64,000 nt of DNA from Eukaryota sp. TZLM1-RC (GCA_040285825.1 JAUPSS010000001.1:1302001-1366000); one strand, 5' to 3'. Shown: positions 1 to 64,000, counted from the stretch's first letter. Notes: a model not told the origin generated them from the letters alone. Made by a program: numbers and translations.

Positions 1-493
1 TTGCTTTTATTTGATTTTCCAAAGCCATTTTTATATGTGTATGTATTTGATTATTTGGTTAATGAAATAGTTTATTGTGATGAAGATGCGATTAATCATC
101 TCCAGAACCATTAGCTTGTGTTGTGGTTCTCTCGAATTTATTTGATTATATACATTCATTAAAAATTTGTCCTTTTCCTATTTTTTTTTAAAAAACTTAT
201 TTATTTTCTGTCTTTTTCCTTTTATTTATTTATCTTTAATTATATTATTTTTCTCTTTCTTGATAACTAGAGACAAAGTCTCAATATCTATGAAGATTTT
301 TGAAACATCATTTGTGTTAAAAAGTTATATATCAAAAGATAATGAAACGCATCCCCTCAATTACTTGTATAAAATAATTGCTTCAGTTACCATCAAAAAT
401 CAAACTCAATCTATGATCCTTTATACTAAAATTCCATGTCATTTGATCTATTAAGCATCATTATACAGTCAAAATCACTGATGAGAATGGTTT

Positions 494-937
494 TCAAGAA
501 ATACCAGCTGCTTCTTCAAAAGACTGTTCTTCTAGTTCAGAGTCATATTCTTCAATGATCTTTCCTTTTTGTCCAACACTTAACACCTCTTCATGATCCT
601 CAACAAACCTAACTTCTTGATAGCTAGGTTCCCATAGTTCGACCACTTCCTCTGTAGTTCTACTTGCTGATGCTTTATGGTGTTTTACCTTCCATGGAAA
701 GGCACTCAGTTGACGACATTTAAAGTGAACTGCATCTGTTGTATCTTCTTCACATAAAATCATTTTGTTCAGACGTTCTGGTGCATCTCTCATAGTTTTA
801 GAATACAGTTTGATTTTGATTTTGTCTTCGAGGTGAAATCCTGGCAGTTCTGATGTTACAAATTTACTGGTTTCTTTGATCTTGAAGTCACCTTGATGGT
901 TTGAGTAGAAACGTCCTAGTTGTGGAGAACGAGACAT
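494..937 (-). CDS. hypothetical protein (147 aa, acidic C-terminus)
   Basis: ATG-started ORF with protein-like composition; no recognisable motif. Confidence 0.35.
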   Translation of the reverse strand: MSRSPQLGRFYSNHQGDFKIKETSKFVTSELPGFHLEDKIKIKLYSKTMRDAPERLNKMILCEEDTTDAVHFKCRQLSAFPWKVKHHKASASRTTEEVVELWEPSYQEVRFVEDHEEVLSVGQKGKIIEEYDSELEEQSFEEAAGIS

Positions 938-1503
938 TGTTGAAATAAAAGCTAGTGGAAAACCTGATCAAAAAGGATATCTCTTAATGTCAAACATGTA
1001 AAATGCATTGTTCACACAATGTCTGAGTTGTGTTACGATAGTAATTCCTACCGGTGTAATGTGTGGTTCTTTATGTACAGATAAGTAATAAGTAATCCAA
1101 AAAGAATCAGCTGAAAAGGAGTTGCTTGACATTTCCATCAATTTTGAGTTTGATGAATTTCGATAAAGAGTACAAGAGGATTTGAAGAACACCTAGAGCA
1201 AATCATTTGAAGATTTTGAAAATGAATCAGCAAAAATCATAATGGAACAAGTACAGTAAGTTTGCTGATTGTTCAGTGAATTATTTGACAACACATATCA
1301 TTTCAAGCAGAGGATGGTATAGGAGAAATCTATGAATCTTTTAAAACAATAAGATCAACATCATTATGTGGTCCTTTTGAAGTCACTAATTGATGAACAT
1401 TGATCACCAATAATCATGGAGATATTTGCTTTCACCAGTTTTCTACACAATCTCACTGGTGAAGTTCCGGAATTCAAAACAATTCCAAACAAACCTTGGG
1501 TTG

Positions 1504-3755
1504 ATGGGTCAACGTGCTAGTTCATTATCCAACAAGTCTGTTTCCAGGGCTGATGTATCTTCAGACACACAGCTCATTCCTCAAAATGCATCCTCTTCCC
1601 CTTTTAATTCCCGATCCGGGCCATCAGATTCAGGGGAGATTGGTAAACCCCATACGAACAACATGTCTTCGCAATACAGTGAAACCTCCACTATCTCGCC
1701 TTCGTTGAAGCAACGTTCGGCCGATACACTTCCCGATCGATCGGATCCAGTGGTTGGAGTCAAGTGTATTTCAAGTTGTTATGGCCATACCCTCCTTCTT
1801 ACTTATTCTGGTGAAGTTTATGGTTGGGGCGATAATGATTATGGTCAAGTTTTATATAGTGGACGGGAAGCAATCAAATCACCAATCAAATTACCATTAA
1901 CTAATATCATTTCCATTTCGGCTGGTGTTCACCGCTCCCTTGCCCTCTCATCTAAGGGTAAGTTGTATGGTTGGGGTTGGAATAGGTTTTATCAAATTAA
2001 TAACTCAATCAATGATTCACTACCAATTACATCAATTAAAATTTCCCAGAAAATCAAGGACATTTTTATTGGTACTTCTGTTTCATTTGGATTGACATAA
2101 GAAGGTCAACTTGTTAAATATTCAAAGAATAATTCTTTTCATTTATTTGAAGAATTGAATTCTATTGTTTTCGTTTCAGTTGCTGGTGATTCATTTATCG
2201 CAGTAGATTTTATCGACAATTTTTTCTATTACAGTGGGAGACGTTTCTCCAAGATAACAGTTACTCAGTATTTATCTCCAAGAACACCGTTTAAGGGTTC
2301 TGTTTCATTTGGTCATGATTTATACAACAAGATTTACCTTTTAGTAGTTGATACTAATGGTGATGTTTGGAAATTTGACAAGAATGATAAAGATTCTTTC
2401 AATAACAAACCCATCAAAGTTCCAGGGTTAAGTAATATTGATTTTATTTTTTGTCATAGAGCTATTCAAACTGCTGTTGATTATAATGGTCAAGCTTTTG
2501 CCTGGGGTAATTTAGGAGAATTATCTGATGTTTTTGGTGACCATGGTTATTGTAAAACCATTTGTCTTGAAGCTTTAACTAATGTAGAAGGTATTTCTTT
2601 AGGACATGACTTTCTTTTTGCCTACAACAAAAACACTGTTTGGGCTTGGGGAAGGAACTATAAAGGTCAATTAGGTACAGGTGATTTGATTGATCGACCA
2701 CAGCCTGTCAAAGTATTTGGATCTGAAATACTTGGAAGTTTTCATTATCCAAAACAACCTTTGGATAGAATGTACAATATTTTAATCAAATTAATCTACT
2801 ATGAATATTTAAATAATTTATCTGCTGTGTTTGGTAATCCTTCTTATGTTAAAGCTAGATTTTGCTCCGAATGTGGTATTAGTAAAAGAGTAGCCAAACT
2901 TGCCAAAGACGTTTTTGATTGTTATCCAATTCAAAACACTATGTTTTTAATAGATCCTGGTAAATTCAATTTAAATTTAGATATTTGTGATTTACATTTG
3001 CGCTTGACTGTCGGTTACAAAAATTTCACAGTAATTAATACAAGAATGAGAAAAATTACGGTTCACTTTGATGAAGTTGATTATGATCCACAATTATTAT
3101 CACACTCCCAAATGTTGAAGTTGTTAAGCTTGATGGAAGGTCGTATTTGAACCAAATATTATCTATCAATTTGGCACATTCATCAAATCTCAAATGCTTG
3201 GAGCTTGATTATCCATTTGAAATAGACCAATTACCCACTTCACTAGTGAAGTTAGTGCTGAAACACCGTGACATTGAAGTTGCTGATTTAAGTAATCTTA
3301 CATCATTAAAAGAGTTGGTGGTGCTCGCTAATAGTTTTTCCAATTCTATTTCGTAGGAAAGAATTGTTTTATCTCAATCTATTGCTACTTTCGAAGTACA
3401 TATCCCTACTAAATTGAGATACATGCCCCATCTAGGTGATTCTATTTATATTGGAACACAGCTACTAAACATGAAGAAATTGATAATTCACAAAGGTGTT
3501 CCTACCAATATCACTGAACAAAACTTTCCCTCTTTGAGATTGATTCAATTGATTAAACCTGATAAGGACAGTCTGTCAGATTCTTCCCTATCTCCAACAA
3601 ATCATATTAGTCAAGGTTTAATTAAATCTGTTAAACTAATCAAGAATGAATATGTAGTTGAATTATCTTGTTTTCCATGGTGGATTCAGTGTCCAATTTC
3701 TAAGTATTTGTTTTATTTTTTTCGCGAATATATGGTTGAGGATGAAATAACTTGA
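1504..3755 (+). pseudogene. RCC1/BLIP-II repeat protein with C-terminal LRR-like region, disrupted
   Basis: RCC1 motifs (GHTLLLTYSGEVYGWGDNDYGQ, VWAWGRNYKGQLGTGD) and LRR-like LPTSLVKLVL/LSNLTSLKELVV. In-frame stops at 2098-2100 and 3354-3356 and a frameshift near 3100. The MG start suggests possible myristoylation. Confidence 0.75.
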
Positions 3756-4009
3756 TAGTGATAAATAATGGTAATTATTTAATTTAATGAATAATAAAAG
3801 GAACATCAGCAACAATCATTATGTACACAATTTTTGAGTCGACGCATCCAAGAGCACCCTTCTACTCTACAGCATTTGACCCATTCTTATTGCTTCTATG
3901 AAGAAAAACTTCAAATCAACAATAAAATGTTGGCCCGTATAACTTACCAAAAAGAATGTAACTTACTGTAAGTATAGTCATTTTTTTCGGTAGTTTCGGC
4001 AGATGTGGA

Positions 4010-4640
4010 TGTTGTCTTTTGGTATTGAATCATGAATACTATTCAGACTTACTGAGTCAATTTGGTTGTGTTGAGTTTTGTTTTCAATAAACCTTTTGAT
4101 AGCAGTATATTCCAAGTGTTAATCGAACTCATTGAAAAGGATACAAATAAATTAAAACCTCACGTTCTATGACTCAAAATTGGTAAATGATTCATGGGTA
4201 AATGCTAATAGTGTGTGAAGTGGATAGTTTACAGTTGGGAGTATAGAAATATGAAAAAAAATAAAAAATAAAAAATAAAAAAATCAAATTTATCTGAACC
4301 CCACGACTTAGGGCAACATTGGAAGTATTCAGTGTCACATGATCTCTTTTTATTTAGGGTAGATTCGAGAGAAGTTGATTGTGTAGACTTGTGGTTGATC
4401 ATTAATACTATTCAGACTTACTGATTCAATTTGGTTGTTTTAAGCTTTGTGTACAATAAACCTTTTGATAGCAGTAGTATTCAAAAATTAAACGAAATGA
4501 ATGAAACATAAAAGTTTATATTTTACGTCGTTCAATTAAATACAAATAAATGGTGGATTGGCTTCATTGAATGCCGACAGTGTGTTGATGAAATGGATAG
4601 TTTGAATTTGGCAGTATTCAGTGTTATTTGATCACTCTTC
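4010..4640 (+). repeat. diverged direct duplication of about 250 bp (copies at about 4010-4345 and 4385-4640)
   Basis: Shared blocks tactattcagacttactga.tcaatttggttgt, caataaaccttttgatagcagt, tggatagttt and agtattcagtgt occur in both copies. Confidence 0.7.
4239..4318 (+). mobile_element. degenerate solo/partial LTR (3' end ...cacgacttagggcaaca)
   Basis: 17-nt match to the reverse complement of the LTR end at 52754-52770. Absent from the second copy of the surrounding duplication. Flanked by ttgg on both sides. Confidence 0.55.
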
Positions 4641-4902
4641 TTCTAGTGTACTGTTACATGAGTAACAGTATCCTTTTGCTGCTTTCCAAAAGTGATTTCT
4701 GTGTTTCAACATGTATTTGTCGTTTTCCATTGAAACAAATTTCGAATCTACTCCACGTAACATGTTTTGAAACAAGTGCATAATCATTCACGCTTTGTTC
4801 ACTGATTAGTAAAACCCAGTGAGTGCCATATTATTAGATCTGGGTCAGCAATATATAAGGATTATTGGTAATAGTACTCAATAATTTCGACTATATATAT
4901 TT

Positions 4903-6945
4903 ATATTTTTGTATTTTTTTTCTTTTATTTTTATTCAACAACAAATATGAAATACACAATTAAAACTCCACATCCTCAAAACCTGCCTCCCCTACATCAA
5001 AACAATTAATTGCTAAAGATTCAGAAAATTTCCCAAAAGAAGATAGTGAATCAGAAATTAGTTCTACCGTTCCCTTAAAAATAGAAAATACAATCCTGTT
5101 TTGCCAGTAAACACGATTGAAAATTCTTCCAGTTCTTTCTTTTACAACTACAACAAAATCCTCAAGGAAAGCCATAGCAGCCTTTCCTAGAGATCCAAAC
5201 AAAGAAAAAACAAAGGGACATAAATTATATTGGGCATGAGAATTTTCATTAACCGAGGAAATGGGTTTCGCATATTTAGCAATTTTATATTTTTCGCCTA
5301 CAAGAAGAGGATTATTTACATCCGAGTTAATGAGATGTTCGTTGGAGGAATTACAAGGGTCAATAGACATGGTGTCCACAATAGTAAAACTACCATTTAA
5401 ACCAGGAACAACTAGATCACCTCTTGTCAGACCCATAGAAGCTCTGTTGTAACGCGTATCATCAATATTGGGATCATCAAGAATTAATTTTGATAACAAC
5501 GGCTCTAAAAAGGAATATACTCGATATGATTTGCACATTACATAAATTTGGTCCCTGACGTTATTATGCACTTTGCTTCTAAACGTAATGAAATGTTTAC
5601 AGTTCAAAAGATGAGTAAACAAAAGAGGTTTACCACATTTACAAGTTAAATGATTGGGCAAATTGTTTGGCCACAGAAAACAACGAAAACGCATGTTTAG
5701 AAGCCATTCATTGTTTTTTAACAAAAGTCCATAAACAGAGGGAACTTGAGTTACTAAAGCAGCAGCAGAACTATCACGATTATCCTTTAAAAAATTACCG
5801 AAAGCGGGATTTTTAGTTTTGGCCAAGCCAAGTCTTACTTCATAATCCAAGCCTTCATATAATTTAACTAGATGGTGCTGAAGCTTTTTTAAGCAAAAAC
5901 GTAAATTTGGAAGTGATCCGGTGGGAATTTCTTGAACATTTTGAGGAAAACACTGAATCCAAATATCACTAGGCAAATTATCTAATTCGATTTGAAGTTG
6001 ATTCAATTAAAAATTTGATTCACCATGGATCAGATAAACATCATAAGGAAACCTTTGAAAAAATTCAAAAACAAAATTTTTTCTACCTCCTAAAAAAGCT
6101 GCTTTGCATAAAATCGAAGATTTCGTGAAACCAATTCCACCTAAATCAGCAGAACAAAAAACGTGACTTCGAATTAAAGATTCATTTACCTCCAATAATG
6201 AGGAAAAAAATTTGACCCGAAGTTTGTTGAAGGATCTACAAAAATCAAGAGACACTGAAGGAGGAGTTGACCTTAAAATATGAGTGAATTTTCCAGAATA
6301 ACAAATTTTAAAAATAAATAATTTGATGTGTTTTTCAATATCAAATTCAGCCATATAACTAAGATCCTTGTCAAATTTTTTCAATAAATTGCTGAATTGG
6401 GAATAAATTTCATCCAAATTACCTAACCAACATCCAAGAAACTTGAACGCTTGTTGTTTATAATTAATGAAAGGAATTTGAACATCATAAATCAATAGAG
6501 ATTGTTTTGTTCTTCCAATCAAGAGACATTTTGTGGGATTCAAGGCTAATGCAATATCTTTGTATTTCGCAGCAGTGCCTTCAGAAACCCTACAAATGCT
6601 TTCATAAGAACCAATAATCGAAATGTCATCCATATAAGCAACAATACGTAACTCAGGGAATTCTTTCTGGGTCAATTCAATAGTATTATGAGTAGCCAAA
6701 CAAAAAAGCAATGGACCAACAGGATCACCTTGTTTGACACCAGAAGAAGACTAAAGGGTAAAGGTGTCAAAGATTAAGTCCGACTTTTTTCCATAAAATA
6801 AGTAAAAATAGGCTGAAAGTTCTGGAAATTCTTGAAGAAGGACATCGTAAATGCAATTACGTTTTACTGAATTAAAGGCATTTTTAAAGTCCAAATTGAA
6901 AATATATTGATGTTGCTGACTATTGAAAAAGACATCTGAAGTCAT
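4903..6945 (-). mobile_element. 5'-truncated, decayed non-LTR retrotransposon (CRE-like; RT + CCHC + restriction-like endonuclease)
   Basis: RT motifs LDFKNAFNSV, SSGVKQGDP, AYMDD, GGIG; CKCG...HLLNC...H zinc finger; RGD...EKYKIAKY...PFVFSLFG endonuclease; A-rich 3' tail; internal stops. Confidence 0.85.
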
Positions 6946-7656
6946 TTTTGTATTTTTAAATAGAATTTTCTCATTCTTTGTTCTTGAATATGTTGATAGT
7001 TATTTTTTAAATCCTTTGGAATTGTTTGAAACACCACAATATCAGGTAGAACAGTTTATCATCATTCCAATATTGAATTCTATGGCGTGGGGTGTAAATT
7101 GGCTTTCATTTCAATAAAAGTGTATAAAAGAATTCTTGTAGTTTGGATTCAAACACACACCCGGAAGTCTACATCAAAACAAATTGTAAACGAAGGGTTC
7201 TTCAACACTACTTGTTGAATTATTGATATCTCTCTTGCGAGTTGTAATTAACCACGAGTTTTGTGAATAATTTTTACGTGTCCAGACTGGAAAACAAATT
7301 TCAATGAGTTCTTGTTAAGATCACATTGTACTAGAGAAACTCATGTACCAGGATTAGAGAAACAGGATGTTTAGAACAATACATCAAAGTATAAATAAAT
7401 AAAGTCACACAGCATTGTTTCTTATTGAAAATGAATATTCAAATAATAATAAAAATCAAAACATTCAGTATAATGTGTTCTCTACCACTGGAGTCAGTAG
7501 CTCCGGTGGAAATAAATGAAATATGAAATTTGTTGATTCACAAAAAAAACTATCGATAAAGACAGAATAATTTTTTTTTCTCCCTCCCTTAGTCAACCTT
7601 CTCATATTTCACTTTCTGTCAAGGCGTCAAAGTCTTACTGTTTCTCTGTCAAAACG

Positions 7657-8600
7657 ATGCCATTGGCTGATAGTGACTCTGATACTGATTGGAACTCCCG
7701 AGTAAAGATTCTACCAGTCAGATCAAGCTCATCTTCTTCACTTCTCCACTCTCCCCACAATACAAGCTATGCTCGAAATTCATCTCAAAAAAATTTTCAT
7801 TCAAAAACTGATCATTGTACCAGAAAAAACACAGAAAAACCACCATTACGTTCCTTGCGTTCTGTTGCGCGTTCTATTAACAACTCCGTTTCTCGAAATT
7901 TGTTTTCTCCTGCTGAAACTGGAAAAAGTCAAAAATCTACTTCTACTTTTAACTCACAAATTGACAAATTAGAAATAACTGAAAAAATGAAACCATTGCC
8001 ATTAAAAGGTTCTAAAAAATGTTTGATTTGTGGTATCAGTGGTCATAATTCGAGAACATGTCCTGAAAAACAAAAAAGAGAAATTGAATTAAAATCTGCT
8101 CAACAAATTCTCGAATGTTCTGTTCCAGCTGATGCCGATGTGAAAGGTGCTGAAAATAATGTTTCTGACGATCAACATTTGAATGCTTCTAGTGCTCACT
8201 CTTCTTCCCTTCTGAAAACAATAATTTTTGTTGTCCATTTTGCAAAAAAAATGTTACAGATTCAAGAAATGGTCGAAAACTTCTGTTTTGTACCAATTGA
8301 AAAGCTGCTGATACCGTAAGATCCCCGATCCAGATCCCAGTAGAAATTAGCCCCGCCAGTACAATTCCTTTGATTGATTGTAAAGAGAAGAACTGGCAGA
8401 AATTTCAACAGATTGTTTTGGCAAAATACAATTGTGTTTTCTATTTTTAAGGGGATGTTGAAGATGGTTTCTGATGCTTTGCTTTCTCTTGGATCTCACT
8501 ATGAGATAGTTGCATCTAGTGTTTTTGTTTTGGGAGAAATGGATTTTTTAGATGTTGATTCATAGGTTTTGAATAAAATTAAATTTTTTTAAAAAAAATA
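7657..8600 (+). mobile_element. internally deleted non-LTR element: 5' CCHC zinc-knuckle ORF joined to a CRE-like 3' end
   Basis: CLICGISGHNSRTC knuckle in the 7657-8319 ORF. 8374-8565 (VKRRTGRNFNRLFWQNTIVFSIFKG) matches the C-terminus of the 4960-6006 ORF, followed by AATAAA and an A-tract. Confidence 0.6.
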
Positions 8601-9051
8601 AAGACAGAATAAGAGCAAAAAGGAAAACTATATTTCAAGTTGTGATATTCAGCTTAAGTAAAACCCACAGAACAGCCAATACATCACAACAAATTTTTCA
8701 CAACCATTGAAGAAGATTGTGACTACAACTTTTTTTTCAAAGATTGTACACTATCTCTAATTGTGTTGTGGTTCAATCTCGATCTTATATGATTTATTTT
8801 TTGAGAACACAGCTAATATCAATTATAATTGCAATATTGAAGCACTTCCTAGAATTTTAGATATCAACATTTGATTCATTTGATCACAAAACAAGCATGT
8901 TGTTTAAAAAAAATTTCTGAGTTGATTAGTTGGAAGTCCACGATGTCACTGTACACTTTTGTCACTGTAGACTAGGTCGACTGTAGACCTGTCTACAGTA
9001 TCCCTTAAACTCAGTCTCACGTCTTGTCCTTACCTTTCCCTGTCTCCTATC

Positions 9052-10575
9052 ATGAAGTTACTTTACCTCTTTCTACTGGTTCTGGCACTCGCCTTAGCTC
9101 AAAACAACAACGAGCAAGATGAAGTCTATAAGTCACTCTGTGAACGTGGTCTCTACGAGCGCGATGATACTGTCGACCCTAACTGTGTTGGCCGCGTTGT
9201 TGAACGTTTGCTCCAAGCTATTCCACTTACCTTAGGTGTCGAAAACGATGTGGAAAATGATAACAACAACAACAATAACAACAACAACAACAATAACAAC
9301 AATAACGTAACTCAACCCCAAGAGGAGGTTTCTCAAACCATCTACGCTATTGCTGGCAGCAAGTTTCATCCCCTTCGCACTCATGTCATTATTGAATTAC
9401 CCGAAATGGAAAATGATGAAGAAAACAACAACAATATGACCACTCAACAACAAGAGAACGAAGAAGTTGTTGGCGATCTCATGACCATTATCGATGCTAC
9501 CCAATGGGAAAACATTCCTCCTCAATCTGTACGCGACGTTGCAGGAGCTGTTACTGAAAATCTGGGCGAAAGACATCCTGAGCTCATGGTTGGTAATGGC
9601 TACTTCAATGGAGAACTCCAAGTTGAGAATGAATTGACTGATGAACACGAAGACGTTGCTCAATCCTTACGCCAAACACCCCTCGAAGAACAACAGGGCA
9701 ACCTTGTCTCAGCTATGAACCAGGCTATTGATGAAACTGAATGGGACGAAAATACCCCCAATGTTCTTTTGGTATTTGTTGATCAAGCTCCCAATGCAAA
9801 TGAACAACAAACTAACGAGTTACGTCAAAAATTGGAAGAACAGGATATTTTCCCTATCATTGTTGCTCCTATCGAACGAACAACTGAGTATTCTCGCTTC
9901 TTACGTGATTTAGATAGAGGAATTTACAGGGGAGCTCAGGAAGGAGGAAATGGTGAATTACTAACCAACGAAGTTGAAGCTGTTTTTGAATCACTCCAAG
10001 AACCTGAAGAACCCGTTGAACCAGTCGACCCTGAGGAAGAAGCTTACATCATCACTGTTGAAGTTGAAGAGGCTGAAGGTGTTGTGCTTGAACCAACCAA
10101 GGAAGAAATCAGAGTCATGATCAAGAACAATACCAACAATAACAATAACAATAATAACCAAACCAATGGCCAGAACGACGACAACAATGATCGCCGTGTC
10201 CCAATCTTTTTCCGTGGTTATACTGAAGAATGTAAGCCTCTCCGCTCTTTCTTTGATGAAACTGCTGATCGTGTTAATGTTACCATCACCATTCGTAGAG
10301 AAGAAGTTGAGGAAGAAAACGATAACAACAATAACAACAATAATAACAATAATAATCAAGAAAACCAAGAGCAAAATGGTGAAGAAAAACGAATTGCTTT
10401 CTACTTGCTTCGTTGTCCCTGTCTTTCTATTATGCAAGATCCAGCTTGCGGCTTTTTGTTCCCTGGTTTCAAGCAGCGTCCAGTACAGGTAGAAAATGGT
10501 GAAAATGACAACAATAATAACAATAACAACAATGACAACAATAACAACAATAATGCAACATTCCGCAAGCGTTAG
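9052..10575 (+). CDS. secreted Asn/Glu-rich protein with an integrin-beta-like vWA domain
   Basis: Signal peptide MKLLYLFLLVLALALA; poly-Asn tracts; segment SAMNQAIDETEWDENTPNVLLVFVDQAP...NELRQKLEEQDIFPIIVA resembles the integrin-beta I-like domain; intact ORF followed by AATAAA. Confidence 0.7.
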   Translation: MKLLYLFLLVLALALAQNNNEQDEVYKSLCERGLYERDDTVDPNCVGRVVERLLQAIPLTLGVENDVENDNNNNNNNNNNNNNNNVTQPQEEVSQTIYAIAGSKFHPLRTHVIIELPEMENDEENNNNMTTQQQENEEVVGDLMTIIDATQWENIPPQSVRDVAGAVTENLGERHPELMVGNGYFNGELQVENELTDEHEDVAQSLRQTPLEEQQGNLVSAMNQAIDETEWDENTPNVLLVFVDQAPNANEQQTNELRQKLEEQDIFPIIVAPIERTTEYSRFLRDLDRGIYRGAQEGGNGELLTNEVEAVFESLQEPEEPVEPVDPEEEAYIITVEVEEAEGVVLEPTKEEIRVMIKNNTNNNNNNNNQTNGQNDDNNDRRVPIFFRGYTEECKPLRSFFDETADRVNVTITIRREEVEEENDNNNNNNNNNNNQENQEQNGEEKRIAFYLLRCPCLSIMQDPACGFLFPGFKQRPVQVENGENDNNNNNNNNDNNNNNNATFRKR

Positions 10576-10974
10576 TGTTCACAAGTGTTCTGCTTTCAAA
10601 TAAAAAGTGACTGACTCAATGTTATTTCCTCCAGATCACCATCTAGGGTAGATCAATTTATTGCAGAGTAAAAAAATTAGAACAGAACAAAGATTGAGGT
10701 AACTTATAACAACACATATGTTGTTTGCAACATTATATGTGAATAATTCCAAATAATAATTATTATTAAATAACAAGTGCAATATTGTGTTTCTCTGGAG
10801 CCCAGATAGTCATACAGTTGGTCAACTTCGAAAGCAGTATTACAAAGCAGATTTAATGGTGATTACCCATTGTTTGGAATCAATTTTCAGAGGCAAAGAC
10901 TAAATTCGGAACATGAAATTGTATACTATTTCATTAAAATCACTTCTCCAAAAAGATCCTTCCACAATATTTGA

Positions 10975-11595
10975 GTTCTTCATTACATGATGCTGTTAGA
11001 GACACTGTTTTTAATATGGCACAAACTACAAGGATATCGTGTATCAAAGAGCCCCTGCTGAATTAAACACTTTCTCTGAATAATTTTGGTTCTGATGATA
11101 GAGGTGATGTATACTGTGATTGGATTGATAATTCTGAAGCTATTGTTGACTTTGTCTCATGTAATGTTGCAAATGATACTTTGGTTCACAGAAGAAAACT
11201 TAATCCGGTGGCTGTTCTGGATTTTAAAGCAAAAGAGAAACATAGAAAATATGATAAAGTTATTGAAGAGGCAAATGTCGATAGAAATACACAGCTGGTT
11301 TTTATTGCTTTCCCATTTTCGATAAATGGAAGATTATCATTTGAAGCAGAAACTTTTTTGGATGACTTCCAAAAATGGTGCAAGAAAAAACAATGAAAAA
11401 ATTTGATATTTTTTTATGGCGTTCACGAATTCAATTTGCCATTATTAATAGATTACCACGATTTTTCAATCGAATAAGAGAAGCTTTAGCTAGACAGCAA
11501 GCAGATCAAGATTTTGTAGAGGAAATCTTGGTTCAATGATAGTCGTCCCATTAGTTATGAGTTGATTTAATTAAGTGTGCAAATGCAATAAATAC
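10975..11595 (+). mobile_element. 3' fragment of CRE-like non-LTR element (endonuclease region)
   Basis: Near-identical to 47455-48000 (SSLHDAVRD...DRGDVYCDW...KAKEKHRKY...FPFSINGRLS); ends with AATAAA. Confidence 0.8.
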
Positions 11596-12649
11596 AATTG
11601 ATTGAAAATATTACAACAACCTATCTTCACAGTACTACGAAGGTATACATAGTTCAAATGTAAATAGAATCTATAGAAATATTAATATAAAGGTTGAACA
11701 ATCCTGGATAACTGTCACTAGCACTGGAATTTTGTGAAAATCACAGTTCGAAATTCCATTGTTTTAACCTCCGTTTCATTAGTGAATTTTTGACTGAATT
11801 TGATCAATGAATACACCTATTCTTTGATGTTATCATTAAACATTGATTTCCAGCAACGAATATTGAGAAATATGGAGTCTAAAACAGTGATCAATTTTGA
11901 ATTCATCTTGTCCTCATTTTTGTCATTAAGAATAAAGAAGAAAGTGAAGAGGTTATTGATCTGTAAGTTTCAACAATTGGTGTCTTTGGAGTCATTGGGA
12001 AAATAATTAGATAATCGAATCTGACTTTCTCCTTTTTCCTGCCTCACAAAATTCAAATGATCAATTTCCCTATTACAAGAAATAAAATTGGTTCATTCAA
12101 AAGAATTTTTGAAACTCGAACTCATCCTTATCAAAGGAATCTGGAATAACTCCGAAATTAATAATATAGTAATTATATAATAATATTAATGTAATAACTA
12201 TATTGTTGATCTCCAATTAGATCTTATGAAACTATTAACTAATGAAATTTATTGCAATTTTAGCCATATGCTTAACCAATTGAGACTTTGATTGTTCGAT
12301 TTAATATCATTATAGCATTTGTATATAGTTGAAACTATATTCAATTAACAAGGACAACATATCATACACTAACTTTTCGGAATGTTAGATTACAGAGACC
12401 CTGAAGAAAAGGACTCTGTTTGGCCCAACATTCAGCCTAAAGCCTATGTTAAAAATGAACTAATACACTTTTTAACTATTTTTCAAGATTGAAGAGGAAA
12501 TTAAAAAAAAAGAGAGTTAGAGTTTATGATAACAATACACATTTTGGTTCATGTTCGAGAAATTAATTACACAAATAATGTAAATGTTGAACAGAAATCA
12601 CTTATGGGTTCTATTTGGTAGGGCTCTTTCATAGAGTTCCAGGAGGGTA

Positions 12650-12690
12650 GGGTTCTATTAAGCACGGGTTCTATTAAGCACGGGACGGTA
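12650..12690. repeat. 16-bp tandem repeat (gggttctattaagcac x2) ending ...gggacgg-TA; possible DNA-transposon terminus
   Basis: Exact tandem 12650-12665 and 12666-12681, with a degenerate copy at about 12606. GC-rich island in AT-rich DNA ending in CGG-TA. Confidence 0.4.
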
Positions 12691-14556
12691 TGTATTTAAT
12701 AAACTCATTTAAAAATTGAATTTTCCAATCGATCTACACCAACAACCTTCTGATATGTTCTACGTTCTCGTGATTCTGCTTACTTGTTCTGTCTCTGCTT
12801 TTGCTTTTGCTTTTGATGTTCATCTTGTTACTCCCGACTCTGAGAATATTACCTTTCACTGGTCTTCAGCTTCTACATGGAATGACTCTCGACCCACACA
12901 ATCATCCACAGTCTATGTAGATGGAAAAGGAATGAAACCGATCCTGGTTATCGATTTCCCTCCCAAAGTGTATTCCCTTCATCTCTATGGTGTTACCTTA
13001 CGCTTTGAGTCCCTTGACGTTTCAGTTACTGATACCACAACCTGTGATGATGTGTTAATCGAGGCTGTCACTGGTCAGATCGCCAACTTCACCACCACTA
13101 ACTTGGAAGTTTTGGTACCATGCGAGTTGAGTCTAATCAATTTTGTTATAAAAGGAAATGGTAAACTTTCCAATAAACTTTCTCTTTCACTAACCTCTTT
13201 GTTGGTTGATTTTGGTGCTGAACTGGTGATTGAGGGAGGTAGTTCAGATTCATTTGAATTAAAGGCGTGGGGTAATGGTCGGTATGGCAGAACTGGTACG
13301 AATCATACTGTTTATTCACACACACTATTACCAGTAATTACTGATGAAGAATTCACTTTCATTGCTGGTGGTTTGGACCATACATTAGGCATCACTAGTG
13401 AAGGTAGCCTATTTGCTTGGGGTCTTTTAGGTCTTATAAGTGTAGGGCAAAATGTGTATATCTATGACCCATATAATTTCCCTGAACCAGTTGATTTAGA
13501 TAATGTCGTTCAAATTTCTGCCGGAGGTGGTTTTTCGCTTGCCAGAACCCAGGATAACTTTGTTTATTCTTGGGGTAGGGGCACACTAGGTCATGGTGAC
13601 GAAGATGATCAACCCAAACCTAAGCATATTAGTACATTGGAAAATGTAGTTGATATTAGTGCTGGAAGAGGTCATTCACTTGCAGTGTTGTCTAATGGTA
13701 AAGTTAAAGCTTGGGGTGGTAATTTTTATGGTCAACTTGGTGATGGAAGTACCACAAGGAGAACTACTCCTGTAGAAGTTAATACTACTGATAGTATAAA
13801 AAAAAGTTATTGGTTGTGCACAGCATTCACTCTTTATTACCGAAAATGATGAATTAATGGCAACAGGATTGAATGTTAGAGGAGCTCTTTGCTTAGGGGA
13901 CGAATCTTCTACGTCTCATGGTATTATGATTATTGATAACAATAGATATTCACCTGTAAAAATAGTAAATTATGAAAATTATAAAATAGTTCAAGCAAGT
14001 TGTTGGTCGACCACAAGCAGTGGTTGTTGTAGTTTCACTATTTTCCTAGCAAAAGAAGGTGATGTTTATAGTTGTGGTGAAGTTTTGGGTAGACCTACAG
14101 ACTCTACTTTTCGTCACACACCAGGTAAAGTCCAAGGTTTGGGTAGGGTAAGGAGTATTGGGGGTGGAAGTTATATTGCTTTTGCTGATGATTTTAATAA
14201 TGTTTTGTTTAGCTGGGAAGAAGGTGATGATGAAGCTTCAATTAATACTCAAACGAGAGATTATGAAATTGGTAGTGTTTTTGCTGGAGCATCCCATTTT
14301 TTCATTCAAACACCCCAATCAGCTGCAATAAGTGCTCTTGACAATTCTTTACTCAAAGTAAATGGCACAGTGGAGAATATCGCTGAAAGTTCTTTTACTT
14401 TTGAAATATAAATTCTTGTGCATTCTACTGGATCTTTGGTGGCCCAAAATGGAGGTTTTGTTTTTGACAAGAGAGTTGTTGGTGCTGGTTTAATTAAAGC
14501 AATGAATCACTTTGAACTAATATTTGAAAGTGATTTGAACCTGGAAGGAGGACAAG

Positions 14557-17500
14557 TAAGTTCTGAACTTTCTATTGAAAATACAGAGGGAAACTCAATC
14601 ACAGGATTTGGTCATTTCAAGTCGGATTTAATTAACCATGGTACAATAGATCCATCTGGAATTACAGAAGTCACTGGTGATTTACAATTAAGTGATTCAT
14701 GAACCATTTTATTTACCAATCAAAAAACTGATAATGGTCAGTTAATTGTTGATGGTACAGTTTATTTAGATGGATTACTAGAAGTTGATTATTCATTTCA
14801 ACCCGTACAAAAAGACTTTAATTTGGATTTAATAACTTTAATTCTAAATCAAATGAATTAAACCAGATTCTCATCAATTGTGAATCTTTTATAGAAGTAA
14901 CAGAAGATTTCTTTCTATTAACTGCTATTAATGAGATTATTCCAGATTTAAACCATGTTTCTTTTATTTCTCCTTTTGGAACTAATGAAGATTGTTGTGG
15001 TACTGCCTCAGTTCCATGTTTGTCACTTAGTAAAATAATCGAAAGAATGGGTTATTATGGTGTTGTTTTTTTTGAAGAAGGTGAATATAATGAAATTAAT
15101 TTTGATGTTGATTTAATTGGAGTTGATTTTGAATTTAGAGGAAATGAAGATGATATTAGTATTAATGTTTCAACTTCATTGTGTGTTGCTCAGTCTTACC
15201 TTAATATCAGTAATATTGAGTTTGATTTATCGGATTTTAGATCTTTTTTGATTATCGATAATTCCAACCTAACACTGGAAAATGTAGTAATTAATTCCAA
15301 TAACCCAATCATCAATGGTTTTAATTCAAATGTTGCTTTTGATAATGTAGAAATTACGTCAAATAACCAAGCTGAACCCTTTATTGACTTGTACCTTTGT
15401 CAATTTACTGGATTAAATTCAATACTGCTTGGTGAAGGAATTTCCTTGTCTTTCAATCATTCAGTCATTCAAATGACCAACTTTTTGATTGAAGGCCAAA
15501 TTCATCCATCTGATAACGTATTATTTGTTGAAAATTCAAAACTGGATTTAACTGATATTAAGTTTTCAATAGATTCTATTTACTTTGGTGATTCCAATCC
15601 TTCAATCATTTTTACTACCAATTCAAGTATTTCCATTTCTAATTCATTTGTTGTATACTCTGACCTAATTCTTTTGGAAGCCATCACTAGTGAGGTTGTC
15701 TTTAATTCACTCAATGTTTCAAATTGTCAAAGCTCTTTGTTCATCAATACTACTTTATCTAGTGTTGAATTAAATAATGTCATAGTTAATCACTCAAAGG
15801 GTCAGTTTTTACTAGCCCAAGACACTAGTGAAGTAGTCCTTAGAAATGTTACATTTGAAAAAGTTGTCTCTGATTCACCTTTGATTGAAATCATTGATTC
15901 CAATTTCTTTTCAGTTGATTTTGATGTTTTTAATTGTGAGGTACATTCATTATTGGATTCACTGAAATCAAACAGCGAATTAACTAAAACTTATTTAACC
16001 AATCTTACCCTCACTAGTGGTAATTTATTAAATATTGATCAAAGTTTTTTGGAACTAACCCAATTGGAAATGGTTGGTTACACTTTTGATGGAATTCCCA
16101 ATGTTTTCACTTGTAAGCAACAGAATTATTTAATTAATTCCATCACTTCAACGTTTGCTATAATTCAATCAAATTTGATTGGTTAGCATTCTGTATTGGT
16201 TAGATCAATTGAGGTGGACGAGAAAAGTTTCATTTCAGGCAAGGGATAAATACCTTGATTTAGAGCTAATGGTTGGTGAATTATCAACAATGAATTAAAT
16301 GAATCAACATTGAATTAATTAAAACTTATTTGACCAATCTTACCCTCATTAATGGTAATTTATTAAATTCTGATCAAAGCTATTTAGAACTAACCCAATT
16401 GGAAATGGTTGGTTACACTTTTGATGAAATTCCCAATGTTTTTACTTGTAAACAACAGAATTATTTAATTAGTTCCATCAATTCCACGTTTACCATAAGT
16501 CAATCAAATTTGATTGGTTGTTTAGTTGATACAATCCTTTATTTTGATCTAAATTTCAAAGTTTCTACTGCTTCTTTTCTCAACTTTCTTGACTATTTAG
16601 CTTTAACGAGGTTATCACTCCTCAATTCTACTATTGAACTGAATACAAATCATTCTGTATTGTTTAGATCAATTGACTTGGACGAGAACAGTTCTATTTC
16701 AGGCAAGGATAAATACCTCAATTTAGAGCTAATGATTGGTGAGTTAGCAACAATTAATGATTGTGTTAATACAAGGGAATGGCAAATTGAATTTAACTTT
16801 CCTTTTGCTGAGTTAATTGAAGACTTTGTGTTAATTCATCAATATAATTCTGTTTCGAAAAATATTTTTTCTCTGTTGATTTCTTATTAATCAGTTTCAA
16901 GGACAATTATGCACCAAACAGCTCCCTCGATTACTTTGAAGTGCATTTTTCATCACCAATTATTCAGTTTTTCCACTCAAAAGTTTTGCAACTATGTTCA
17001 CCACAGCTTACACTTCCTCCAACACCAACTCAAGGTAAAGAATTAAGTTCTCAATTATCTATTGAAAATAAAGAGGGAAACTCAATCACAGGATTTGGTC
17101 ATTTCAAGTCGGATTTAATTAACCATGGTACAATAGAACTATCTGGAATTATAGAAGTCACTGGTGATTTAGAATTAGGTGATTCATCTACCATTTTATT
17201 TACCAATCAAAAAACTGATAATGGTCAGTTAATTGTTGATGGTACTGGTTATTTAGATGGATTACTAGAAGTTGATTATTCATTTCAACCCGTACAAAAA
17301 GACTTTAAATTGGATTTAATAACTTTTAATTCTAAATCATATGAATTTAACCAGATTCTCATCAATTGTGAATCTTTTATAGAAGTGACAGAAGATTTTT
17401 TTCTATTAACTGTTATTAATGAAATTGTTCCAGATTTAAACCATATTTCTTTTATTTCTCCTTTTGGAACTAATGAAGATTGTTGTGGTACTGCCTCAGT

Positions 17501-19070
17501 TCCTTGTTTGACACTTAGTAAAATAATCGAAAGAATGGGTTATTATGGTGTTGTTTATTTTGAAGAAGGTGAATATAATGAAATTAATTTTGATGTTGAT
17601 TTAATTGGAGTTGATTTTGAATTAAGAGGAAATGAAGATGATATTAGTATTAATGTTTCAACTTCATTGAGTGTTGCTCAGTCTTACCTTAATATCAGTA
17701 ATATTGAGTTTGATTTATCGGATTTTACATCTTTTTTGATTATCGAAAATTCCAACCTAATACTGGAAAATGTAGCAATTAATTCGAATACTCAAATCAT
17801 TGATGGCTTCAATTCAAATGTTGCTTTTAATAATGTAGAAATTACGTCAAATAACCAAAATGAACCCTTCATTGACTTGTACCTTTGTCAATTTACTGGA
17901 TTAAATTCAATACTGCTTGGTGAAGGAATTTTTTGTCTTTTAATCATTCAGTCATTCAAATGACCAACTTTTTGATTGAAGGTCAAGTTGTTCCATCTGA
18001 TAACGTATTATGTGTGGAAAATTCAAAAGTTGATTTCACTGACATTAGGTTTTCAATAGTTGAAAGTGATTTTGGTGGTTCCAATCCTTCAATAATTTTT
18101 ACTACCAATTCAAATATTTCAATTTCTAATTCATTTCTTGTAAATTCGGATTTTATTCTCTTAAAAGCCATCACTAGTGAGGTTGTCTTTAATACACTCA
18201 ATGTTTCAAATTGTCAAAGCTCTTTGTTCATCAATACTACTTTATCTAGTGTTGAATTAAATAATGTCATAGTTAATCACTCAATAGGTCAGTTTTTGCT
18301 AGCCCAAGACACTAGTGAAGTAGTCTTTGGAAATGTTACTTTTGAAAAGGTTGTCTCTGATTCAGTTTTGATTGAAATCATTGATTCCAGTTTCTTTTCA
18401 GTTGATTTTGATGTTTTTAATTGTGAAGTATATTCATTATTTGATTCACTGAAATCAAACAGTGAATTAATTAAAACTTATTTAACCAATCTTACCCTCA
18501 TTAATGGTAATTTATTAAATATAGATCAAAGTTATTTAGAACTAACTCAATTGGAAATGGTTGGTTACACTTTTGATGAAATTCCCAATGTTTTTAGTTG
18601 TAGTCAAGATAATTATTTAATTAGTTCAATCAATTCCACGTTTACCATAAGTCAATCAAATTTGATTGGTTGTTTAGTTGATGCAATCCTTTATTTTGAT
18701 CTAAATTTCCAAGACTCTACTGCTTCTTTTCTCAAATTTCTTGACTATTTAGCTTTAACGAGGTTATTGCTTCTGAATTCTACTATTGAATTAAATACAA
18801 ATCTCTCTGTATTGGTTAGATCAATTGAGTTGGACGAGAACAGTTCTATTTCAGGTAAGGATAAATACCTTGATTTAGAGCTAATGATTGGTGAATTATC
18901 AACAATTAATGAATGTGTTGGTACAAGGGAATGGCAAATTGTATTTAACTTTTCTTTTGCTGAATTAATTGAAGACTTTGTGTTGATTCATGAATATAAT
19001 TCCGCTTCGAAAAATATTTTTTCCTCTGTTGATTTCTTATTAATCAGTTTCAAGGACAATTATGCAGCAA
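14557..19070 (+). repeat. intragenic tandem duplications within the surface-protein gene
   Basis: 14557-16180 is similar to 17045-18670, and 16310-17044 is similar to 18461-19070 plus 26476-26605; clearly homologous but diverged in both DNA and protein. Confidence 0.85.
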
Positions 19071-19220
19071 TGTTAGTCTTGAATAGTATTTATAGTAATA
19101 GTTTAGTTATTAGTATTCCGCCTGTTAGCTTAAGAAGAGAGAACACAATTCCTCTTCGTAATAAATTACTTTACATTTACTCAAGCTATGTCACACGATA
19201 ACCCTAGCCATAGACCATCA
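19071..19220 (+). repeat. 5' LTR, family A (150 bp)
   Basis: Identical to 26322-26471; contains AATAAA and the Gag-Pol ATG (19188). Confidence 0.97.
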
Positions 19221-22200
19221 ATACGTATTGGGTCGTCCCCGGCTCAGCGTAGGATCCTTGAGGAAGAGACTGGTCCCTCTTCCTCACCACTAACCACAGA
19301 CTCTGCTTCCGTGCCTCCTTCTTCGGTTGAAGCTTCTGCGCTTCCTGAAGCAACTCTTCCCGAGGGTTCTACCCCAAAGGAAGATAGTTCCCTTCCTGAG
19401 GATTCCGTTCCCATGGAAGGAAGTTCCTCTCCTCGGGATTCCGTTCCTGTAGAAGGAGACAACCCTCCCAAGGATTCTATTCCTTCGGAAGGAAGAAGCC
19501 CTTCATTAGTCTCCTACGACGATGAAGATGTTGAGGATTCCGTTGCTCCTCTTCCTCCTTCACATTTAAGGGCGTCTGAAGTCCCATCTTCTCCCCTCCC
19601 TGAAAGAAGTTCTGAAGTACCACCTTCACCTTCTACTCAGAACAGAGAGACTGTTCAACCTTCTCTCGCGTCAAAGGAAGGATTAGAAGATCTACCCTCT
19701 TCCTCCTCTACAAAGGCCACTGAAGTACCATCTTCATCCCTTTCATCTAGTTCTGAGGTTCCACCCTCTCATTCTCAACAGCTCCTCCCTCCAGTTCCAA
19801 CTGCTAGGAGGAACATTCAAAATCCTGCTGTTCCAGCTTCGGGATCTCCTCTGACTTCAACAGTTAGTGGAGTTAATAATCTATCTGTTTCCCCTCACCA
19901 GGCTAGTGATTCCATTCCTAGCCTTTCGAACCTTCCTTCGTATCTTTCCGAAGAGCAAAGGAAAAGGTACGAACAAATCTTTTCAGATTTGGTTGAGTAC
20001 GAGGAACCTCCCAAGGAATTCTCCCCTCTACCTCAACATCAGGTCCCTCCCACGGCACCATCTTCTGAAATTGACAAAATTCCTGGTGAGGTCTCTAAAG
20101 AATATATAGAGCGTTTTCTCCAAGAAGAACGAAACTGGGAACACAGAAAAAGATTGGACAGAGAGATTGAAGCTAGAAGAGGAACATCCTCTACACCTGC
20201 TCAACTTACCCCTTCTCAAACTAGCTCCTACGCTAGCTCAAGTGTTCATCATGGTGCTTCCCGTCAGCACAACCCTTACGCTAGATATAGGGACACACGA
20301 GTCATTCCAGGGGATCCAGAAGCCATCCCTCCCACGGAGATGAGCAACAAACGGCCTCCTTTCCACGGTCCCAAAGTCGAGAACGACTTAGGATTATGGA
20401 TCTCTCCCAGAATTGGTCCATTTCTTTCCGATGAAAGGATCACCCCAGAAACCTCCAGGAATGACCCTGAACCAACTTATGAACCAAGACCCGGAGTTAG
20501 GTTCATGAGAACTACTCGAGAAGGAGTATTCAGACGCTTCGCTGGAGATGAAGACAACCTCTTCATAAATGTTCACAACCCTTGCCCATACCCTAGGTTC
20601 AGCCCTGGGTACAACGCATCTCTCGATATCCTCATCGACAGAGATTATAGAACAGGGTGGTGGTTTACTGAAACCACTTATGGTGAAAGACTCTTTCTTT
20701 ACGACAGACGTCCTGACCATATAGCTTCATATTGTGGGCCTGACCACAGAAGATCAGGCAATCTTCAAAGAGCTCTCCAGCTCGTCACAGTTTTCCCTGG
20801 ATGCATAGAATCCAGGATGTTGAAATGGGTCATGGTAGAAGGTCGCATAGAAAAGACACGCTTGGTACAACCAGCGATCTCTTCATATCAGGTTCCTGCC
20901 CAGATTGAAGAAACTGAACCTTCCCCTGAACCTCACCAAAACGAAGTTCCATCCTCCGTTGAACAACCTATGGAAACTTCTACAGAACCCCCCACACAAC
21001 CCTCGCATAATCCTCCCATGGAACAAACTGAAGAGGACGTTGTAGTGGAAGTCAGTGATGAGTCTCCAACTCCTGACTCTATTCCAACTGTGTTAACACC
21101 CATGGAACACACTCCAGTACCTGCACAGCCTATGGAACAATCAGTGGTTCCACCCACACTCCTTTCCACTAGTTCTACAAGTTCTCAGCCCCCGGTTCAA
21201 CCAACACCATCCACAGTAAGTTCTTCTCGTTCTACATTTTCGGGTACTTACGACAGCAACCTTCTCCTATCTTCCATGGTGGGATCAAGAGACAGGGACA
21301 ATAGACGTAGGGACCGTCCCAAACGTCCAACTCTCGATGCTTCTGACTTAAGAAATGTTGATAAACTCCTAAAGTTTGTTAACAAATTCATTCTCTGGAG
21401 TCGCACCGACAGAATAGTCGATGAGGCTCGAGGTAATATCGAAGACCCTGCTCAAGTTGCTTTGGCCAGCGAAGTTGCCAGACTTCGCGAAGAACTCGAA
21501 CTAGCCAGATCAGCAGAATTGGCATCTGACCAACGGTTCGACAGCGAACCAATTCATGAATGGGATCTCTTCCGATCCGCCATGCGCATCAGTCCCAGAG
21601 GTTTAGCTGAATGCGTTACACCTGAAGCTCTCAACGCTTTAAGGTATCAAGGCACTGGCCTTTCAATTTCCTCTGCGATGGTCCCAACCAGCAGAGATGA
21701 ACGCAACATTTGGGAACAGATCCTAAGGAGAACCCAATTCAGTAGACTGGATCAAGCTCTGGACGCTCTACATGCAGTTAACATGGATTGGTCTGAGAGA
21801 GATTATGGTAACAGATGGATAGACTTCATGCTTAACATAGGCAGAGTCTTAACGCGTTCCACCGCTATCCAAGACGTTCGTGGCCTGACTCATCAAATGA
21901 GAAACATCACCATCCACGGAAACCCCGTAGACCGACTCCCCGAATGGGAAATTGCTTCTCACGTCATTGAAAGCATCGGTATTACCATCATCAGGGACAG
22001 ACTCCTCAGGATCTGGTCCAACCCCTCCCATTACTACTCAGATGGCCACACCCTAGGAGAATTTTTCAGTGTTCTCCAAATAGAGTACGAAAACTTTTGT
22101 AATGCTAGATCTTTTAAGGAGCAGATCAATCACGTGGACTTCTTGTATCAAAATAGAATCTCGTTTCAGACTGAGAACCGTCGCAGACAGACGGTACCTT

Positions 22201-25200
22201 CTCCCCCTGCTATCCCCAAAACAAGAGGTTCCAGCTCTGGCAGGCGCCCAAAACAACAACGACGAGAAGGAAGCTCTACTCAACCGTCTTCCACTCAGTC
22301 TGATGTCAACGTCCAATGCAATTTCTGTAAACAAATGGGTCATCCGACTGAAAGATGCCCTAGTGAGGACTGCCAAAGAAGCAAAAAGTGGAGAGAGCAA
22401 CAAGCTCAACACAAAGCTCGAGGCAGAGGTTCTAGAGGTTCTGGTTTCCGTAGCCGAAGAGGCACTCGCGGCAGAGGCAAGGGCTCTTCATCATATAATA
22501 AACGTTCCCGTCACTATTTACACAGTTTTGAAACCATACCCCCTACAACTACAACACATTCCCACACAGAAAACACAACATGGAAAGATTCCCTAATCAA
22601 TCCTTTAGCCAACTTGGAACATACCAAGACGCATAACATTCAAGCTAATTTCTTCTCAGAACAAGCTGAATATGATTCCGATACAATATTTATGGTACAA
22701 TCCATAAAGTCCACAACCAACTGCCTACAATTAAACTTCTTGATCAACAATGTCGAAGTTAAAGGCATAATTGACTCCGGTGCAACATGCTCAGTAGTCA
22801 CAGAAGACGTCATCAGTAATTGTAACATGGCACGTTCCAACGAAACCATATCATACAAGATTGCTGATGGATCTACCTCACAGTCCCTTGGTACTGCTTC
22901 TGGAACCCTTAGCATTAGACTAGGCAGTGTTTCCCAGATTGTACACGTGAAACACAAGTTCAGCATCGTTCCTGGACATGAGACCATTCTCATTGGTGCT
23001 GACTTGTTGAGTCACCTTGGGCTGATGAACAACAAGGGCATTTATATTAGAATGGACGACGCCTGTCGCACATTACTATTACCTGAAGCCGAATTCGACC
23101 ATCGAATATCGCAAGCTTCAGAAGTCGTCAACGTTTCCACACGTTGGTTGGAACACATCAACTCATCTGGTTGTACCATCAACCTCGACAACGACCATTT
23201 CAAGAAGTCCCTACTTCAAACTTTGAAAGAGTTCGAAGACGTATTTACCCTCAAGCCTCATGCTGAAGGTATTGATTGCCCTCCCATGGAAATCAACTTC
23301 TACAACGAAGACGTCAGAGTTAGAAGACCCCCCAGGACCCTGAATCCAGCCAGGCTAGAGGTCGCTAACCAAATTTTCGACAAACTCGTAGACTCAGGAT
23401 TTGCTGTCCCATCGAACCACGAGTTCAGCTCCCCTGTCTGTCTAGTGGTCTACCCAGATCACCGTAAGCCCCGCCTTACCGGTGACTATAGTGGCAAGGA
23501 CGGAGTCAACGCCAACACCATTCCTGTTGAGCCCAACCTTCCAAGGATCTCCGATAGGCTGGTATTTCTCTCCCAAGCGAACTACATAGGCACCCTTGAC
23601 CTCCCCAAAGCCTTCTGGCAACTCAAAATTGCTGAAAAGGATTGGCAGAAAACAGCCCTGAGCATTCCTGGCAAAAGTATCATGTTCAAACGTGCAGCTT
23701 TTGGCCTAAAGAATGTCCCAGCCGTTTTCCAAAACGTCATGGCTGACATCTTCTCTGGAGACGGTGTCTTCATTTACATAGATGACATCATAATCATAGG
23801 TTCAACCTTTGACGAATTCATTGAACGCCTCCGTCGCGTCCTTGATCAAGCCAGGTGCAAAAGAGTTTCCTTGGGACTTCCAAAGTGTCATTTCGTGTCT
23901 TCCAGACACCCAATCAAGATACTGGGCAGTGTTTTCCAAAACAAGCAACGGACTATCGATCCCACTCGCGTTGAATCTTTGCTGAATCTACCTAGACCAA
24001 AGACAATCAAAGACGTCCGCAGCCTTGTAGGATCAGTCAACTTCATTAGAGAATGGCTTCCTCAGGTATCTGAGCTCATCGCTCCTATCATCAGATTGAC
24101 TAAGAAGGATGGAACTAACTCCAACGTTAAACCCAAACCCCGCGCGCAACGCCTTCAATGGACCGACATGCACGACGGACTCCTTCAAAAGATCAAACAA
24201 CTGATAGCGAAACACATGCCGCTCAGCTTACCTCCGCAGGAAAACCAAATTTTAATTAGTTGCGATGCATCCGACATTGCTGTAGGCGGCGTCATATGGG
24301 AACAAATCGAACAAGTCGACGACCCCGGTACCCCCCTGATCAATAGGAAATGTAGGCCTATCAGCTTCTTCAGCCGGTTGTTAACCAACTCGCAAAAGAA
24401 CTGGCCGACTAACCAAAAGGAACTCTACGCTATCCTACTCATGTTAACTCAAAGTGGTTTTGAAAACTACTTAAAAGGAAGGAAACTGGTCATATTCACA
24501 GACCATCAAAACCTTACCTACATGTTCACGGCTCCTGAGAAGAACAGAATTGTAACAAGATGGTTACCCATATTCTCTGAATTCTGCTTTGACTTGGTAC
24601 ATACCAAAGGGGAAGATAACTTCTGGGCTGATATGTTGTCTCGAATAGTTCCGCCTATAGACCATCAAGAGATCAATCATTTGTCCCATCAAATGCCTCC
24701 AAATTTTCATCCAATATTTTACATTGACAAAATTGATGGAACAGAAAATGAAAGATACTACATCGAAGACTTAAACAACTTCGAACGTATCATGGTCATC
24801 AGAGAACGATGTTCCAACGACCTGCCTATTTTCGAGCCATGGCTCTGTAGGATTAGGTCCGAACAGAAGCTTGCCATAGCTTCCAAAGACCCCTCTTTCA
24901 ACAACTGTGTTCATAACAATCATCTTGATTTATATATGACTCACGACAACAAGATAGTGATTCCCAAATCACTCATTAAGGACACCCTTAACTTGTTGCA
25001 TGGACTTCTGCAAGGAGGTCACCCAAGCAAAGCTGAAAGCCTGAACAAGCTCAGGAACAGCGATTATTGGTGGCCAAACATGCTCACCGACATGAATAAG
25101 CACGTCCAAGAATGCCCCTCCTGTCAGAAAACAAAGCCAGTTCCCAAACTGCATGTTCCCCCAACCGGTTCATTGTGGGCGGACAGACCTTTTGCTCGCG

Positions 25201-26327
25201 TCAACGCCGACGTCATTGGTCCTCTTCCAGAAGATCAAGAAGGCTACAAATACATCCTCGTATTTATCGACAGCTTCTCTAGGTTCACGATCATCGTGCC
25301 TTTAAAAGAGATAAATGCCAATCTTACTGCAGATGCATTAATTTGGAAAGTCTGTGCCATCTTTGGTATTCCATTTCAAATCCACAGCGATAATGGACCC
25401 GAATTTTCCAAGGCTGTCTTTGACGAATTAAGCAAATTTTTGGGCATAGAGGTGTCAAAGTCAATACCTAGGTTTTCCCCGTCCAACGGCCTGGTAGAGC
25501 GCCGACACAGAGACATCCTGCAAAACCTACGGAAATTGCTCGTAGACTTCAATGCCTACGATGTGTGGTCTGAATACTTGCCTTATGTGCAATTATTGAT
25601 CAACTCTTCCAAGAGCTCAATAACCAACCACACTCCATACCAAGTGATCTTTGGCTCAGATGTGTCTCCCAGATCAGACCCTGGCAAAATTCTTGAAATC
25701 ATTGAAAGCTCGACGTCTGAGTCATCTTTTATTCAAGAAATTCAATCTAAATTTCGAAGATTGAAAGAGAAACAGGAAAAGGCAGCACATCATCAAGCTT
25801 CCAAAGCTTCCAAGCTAGCTAGATCGTCAACTCCAAACCCTTTTGAAGTTGGTCAATTGGTATTGAGAGCATCTGGCTCTTCCGCTAAGCTTCATGGAGA
25901 CTATTTAGGACCCTTCCTAATTACTGAAATCGTATCCAATTCGTCTGTGAATATTAAGAATCTCTGCACAGGTACGATTGTCCAAGCTAGCGTCAAACAC
26001 TTAGCTCCCTGGCACTCCAGCTTGCCCACCAACGATGAGTTCCACTCCTGGGTCGCTGCTGGTGATGCCGAAGAACACATCATTGAAAAAGTGCTCAGCC
26101 AGGAAGGTGACTTTTGCCAAGTGCAATGGCCAGGAAAAGAGATCACCACTGAGCATGTGTCTACAGTCCAAAATACTGCCGCGTATAAAGACTTTATCAA
26201 GACTTCAAAAGCACGTCGCCGTACTAAAACCGCTCCTCCCAAGAAGCGTCATATTTCCATTAGTTCACCTCCTGTGACTAGAGCTTCCAGGGCTCGTCGC
26301 TCGAAAGAGAGGAAAAGGCAGTGTTAG
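19188..26327 (+). CDS. Gag-Pol polyprotein, single ORF (Gag-CCHC, PR, RT, RNase H, IN, chromodomain-like)
   Basis: CNFCKQMGHPTERC; IDSGA protease; LDLPKAFWQ and YIDD RT; CDASD/KELYAI/TDH/ADMLSR RNase H; HHCC plus D-D-E (NADVIGP, HSDNGPEF, NGLVER); GPF motif; HIIEKVL...VQWPG; domain order PR-RT-RH-IN. Confidence 0.97.
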   Translation: MSHDNPSHRPSIRIGSSPAQRRILEEETGPSSSPLTTDSASVPPSSVEASALPEATLPEGSTPKEDSSLPEDSVPMEGSSSPRDSVPVEGDNPPKDSIPSEGRSPSLVSYDDEDVEDSVAPLPPSHLRASEVPSSPLPERSSEVPPSPSTQNRETVQPSLASKEGLEDLPSSSSTKATEVPSSSLSSSSEVPPSHSQQLLPPVPTARRNIQNPAVPASGSPLTSTVSGVNNLSVSPHQASDSIPSLSNLPSYLSEEQRKRYEQIFSDLVEYEEPPKEFSPLPQHQVPPTAPSSEIDKIPGEVSKEYIERFLQEERNWEHRKRLDREIEARRGTSSTPAQLTPSQTSSYASSSVHHGASRQHNPYARYRDTRVIPGDPEAIPPTEMSNKRPPFHGPKVENDLGLWISPRIGPFLSDERITPETSRNDPEPTYEPRPGVRFMRTTREGVFRRFAGDEDNLFINVHNPCPYPRFSPGYNASLDILIDRDYRTGWWFTETTYGERLFLYDRRPDHIASYCGPDHRRSGNLQRALQLVTVFPGCIESRMLKWVMVEGRIEKTRLVQPAISSYQVPAQIEETEPSPEPHQNEVPSSVEQPMETSTEPPTQPSHNPPMEQTEEDVVVEVSDESPTPDSIPTVLTPMEHTPVPAQPMEQSVVPPTLLSTSSTSSQPPVQPTPSTVSSSRSTFSGTYDSNLLLSSMVGSRDRDNRRRDRPKRPTLDASDLRNVDKLLKFVNKFILWSRTDRIVDEARGNIEDPAQVALASEVARLREELELARSAELASDQRFDSEPIHEWDLFRSAMRISPRGLAECVTPEALNALRYQGTGLSISSAMVPTSRDERNIWEQILRRTQFSRLDQALDALHAVNMDWSERDYGNRWIDFMLNIGRVLTRSTAIQDVRGLTHQMRNITIHGNPVDRLPEWEIASHVIESIGITIIRDRLLRIWSNPSHYYSDGHTLGEFFSVLQIEYENFCNARSFKEQINHVDFLYQNRISFQTENRRRQTVPSPPAIPKTRGSSSGRRPKQQRREGSSTQPSSTQSDVNVQCNFCKQMGHPTERCPSEDCQRSKKWREQQAQHKARGRGSRGSGFRSRRGTRGRGKGSSSYNKRSRHYLHSFETIPPTTTTHSHTENTTWKDSLINPLANLEHTKTHNIQANFFSEQAEYDSDTIFMVQSIKSTTNCLQLNFLINNVEVKGIIDSGATCSVVTEDVISNCNMARSNETISYKIADGSTSQSLGTASGTLSIRLGSVSQIVHVKHKFSIVPGHETILIGADLLSHLGLMNNKGIYIRMDDACRTLLLPEAEFDHRISQASEVVNVSTRWLEHINSSGCTINLDNDHFKKSLLQTLKEFEDVFTLKPHAEGIDCPPMEINFYNEDVRVRRPPRTLNPARLEVANQIFDKLVDSGFAVPSNHEFSSPVCLVVYPDHRKPRLTGDYSGKDGVNANTIPVEPNLPRISDRLVFLSQANYIGTLDLPKAFWQLKIAEKDWQKTALSIPGKSIMFKRAAFGLKNVPAVFQNVMADIFSGDGVFIYIDDIIIIGSTFDEFIERLRRVLDQARCKRVSLGLPKCHFVSSRHPIKILGSVFQNKQRTIDPTRVESLLNLPRPKTIKDVRSLVGSVNFIREWLPQVSELIAPIIRLTKKDGTNSNVKPKPRAQRLQWTDMHDGLLQKIKQLIAKHMPLSLPPQENQILISCDASDIAVGGVIWEQIEQVDDPGTPLINRKCRPISFFSRLLTNSQKNWPTNQKELYAILLMLTQSGFENYLKGRKLVIFTDHQNLTYMFTAPEKNRIVTRWLPIFSEFCFDLVHTKGEDNFWADMLSRIVPPIDHQEINHLSHQMPPNFHPIFYIDKIDGTENERYYIEDLNNFERIMVIRERCSNDLPIFEPWLCRIRSEQKLAIASKDPSFNNCVHNNHLDLYMTHDNKIVIPKSLIKDTLNLLHGLLQGGHPSKAESLNKLRNSDYWWPNMLTDMNKHVQECPSCQKTKPVPKLHVPPTGSLWADRPFARVNADVIGPLPEDQEGYKYILVFIDSFSRFTIIVPLKEINANLTADALIWKVCAIFGIPFQIHSDNGPEFSKAVFDELSKFLGIEVSKSIPRFSPSNGLVERRHRDILQNLRKLLVDFNAYDVWSEYLPYVQLLINSSKSSITNHTPYQVIFGSDVSPRSDPGKILEIIESSTSESSFIQEIQSKFRRLKEKQEKAAHHQASKASKLARSSTPNPFEVGQLVLRASGSSAKLHGDYLGPFLITEIVSNSSVNIKNLCTGTIVQASVKHLAPWHSSLPTNDEFHSWVAAGDAEEHIIEKVLSQEGDFCQVQWPGKEITTEHVSTVQNTAAYKDFIKTSKARRRTKTAPPKKRHISISSPPVTRASRARRSKERKRQC
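19213..19234 (+). promoter_or_regulatory. palindromic stem at the PBS position (gacc-at-CAATACGTATTG-ggtc)
   Basis: Perfect 12-bp palindrome 19219-19230 beginning with the LTR-terminal CA; the same architecture is in families B and C. Confidence 0.8.
26303..26321 (+). promoter_or_regulatory. polypurine tract
   Basis: gaaagagaggaaaaggcag directly abutting the 3' LTR. Confidence 0.85.
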
Positions 26328-26471
26328 TCTTGAATAGTATTTATAGTAATAGTTTAGTTATTAGTATTCCGCCTGTTAGCTTAAGAAGAGAGAACACAAT
26401 TCCTCTTCGTAATAAATTACTTTACATTTACTCAAGCTATGTCACACGATAACCCTAGCCATAGACCATCA
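26322..26471 (+). repeat. 3' LTR, family A
   Basis: Identical to the 5' LTR; followed by TSD GCAA. Confidence 0.97.
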
Positions 26472-29400
26472 GCAAACAGCTCCCTCGATTACTTTGCAGT
26501 TCATTTTTCATCACCAATTATTCAGTTTTTCCGCACAACAGTTTTGCAAATGTGTTCACCACAGCTTACACTTCCTCCAACACCAACTCAAGGTAAAGAA
26601 TTAATAGTAAATGGTACCAATTTAGGTCATGATTTATTATTGCTTTCAAGTAGTACTATTAATTTTATACCAGATTCCCCAATCAATCACGAAACTATCG
26701 CAGTTGTTGTCCCTCCAGGTGTTGGTTGTCATGACGTGGAAGTCAAACGAAGTCTTGATACTATTGTTGAATTTACGACCTTTTGTTTTGAACCTCCCTC
26801 AATTGACTTTGCTAAACAAAACCCTTATAAACTGGAAGAGTTTGTTGTTATCTATGGTAACAATTTCTTTGACAGTCCAGATTTAATTGAGGTGGATTTG
26901 CAAAATTCAACTTTTCTTTACTCTCTGACTTCTATAAACCATACAGTTATCGTTTTAAAAATAGAAAATATTTGTAATTTATCATTCAACAATGTTCCAA
27001 TAGTTATTACCATTGGTGGACAGGTTTCTAATACTTACCAGTTGGGAATGAATTTTCCAACTTATATTACAAGTTCACAGTTACTCAACCCATTTGATGA
27101 GGAATTTTTTTTGACTTTGAATCAAGATATTACCTTTAATACGTTATCCCAATGTAATGATATAGAAGTTGTTGGCAATGTTCCTTTAAACTGGACGATT
27201 GCTGACCCTACTGAATTTGAGCTAAATTTTGACCTAGCTGGAGTTGATACTTTGCAGCTTCTTGTTCAGCTGTCTAAGAACTATATGCAGCTAATAGAAG
27301 TTCCAGTTGTTGATTTTTATGTTTTACCCACAGACTATATTTGTATTTCACACCGAATCTGCATAATTAAAGTTTGTGTACTTTTTGAAAATGTTGATTT
27401 ACATGACTATTTCCCAATTGGCGATGGTAATATCTTGATTTTTGATTATGAATTTGCTGGAAGTGGGTGTCTATTGATTAATTTTAAAATCAAAGAAGCA
27501 AACAATGAAGCAAACATTCAGTAATGCTCTGAATCTCTTTGCAGTACTCTTCAAGGTCTACCAAAAGTAGTCACTATTGATTCATTAAGTCCAAGGTTAG
27601 TTCAATGGGAATATAGGACAACTGATGTGTCAATTACTTTGACAGGTGAAAATTTTGACTTTTACAACAACAGTCTTTGGGAACATTCATTTTTGTTTGG
27701 TGGTAAAGTGATTGATTTTTCTATTCAAGGACCAACCTCCGTTACCTTCACCTTTGAATTTACTTCAATGGGTAACCAATCATTGCAATATATTGGTTTT
27801 GGTAGCGTTGTTGAATTATTTACTATTAATTGTGATGATGTTCTAGTTATTGTGCCTTTTTATTTCCCTCAATCAGAATTGATTATTTACTCCCATTTTA
27901 GTCAGTCTTATTTGGAATTATTTTACGGTAATCAGTTTTTTAAAATCTTTGCTGGTGAAAACTTTTTGATAACACAAAATGAAGGAAATTCATTATTTCT
28001 TAACTCTAGAACGGTATCAGAAATGATTGAACTTGGCCATATTTCGAGGGTTATTAAAGTCAATGTTTCTTATAATTGTTCAATTACTTTCCCCCATTCT
28101 GATACATATATTGAGATTTATTCGTTAAGTAAATGTTTTGTTAAATATTCTTCAACTGATACCCAGATCGAATTAGAAGTATTTGGATCTGAAGTGGGGG
28201 TGTGTGTAATTGAATTAGTGGTTAGTTATCACGAGTCGAAAGTTACAAAGGAAATAGTATTTCAAATAGTTGAACCACCAAAATTGGAGTTATTGGGAAA
28301 TAGTTATCTTTTAAAGTCTGATAATATTACTTTGACTGCTTTAATCAAATCAGGATTCAGTAGCTTCAACGATTTTTACCTGGCTATTGACAATAAATAT
28401 TTGGCCAATAGGTTGATTTCATTTGTGGAGAATGCAGAATATTATGTTCAAACAATTGAGTTTATTCTAACGCCAATTAATTTGAACTTAACTAAACCCG
28501 TAAGCTTTTTGAATTTAGAATTAGATTCTGATTTATTTGGCACAATGTTGGTAGCAGAATTACAAATTTTTGACGTTGAACTCTTTACAAATTCTACGGT
28601 TTCCTTTTTTGAACCAAGAGATGTTCTTATCGAAGCTAATGTTGAACTCAAACCACCATTACATTGTGTCATTCAAGGTAAATCATTTGACGTCATCATT
28701 GATGGTTTTAATCTAATCTGCAAAAATGTCATTATTTCTACTTACAAGGAATTTGTAAAAGTTAGTATTTACTATTTTGACTTGGAAATTGGTAGTTTGG
28801 AGTTAACTTCTGAACCCTTTTTTGTAGACCAATGTTTCGTTCCAGATCACGTTTCCCATGTTCAATATACAGATTTGTTTATCAATAACGAACCATTAAT
28901 TCTCTTATTCGATAAAACTAGGTGTTGCCTTGTTGCACTTGGTGATTGCTATTCTGGTTTCAAAGCTGGAGAGGAGTTTACCATTGAATTTACAGAAACT
29001 TACGAAATAACATCAATTACTCTTACCACTAATTCTTCTTGTTCGGATTCCTTACAAAGCTCACCAATTAGACTTGGTAATTCCACCAATGATTTATGGA
29101 ATTGTGAATCACTTTTGAATGGTTTTGATGATGCTTTAATGTGTAGTATTGAGGTTGATTTTAGTAATGTGACCTCAATTTCATTTGAAATACTAGAAGA
29201 TTTACTACTATTTGAAGTAGAAATTCATGGATACAAAACTAACAAGTGTTTGAGACCAATGGATGATTTCTTAGGAATAACACCTAGTGGAGATTTTCTT
29301 TTTATTGATGGTTATTATGAATTTGCTGAAGGTAGGTTTGAAATGTTTGACTCAATTTACACACTATTAGATGATACAATTTTGAGTGAAGTTATTACAG

Positions 29401-31479
29401 AACCCTTTAATGTCAATTACTCATTTTTTTCTTCTGATTGTTACTATTCCACGTCAATACTGAGTGCTTTAATTGAGCCTCAAAATTCACAATCTATCAT
29501 TTCAGTTAATGATACAATTACTATGAATTCAAACTCATTTATTTTAAATTTTCAATGTCGTGATTCAAACAGCTTAATGGTTAATTGTTTTGAACCTAGT
29601 CAAACCAATTTAGTTAATTTTACAAGTTTCAGTTATAATTATTATATTCAGTCGTTTAATTCAATTAAGTTTGATATTCAAGGTATCATTCCAGAAAATC
29701 ATTCGATTATACTTGGAATTGTGGATGAATTAAAGTTGAATTTTCTACTTCTTCAGGAATTTAAAAAAGAACTATAAGTAAATTTGCTTCAGATTAATCA
29801 ATATAATCGTTTAAACTTGTTTTATAGCAGTTGTGTCCTTATCATTCTTGAATTAACACTAAATACTCAAGATTTACTGGTCAATTATACCCAATCACTC
29901 AGTTTATATGAAGTTGATTTATCTCATGATTTAATGATTACCCACTATGTGTCAAGTTTTAATGAATTAGAAGTAACAGGTTTACCATTAGGTGAAGTTG
30001 AAATGCTATTCTTTCACCAATCAACACTTGCTTCAGCTATGTTTACGTTAAACGACTGTGATTCAACTAGAATTAACCTAAATAATGAGTGTCTTTGTAA
30101 ACCAGGAACAGTTCTTGGTTCTGCAGGGGAGTGCAAACCTTGTCCATTGGGGTATTATTTAGATAATCCTCTGGTAGGTCAATGTATCAATTGCCCACAA
30201 AACAAAATTACTAAATCAATTGGTTCTTCAAATATTAGTGAATGTGTTTGTCCAAAATCTTCGTTTGATGATGGAAAAGTTTGCATTAAGTGCCCAAAAT
30301 TCAGCACTTGTGAATATGGTGCGTTAGCAACTGTTTCAAATGGTTATAAGTTTACCCTCAAAACAGGAGCAATTTCATGTCCTTATAGGTATTCATGTAG
30401 AAATAACCAATGTCGATTTAATACAAAAGGAATTGATTGTACTGAGTGTATTGAAGGAACCAAAAGGTATGGTTTTGTTTGTATTGGAGCAAGAACTTTT
30501 ACTTTTATAATTAGTGTAGCTTTTAATTTGGTTCTTGCTTTTTTATTGATACTCAGTGAACATTACCTGAGGTTTTCGAACAACTTTTATAACAAGATTC
30601 TGAATCAGTTCACGCAGTCTTCACTTTCAGCATCCACCACTCGCTCTCTTGTTCAGTCTAAAGGACAAATCATTTGTCCATTGAGACTTTTGATGGTTTT
30701 GTCAGTAGTAATTAATGGTAATGTACTTCTAATCACTGTACCTTTTTCTTTAAGTGCATCATTATTTGGTAATAGATTTGGGTTTTTGCTGTTGATTTTT
30801 TGTTTTATCGTTAACCATTATTTTTGTAGAAAAGTTTTTGGACACAAGTTCGCATTCAAAGACTCTTATTACTGCCATTTTTGCTTGTTTACTGGTTTTA
30901 TTGGTATTTATAGTAAATTAATTGAAATTAAGCTAGACATTGAAATGTTGCTGTTGTTTGGAGTGTCTGTTTATTGCTTTATTTTGATATGCAAGAAACA
31001 AAAAGATAATGATAGATTCACGTCATTGATAGCAGAAATGTTCCTACTAATTTTATTGTATTTACCATATACAATTCAATTAATTACCCAGACCATTGCT
31101 TTTCTTGTTTTGACATTTTATTCTGGTAGACACAATGGTTTTCTTGCGTATATAGGGTCTTTTTACAGTAGTTTATTCCTTGTTATTCATGTTCTTTTTT
31201 CGTAGTAAAAGAGGAGCTTTAGGGAAATTTTAGCAACAATTAAGTCAAAATGACATAATTGATTCAATTGAAATGAATCATTATTCCCAGTCTATTTGTT
31301 TTGAATTTAAGTTTGTATTTAATTTTTTGTGGTTTAGCCGGTGTTTATGGTGGGTTTCCTCAGCAATTAAAAATTCATGTACAATGCTTTTCTTTAATAA
31401 ATTTTCTTGATCAAGTTGAAATGTTTCATAATTTTTACTAAAACAAGAAGCAATTTAACACATTGGTATTACCAAGAGT

Positions 31480-32430
31480 TTGGTTATGTATGAGGCAGCA
31501 TTTTTGAGATGTGGTAAAAATTTTATCTTTGAATTTTTCCACAGGTTCCCTTATGATGTGGATTTGATTATATGGTGAATCAAATTTTTATTTAAATCAA
31601 CTTCAATTTGTATTAGGTCATTTGCCCAGTGATATCTGGATTCAGTGTTTTCCACAGAATGTTCCAGAATTTCCCAACCGATCACTTCCAAATTTACGTT
31701 TTTGCCTGAAAATGCCTCAACATTATCTGGTTAATTTATATGAAAGCTTGGATTATGAAGTAAGACTTGGCTTGGCCAAAACTGAAAATCCCGCTTTCGG
31801 AAATTTTCGAAAGGACATTCGAAACAATTTGGCTACAGCTTTAGTTTCTCAAATTGCATCTGCTGAAGGACTTTTGTTAGAAAACGATGAATGGCTTTTA
31901 AACATACGGTTTTGGTGCTTTCTATGGGCAAACAATTGGACCATTCGTTTAACTTGTCAATGTGGTAAACCTCTTTTGTTTACTCATCTTTTGAACTGTA
32001 AACATTTGATAACATTTCAAGGTAAAGTACGACATTATTTTCAGGGATCAAATTGATGTAATGTGTATATCATATTGAGTAGATTCAGTTATAGAGCCTC
32101 TGATATCGAAATAATTTCTTGATGAGTCCGATATTGATAGTACGTGCTACAACAGAGCTTCTATGGGTCGGAAATAGGGTGATTTGGTTCTGCCCGGCTT
32201 CAATCGTAGTTCTACCATTTTAAACGCCATATCAATTAACCCTTGTCATTCTTCTAACGAACATTTCATTAACTCGAATGTAAATGATTCTCTTTTTGCT
32301 TGCCAAAGTACAAAATTTCTCAATACGCGAAATTATCTCCTATGTTAATGAAAATTCTCAAGCCCATGAAAATTCATGTCCCTTTGTCTTTCTTTTGCTT
32401 GGACCTTTAGGTAAGGATGCCACTAACTTT
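31480..32430 (+). mobile_element. decayed CRE-like non-LTR fragment (same family as 4903-6945)
   Basis: PSDIWIQCFPQNV...LPNLRFCLK...CQCGKPLLFTHLLNCKH is near-identical to the 4960-6006 ORF. Confidence 0.85.
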
Positions 32431-32999
32431 TACAACCGGTGATAAAAAATTATTGTCAAGTACAAGAATCGATTAGTGGTTGTACTCTAGATTAAAAAGA
32501 AAAAACACAATGGTTACTCTTATCACCCAGCTTGTGTTTATTTGAAAAAAGCAGTTGTGTCGTTAATTTTGAAAAATATTGTACGTATTTTATAGGAAAA
32601 TGTTCTACGAAAAGCGTTGTTTGAGATCTTTTTCAGCATGTACAAAAAAACTTGAATAATTATGCTCAAAATTACAATAATTATCTCTATGATCTGTAAA
32701 TTGTATTTTAAATGATGTTGAATTCGTTCATAAAGATAACAGATCAAATAATGAATCATTGCATGCTGAGTGTTTGATAAAGTTATCAAATAATTTTTGA
32801 AAGAAGCAAATTTTTCGTTGCTTTAACTCAATTTGAAAATAAGGTTGTGTTTAAAAATAAATAAGTGATAGAACAATTGAAAAAATACCACCTTTTGAAG
32901 AGTTCAGTGATTTTCAAAGAAATGATTTAAAAACTGAAGTAAAAAAATTTTGTTAATTAAAAATTAAATTAATATTTTTGTTAAGTTTTCCCAAGTACT

Positions 33000-34690
33000 T
33001 GAGTTTAATGATGTCTAAATTTTATAAGGATTCATCAAGAGTTGGCGTGGAAAATTTAGTTTCTTATGTGTTTTAGTTTGTTCTATTTGATTCTTCGTAG
33101 AAAATGATTTGATTCAATAAATTGTTAATTAAAATAATTAAAAATTACAAAAAAGGTACAGCAGCAAATCTGTCTGGTTTCCGTTTGGTTCTTTTTTCTT
33201 CAATTATTAACGATGAATTAGCAGATATTCCAATGTATTTGGTAGATCATATGACCAATGGTACTTTGGATGAATCTCTATCAATTGTTTTGTTATCATC
33301 CGTCTCCCAGTTTAGTTTATATTTTAAATGGTTATATGGGAGACAATCAAATTTAATTTTTTATGATCAGCTTATTCCATCAAACACTGGTGTCAAGCAA
33401 GGTGATCCAATTTCATCTTTTTTATATACACTTGGTATTATTCACGTATTCTCATTTTTAAATAATTATCCAGGTGTCGAATTTAAAAGTTATTTAGATG
33501 ATATTTATATTCTTTGCCAAAAAAAGTGAATATTGAGTTGTTATTAAATGAATTAGAATTAATTGTCAAGCAAAATAGTTTGAAATTAAACTTGACAAAA
33601 ACCGAAGTGTTCTCAGTTGAAGATGATTTCATGTGCTTGGGATCTCCAATTGGTTCTACTGAATTTGATCCCTCTTTTATAATTCACAAAGTTCAAAATA
33701 AATTGATTTCCACTTTATATAAATACTTTTGATTTAATTTATGTGCCTCATTCTCTGGGAGGATTAGGGTTTCTTTATTTGGGACAAGTTGCACATATTT
33801 GCTATTCAGTTTCTGTATACTTGGCTGTACGTGATCTTGATTTAACAAATTTAATTCCAAGTGATCAGTGAAGGGTTTTATTATCAGCTTTATCACCTTC
33901 TTTTGCTGGTTTTGACTCGATCTGGGACAAACAAATTAAGATTTGCCAATGTCAAATCACTCCTTCATTTTATAAGGAAAAATTGAATCTATTGATGGAA
34001 AAACCATCAGAATGTGAACGAGTACAATTCATTTCCAATCGTAACAGTCAGTCATCTTGTTTTTTTGAAAGTTTTGCCCAGTTCTCAATATTTCACGTTC
34101 TCAGATGATTGATTTAAATATTTAATAAATCTGAGATTGCTTCAAGGAGAACAATTTGTGATATGTCCTTTGTGTGATTATAAAGACCAAGGCTTAGATC
34201 CCTCGTTCCAGTGTAAAAGATTCTCAAGAATGGTTACACACAGACATGACGAAGTAAATAATTTTATTAACGAATTAAAAAATGTTGAATCTGAAAAGGA
34301 ATTTAAATTTGGTTTAAATAAGCACTGACGTGTCGATGGCTTTCAAACGTCAATACAAATTGCCTTTGATGTTACCATAGATGGAAATTAATGTTATGAT
34401 TGGAGTGATGCGTTTTCGAAAGCTTTTTCTGATAAAATTTCGACATATTCAATTCAAAAGAATTAAATTTAATTAACCAAAGTGTTGCTCCGCTTTTGAG
34501 TGTTCATGGGGTTTTTGACACTAACAAAAAGATACCTTTTCATCAATTTGGATGGAATGAGGTAACAGCAGAAATTAGTTGTATCATTTTGAAGAATAGC
34601 TTTAAATGTCACAGTGCTTTTAATTATAAACTTCCAAAGAACAGAGAAAATTGTTAAGGTTGGTAGTTTTTGTAGTGTTCAAATAGTTTC
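33000..34690 (+). mobile_element. highly decayed non-LTR retrotransposon (RT + endonuclease remnants)
   Basis: KGTAA.LSG, TGVKQGDPISSFLY, SYLDD, LGSPIG, GGLG, CPLC...C...HRHDEV; many stops and deletions. Confidence 0.7.
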
Positions 34691-34957
34691 TTCTTAATTT
34701 TCAATAAAAGTAACGCGTATCAAAAACGATACTCTTACATTTACAAAAACGTTTTATTGAGTTTTCAACATTCAATTGCATACTTATAGATTTTTGGATT
34801 TATTTTCCATTTAATGTTTATAAATATTAATAAACTCAATTAATTCAAATCGATTTTCGAGAAGTGTCCACCCATTTATTACCACTTGCGACTATCAAAT
34901 AAAAGGAGATAGCTACTTAAATAATACCAAGAAAACATTTTCACTATTTACAATTTA

Positions 34958-35905
34958 TTAAATAAGACCTCTGTTTCTGGCGTCCAACATCTCTAATTGT
35001 GCAGCTAACATTGTACACATTGGAACTTCCACACCATTTTTTGCAGCTAATGAAAGCAATTTGAAATACAAATATTCTAATTCCAATGGTCTCTTTGCTT
35101 CATAATCTACCAACATTGACGGCTTATACTTGGCCATTTTCTTGGCGTTGCTGATGGAATTTGACACAAAATTCTTTGGGAAAAAACACTCAACAGACTC
35201 GGCCACTTTACATACTTCATCTCCTATGACTTCTTCAACTGATAAAAGACGGTCAAGGGACGTCAATTGACTTGTATGCGCTGACAATACAACGGAAAGG
35301 CCATTGAGAATGACATTAAAGACCAACTTCATGAATCTTGCCAAGCGAAGATCTGCAGTAATACTAACTTGCATACCACTATCTAGAAAAAGATCAGCAA
35401 ACCTTTGAACAACATCTGGGGAGCAGTTGTGGGGACCTAGGAGTAGGGAACCATGGTCAATGTGGTGAACAACACCGGAAGAGAGACGTTGAGCACATAC
35501 TAAAGCAATGCCCCCAATAACATTGTTAGAAGGAAAGGCAGTAGCGAAAGGCAGTTCATTATCTAAACCGTTTTGTAGAATAATAATGGCAGTGGAGGGT
35601 TTGACAAGTTGCGGGAGAATGTCACTGATGATTTCGTCATTGTAGATTGTTTTGGAACAGATAAGAATGAAATCAAGGTCCACATCCATGTCTGAGGGAG
35701 ACTTGTAATAGGAAAAGGTTGAGCTATCATGGTGGAGATCGTCAAAGATGTCTGATTTCATGGTAATTCCATGATTGGAGATGAAATCATAATCAGATCG
35801 CAAAAGGAAATGAACATTGCACTTCTTCGCCTGAAGCAAGAAAGAACTGTAGAATAAGCCAACAGCTCCAGTTCCATAAACCCCAACATTGAGATTAAGA
35901 TGCAT
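34958..35905 (-). CDS. panE: 2-dehydropantoate 2-reductase (ketopantoate reductase, ApbA/PanE family)
   Basis: Rossmann motif VGVYGTGAVG, HFLLRSDY, LQNGLDNE, KLVFN..LNGLS, YKPSMLVD...RPLE. Intact, intronless; probable ATG at 35905. Confidence 0.9.
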   Translation of the reverse strand: MHLNLNVGVYGTGAVGLFYSSFLLQAKKCNVHFLLRSDYDFISNHGITMKSDIFDDLHHDSSTFSYYKSPSDMDVDLDFILICSKTIYNDEIISDILPQLVKPSTAIIILQNGLDNELPFATAFPSNNVIGGIALVCAQRLSSGVVHHIDHGSLLLGPHNCSPDVVQRFADLFLDSGMQVSITADLRLARFMKLVFNVILNGLSVVLSAHTSQLTSLDRLLSVEEVIGDEVCKVAESVECFFPKNFVSNSISNAKKMAKYKPSMLVDYEAKRPLELEYLYFKLLSLAAKNGVEVPMCTMLAAQLEMLDARNRGLI

Positions 35906-35984
35906 TATGTCCAAAGTGAATTATGATTTGGGAATTCCTATTGTGTGAAACTGCAATGAATTTGCTTTTGTTTTTAAAAAATTT

Positions 35985-36744
35985 TTGGATCAATTATGTA
36001 AGGGAAAGTATGCTATCAATTTTCTTTGGGAATTTTTTGGTTCCTTTTGTCCTCCTTTTGAACAAAATTTCGTAAATAATTCCGAAGATATAACTAATAT
36101 AGCACCGAGAAAACAGTCATCTGAGAAATTAAGTAAAATTTTTGAAGATAAATGCTTTTATAACAAATGGTCTAGGGCTTTGTCTGCTTTAAGTCCCGGA
36201 GTTAAAGCACCCAACAATCAAGATACTATGGATAAACTAAAAATACTTCATCCTTTGGAAGATCCTGATTTTGTATCAAAATTTGTACGGAACTTACTGG
36301 GAAAATTATCCATTAATGGCATCAGAAGTATTTTCGGTGATAAAAAGAGACCACGCGGCAAGTCTGCCGGGCTTTCTGGTATTTCTATTGATCATGTAAA
36401 AGCCGCAATTATTTCATCAGATGATTGTCTTGTTTTATTGACTAAATTTTTCAACAGAATATTGACTGGTCAACTCAAATATCCAGAAAAATTAAGTTCT
36501 CGTTTGAATGCACTTGTCAAGAATTCAAAAATGGATGTTTGTCCTATTGCAGTCTCTGAGAGCTTACAAAATATTTTATCTGCTTGTTGCTTAAGCAGGT
36601 TCAATGAAAAAGCAAAGACCATTTTATTACCCTTTCAATATGGAATTAATATCACTGATGGAGTCTCTTCACCGATATTGGCTACAGATGTGTTATTTCG
36701 CCAAAATGAATCCAATGTCTGTATGTCATTGGATTTTAGTAATG
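35985..36744 (+). mobile_element. CRE-like non-LTR element, 5' part of RT (interrupted by LTR elements)
   Basis: LKILHP, GKSAGLSG, L.ALVK...CPIAVSE, PFQYGI, SLDFSN; breaks exactly at the LTR starting at 36745. Confidence 0.8.
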
Positions 36745-39700
36745 TGTTGCCGTTAGGCATTATGCCAGCTGTATGTTAGATGTATGTGTATGGCGGGTTA
36801 AGATAAAGATAATTTTATTTAATGTTATTCTATATACTTAGGTACTCACTAGTGAGATACCTACACTACCTTCTCCCGTTTTCTTAATTAAAATTATTTA
36901 CAGTTGTCCTTCCGCTTCCTTTGCGGATAACGCTTCTGCTGAGGCACGGGGAGAGCCCGAGCTGCGTTGTTGGATTTAATAGATTTACGTTTTCTTTTAT
37001 TAGGTTTCTTATTAAATCGTTGATACGCTTCTGAATATCTGATAGAATGGAGTGGTTCCTCGGAAGTATCTGCACCAACCCATCGCACAGTACAGAAGGG
37101 TCCTTCAGCAGTGTTATACTCGTCAAGGATTTCTTCGATGACATGTTTATCTGAATCTGTGGCTGCAATTTCCCTAAGTAGATCGACATCGTTAGGATCG
37201 TCAGCGTTATAAATTTTACAGTCCCTCTTAGATACTTTTGTTTGTTCACCAGTCGTCAGGTTCTTTATCAATAAAGTGGAGTTGGAAGGGGTTTCTAAAA
37301 CCAGATATGGGCCTAACCAAGATCCATGCAATTTATTAGGTTGTTTAGTCTTTCGACGAATATAGTCACCAATATTAAATGTATTTTCATCTATGTTTTT
37401 CGTATGACTGGGTGTGTTTAATAGTTGGTGATGCTTTGCTTCTTCCCATTTCTTTTGAAGACGTTCATTCTTAAATTATAGATCTTGCAAAAGTGGTACA
37501 TTGGATTCAAAATCGAAAATGCCTCCTAGAATGTTAGCAGGATCTGATCTTGGGCTGATAGATGACCCAAACATCAGTTCGTATGGAGTGTGATTTGTTA
37601 TTCTACTTTTGGTTGAATTAATTAATAGTTGAGTTATTGGTACATATGTGGACCATGAATCATAGTCGTTGTAATCTATTAATAATTTCCTTATACATTG
37701 TATCACATCTCGATGTTTTCTTTCAACCAATCCATTACTTTCAGATTGGTAAGTAATTGAATTGGACACTTCAATTGACATTCTTTGGCAAAGCAATTTG
37801 ATTATTTCGTCGGCGAACTCGGGACCATTATCGCTATGTATAGACATAGGTATGTCAAAAATAGCGCAGACATTCCATATCAAAGCATCTGCTACTTCTA
37901 AGGCATTGAGTTCTTTTAAAGGTACAAGTATCGCATACCTTGAAAATGAATCGACGAAATCTAATAAATATTTATTATCGTTGTTGTCTTTATTGAGTGG
38001 TCCAATTGTATCCACGTTTAATTTTGCGAAAGGGCGATTAGCCCACAGGGAACCAGTTGAGAAAGTCTTTAATTGCTTTACTGGTGCTGTTTTCTGGCAA
38101 GTAGGACAACGTTCTATATGTTTGATCAGATGTTTTCTCATGTTTGGCCAGTAGAAATAGCTTTTGGAAAGTTTGTGAAGATTTTCGTTTTTGCTAGGGT
38201 GGCCTGATTGGGTTAAACCATGTATTAGGTTGAGTGCCGTTTTCCTTAGTTTGGTCGGAATTATCATTTTATTATTATCATTTAACCAGATTGCTCTGAT
38301 CTAACTTTTGAGAGCCAATTTGAAAAAATGGGTAAATCTGGGTGCTTTGCTAATTCGTAAATGTGAATTGGGTCTGGATCTTCATGATCAGAATCATCGT
38401 CAGGGGGTGGTATTTCACCGTGCCAAAAGGGATCATGTGGGTAATTGATGTGATTTATTTCCGGATTTTCTAAATTTGTATCTATGTTTCTTGATGTCAT
38501 GTCAGCCCAGTGGTTGTCTTCTCCTTTTTCGTGTACGATATCAAAGTCAAATTCTGACAAGATAGGTAAATTATCTTTTGACGATTCTGTTCTGTTCAGG
38601 AGCCGTGGCGAGGAATGCAATATTCCTGTGATCTGTGAAAATGGTCAGATGTCTAGTAATGAGAAAGCTTTCCAGATGACTTTCTGTTAATATTAATAGA
38701 ATCGCATATAATTCTTTTTGTAAAGTAGACCAACGCTTTTGAGTATCGGTTAAAATCCTACTGAAAAAGGAGATTGGTTTTACTTTTCTATCTTTTAATG
38801 CAGTTCCAATGGGTGAATAAGGTGCGACTTCTTGCCAACTGACTCCTCCTACTGCGATGTCAGATGCATCGGTGCTAATCAGGATGCGTTTGTCTGGTTA
38901 AGGTAATTCCAGAGGCATGTGATTAATTATGAGTTGTTTTATTTGGTCTAATAGTCGATCGTGTTTGGCTTCCCAATTTACACGACGTTGTTTGTGCTTA
39001 GTTAACTCATTTATGGGTGCTATTAGTTGTGAAATATTTGGGAGCCAATCTCTTATGAAATTGACTGAACCAACTAGTAACCGTACTTCTTTGATAGTTT
39101 TTGGAGCAGGTATATTTATTAAAGCATCTACTCGTTTTTTTACAAATTTTTCGTTGTTTGAATTGGAAACTGCTGCCTAAAATGTCAATTGGTTGTTTGT
39201 CAGTAACGAATTTACATTTTCTCAATCCAATGTTGACTCTTCTACTCCTTGCGCATTGCAGTACCCTCTGTATTCTGTCAAAGAATTCTTGAAGGGTTGA
39301 TCCTATTATGATTATGTCGTCGATGTAGATAAAAACTCCTTCTATTTGGAAAATTTCCATCATTACATTTTGAAAAATTGCTGGGATATTCTTTAGTCCG
39401 AAGCATGCCCTTTTAAACATAATAGATCTGCCAGGAATAGAGATAGATGTCTTTTCAATATTTTCGTCAGCTTCTTTCATTTGCCAAAAAGCAAAAAGGG
39501 AGATCCGAAGTGGCAATAAAGTTGGCCTGACTCAAAAAATCCAAAACATCTGAAATTAATGGTAAGTTAGACTCGACCGGAATTGTATGAGCGTTAACTC
39601 CATCTTTAACACTGAAGTCGCCAGTCAACCTAGGTTTTCGATCATCAGGGTATATTACTATTGGGGAACTGAACTTGTAGTTCGATTCAATTGCATAGCC

Positions 39701-39790
39701 CATTTCAATCAATTCATCAAAAATCTGATTGGCTATTTGTATTTTCTTTGGGTTGAGGCCCTGAGCTGGTTTAGGTACAATTGTATTAGT
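36745..39790 (-). mobile_element. 5'-truncated, decayed Gypsy LTR element, family D (RT-RH-IN-chromo + 3' LTR)
   Basis: 121-bp LTR 36745-36865 (TG...CA on the minus strand); PPT gaaaacgggagaaggtag; pol fragments homologous to family B; multiple frameshifts. Confidence 0.88.
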
Positions 39791-39799
39791 ATTGTAGAA

Positions 39800-40292
39800 G
39801 GGTAAAATGTTCCAAATTCCAGATCATGCTTACCTTAGTCCACATTATGGCGGTTTAGGGTGGACGAAGGCTTCTATTCTTACCTCGTGTGCTTTTGTTG
39901 GAGGATGCAGAAATGCAATCTTTGAGTTTTCCGAAAGATTTGCAGATTGGGAAGATTTATTGATGGCAACGCAAAGTTCCACTGTTTTTGCATTAAATGA
40001 AGAAATTTCAAAAATTGATGTATAAAAATGGAGTCGATGTTTTCCCCAATCATTCAATGGCAATATTCCAGAAAAGAATCTTTTAAATTTCAAATACACT
40101 CTTCGAACATTACAGAAACGATTGATCTTTATAATAATATATGCAGCTCGGCTGTTTTAAATCAAGATCTTCACTCATTGTTATTGGAAAAGGGTGTTTG
40201 TGAAAACAAGTCATCCGATTCTTCACTTTTTGTAACTATTGTACCACACTAATGAAGCATTTGTAACAAAAATGAGATTATATTTGAATATC
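39800..40292 (+). mobile_element. CRE-like non-LTR element, middle fragment
   Basis: SPHYGGLGWTKASIL..AFVGG..NAIFEF, homologous to the 6007-6711 ORF; continues after the family B insertion at 47357. Confidence 0.75.
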
Positions 40293-40359
40293 TGTTGGCG
40301 CCCTAAGGCTTTTATAATATGAATAGAAAATAAATTATCTTTATCTCAACCACTTTTGC

Positions 40360-40396
40360 AACCTAAGGCAACAATAATTATTGGCCATATTAGGTT
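40360..40396 (+). promoter_or_regulatory. palindromic stem at the PBS position (aacctaa-ggc-aa-CAATAATTATTG-gcc-ata-ttaggtt)
   Basis: Perfect 12-bp palindrome 40372-40383 starting at the LTR-terminal CA, extended by ggc/gcc and aacctaa/ttaggtt pairings. Confidence 0.8.
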
Positions 40397-40457
40397 ATAG
40401 GTATACCGCTTACATAATTCACAGCTTTATATTCAGAGGATATCTTCAGCAGATATC

Positions 40458-43400
40458 ATGTCAGTCTCTCCTCGCCAGGGCACTGACTCTTTTAAGATTT
40501 TCATGCAACAGCACGACAGAGATGCATATAACACATTCACAACAATAGGAGTAGAAGCAAAGAGTGAGGATTCGGGCTCGAGACCACCCTCCGCCCCCCC
40601 TCAAGAGAAACCAATGGAACCAGGCACGGAACCACCTCCCGCCTCTTCCAAATCAAAAACAATGGAACCAGGCACGGAACCACCTCCCGCCTCTTCCATG
40701 TCCAACAAACCAGATAAGGTTTCAGGAACGGGACCACCCCCCTCCTCACCTAAAGAAAATGTTGGGTTAAGCTCGGATACTTCGTCTGTCCTAAAGGACT
40801 ACGAAGAACTCCAGTCCGTTTTAGAAGAAATGGACGACGATGAAAAAGAGCTTCGCCAACAGATAATGAAGGACGCGGAAGCTCACCTTGAACCAACAGA
40901 TTACTGTTTGTTTGAGCAGCTCCCTCCCCTTTGGAAGCAAATATCAAAATCTGGAAGAAATGTGGGATTCCAGACTCTGGGCCATAAAGGGGACCCTAAT
41001 AGAGTCTACGAATTCCCTCCAAATGAGAGAAGAGAACTCATTAACGCGTTGGACACTTTGAGTAGAGAGACCTATGGACGCGGGGCAGAACGCCGTCCTA
41101 GGATAACCGGTATGGATAGAGAGATCCATGTGATTCTGGCAAAACCTATCAAAGATAGGCCTGATTGGGAAGCCATTCACTTAGATCAATTCGGGAGAAG
41201 GATCAGGTTCTTACCCATCGAAAGAAGGAGCAGAACCGATACCGACGACATCCTGGAAACCAAATTACCGGCATGGTTGGACTCGCACTTTGATACGATC
41301 ATCCATAACTACTCAGAGGTAGAGGATGGGGCTCCTACTTGTTTCAGAAAATACATGGAACAAGCAGACAGCACAAATCCAAGTAAGTTGGATCCCGTCA
41401 GTGACTTCTTTGACGCGGACGCCCTAAATAATATACTTACGGAACGTTCAAGCGTATCCACATTTAGGAGCCGCCCAAATAACTTCATTCATTAATTCGG
41501 GGAATCAACGACAAGGAAGAAGAAGTTCAGGTTCTTGGTCACGGGCGATCAATCAACAGAGCTCCACCAGAGACCTAAACTTCCTATAATTGCCCCAATT
41601 ATATCTGAAAAAGAGCAACCGGTACAAGTCTGTTCCATTGACGTACTCCCTGATCACATCCCAACAGTAGATGTGACAGAACGAGCAAACAGACCTACCA
41701 GAGTGGTTCAGGGACCATCAAGTCCCTCCCAACCCATGCTCACTAGCGCATCAGAAGACGAAGTCGAGTTGAGAGGACCTAGTTTAGATGAAACACCTCC
41801 TCCTCAACCCCCTCGTAGAAGAGTTACTTCTGAGGAGCCTCTCCGTTTGGAAGACCTCCAAGCTTCTAGAAATATTTTTGGATATGAGTATAGCAAGTAG
41901 TCTTCAGAGACATGTGGACTCTCAGCCTAGGTCAGCTGAATATAAAGCCCCTCACCTATCTGAGAAGGACCCTCTTAATAAGATGTCTCTCGTCTCCTTC
42001 CTCCTCAAATTCCAAACATGGGACAAATACGGGCGCAAGATAGCCAATCGAAGCTTTCAAGCCCCTGGTCAATCTGATTGGTCTCGTGCTATGTTGATAG
42101 CAACCCAAATATTTGGCGAAGGAAAGACCCAGATTACCCCTGAGTTGTTATCATCACTCCCATCTCACATCAGAGAAGAAATAGACAGGGACATGAAACA
42201 GCCACTCTTAAGGATCGACCCAGAACTAACGAAACGTTTGGGACCTCCTATCCATCATTATGACTTATTTAGAAGTATGATGATTAGTACTTGTCCATCC
42301 GGCTTATCAAGCATGGTCGACCCCCATCTCATCTCTAGATGGCAAGGCCAAGGACTTCTAAGACCGGACTTCTCAGACGCCGACCTAATGGTTTTTCTGC
42401 TACGCAGGACACAATTTACCTCATATCATGAGGCTTGCTCTGCCCTAGCAAAACCATGTATAAACTGGAGAAACATCCACAACAAAGTGGATGCGGACAA
42501 CGAATTTGGTAGGTTCGTCGAAGATTTTGGAGACGTCCTGAGGATGACCACTTACATGGTTGATCACTCCATATCTGCATCAATTAGGGGAAGCAGTGGT
42601 TTAATAACCCTCTCACCCGCCCTTATTGCAGAATACTTTCTCTTGGGCATAGATAATTATGCCATTACCAAGGAGCTGGCAAGCCATTGGACAAGAGAAG
42701 ATCTATGGGACCCTTCAACAGGTACAACTTTGTTAGACCTGATTTCGACCACCAGGAGACACTTTCTAGCTTGGTGCCAAACAACAGGAAATAGGCACAC
42801 CATGGAACTTTTGAGAAAACAAGCTGAAAGAGAAGAAGACATCCCATTAGGCCTCTCGACCATGAGAACGTTCTCTGGAGGAGCAACCCCATCTGGTCCA
42901 GGTACTAAACGTCGCTTGGGAGGCGGATCCAAAGGAACTCCCCAAAACAAATATGTCCCAGAAAGACATGAACGAGAGGGATCTAAGTTCTGTACATTCT
43001 GTAACGTCACCGAAGGAAATAATCCTATCGGTCACACGGTTTTCGAATGCAAAGACCCCCGTTGTACCAGGAGCAAGGTACCAAAAGAATTGAGGTTCAA
43101 GATCGGCGAGGCTGATCAGCCTGCGAGAAGTGGCAGCGTAGTTAGAGGCCGAGGTGGCCGTGGTAGACGTATTTCTAGGTTTAGAGGTAGGGGCCGAGGT
43201 GGCCATTTTAGAGGACATAAAGGCAGAGGTCAATATAGACCTATTTATTACATAAACACACAAGAGGATACATCATCAACATCATCCCCTTCTGAGAACG
43301 TGTCAGCTAGTTCGAGCATGACCTCTCACAGACGGATTGACCGTTTCAGCAACAGGGTCAGAAACACTGGAAACTTTCCCAATCGGAAATAAATCAACGC

Positions 43401-46400
43401 AATCAATCATAATCAATCAATTGCCGATTTCGGAAACCCAGTCAACAACTCCCCAACAGCTCAACAATTCTTACTAAATCCTCTACAATTCCACAAACCC
43501 AGCTCTGATATCAACAGTATTTTTGGTATAAATTCTACGGTTAGTGAGAACCACATCAGATCCCAGCGTTCTCCATTTCTAAGATTGGAGATTTTAATAA
43601 ATAATATAAAGATGTTTGCAACTATTGATTCGGCAGCGTTTTGTTCGGTTATAACAGAAGATTTGGCTAACAAATGCAACATGTCAATTAATAGAGATGA
43701 TACAATTGAGTTCTTACCAGCCAATAACGTATCAAGTAAATCGCTAGGGAGTGCAAATGGTATTCTGTCGTTCAACGTAGGAAGCATTGCGCACCAGGTA
43801 CATTATAGACATACTCTTCCCATAATCCCGGGTTCGAACAAATTATTAATAGGGGTAGACATGTTAAAAACACTTGGGCTTCAGACGGATGATGGTCTTT
43901 TCATTAGATTAGACAAAGAACACCGCACTTTGTTAAATGTAGAATCTGAATTCGACTCAAGAATCGCTCAACATTCGATTGGGACCTTAGATAACCAATC
44001 ATCGAGTCCTTCCGATTTTGAGGAGCAGTTAACTAGATCTGGTTGTGAGATAAAATTAGATGATGATAATAATAAATTAAAATTAACGAGTCTACTAAGA
44101 ATTTTCAGCGATGTTTTTAGTGAAACTCCAAACAGAAAAGGAATCGATTGTAAACCTCTAACAATCCCCTTTAGAGACGAGAATGCTATAGTACATAAAC
44201 CTGCTAGACGATTAAATCCCAGCAAATTGGAAATAGCAAACAAAATATATGATGAACTGATTGAAATGGGCTATGCAGTTGAATCTAATTATAAATTCAG
44301 CTCTTTTATTGTCTTAGTTATATATCCTGACGGCAAGAAACCCAGGTTAACGGGAGACTTTAGCGGTAAAGATGGAGTCAATGCCCACACGATTTCAGTA
44401 GAACCTAATTTACCTAGGATTAGTGATATTTTAGAGTTTTTAAGTAGAGCAGATTACATAGCCACGCTTGATTTACCAAAAGCTTTCTGGCAAATGAATG
44501 TAGCTGAGAAGGACATTGAGAAAACATCAATCTCAATTCCTGGAAGGTCAATTATGTTTAAAAGAGCTTGCTTCGGATTAAAAAACATCCCAGCAGTATT
44601 TCAAAATGTAATGATGGAAATATTCCAAATTGATGGCGTTTTCATATATATTGATGATATTATAATAGTTGGAACGACTTTCGATGAATTCTATAAGAGA
44701 TTACAAAGAGTCCTCCAATGCGCCAGAAATAGACGTGTAAATATAGGTTTACGTAAATGTAAATTCGTAACATCCAAACACCCTATTGATATTTTAGGAA
44801 GCACCTTCCAGGATAAAACCAGATTTATTAGTAAGAAAAAAATCGAAGCCTTGATGAGAATCCCTAGACCAAAAATCAGTGAAAGAAGTTCGCTCATTGG
44901 TAGGATCCATCAATTATATAAGAGATTGGCTTCCAGGTATTTCCGAATTAATAGCTCCAATTAATGAGTTAATTAAAGGAAAACCTAGAGTAATAAAATG
45001 GACCAACGAGCATGACGATTATCTTAAACAAATAAAAGATTTAATAATTAATCACATGCCCCTTGAATTACCAGCTCCGGGCAAGCGCGTACTAATAAGT
45101 ACCGACGCATCAGATGTAGCAGTTGGAGGCGTTATTTGGCAAGAAATTGAACCATACTCCCCTGCAGGAACCCCGCTGAATAAAAGAAAAGTGAAACCTT
45201 TATCGTTCTATAGTAGATTACTTACAGAAACACAAAGGAAATGGTCCACTTTACAGAAAGAATTATATGCAATTCTTCTGATTTTAACTGAAAGTTGTTT
45301 AGAAAGCTACCTTTTGACTAGACATCTAACAATTTTCACCGATCACAAAAATATTGCATTCCTGGCCACAGCCCCAGAGAAAAATAGAATTGTAAAGAGA
45401 TGGCTGCCGATACTATCTGAATTCGACTTTGATATAGTCCATGAACCAGGTGAAGATAACCACTGGGCAGATATGCTATCGAGGAATATTGATTTAGATC
45501 AAGATGAGGAAACTCCTTCTATATGTAGTATAAATATACCAAATACTTTACTTTCGAATTACGAGATACCTCCTATAGACGATGATTCTGATTCGGACTT
45601 CGAAGACATCCCATCAATTTCATCCCTAAGTAGACACCAAGACTTACCTATTTTTTCTTCTTGGTTCTCTAAAATAAGATCTGAACAACAAATAGCCAAA
45701 AATAATAATGACCCTCTATTTGAGAATGCAATTTTAGATGAAAATACTCAAATTTGGAAAAACAATAAAAATAAAATTTTAATTCCAAAAAGCCTCAGAA
45801 AACAGGCACTATTATTAATTCATGGATTGGTTCAATCAGGCCACCCCAGCAAAAACGACAGTCTACATAAACTGTCCAAAAGCGACTTTTTCTGGCCTAA
45901 TATGAGAAAGGACCTCATAAACCACATCAAAAGATGCCCAACTTGTCAAAAAACGGCACCAGTTAAAAGAACAAAAACACCCTCCACAGGTTCCCTTTGG
46001 GCAGATCGTCCTTTTGCCAGACTAAATGTTGACACAATTGGACCTCTGAATACTGATAGTGATGGTAATAAATACTTATTAGTATTTGTAGATTCTTTTA
46101 CTGGATATTCAATTTTAGTCCCTCTGAAGGAACTCAATGCCTTAGAGACCGCAGACGCTTTGATTTGGAACGTTTGCGCAATTTTTGGCATACCTATGTT
46201 AAGTCATAGTGATAATGGTCCCGAGTTCGCCAATGAGACTTTTAAGATAGTGTGTAATAGATTAGCGATCGAGATGAGTAACTCAATACCCCACTACTCT
46301 GAAAGTAATGGACTCGTAGAGCGAAAACATAGAGACGTTCTACAATGCTTGAGGAAATTATTAATAGATTTTAATGATTATGGAAATTGGTCTACTTATG

Positions 46401-47145
46401 TACCCATATCCCAACTATTAATAAATTCCACTAAAAGCACAAAGACAGGTTTTACACCTTACGAACTAATGTTCGGATCTTCGATTAGCCCAAGATCGGA
46501 CCCTGCAAACATATTAGGAAACTTATCAAAATTTGATTCCAATATACCTTTATTAGACGATATTAAAATGAAAAATACTCGTCTGCAAGAAAAAAGGGAA
46601 GAAGCAGAGCGTCATCAATCATTAAATACTCCGATTTCAGTAGACAATACTAATTCGCGCTCTATAGTATTTAATATTGGTGACTATGTCCTACGTAAAA
46701 CCAAACAGAATAATAAATTACATGGATCTTGGAACGGACCCTTTTTAGTAATAGACCATCCTTCCAACTCCACTTTATTATTAAAGAAACTTATCACTGG
46801 CACCGAATTAAAAGCTGCCAAGAAAGATTGCAAAATCTATAACGCAGATAATCCTCAGGATATCGAATTTCTAAAAGCAGTCGCAGCAGGCGATGCTGAG
46901 AAACATGTTATAGAGAAAATCCTCTCAGAATATAATTCTGACTCAGGTAGTTTCTGTACTGTTCAATGGTTTGGCGGTGAGACAACAGAAAGAGCCTCTC
47001 CATTCAGTTAAACATTCAGAAGCTTACAAGTTGTTCAGCAGGAATAACAAGAAAATTGGAAAACGTACCTCTAGTCAACGTAAGAGTACCTCCAATAACT
47101 CTACGCCTTGCAAGAGGCCTAGACGCAGTACTAGAATTAGGAAGT
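40458..47145 (+). pseudogene. Gag-Pol of family B, broken by several frameshifts
   Basis: ORF pieces 40458-41495, 41535-41900, 41788-43392, 43585-44964, 44879-47011. The last shift (extra A in gaaagagcc) is absent from the copy at 53274-54090. Confidence 0.85.
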
Positions 47146-47169
47146 GATGCTAATTCTCAGTTTAGATTA

Positions 47170-47215
47170 GGTTATTTGTAGTTATTTAGTTATTTAGTTA
47201 TTTAGTTATTTGTTT
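47170..47215 (+). repeat. (ttatttag)n 8-bp microrepeat in the 3' UTR of family B
   Basis: Visible tandem array; one unit longer in the inverted copy at about 53410-53465. Confidence 0.8.
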
Positions 47216-47356
47216 ATAGTTTAGATTCATATTTATATAAGCCTATTAGCTCTGAAAAAGGGAAGAAGCAGTGTTGGCGCCCTAAGGCTTTTATAATATG
47301 AATAGAAAATAAATTATCTTTATCTCAACCACTTTTGCAACCTAAGGCAACATATC

Positions 47357-48000
47357 CCCATTAATCAATTATTATCAAAAGAAAAATGTAGTTGTTCGAA
47401 TTCACCTCAACTCACTTTGCGCCATGCTTTGAATTGCTCTAAATTGATAACTTATCGTTCTTCATTACATGATGCTGTTAGAGACACTGTTTTCAATATG
47501 GCACAAATTGCAAGAATATCGTGTATCAAAGAGCCCCTGCTGAAGGAAACACTTTCTCTGAATAATTTTGGTTCTGATGATAGAGGTGATGTATACTGTG
47601 ATTGGATTGATAATTCTGAAGCTATTGTTGACTTTGTCTCATGTAATGTTGCAAACGATACTTTGGTTCACAGAAGAAAACTTAATCCTGTGGCTGCTCT
47701 GGATTTTAAAGCAAAAGAAAAACATAGAAAATATGATAAAGAAATTGAAGATGCAAATGTCGATAGAAATACACAGCTGGTTTTTATTGCTTTCCCATTT
47801 TCGATAAATGGAAGATTATCAGTTGAAGCAGAAACTTTTTTGGATGACTTCCAAAAAATGGTGAAAGAAACACAATGAAAAGATTTGATATTTTTTTATG
47901 GCGTTCACGGATTCAATTTGCCATTATTATTAGATTGCCTCCGTTTTTCAATCGAATTAGAGAAGCTTTAGCTGGACAAAAAGCAGGTGAAGATTTTTGT
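47357..48000 (+). mobile_element. CRE-like non-LTR element, 3' part (CCHC + endonuclease)
   Basis: CSC...LRHALNC...SSLHDAVRD...DRGD...KEKHRKY; resumes after TSD TATC. Confidence 0.85.
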
Positions 48001-48084
48001 GCCATTTTGGCTTTGTATGGAAGCGTTCCCAAGTATTTAAATTTAATGATGTCCAAGTTTTACAAGGATTCATCAAGAATCTAA

Positions 48085-48500
48085 TAATAATGGAAAATTA
48101 AATTCGTCAGCGCCCTAAAAAGATATCAAATCATTTCATTGTTGTTTCTTGAATTATTTTTTGGAAATCATTGAAAAAGTTCCCGCCTCTACTGATAGTC
48201 TTCCCTTTATAGAAAATGGGAAAGCAACATAAAATAGTGGTGTATTTCTACCAGCGTTGGCCTCTTCAATATCTTTGTCATATTCTCTATGTTTTTCTTT
48301 AGCCTTAAATTCAAGAGCACTTACAGGATTAAATATTCTTCTTTGAACCAAAGTGTCATTTGCAACATTACAGGAGACAAACTCGACAACAGCTTCAGAG
48401 TTCTCAACCCAATCACAGTATACATCACCTCTATCACCGGAACCACAACTATTCAATGACAATGTTTCCTTCAGCAGAGATTCTTTGATACACGAAATTC
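48085..48500 (-). mobile_element. CRE-like endonuclease fragment (inverted, diverged)
   Basis: GDRGDVYCDWVENSEAVV...KAKEKHREY...FPFSIKGRLSVEA. Confidence 0.8.
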
Positions 48501-50111
48501 ATTCGTGAAGACCTTGTACAGACTTTTTTTTAATGTTTTTATTAAAATGTTTGATCTTAACTATATTCATTCTTACAGACTTTTGAATTGAATTGACATT
48601 TATTTTTCAAGTGTTGATTTGGTTTTTAATTCGTTTACGTCTGCTTTTGACATTAACTCCCGGCACCAGTTCTCATTACAGCTGTGATAGCTGATTTTCA
48701 GTTTCCTTCTGATACCGAGGGTTTTAGAACTTTATTTCTTGAATTAATTTTGGAAACATAGAAAGTCGTTTTAATATAAGGCCATATAAAGTGCCAATGG
48801 ATTGGTTCTTCTACGGTTCATTAAGCCAATCGTGGCACGGTTAGCGGAAAGCTAAAATCCCCCATGGTCATCATGGTCATTGTTATTACATGACATTATG
48901 CATCCTGCGTTTGTTATTGAATGTAGAGGTGTAAAGTGTGAGGCAATGATGCTGCTTTTAGACAAAATTTGTGATATGATTCATGAATTTACTGCTAATG
49001 GATTAGACTGGGAAATTTTACATGCTATGATGAACCAGCACCATCACAAATTTTTGCTGAATCTATAATCTGTGATCCTTTATCAACCATTTCTGAAATT
49101 GAGGTTAAGGATTTTCCCAGCTGCCATCGTTTTTGTCCACAACAATGATAGTTTACAGCTACACTTACTTTGGATATGCGAAATTTCTGGAGTTAGACCA
49201 GGAGTTTTGGATGAATTTATCATGGCACATCTTGATGGAACTCTATGTCGAGATTTCCATCATTAGATGAATTGAATAGATTCAGACAGTCTTTTAATTT
49301 GGTTGAACGTAAACACTGGTAGCAATTACAAAAAAATGAACACAGTGTTTGTGAAAAACAACTTCAAAAAGCTCAAACCGATCACAAAAAGAATGTCAAC
49401 CACAAAATATGTGAAAACTCTTCGTTTTTTCACCCTTTATCCATTGTTGAACTATTTTTTAGGTGTCAAAGCAAAATGTACCCAATTTCTACATTTTTAT
49501 CACCAAATCCTACAATTTCTCTACTATTCGGTTATTGTATGATTCACGACGCTCTCTAGTGTAGATTCTAATTGATGAGAAGGAAAAACACCACTGTGAA
49601 TTTCAAGTTGAGTGTAAAGTTGTCTAGTGCAGAACAATCCCTGTATCAACTTAAACTTCAATGTTTGTTCAAAATAATTGATGTTGAACATTCAACTTGT
49701 TTTGAAAATATTCACCAATTCAATAATTTTTTCATGAAATCTGTTGTTGCATCATGGGCAGGTTTTGGAATTGTTTGTAGTTTTCAGCCCAGTTTTTGTC
49801 AAAAAAATGTGGACTGATCTTTTTGAAATGGCATTTGTTGCTGACACTCTGAAAGTATCCAAGCTGTTAGATTTGTTCAAGAATTTACTGTGAGAAGGAA
49901 ACATCACGTCATTGATTGAGGATCAGGTTGCAAATGCAAAAGATTATTTTTACTACTCTTGAAAAGATGGTTCTTCCTTATTGTCTAAAATGGTCATTCA
50001 TTATCTTCTCCACAATTCCATTCTGATTTTTCCATTTTAGACATGTACAAGTCTTTGTTTATTTTTGACCTAGAAAAACTTACCAATAAACTGAACAAGC
50101 TCTTGAGTTAG

Positions 50112-50821
50112 TTGTTTGATGAACGATCCCAAATTTTGAGAATCGCAGTTTTAGGTGCGGAAAATTTCACAGAATTGACATCTGATCTTTTTTCTATCAG
50201 TCCAGATCTACTTCCAGAAATTCCGCCAGTTTCACGATGTCAAGTTGATTTCACCCAGTTGCCGCCCTTTTATGTCTTCAAGTCCCCTCACATCAGTTCA
50301 AGTTGGGTGTCTATGGTTATAAAAGGTCAGGATTCTTTTCATTTTCCCAACAACACAGCTCTTGTTGTCACAATGCGGTATTTGAGGCAGAACAGTGTTC
50401 CTCTTTATTATCAGACTCAAGGTATTGGTTATTGTTATAGTATCAACATCATCATGGACACCGAACTTGGTTGGATCAAATTTGACTTATTTGAGTCCTG
50501 TAATGCTTTAAAGGGTATTTCCAAGTTCAAAAAAGTCTTACAAAATCTTATTGAAGGTCATAACAGAAACGTTTTTAGTCGAATGTCATGTAGATAAGAT
50601 GTTACAATCTTAAGGTTTTGTCAAAGAATATGGTTGATGAAAATGCTGTATTGAAGAAGCACCATGTTTGGAGAGCTTGCCAACAGTTTCTTTCTCCGTT
50701 TTTTAATGATTTTTTCAAAACCTTTAGCGTAACTTCGACTTCTAAAGCTCAGATTATTGTGGAAAGTCTTGGTAACCAACTAGATGACGATGATTTCTGG
50801 GATTGTGTTGATGATATTTAA
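50112..50821 (+). pseudogene. disrupted hypothetical protein
   Basis: Collinear ORF fragments 50112-50597 and 50618-50821 with protein-like composition; no motif recognised. Confidence 0.3.
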
Positions 50822-52010
50822 AAATTCTGAATTCTTGTACATGGAATTCTTGTACTTGTTTGCTCTTGCTATTCCTTTACTAGTAACTGAAATATTAATT
50901 GTTCATTGGTGGTGTTCATGGTTACGGTATTTTTCTATAATTACAAAAATAAATAATCTGTGGTGATATTCATCTTATTTCAATTAATTATTTGATGTAA
51001 TTTGTTATTTGTAGACAACCATTTTCAAAGCTATCCATGTGTAATTCTTCATTTAATTAGAACATTTAGTAAAACTAGATCAGAACTAATTGGTCTGAAT
51101 TCAATCAACCAAAATTCCTTCTACAAAATCTTGATCTGTCTGCTGTCTCGTTAAAGCTTCTATTATTCGATTGGAACACCAAGGCAATTTATTAATAATG
51201 GCAAATTGATTCAAAAACAGAGTATTTAGGGCAATAATTTAATTGATCACCAATGAAAATAAAGCAGTAGGCCAAAAGATTCACCCTGTTTCACACGAGA
51301 GGATGATTCCAGAGTATATGATTTGAAAATCAATCCGAACTCTTTCCGTACAAAAAGTGAAAAATAAGCAGAAGGTTTAGGACATTTTTTGAACATCACA
51401 AATCAAATACAACTACCGATCTACGCAGTTGAAAGCAGTTTTGTAAATCAAAATTAAAAATGTATTGGCATCAGTCACCATTGAAAAAAATAACTCAAGT
51501 GATTGAAGCCACAGAAGCACCATCAATGGTTTTTATTCCACATTCAAAGGGTTTTAAAAAGGCCTAGTCTCCATGGAATTCTGTTAACATTTAGAGCAGA
51601 AAGTACTGTGGACTAATACCATTTGATTGGTAACTTTTTCCAGATTGACCTACAAAAACCTGTCTCGTCTGCAGTTTGAACTAAAGCGAATGAGTAGACC
51701 GCTGTATGAACACTGATCACAGAAAAAAGGGTTTGTACCATCACTACCTATTTGAATAAGCAAAAATGTACGTTTGATGGTTTTGAGGAAAGTTTTCTCC
51801 CTTCTGAGAAACATTATGATCTATAATGTGCTAGTAGACCCGTTAACAAAAAAAATTATATCAAAAAAATTGAAAAAAATGAACTAAACAGGTACATGTC
51901 AAACATTAACTGAACCCATTGGATTAACATGTAAGACTCTGCTTAAATATCACAAAACACTTCTTATGATGATAAGTGATTTTCAAGATAGGAAGATTGA
52001 AGTTCTCCTA

Positions 52011-52441
52011 TTACGTCCAGGAAGGGCCATCTTCCTGATAGATTTCCCGACCAAATGGCCATAAACTCAGTTTAAATAACCTCCAGTTTGCCTGCAATCA
52101 ATCCACATGCAGTAACATACTATACCAAATGGAATGGTGAAGATCAGAAGGAAGAACACCACTGTGAATAACAAATGGATTAATGAAATACAGAAGAAGA
52201 AGATCAAGAACAGAACATTGAAAACGATGGTCAGCAGATCGTTTTCTGCATCCTCGACAGTGCCAATCCTTTGTCCAAATGGTATGAGAGCTACGAATGC
52301 TAGCCGTCCTAACTGATATCCGAAGGGTATACCAATAATTGTGCTTGCAAGAAAGAAGGCTGATACAAGATATACAATAAAGAATGCCCAACCTATAAAG
52401 ATAACCCATAAGATGTTTAGAAATAGCTGCTTTCCATTCAT
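52011..52441 (-). CDS. YccF-domain membrane protein (two repeats), 133 aa, with a 29-nt intron (52092-52120)
   Basis: LNILWVIFIGW...TIIGIPFG...ALIPFG and second repeat NVLFLIFF...TIPFGI|ANWRLFKLSLWPFGREI, restored by removing GTATGT...TGCAG. Confidence 0.85.
52092..52120 (-). other. 29-nt spliceosomal intron
   Basis: gtatgttactgcatgtggattgattgcag; splicing restores the YccF consensus ...LWPFG. Confidence 0.85.
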
Positions 52442-52753
52442 TTTTGTTATAGCAGTCAATTTTGCAGAGCAAAACACATTGAGGGAACGGTCAACAACTT
52501 AGTAGATATCAATATAACAAAACAGTTACCACGATGACCTCATTTTTTCAGAGATTTCAGATGGAAACAGTCTAAAGTATTCAAGCATTTTGTGTTTGTA
52601 GGATTGAATTAGTATTAAATTTGTCCTGTGTCAACATTCAAATTTGTTTGAATAAAAAATGTATCAAAAAAAGAACATAGATTAAACAAGTGAGCAAGAA
52701 TCAGTGATGTACTTTTGTTCATAAATTCCAACTGGAGTTTCAAAGTTTGACCG

Positions 52754-53135
52754 TGTTGCCCTAAGTCGTGAAGTTAAAATAAAGTTGATTTATTTTCTGT
52801 TCACATTACATATGCTGTAGGGCGTCAACACTGTTTCATCCCGTTTGCAAACTAAATCAGCCTAAATAATATGAGACCAATCTATAAACAAATAACCAAA
52901 TATCTATAATAAACAAACTATAATAAGAATAAGCTACGCTTCCTAAATCTATCATTACGTCTAGGCCGTCTTGTTATTCTTACTAAATATCTTTTAAGCT
53001 TCCTAATGTTTAACCTAGTGGGGTGGCTCCTCTGTTGTCTCACCACCAACTTATTGAACAGTACAAATACTACCGGAATCAGAGCTTTATTCTGAAAGAA
53101 TTGTCTTTATAACGTATTTTTCAGTGTCATCTGCT
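52754..53135 (-). mobile_element. decayed 3' end (77-bp LTR + chromo tail) of a family-B-related Gypsy element
   Basis: LTR 52754-52830 (tgttgacgccc...agggcaaca on the minus strand), degenerate PPT, and CTVQ*VGGETTEEP remnants. Confidence 0.75.
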
Positions 53136-53137
53136 AG

Positions 53138-53273
53138 AGGAGTAACTCCATTAGCTCAAGCTCCACAGCAAGCAGGACGTTCGGTTGGAAAATTTAGAGG
53201 AAGTCCTCAACACAGATACATTCACGAGAAACACATACAAGAGGGTCCTCAAATACTATACATTTTGTAGCAA
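53138..53273 (+). mobile_element. gag fragment of a family-B-related element
   Basis: GVTP...RGSPQHRYIHEKHIQEGP/K.YTFCS aligns with family B GATP...KGTPQNKYVPERHEREGSKFCTFCN. Confidence 0.6.
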
Positions 53274-54090
53274 TGTTGCCTTAGGTTGCAAAAGTGGTTG
53301 AGATAAAGATAATTTATTTTCTATTCATATTATAAAAGCCTTAGGGCGCCAACACTGCTTCTTCCCTTTTTCAGAGCTAATAGGCTTATATAAATATGAA
53401 TCTAAACTATAAACAAATAACTAAATAACTAAATAACTAAATAACTAAATAACTACAAATAACCTAATCTAAACTGAGAATTAGCATCACTTCCTAATTC
53501 TAGTACTGCGTCTAGGCCTCTTGCAAGGCGTAGAGTTATTGGAGGTACTCTTACGTTGACTAGAGGTACGTTTTCCAATTTTCTTGTTATTCCTGCTGAA
53601 CAACTTGTAAGCTTCTGAATGTTTAACTGAATGGAGAGGCTCTTCTGTTGTCTCACCGCCAAACCATTGAACAGTACAGAAACTACCTGAGTCAGAATTA
53701 TATTCTGAGAGGACTTTCTCTATAACATGTTTCTCAGCATCGCCTGCTGCGACTGCCTTTAGAAATCCGATATCCTGAGGATTATCTGCGTTATAGATTT
53801 TACAATATTTCTTGGCAGCTTTTAATTCGGTGCCAGTGATAAGATTCTTTAATAATAAAGTGGAGTTGGAAGGATGGTCTATTACTAAAAAGGGTCCGTT
53901 CCAAGATCCATGTAATTTATTATTCTGTTTGGTTTTACGTAGGACATAGTCACCAATATTAAATACTATAGAGCGCGAATTAGTATTGTCTACTGAAATC
54001 GGAGTATTTGATAATTGATGACGCTCTGCTTCTTCCCTTTTTTCTAGCAGACGAGTATTTTTCATTTTAATATCGTCTAATAAAGGTATA
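53274..54090 (-). mobile_element. second family B copy: 3' LTR + IN C-terminus, interrupted by family C
   Basis: 81-bp LTR 53274-53354 matches the family B LTR; ORF 53487-54065 is near-identical to 46568-47145. Confidence 0.93.
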
Positions 54091-54102
54091 TGTTAGCCTT
54101 GG

Positions 54103-57100
54103 ATAATATTTATAATAGTTTATTTATAGTTTATTAATGGTTATTGTATCATTGCGCCCATGCGCTTAAGTTTAGGGAAATCCTTATTTCCCTGTAATAA
54201 ATTACATTTAAGGTATACTCAATGTCTAACCCCCACAGATCATCAATACGTATTGGATCACCTTTGGGTGGTTCCAATGACAACTCCGAGACTGTTAGGA
54301 CTGATCCTCCTACGTCTCACTCTTCGAGTTCTTCCTCCCGAACTCCTCAGTCGGGACCAGAACAACCCTTGTCAACTGGGCCCGAGGGAAGCAATGCTTC
54401 TCCTCCTCCTGTGTTAACTCCTCCCTCCGGAGATCCTGTTACACAACCCAATGTTACAAGTTCTTCCTCCCAAACTCCTCAGTTGGGAACAGAACAACCC
54501 TCTGGCGGCGAGAGAAGTGATACTTCCTCTCAACCCTCGGGTCAAGGTTCCACTCCATCTACGGATGACGTTCCTGTGGTTCCTATCAGTCTTCCTGTTC
54601 CTCCCTCTAATGTGGAAAACTTTGTACCTCTTTCTCCTCCCCCTGGTTCTGAAGGAGAGGTTGAAGATTCCCTTTTAGGTCCTGAACAGTTCAGTACTTT
54701 AGATGAATATCTGAAGTATGTCATCAACCAGACTGACCCTGACTCGGCTAGCAACAAGATATCTGAGCTGTTGAAGCTCAAGAGGGTAGAGCCTCCCTCT
54801 TCACCTATTGTTTGCGCTCCTGTTGCCCCTTCCACTTCTTCTACGGAAGCTCCTGGGGAAGGACAACAAGTTCTTTCTACTTCTTCTACGGAAGCTCCTG
54901 GGGAAGGACAACAAGCTCCTTCCATTCCTTCTAGAGAAGTACCTATGGAAAGCAGCCCTCCACAACAACCAGCTCCTCCTGCAGTCCCTGCTGGTAGCCC
55001 AAATCCTACTACTCCTTCTCAAGAAGTTCCTGTAGCAGGCCTTCCTGATACTTCTGCTCCTACTACGGTAGCTCCTACAGAAGTCCATTCAACTCCATCT
55101 GTTCCTCCTTCGGGAGTTTCTACTAGAGGAGTAATTCATGTCCCTGCAACCTCTGGCCAGACTCCTCAGCAAGGTCACGTTGTTTCTTCTATTCCTGCTG
55201 CTTGGCAGGTGCTTAGTGCTGCACAGCCTAACACTTATCAAGCCCCAAGCCAGCCCCAGGAATCAGATTCTCCTTTCATCTCTACCCAACAGAGAACTGA
55301 AGCTCAAAACTTAGTTCTCAATGCTGGTATTGAGTTAATGCTAGGAGATCCTGCATCGATTCCTCCCAATGAACTCATTGCTGCTTTACCCCCATTTTGG
55401 GGGTCCAGAAGTGGTTAATGATCACGGCTTTAGGATCCGCAGAAGAATAGGTCCCTACTTCCCAACGGAAGAAGTAGACAATCTTACGGTTCGTTGTGAC
55501 CCTCCTCCAATTTATCCTCAACGGGATACTGTTGGAGGGTTCAGAACTCCTCGTGAAGGTGTACAGAGGATCTTCGCTGGTGATGAGCTGAATCTCTTCC
55601 TCAACCGATGTAACCCATGTCCTTTCCCCAGGTTTAGCCCTGGATACAATGCCTCTCTTGATATTTATATCAATAGAGACTTCAGGACTGGATGGTGGTA
55701 CACTTACACTACGAACTACCAAAGATTGTACCTTCAAGACCGCAGACCAGACCATTGCGCGTCATATTTTGGTCCAGAACATAGAAGGAATAGGCCACTA
55801 AGGGACGCCCTGATGAATGTACAGGAGAACATTGGTGTCACCAATTCTAGTTCTCTTCTGTGGGTCAATGTTGATGGTAATGTGCAAAGTTACTATCCGA
55901 GCGATCATGACCCAGTAGAATTGAGAACTTCTGAGCCTGACCCAGTTGAGACAGACACAGTTTTCTCATCTTTGAGCATTGAGCCTCAAGATGACCAACA
56001 ACAAGATGAGCCAATGGCGACTACTGACACTGTTGAGTCAGTGCAACAATCTGTAGTTGTCCAATCTCAGGATCCATCAACTCCTTCCCAGGTTCCTCAG
56101 GACCCTAGGCTCCTAGGAGTAACTCCTTCTAACACTCCCATAGCTCCCCAGTATTCCAACACCCTACTGATGGAAGCTATGGCGAGTTCACAAGATAGAG
56201 ATAGAGATAGACAAAGAGGTGGTCGTCCTAGAAAACCCACCCTGGAAGCCAACGATATCTCTGACCCAGTAAGGATCTTGAAATTCATCGACAGATTTAT
56301 TCTGTATGCTAGGACTGAGAGGACCATTGAAGAGAGAGACATCAATGAATCTGATCCTACTCAAGTCAGACTAGCAAGAGAAGTGTCTGAATTAAGAAGG
56401 CAACTTGAGGAACGTTCTCGTCCTCCTGCCACTCCTCAATCCATAAGCAGAGAAAACCGGAACCTCCCTCTCGATCAGAGATATGGTAACCCCCTCCACG
56501 AGTGGGACCGATTCAGAGCTGCTGCTCAAGTCGACCCTCGCAGGATCGCCTCCTGTGTTACTCCAGAATGCTTGGCCGCTCTGAGAGCTCAAGGCAGGTT
56601 TTCGTCCATGTCTGATAGTATCTCAGCTATCGACAACATCAATGAGGAGCAAATATGGGAATCGATTTTACACCTCAGCCAGTATAGTACATTAGAAACG
56701 GCGAGGAATCAGTTATATAGAGTCCAGATGAATTGGAATATTCAGGACTTTAGGAATCGCTGGGGCGACTTCACAGTGAGGCTAATGAGAACGGTTTCAC
56801 GAAGTACTGCCATTTCTGACGTCAGGGCAAGCGACCGTGCCTTGTATGGTCAACACTTTCTACAGCGTATTCAAAACTGGGAAATTGCAACCCATATGAT
56901 CGATTCTGTTGGTATTCAGGCCATCAGTGACAACCTGAGAACAGTATGGTCCACACCCAATGTTTGGCAACACCATACTTTACAACAATTTGTCGACATC
57001 CTTGCTGCTGAATACATGAGTTGGTGTTCAGCAAGATCCTATGACGAGCAAAGGGCCAACATCAGTGACAGCTATCAACAACATATGGGTCACTACGTTA

Positions 57101-60100
57101 GAGCAAACCCAAAGGACAAGAAAAGAATAGGCAAATTTAAGCCTGCGGGTTCCAGCGTCGCCCCTGCTCAACTTACCAAAAGGAGCAAGTCGCAAATTAA
57201 GAAAGAAAGAGATAAAGCTGGTCTCTGTAGATTCTGTGGTCTTCCAGGCCACTCCATTAACGAATGTCCCGACCCTGATTGCCAGCGATCCAAGCAATGG
57301 CGAGAAGCCAACCCAGATGCCGTTCGAGCATATTTGGCTAGGGGTAGTAGTAATAGTAGTAGTAGAGGCAGAGGTAGACGTAGAGGAAGAGGCAAGGGCC
57401 CTTCTAGTAGTAATAAACGTTCCCATAAATATTCTATGTTTACTATAGAGCAAGATAGCTCTCCAACAGGTAATACATCAAAGCAACGTTCAAACAAATG
57501 TTCCTTGTTTACTATAGAGCAAGACAGCTCTCCAGCACGTAAAACACCAAACATAAAACAAACCTCAGTCTCCAACCAGTGGATTAAGTGCTTAACTAAT
57601 CCTTTGACTACCCAGAATTTTAAAACAGCTACAACGATAGAAACACCAAATAAACCCTGTTTCATTCATGAGTTCGACTCGAACCCAGACTCAGAGTCCC
57701 ACAGTGATATCTTCATGGTTCGCACCTCAGATGTCGCACGCAAAAATTTAAAATTGAAATTTTCAATAAATAACTGCGAAATAGAAGGGATCATCGACTC
57801 TGGAGCTTCGATATCAGTCATCACTGTTGATCTAGCAGAGAGATGCAACATGGTAAAGACTAACCATAATATTTATAATAGTTTATTTATAGTTTATTAA
57901 TGGTTATTGTATCATTGCGCCCATGCGCTTAAGTTTAGGGAAATCCTTATTTCCCTGTAATAAATTACATTTAAGGTATACTCAATGTCTAACCCCCACA
58001 GATCATCAATACGTATTGGATCACCTTTGGGTGGTTCCAATGACAACTCCGAGACTGTTAGGACTGATCCTCCTACGTCTCACTCTTCGAGTTCTTCCTC
58101 CCGAACTCCTCAGTCGGGACCAGAACAACCCTTGTCAACTGGGCCCGAGGGAAGCAATGCTTCTCCTCCTCCTGTGTTAACTCCTCCCTCCGGAGATCCT
58201 GTTACACAACCCAATGTTACAAGTTCTTCCTCCCAAACTCCTCAGTTGGGAACAGAACAACCCTCTGGCGGCGAGAGAAGTGATACTTCCTCTCAACCCT
58301 CGGGTCAAGGTTCCACTCCATCTACGGATGACGTTCCTGTGGTTCCTATCAGTCTTCCTGTTCCTCCCTCTAATGTGGAAAACTTTGTACCTCTTTCTCC
58401 TCCCCTGGTTCTGAAGGAGAGGTTGAAGATTCCCTTTTAGGTCCTGAACAGTTCAGTACTTTAGATGAATATCTGAAGTATGTCATCAACCAGACTGACC
58501 CTGACTCGGCTAGCAACAAGATATCTGAGCTGTTGAAGCTCAAGAGGGTAGAGCCTCCCTCTTCACCTATTGTTTGCGCTCCTGTTGCCCCTTCCACTTC
58601 TTCTACGGAAGCTCCTGGGGAAGGACAACAAGTTCTTTCTACTTCTTCTACGGAAGCTCCTGGGGAAGGACAACAAGCTCCTTCCATTCCTTCTAGAGAA
58701 GTACCTATGGAAAGCAGCCCTCCACAACAACCAGCTCCTCCTGCAGTCCCTGCTGGTAGCCCAAATCCTACTACTCCTTCTCAAGAAGTTCCTGTAGCAG
58801 GCCTTCCTGATACTTCTGCTCCTACTACGGTAGCTCCTACAGAAGTCCATTCAACTCCATCTGTTCCTCCTTCGGGAGTTTCTACTAGAGGAGTAATTCA
58901 TGTCCCTGCAACCTCTGGCCAGACTCCTCAGCAAGGTCACGTTGTTTCTTCTATTCCTGCTGCTTGGCAGGTGCTTAGTGCTGCACAGCCTAACACTTAT
59001 CAAGCCCCAAGCCAGCCCCAGGAATCAGATTCTCCTTTCATCTCTACCCAACAGAGAACTGAAGCTCAAAACTTAGTTCTCAATGCTGGTATTGAGTTAA
59101 TGCTAGGAGATCCTGCATCGATTCCTCCCAATGAACTCATTGCTGCTTTACCCCCATTTTGGGGTCCAGAAGTGGTTAATGATCACGGCTTTAGGATCCG
59201 CAGAAGAATAGGTCCCTACTTCCCAACGGAAGAAGTAGACAATCTTACGGTTCGTTGTGACCCTCCTCCAATTTATCCTCAACGGGATACTGTTGGAGGG
59301 TTCAGAACTCCTCGTGAAGGTGTACAGAGGATCTTCGCTGGTGATGAGCTGAATCTCTTCCTCAACCGATGTAACCCATGTCCTTTCCCCAGGTTTAGCC
59401 CTGGATACAATGCCTCTCTTGATATTTATATCAATAGAGACTTCAGGACTGGATGGTGGTACACTTACACTACGAACTACCAAAGATTGTACCTTCAAGA
59501 CCGCAGACCAGACCATTGCGCGTCATATTTTGGTCCAGAACATAGAAGGAATAGGCCACTAAGGGACGCCCTGATGAATGTACAGGAGAACATTGGTGTC
59601 ACCAATTCTAGTTCTCTTCTGTGGGTCAATGTTGATGGTAATGTGCAAAGTTACTATCCGAGCGATCATGACCCAGTAGAATTGAGAACTTCTGAGCCTG
59701 ACCCAGTTGAGACAGACACAGTTTTCTCATCTTTGAGCATTGAGCCTCAAGATGACCAACAACAAGATGAGCCAATGGCGACTACTGACACTGTTGAGTC
59801 AGTGCAACAATCTGTAGTTGTCCAATCTCAGGATCCATCAACTCCTTCCCAGGTTCCTCAGGACCCTAGGCTCCTAGGAGTAACTCCTTCTAACACTCCC
59901 ATAGCTCCCCAGTATTCCAACACCCTACTGATGGAAGCTATGGCGAGTTCACAAGATAGAGATAGAGATAGACAAAGAGGTGGTCGTCCTAGAAAACCCA
60001 CCCTGGAAGCCAACGATATCTCTGACCCAGTAAGGATCTTGAAATTCATCGACAGATTTATTCTGTATGCTAGGACTGAGAGGACCATTGAAGAGAGAGA

Positions 60101-61628
60101 CATCAATGAATCTGATCCTACTCAAGTCAGACTAGCAAGAGAAGTGTCTGAATTAAGAAGGCAACTTGAGGAACGTTCTCGTCCTCCTGCCACTCCTCAA
60201 TCCATAAGCAGAGAAAACCGGAACCTCCCTCTCGATCAGAGATATGGTAACCCCCTCCACGAGTGGGACCGATTCAGAGCTGCTGCTCAAGTCGACCCTC
60301 GCAGGATCGCCTCCTGTGTTACTCCAGAATGCTTGGCCGCTCTGAGAGCTCAAGGCAGGTTTTCGTCCATGTCTGATAGTATCTCAGCTATCGACAACAT
60401 CAATGAGGAGCAAATATGGGAATCGATTTTTACACCTCAGCCAGTATAGTACATTAGAAACGGCGAGGAATCAGTTATATAGAGTCCAGATGAATTGGAA
60501 TATTCAGGACTTTAGGAATCGCTGGGGCGACTTCACAGTGAGGCTAATGAGAACGGTTTCACGAAGTACTGCCATTTCTGACGTCAGGGCAAGCGACCGT
60601 GCCTTGTATGGTCAACACTTTCTACAGCGTATTCAAAACTGGGAAATTGCAACCCATATGATCGATTCTGTTGGTATTCAGGCCATCAGTGACAACCTGA
60701 GAACAGTATGGTCCACACCCAATGTTTGGCAACACCATACTTTACAACAATTTGTCGACATCCTTGCTGCTGAATACATGAGTTGGTGTTCAGCAAGATC
60801 CTATGACGAGCAAAGGGCCAACATCAGTGACAGCTATCAACAACATATGGGTCACTACGTTAGAGCAAACCCAAAGGACAAGAAAAGAATAGGCAAATTT
60901 AAGCCTGCGGGTTCCAGCGTCGCCCCTGCTCAACTTACCAAAAGGAGCAAGTCGCAAATTAAGAAAGAAAGAGATAAAGCTGGTCTCTGTAGATTCTGTG
61001 GTCTTCCAGGCCACTCCATTAACGAATGTCCCGACCCTGATTGCCAGCGATCCAAGCAATGGCGAGAAGCCAACCCAGATGCCGTTCGAGCATATTTGGC
61101 TAGGGGTAGTAGTAATAGTAGTAGTAGAGGCAGAGGTAGACGTAGAGGAAGAGGCAAGGGCCCTTCTAGTAGTAATAAACGTTCCCATAAATATTCTATG
61201 TTTACTATAGAGCAAGATAGCTCTCCAACAGGTAATACATCAAAGCAACGTTCAAACAAATGTTCCTTGTTTACTATAGAGCAAGACAGCTCTCCAGCAC
61301 GTAAAACACCAAACATAAAACAAACCTCAGTCTCCAACCAGTGGATTAAGTGCTTAACTAATCCTTTGACTACCCAGAATTTTAAAACAGCTACAACGAT
61401 AGAAACACCAAATAAACCCTGTTTCATTCATGAGTTCGACTCGAACCCAGACTCAGAGTCCCACAGTGATATCTTCATGGTTCGCACCTCAGATGTCGCA
61501 CGCAAAAATTTAAAATTGAAATTTTCAATAAATAACTGCGAAATAGAAGGGATCATCGACTCTGGAGCTTCGATATCAGTCATCACTGTTGATCTAGCAG
61601 AGAGATGCAACATGGTAAAGACTAACCA
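54103..61628 (+). repeat. near-perfect tandem duplication (54103-57865 repeated from 57866)
   Basis: Offset 3763 bp (ORF starts 54222 vs 57985); junction ...actaacc-AT-aatattt with 2-bp microhomology. Confidence 0.9.
54228..54273 (+). promoter_or_regulatory. palindromic stem at the PBS position (aacc-ccca-ca-gatc-at-CAATACGTATTG-gatc-acctt-tggg-t-ggtt)
   Basis: Perfect palindrome 54244-54255 (duplicate at 58007-58018); flanking gatc/gatc, ccca/tggg and aacc/ggtt pairings. Confidence 0.8.
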
Positions 61629-64000
61629 TTGCATAAACTTTAAGTCTGCAAACAACATCATGTCGAAGTCTTTAGGATCAGCAGAAGGCACACTGAGCTT
61701 CAGACTCGGTAGTGTAACCCAATTAGTTCATGTGAAACATAGCTTGGCCATCATTCCTGGCAACAATATGTTACTAATTGGTAGAGACCTGCTGCATCAC
61801 CTAGGCTTATTGAACGATGAAGGCCTCTTCATCAAGATGGATGAGGAACATCGTACATTACTTCTGCCTGAGGCTGAATTCGACCATCGAATCTCCCAAG
61901 TCTCAGATGTCGTCAACGTCCCCAGACGTTGGTTGGAGCACATACAGTCTTCTGGTTGTACTATTAACCTCGACTGTGACAACGACAAGAAGACCTTACT
62001 TCTAACCTTGAAAGAGTTCGAAGAGACATTCACCCTTAAGCCGCATGCTGATGGGATTGACTGTCCTCCAATGGAGATCAACTTTCACGATGAAAGTATT
62101 CGAGTCAGACGACCCCCTCGTAGGTTAAACCCCGAGAAACAGAAAGTCGCCGAACAGATCTTCGATGAACTCGTCGAGTCTGGATTTGCTGTACCATCGA
62201 ACCATGAGTTCAGCTCTCCAGTATGTCTTGTGGTATACCCTGATCATCGTAAGCCTCGTCTTACTGGTGATTACAGCGGCAAGGACGGAGTCAACGCCAA
62301 CACTATTCCCGTTGAACCTAATCTCCCCAGAATATCCGATGTGCTAGTCTTCCTTTCAGAAGCCAATTTCATCGGTACCCTTGACCTCCCAAAGCCTTTT
62401 GGCAACTAAAAATTGCAGAAAAGGACTGGGAGAAGACTGCCTTAAGCATCCCTGGCAAAAAGCATCATGTTTAAACGTGCTGCTTTCGGCCTCAAGAACG
62501 TTCCTGCAGTTTTCCAGAACGTTATGGCAGACATCTTCTCCGGAGACGGTGTATTCATCTATATAGATGACATCATTATAGTAGGTAGAACTTTCAACGA
62601 GTTCCTCGGACGTCTAAGACGTGTCCTCGAGAAGGCTCGAACCCGTAGAGTTAGCCTTGGACTGCCCAAGTGCCATTTTGTGTCCTCTAGACACCCAATA
62701 AAGATCCTTGGTAGCAGATTCCAACACAAAACCAGGACCATTGATCCTACACGCACAGAGTCTTTACTGAATCTTCCCAGACCTAAGACTGTGAAAGACG
62801 CCCGTAGCCTTATCGGCTCAGTCAACTTCATTAGGGAATGGCTTCCCAGGTAACCAAGCATGTTGCCCCGATCATCAAACTAACACACGGCAAACCACGT
62901 CGCCTGCAGTGGAAAGACACTCACGACCACCATTTAGCCGAAATCAAACGCCTGATCGCGGAGCATATGCCTCTAAACTTACCTCCGGTGGATAACCAAG
63001 TACTAATTAGTTGCGATGCCTCTGATATAGCAGTTGGCGGCGTGATTTGGGAACAATTAGAACCCACTAAGGACCCTGGTACTTCCTTACTCAATAGGAA
63101 ATGTAGACCAATCAGCTTCTTCAGCAGATTGTTGACTAACTCCCAGCAGAACTGGCCCACGGTACAGAAAGAGCTTTACGCTATCCTTCTCATGCTTACC
63201 GAAAGTGGCTTCGAGAACTACCTCAAAGGAAGGCGCCTGATCATTTTCACAGATCACCAAAACCTTACTTACATGCTCACCGCTCCGAACAAAAACAGAA
63301 TAGTCAGAAGGTGGCTTCCCATCTTTTCTGAGTTCCTATTCGACATAGTTCATACAAAAGGGGAAGAGAACCATTGGGCAGACATGCTATCTAGGATAGT
63401 ACCGCCCCAAGACAATCATACCATCAACCATCTGGTACATTCTAATGACCAAGAGTTTCACCCTATCTACTACACAAATAGGATTGACGAAACTGAGTCA
63501 GAGAGATGCTTCGTTGAAGATCTCCATACATTTGAGAAGGTGCTCATCCTTCAAGACAGATGCTCCAATGACCTTCCACTCTTCGAGCCATGGCTCTGCA
63601 AGATCAGGTCCGAACAAAAGCGAGCCCTCGCTAACCAGGACACCTCATTTAACAACTGTACTTTGGATAGTCGTCTAGATCTTTATCTGACTCCAGAGCA
63701 CAAGATCGTGATTCCTCAATCACTGGTTAAGGATACGCTTAACCTTCTACATGGACTCCCGCAAGGTGGCCACCCCAGTAAGGCAGAAAGTCTCCTCAGA
63801 CTCAAGAACAGCGACTACTGGTGGCCTAACATGCTTTCAGACATGACCAAGCACGTCCAAGAATGCCCCTCCTGTCAGAAGACAGCAGCAGTCCCCAAAC
63901 TGCATGTCCCTACAACTGGTTCCTTGTGGGCTGACAGACCATTCGCAAGAGTTAACGTCGACGTCATTGGTCCTCTTCCTGAAGATCAAGACGGCCACAG

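Follow-up and report, generated by a model that had tools for sequence, protein, structure and literature searches.

How does an LTR retrotransposon start reverse transcription if it has neither a tRNA primer-binding site nor the complement through which Tf1 primes itself? This is a standing question for e.g. the GalEa, Skipper and SM-Tcn1 elements, and it is posed again by three families of elements (A, B and C) in a stretch of 64,000 nucleotides from Eukaryota sp. TZLM1-RC (the whole stretch is referred to as the window). In the established scheme, as outlined in the sources used here, the primer sets the right end of the cDNA and hence pairs beside the LTR. In all three families, a perfect 12-bp palindrome begins at the terminal CA of the 5' LTR (Table), with the sequences and coordinates that a preliminary description of the window had given. 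The clade to which these elements belong makes one answer testable, as the central pairs of the site appear to covary though they are unable to pair in cis.

The domain order PR-RT-RH-IN corresponds to that of Ty3/Gypsy and not to that of Ty1/Copia, Ty3 RT and Ty3 Gag-Pol score best among the relatives of solved structure (E 3e-38 and 2e-37), and TG...CA LTRs, a target duplication and a polypurine tract are all present in families A and B. Judged by these features, the elements are Ty3/Gypsy LTR retrotransposons. The single ORF of family A encodes a CCHC knuckle, PR, RT (YIDD), RNase H with its acidic motifs, IN and a degenerate chromodomain-like tail. Its 5' and 3' LTRs are identical at 150 of 150 nt, the target duplication is the 4-bp gcaa, and an empty counterpart of the insertion exists at a paralogous site near 16914; family A is a recent, intact Ty3/Gypsy insertion. 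The surrounding host region is tandemly duplicated (14545-19070, 26472-26604), its paralogous copy supplying the empty site, and it contains long ORFs without a Pfam match. With its intact single ORF and identical 150-nt LTRs, family A offers a compact assay system. This compactness extends to the ends of the coding region: gag starts within the 5' LTR in families A and C, and the stop codon of family A lies within the 3' LTR (26325-26327).

Positions of the features in the window (counted from its first nucleotide)
Feature	Position	Strand	Description
Family A 5' LTR	19071..19220	+	150 nt, TG...CA; LTR identity, target duplication gcaa, empty paralogous site
Family A AATAAA	19160-19165		within 5' LTR
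Family A gag ATG	19188		within 5' LTR
Family A palindrome CAATACGTATTG	19219-19230; with stem and bulge 19213..19234	.	4-bp flanking stem, 2-nt 5' bulge; reads gacc-at-CAATACGTATTG-ggtc (19213-19234)
Family A gag-pol ORF	19188..26327	+	single, open, 2,379 aa
Family A polypurine tract, CAG and 3' LTR	26307..26471	+	3' LTR 26322-26471; no palindrome downstream
Family B 5' LTR	40293..40373	+	81 nt
Family B AATAAA	40329-40334
Family B palindrome CAATAATTATTG	40372-40383; longer stem 40360..40396	.	non-coding; reads ggc-aa-CAATAATTATTG-gcc (40367-40386)
Family B gag-pol	40458..47011	+	broken copy, open in four pieces
Family B polypurine tract, CAG and 3' LTR	47256..47352	+	3' LTR 47272-47352
Family C 5' LTR	54091..54245	+	155 nt; end placed by homology with A
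Family C AATAAA	54196-54201
Family C gag ATG	54222		within 5' LTR
Family C palindrome CAATACGTATTG	54244-54255; with stem 54238..54259	.	gatc/gatc stem, 2-nt bulge; reads gatc-at-CAATACGTATTG-gatc (54238-54259)
Family C site, second copy, at 58007	58001..58022	.	tandem duplication

Family B is likewise a recent Ty3/Gypsy insertion, with a broken ORF; its LTRs, only 81 nt long, are identical over 81/81 nt, and its target duplication is the 4-bp tatc. The 3' LTR of family C lies beyond the window, and the end of its 5' LTR was set via homology to family A. The 5' part of family C is present as a head-to-tail duplicate (54103-57867 and 57866-61629, 99.92% identity), in which the second LTR is without its first 12 nt; this repeat is either a tandem duplication or an assembly artefact. 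A fourth Gypsy family (D) is 5'-truncated (36745-39787, minus strand), its DNA is ~71% like that of B, and an inverted repeat with its centre at 36845-36856 opens its 3' LTR. Adjoining the 5' LTR of C is an insertion nest in which 3' fragments of B are stacked with those of a related family, B' (52754-54091, minus strand). A CAG or TAG is conserved between the polypurine tract and the TG of the 3' LTR in A, B, B' and D (26319-26323, 47269-47273, 52833-52829 and 36868-36864, respectively), which may represent extra bases at the left end of the cDNA.

Palindromes of at least 12 bp are centred at 28 of the 63,988 window positions, and only 6 of the 4,426 CA dinucleotides in the window open such a palindrome; four of these six are the family A, B and C sites. 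The two remaining CA-N8-TG palindromes (13332-13343 and 8820-8831) have no LTR found nearby and were taken as chance occurrences, although the former is of the type inferred for the TVIT families described below. All four 3' LTR ends that were compared in register (A, B, another B end and B') lack the palindrome. Families A and C are relatives, with an amino-acid identity of 71% in the protease region, so that the independent palindrome types of the window number two rather than three, and these two (A/C and B) are the only types read as DNA. Family B is indeed unlike A, as had been described: the Gag N-termini give no BLASTP match and the pol regions are 52-54% identical. The other initial observations on the site stand as well, i.e., it stays self-complementary despite the change of its central pair from CG to AT in DNA, and it is coding in A, where the palindrome region encodes the gag residues S-I-R-I-G, and non-coding in B, where the gag ATG follows 75 nt downstream of the palindrome. 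The palindromic site is real and conserved, and it is very likely functional.

Does the palindrome merely accompany a conventional primer site? A TGG within a few nucleotides of the LTR is absent in A, B and C, the nearest TGG being found 8 nt downstream in all three. A host tRNA could in principle pair its 3' end with this distant TGG, or a half-tRNA could prime with its anticodon loop on TATTGG, and half-tRNA priming is known in Copia lineages from the accounts available. However, the tRNA 3' ends implied by the TGG at spacer 8 differ in all three families, the related pair A and C included. The half-tRNA loop match comprises 6-7 nt only (7 nt with an AAU anticodon are possible if G.U is allowed), and in A and C no more than 2 of the 4 pairs of the implied anticodon stem can form. 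The window contains no tRNA genes and no Rfam matches. We regard priming by a host tRNA or half-tRNA as very unlikely.

Self-priming as in Tf1, which also starts without tRNA, requires the LTR to contain a complement of 11 nt, and the RNase H of Tf1 cleaves the RNA duplex to yield the primer (PMC7175516, PMC4600332, PMC6317226, in the parts of these reports used here). A complement of ~11 nt is absent from the LTRs of families A, B and C: the longest contiguous matches to the post-LTR sequence (G.U allowed, spacer of 0-3 nt) are 5, 6 and 5 nt, respectively. Thus, although the chromodomain-like tail of family A recalls the Tf1/sushi group, plain priming by the first 11 nt of the transcript is hardly credible. 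The absence of a TGG directly after the LTR and of a Tf1/sushi-type complement had both been noted before and are upheld. As no separate tRNA-type site was found beside the palindrome in A, B or C, and the palindrome lies at the primer position, it takes the place of the tRNA primer-binding site, as proposed.

Beyond the palindrome itself, the flanking stems are compensated between families (gacc/ggtc in A, gatc/gatc in C, ggc/gcc in B), and in B a longer stem (AACCTAA-GGC ... GCC-ata-TTAGGTT) encloses the palindrome. The bulge was stated to be of exactly 2 nt, which does not apply throughout the group: by back-translation, this feature fails in 3 of 13 families. In these three families (P-T...T-V), 0 bp can form with a 2-nt bulge and 3 bp without a bulge (the latter in 15 of 400 random flanks), so that they extend the palindrome instead of forming a bulged stem. 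A 2-nt bulge with at least 3 bp is possible in 9 of the 13 families, compared with 135 of 400 random and 100 of 156 swapped flanks, which makes the bulge test a weak one. A 2-nt bulge is probably not universal in this group.

The closest proteins over RT-RH are annotated under Eukaryota sp. TZLM1-RC (96-98% identity), proteins of TZLM3-RCL and GEM-RC1 are about 59% identical, and elements outside this group about 30%. These three labels stand for what we take to be Skoliomonas-type free-living metamonads. The available text of the preprint on Skoliomonas sp. GEMRC contains neither the term TZLM1 nor a description of such elements. A quick tree of 43 rows (two of 45, P0085 and P0351, were dropped with <200 residues aligned), in which four unclassified or plant sequences served as outgroups, unites all 39 in-group rows in a single clade with a support of 100. 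The four tails in the window have no Pfam Chromo match; such matches are present in the relatives P0030 and P0038, which are short-contig polyproteins of the same clade with clear chromodomains and 42-46% identity over RT-RH. The tail of family A aligns across the P0030 chromodomain (pairwise E 2e-10) and is in this sense weakly traceable. Scans of 38 stretches of viral contigs and 34 stretches of metagenome contigs confirmed no related locus, and the five public contigs aligned to the 3' LTR of B', all from one run, have no recognisable 5' junction.

As gag starts inside the LTR in many families, the palindrome is translated there, and its form in relatives under the three host labels could be read from back-translated gag N-termini, which report codon compatibility and not observed DNA. 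CA-N8-TG palindromes are compatible with these N-termini in all three reading frames. Frame 2 is represented by the motifs SIRIG, TVRT[GV], TVIT[GV] and SLING, in which residue 2 tracks residue 4 (I-I, V-T, L-N), as pairing of palindrome positions 3:10 demands, and residue 3 is R or I, matching a self-complementary CG or AT centre. In frame 3, NNYC is found besides NDHC, in which the pair 5:8 has changed together, and in frame 1, QYIL and QYVL differ in the centre. The back-translated motifs thus imply paired changes at 3:10, 5:8 and 6:7. Conservation of amino acids as the cause of the palindrome is excluded by the use of three frames and by the non-coding site of family B. The tRNA model meets further difficulties here, since TVITV and TVRTV families would carry TGT in place of TGG, and since no tRNA model accounts for position 3 tracking position 10.

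In a first batch of 171 proteins, a compatible window was present within the first 16 residues in 36 of 121 distinct N-termini, compared with 131 of 3,738 windows of the background; among these 36 matches, about 6 look internal and due to chance, and many of the misses are fragments. A second batch (135 proteins, fetched after the rule had been fixed) gave 13 matches among 98 N-termini, 7 of them at gag starts and 6 apparently internal, by chance; NDHC and QYVL are the new types from this batch. With a loose frame-2 N-terminal pattern, 49 of 51 proteins from both batches are palindrome-compatible, the two misses being single copies, but this pattern was drawn post hoc, it admits 48 inner combinations of which 8 are compatible, and the copies are not independent. 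Several peptides could be encoded by different palindromes or without any palindrome, the predicted N-termini of several deep families contain no motif, and P0155 (NTYC in the NNYC family) represents either an ambiguous double change or a single mismatch. The motif types are scattered over separate branches of the well supported clade in the quick tree, which indicates that the changes recurred. Relatives thus appear to keep the site self-complementary while its letters change. For the claim of covariation among relatives this means that the paired changes exist in back-translation, whereas DNA shows two types only.

In public contigs aligned to family A, none of the 40 substitution rows listed falls within 19208-19246, and 20 fall within 19167-19207; a further 25 substitution and 13 indel rows stand outside this list, two of the three covering runs represent one sample, possibly the source of the window, and integrase, too, requires conservation of the last LTR bases.

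The pairs 5:8 and 6:7 bear on how many strands are involved. In a hairpin formed in cis (4 bp closed by a 4-nt loop) they fall into the loop and cannot pair; since they appear to covary nevertheless, two strands would be required, either two RNAs or the strands of double-stranded DNA. According to the cis alternative, the RNA would fold back, be cut near the bulge and prime itself. The minimum-energy monomer of family B is precisely this palindrome hairpin, and the flanking stems would suit it equally well. However, the letters of its loop would be free to change, and yet 5:8 and 6:7 stay complementary; furthermore, in predicted folds of the 5' piece alone, after a cut at +8, +10 or +12, the palindrome is unpaired. 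Fold-back priming, offered in the preliminary description as a second option, is therefore weakened and in our view improbable, and the covarying central pairs favour the other option described there, pairing between molecules. The evidence from sequence comparison favours an intermolecular duplex over a single hairpin.

Furthermore, as the site is its own complement, any LTR-adjacent primer carries the sequence of the element's own site, and the simplest source of such a primer is a co-packaged second genome. Our main reading, to which we assign a probability of about 0.5, is that two genomic RNAs pair at the palindrome and RT-RNase H cuts one of them to prime the other. In this model, two co-packaged genomic RNAs would pair through the palindrome, the element's own RT-RNase H would cleave one RNA within the duplex, and the 5' piece of the cleaved RNA would serve as the primer on its partner. 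A candidate cut at +10 would place the 3'-OH exactly at the LTR edge, one at +8 would leave a 2-nt spacer, and one at +12 would face the bulge. For the +10 cut, folding predicts trans duplexes of -23.3, -18.2 and -25.0 kcal/mol for A, B and C, respectively, in which the 5' piece is held by 10 bp and the flanking stem. Fully reciprocal cutting would remove most of the site normally used in second-strand transfer, so that cleavage of a single RNA would accord better with this transfer than cleavage of both. Were the primer copied during plus-strand synthesis, one half of the site would be rewritten to mirror the other, which would account for the perfect symmetry; this would depend on a retrovirus-like strand transfer, and the primer sites of Ty1 and Ty3 are described as not inherited from the primer. 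None of four RNA runs lists transcripts of the elements, which has no bearing on their expression.

The same palindrome could act in dimerisation without acting as the primer. It would then be a packaging dimer site comparable to the retroviral DIS or Ty1 PAL, and a downstream fold-back arm or a small RNA would prime. Palindromes are reported to mediate RNA dimers of retroelements, and the predicted monomers of A and C favour another hairpin in which a downstream arm hides half of the palindrome, that of A pairing back to position +4; an arm of this kind (CHSeq2) is described for GalEa as well. Nevertheless, A and C use non-homologous arms, each of which pairs with a different half, B is without an arm, and a pure dimer site need not begin exactly at the CA of the LTR. 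This division of roles is thus conceivable, though unlikely.

The folding scores themselves are unremarkable: monomer z-scores in short windows are 0.12, -0.24 and -0.51, and in ensemble dimer binding the sites do not clearly surpass shuffled sequences (27, 16 and 4 of 200 with 72-nt windows; 32, 13 and 38 of 200 with 102-nt windows). This would agree with a symmetry that is required in double-stranded DNA, either as the binding site of a homodimeric protein (integrase, Gag or a transcription factor) or as an end structure in strand transfer or cDNA processing. The two halves of a dimer-binding site covary too, central pairs included, so that RNA and DNA are indistinguishable in this respect. 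This interpretation would leave priming unexplained. Against it, the palindrome fills the primer position and no other is left, and in A, C and B the compensated changes of the flanking stems, which are bulged on one side, are RNA-like. We consider a function in double-stranded DNA to be rather improbable. Two other candidates were rejected by reasoning only: neither hepadnavirus-like protein priming on the bulge nor priming by the RNA 3' end at the CA of the 3' LTR needs the central symmetry, and for the latter AATAAA lies 40-55 nt upstream.

The nearest printed analogue of the site is the Conserved Hairpin Site of fungal GalEa elements (Ty1/Copia), a palindrome at the same position for which no fitting model is given; its authors weigh the Tf1 mechanism and a retroviral dimer site, neither of which fits (Donnart et al. 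2017, PMC5445492, in the portions of this article available to us, here and below). GalEa elements have no tRNA site, the 9 nt after the LTR are palindromic with its last A, and a bulge at the LTR junction is predicted in 5 of 8 elements (PMC5445492). However, they belong to Copia and the elements of the window to Gypsy, which makes an independent origin likely. GalEa possesses a complementary second arm (CHSeq2; PMC5445492), whereas the arms of A and C are unrelated and B has none. Its site occurs in two variants that differ by G>A and C>T, the A/T-rich one being found in low-GC families (PMC5445492); they look like RIP damage and not like covariation, unlike the changes in the clade studied here, which include transversions. 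No proposal of priming by a partner RNA appears in the GalEa account as available (PMC5445492).

Compared with the main reading, the self-priming elements Tf1, Tf2 and Tj1 (Tf1/sushi, Tcn1) are similar in being Ty3/Gypsy elements that use no tRNA and a primer cut from element RNA by RT-RNase H, but the primer of Tf1 consists of the first 11 nt of the transcript, held in the LTR in cis (PMC7175516, PMC4600332, PMC6317226), whereas in families A, B and C a second RNA would provide it, from the corresponding site. A short palindrome joins two genomic RNAs also in the retroviral DIS, the Ty1 PAL and the Ty3 tRNA-palindrome dimers; these palindromes, as described, lie beside the tRNA site and do not prime, whereas that of A, B and C is located at the primer position (PMC4974528, PMC5371799, PMC5445492). 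Dictyostelid Skipper and Selaginella SM-Tcn1 also belong to Gypsy and prime neither with a tRNA nor in the manner of Tf1, but a polypyrimidine or T-rich tract without a palindrome is described after their LTR (PMC5006619, PMC2864245). The literature excerpts on Helenus elements mention no palindrome. In the literature searched, mostly outside subscription journals, neither a palindromic primer site in Gypsy nor a model of priming by a partner RNA was found. 'Novel priming' has reportedly been proposed for the Cryptococcus Tcn2-5 elements. The mechanism had been put forward as a candidate new one, which holds in so far as no Gypsy case was found, but the GalEa palindrome is a printed precedent in Copia; the palindrome is a new variant of a tRNA-independent priming site, with a printed analogue in another superfamily.

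That dimerisation and priming are one event, with an independent origin in these protist Gypsy elements and probably in GalEa Copia elements, is a tentative extension of the main reading, to which we give slightly less than even odds. If true, priming would need two genomes and would be free of host tRNAs and of control by tRNA fragments, packaging would be tied to priming, and a further start of LTR reverse transcription would stand beside tRNA, half-tRNA and Tf1-type cis self-priming.

Apart from the LTR elements, the window contains two RT-bearing fragments (4960-6750 and 31495-32420) that are 81% alike over 928 nt and have no LTRs found; they are possibly non-LTR elements. Host genes are located at 1414-3150, 8971-10575, 12713-13849, 29778-31205 and 34958-35920, and their products are RCC1-repeat proteins, a vWA-like protein with AAC repeats, an ephrin-receptor-like repeat protein and ketopantoate reductase (ApbA/PanE).
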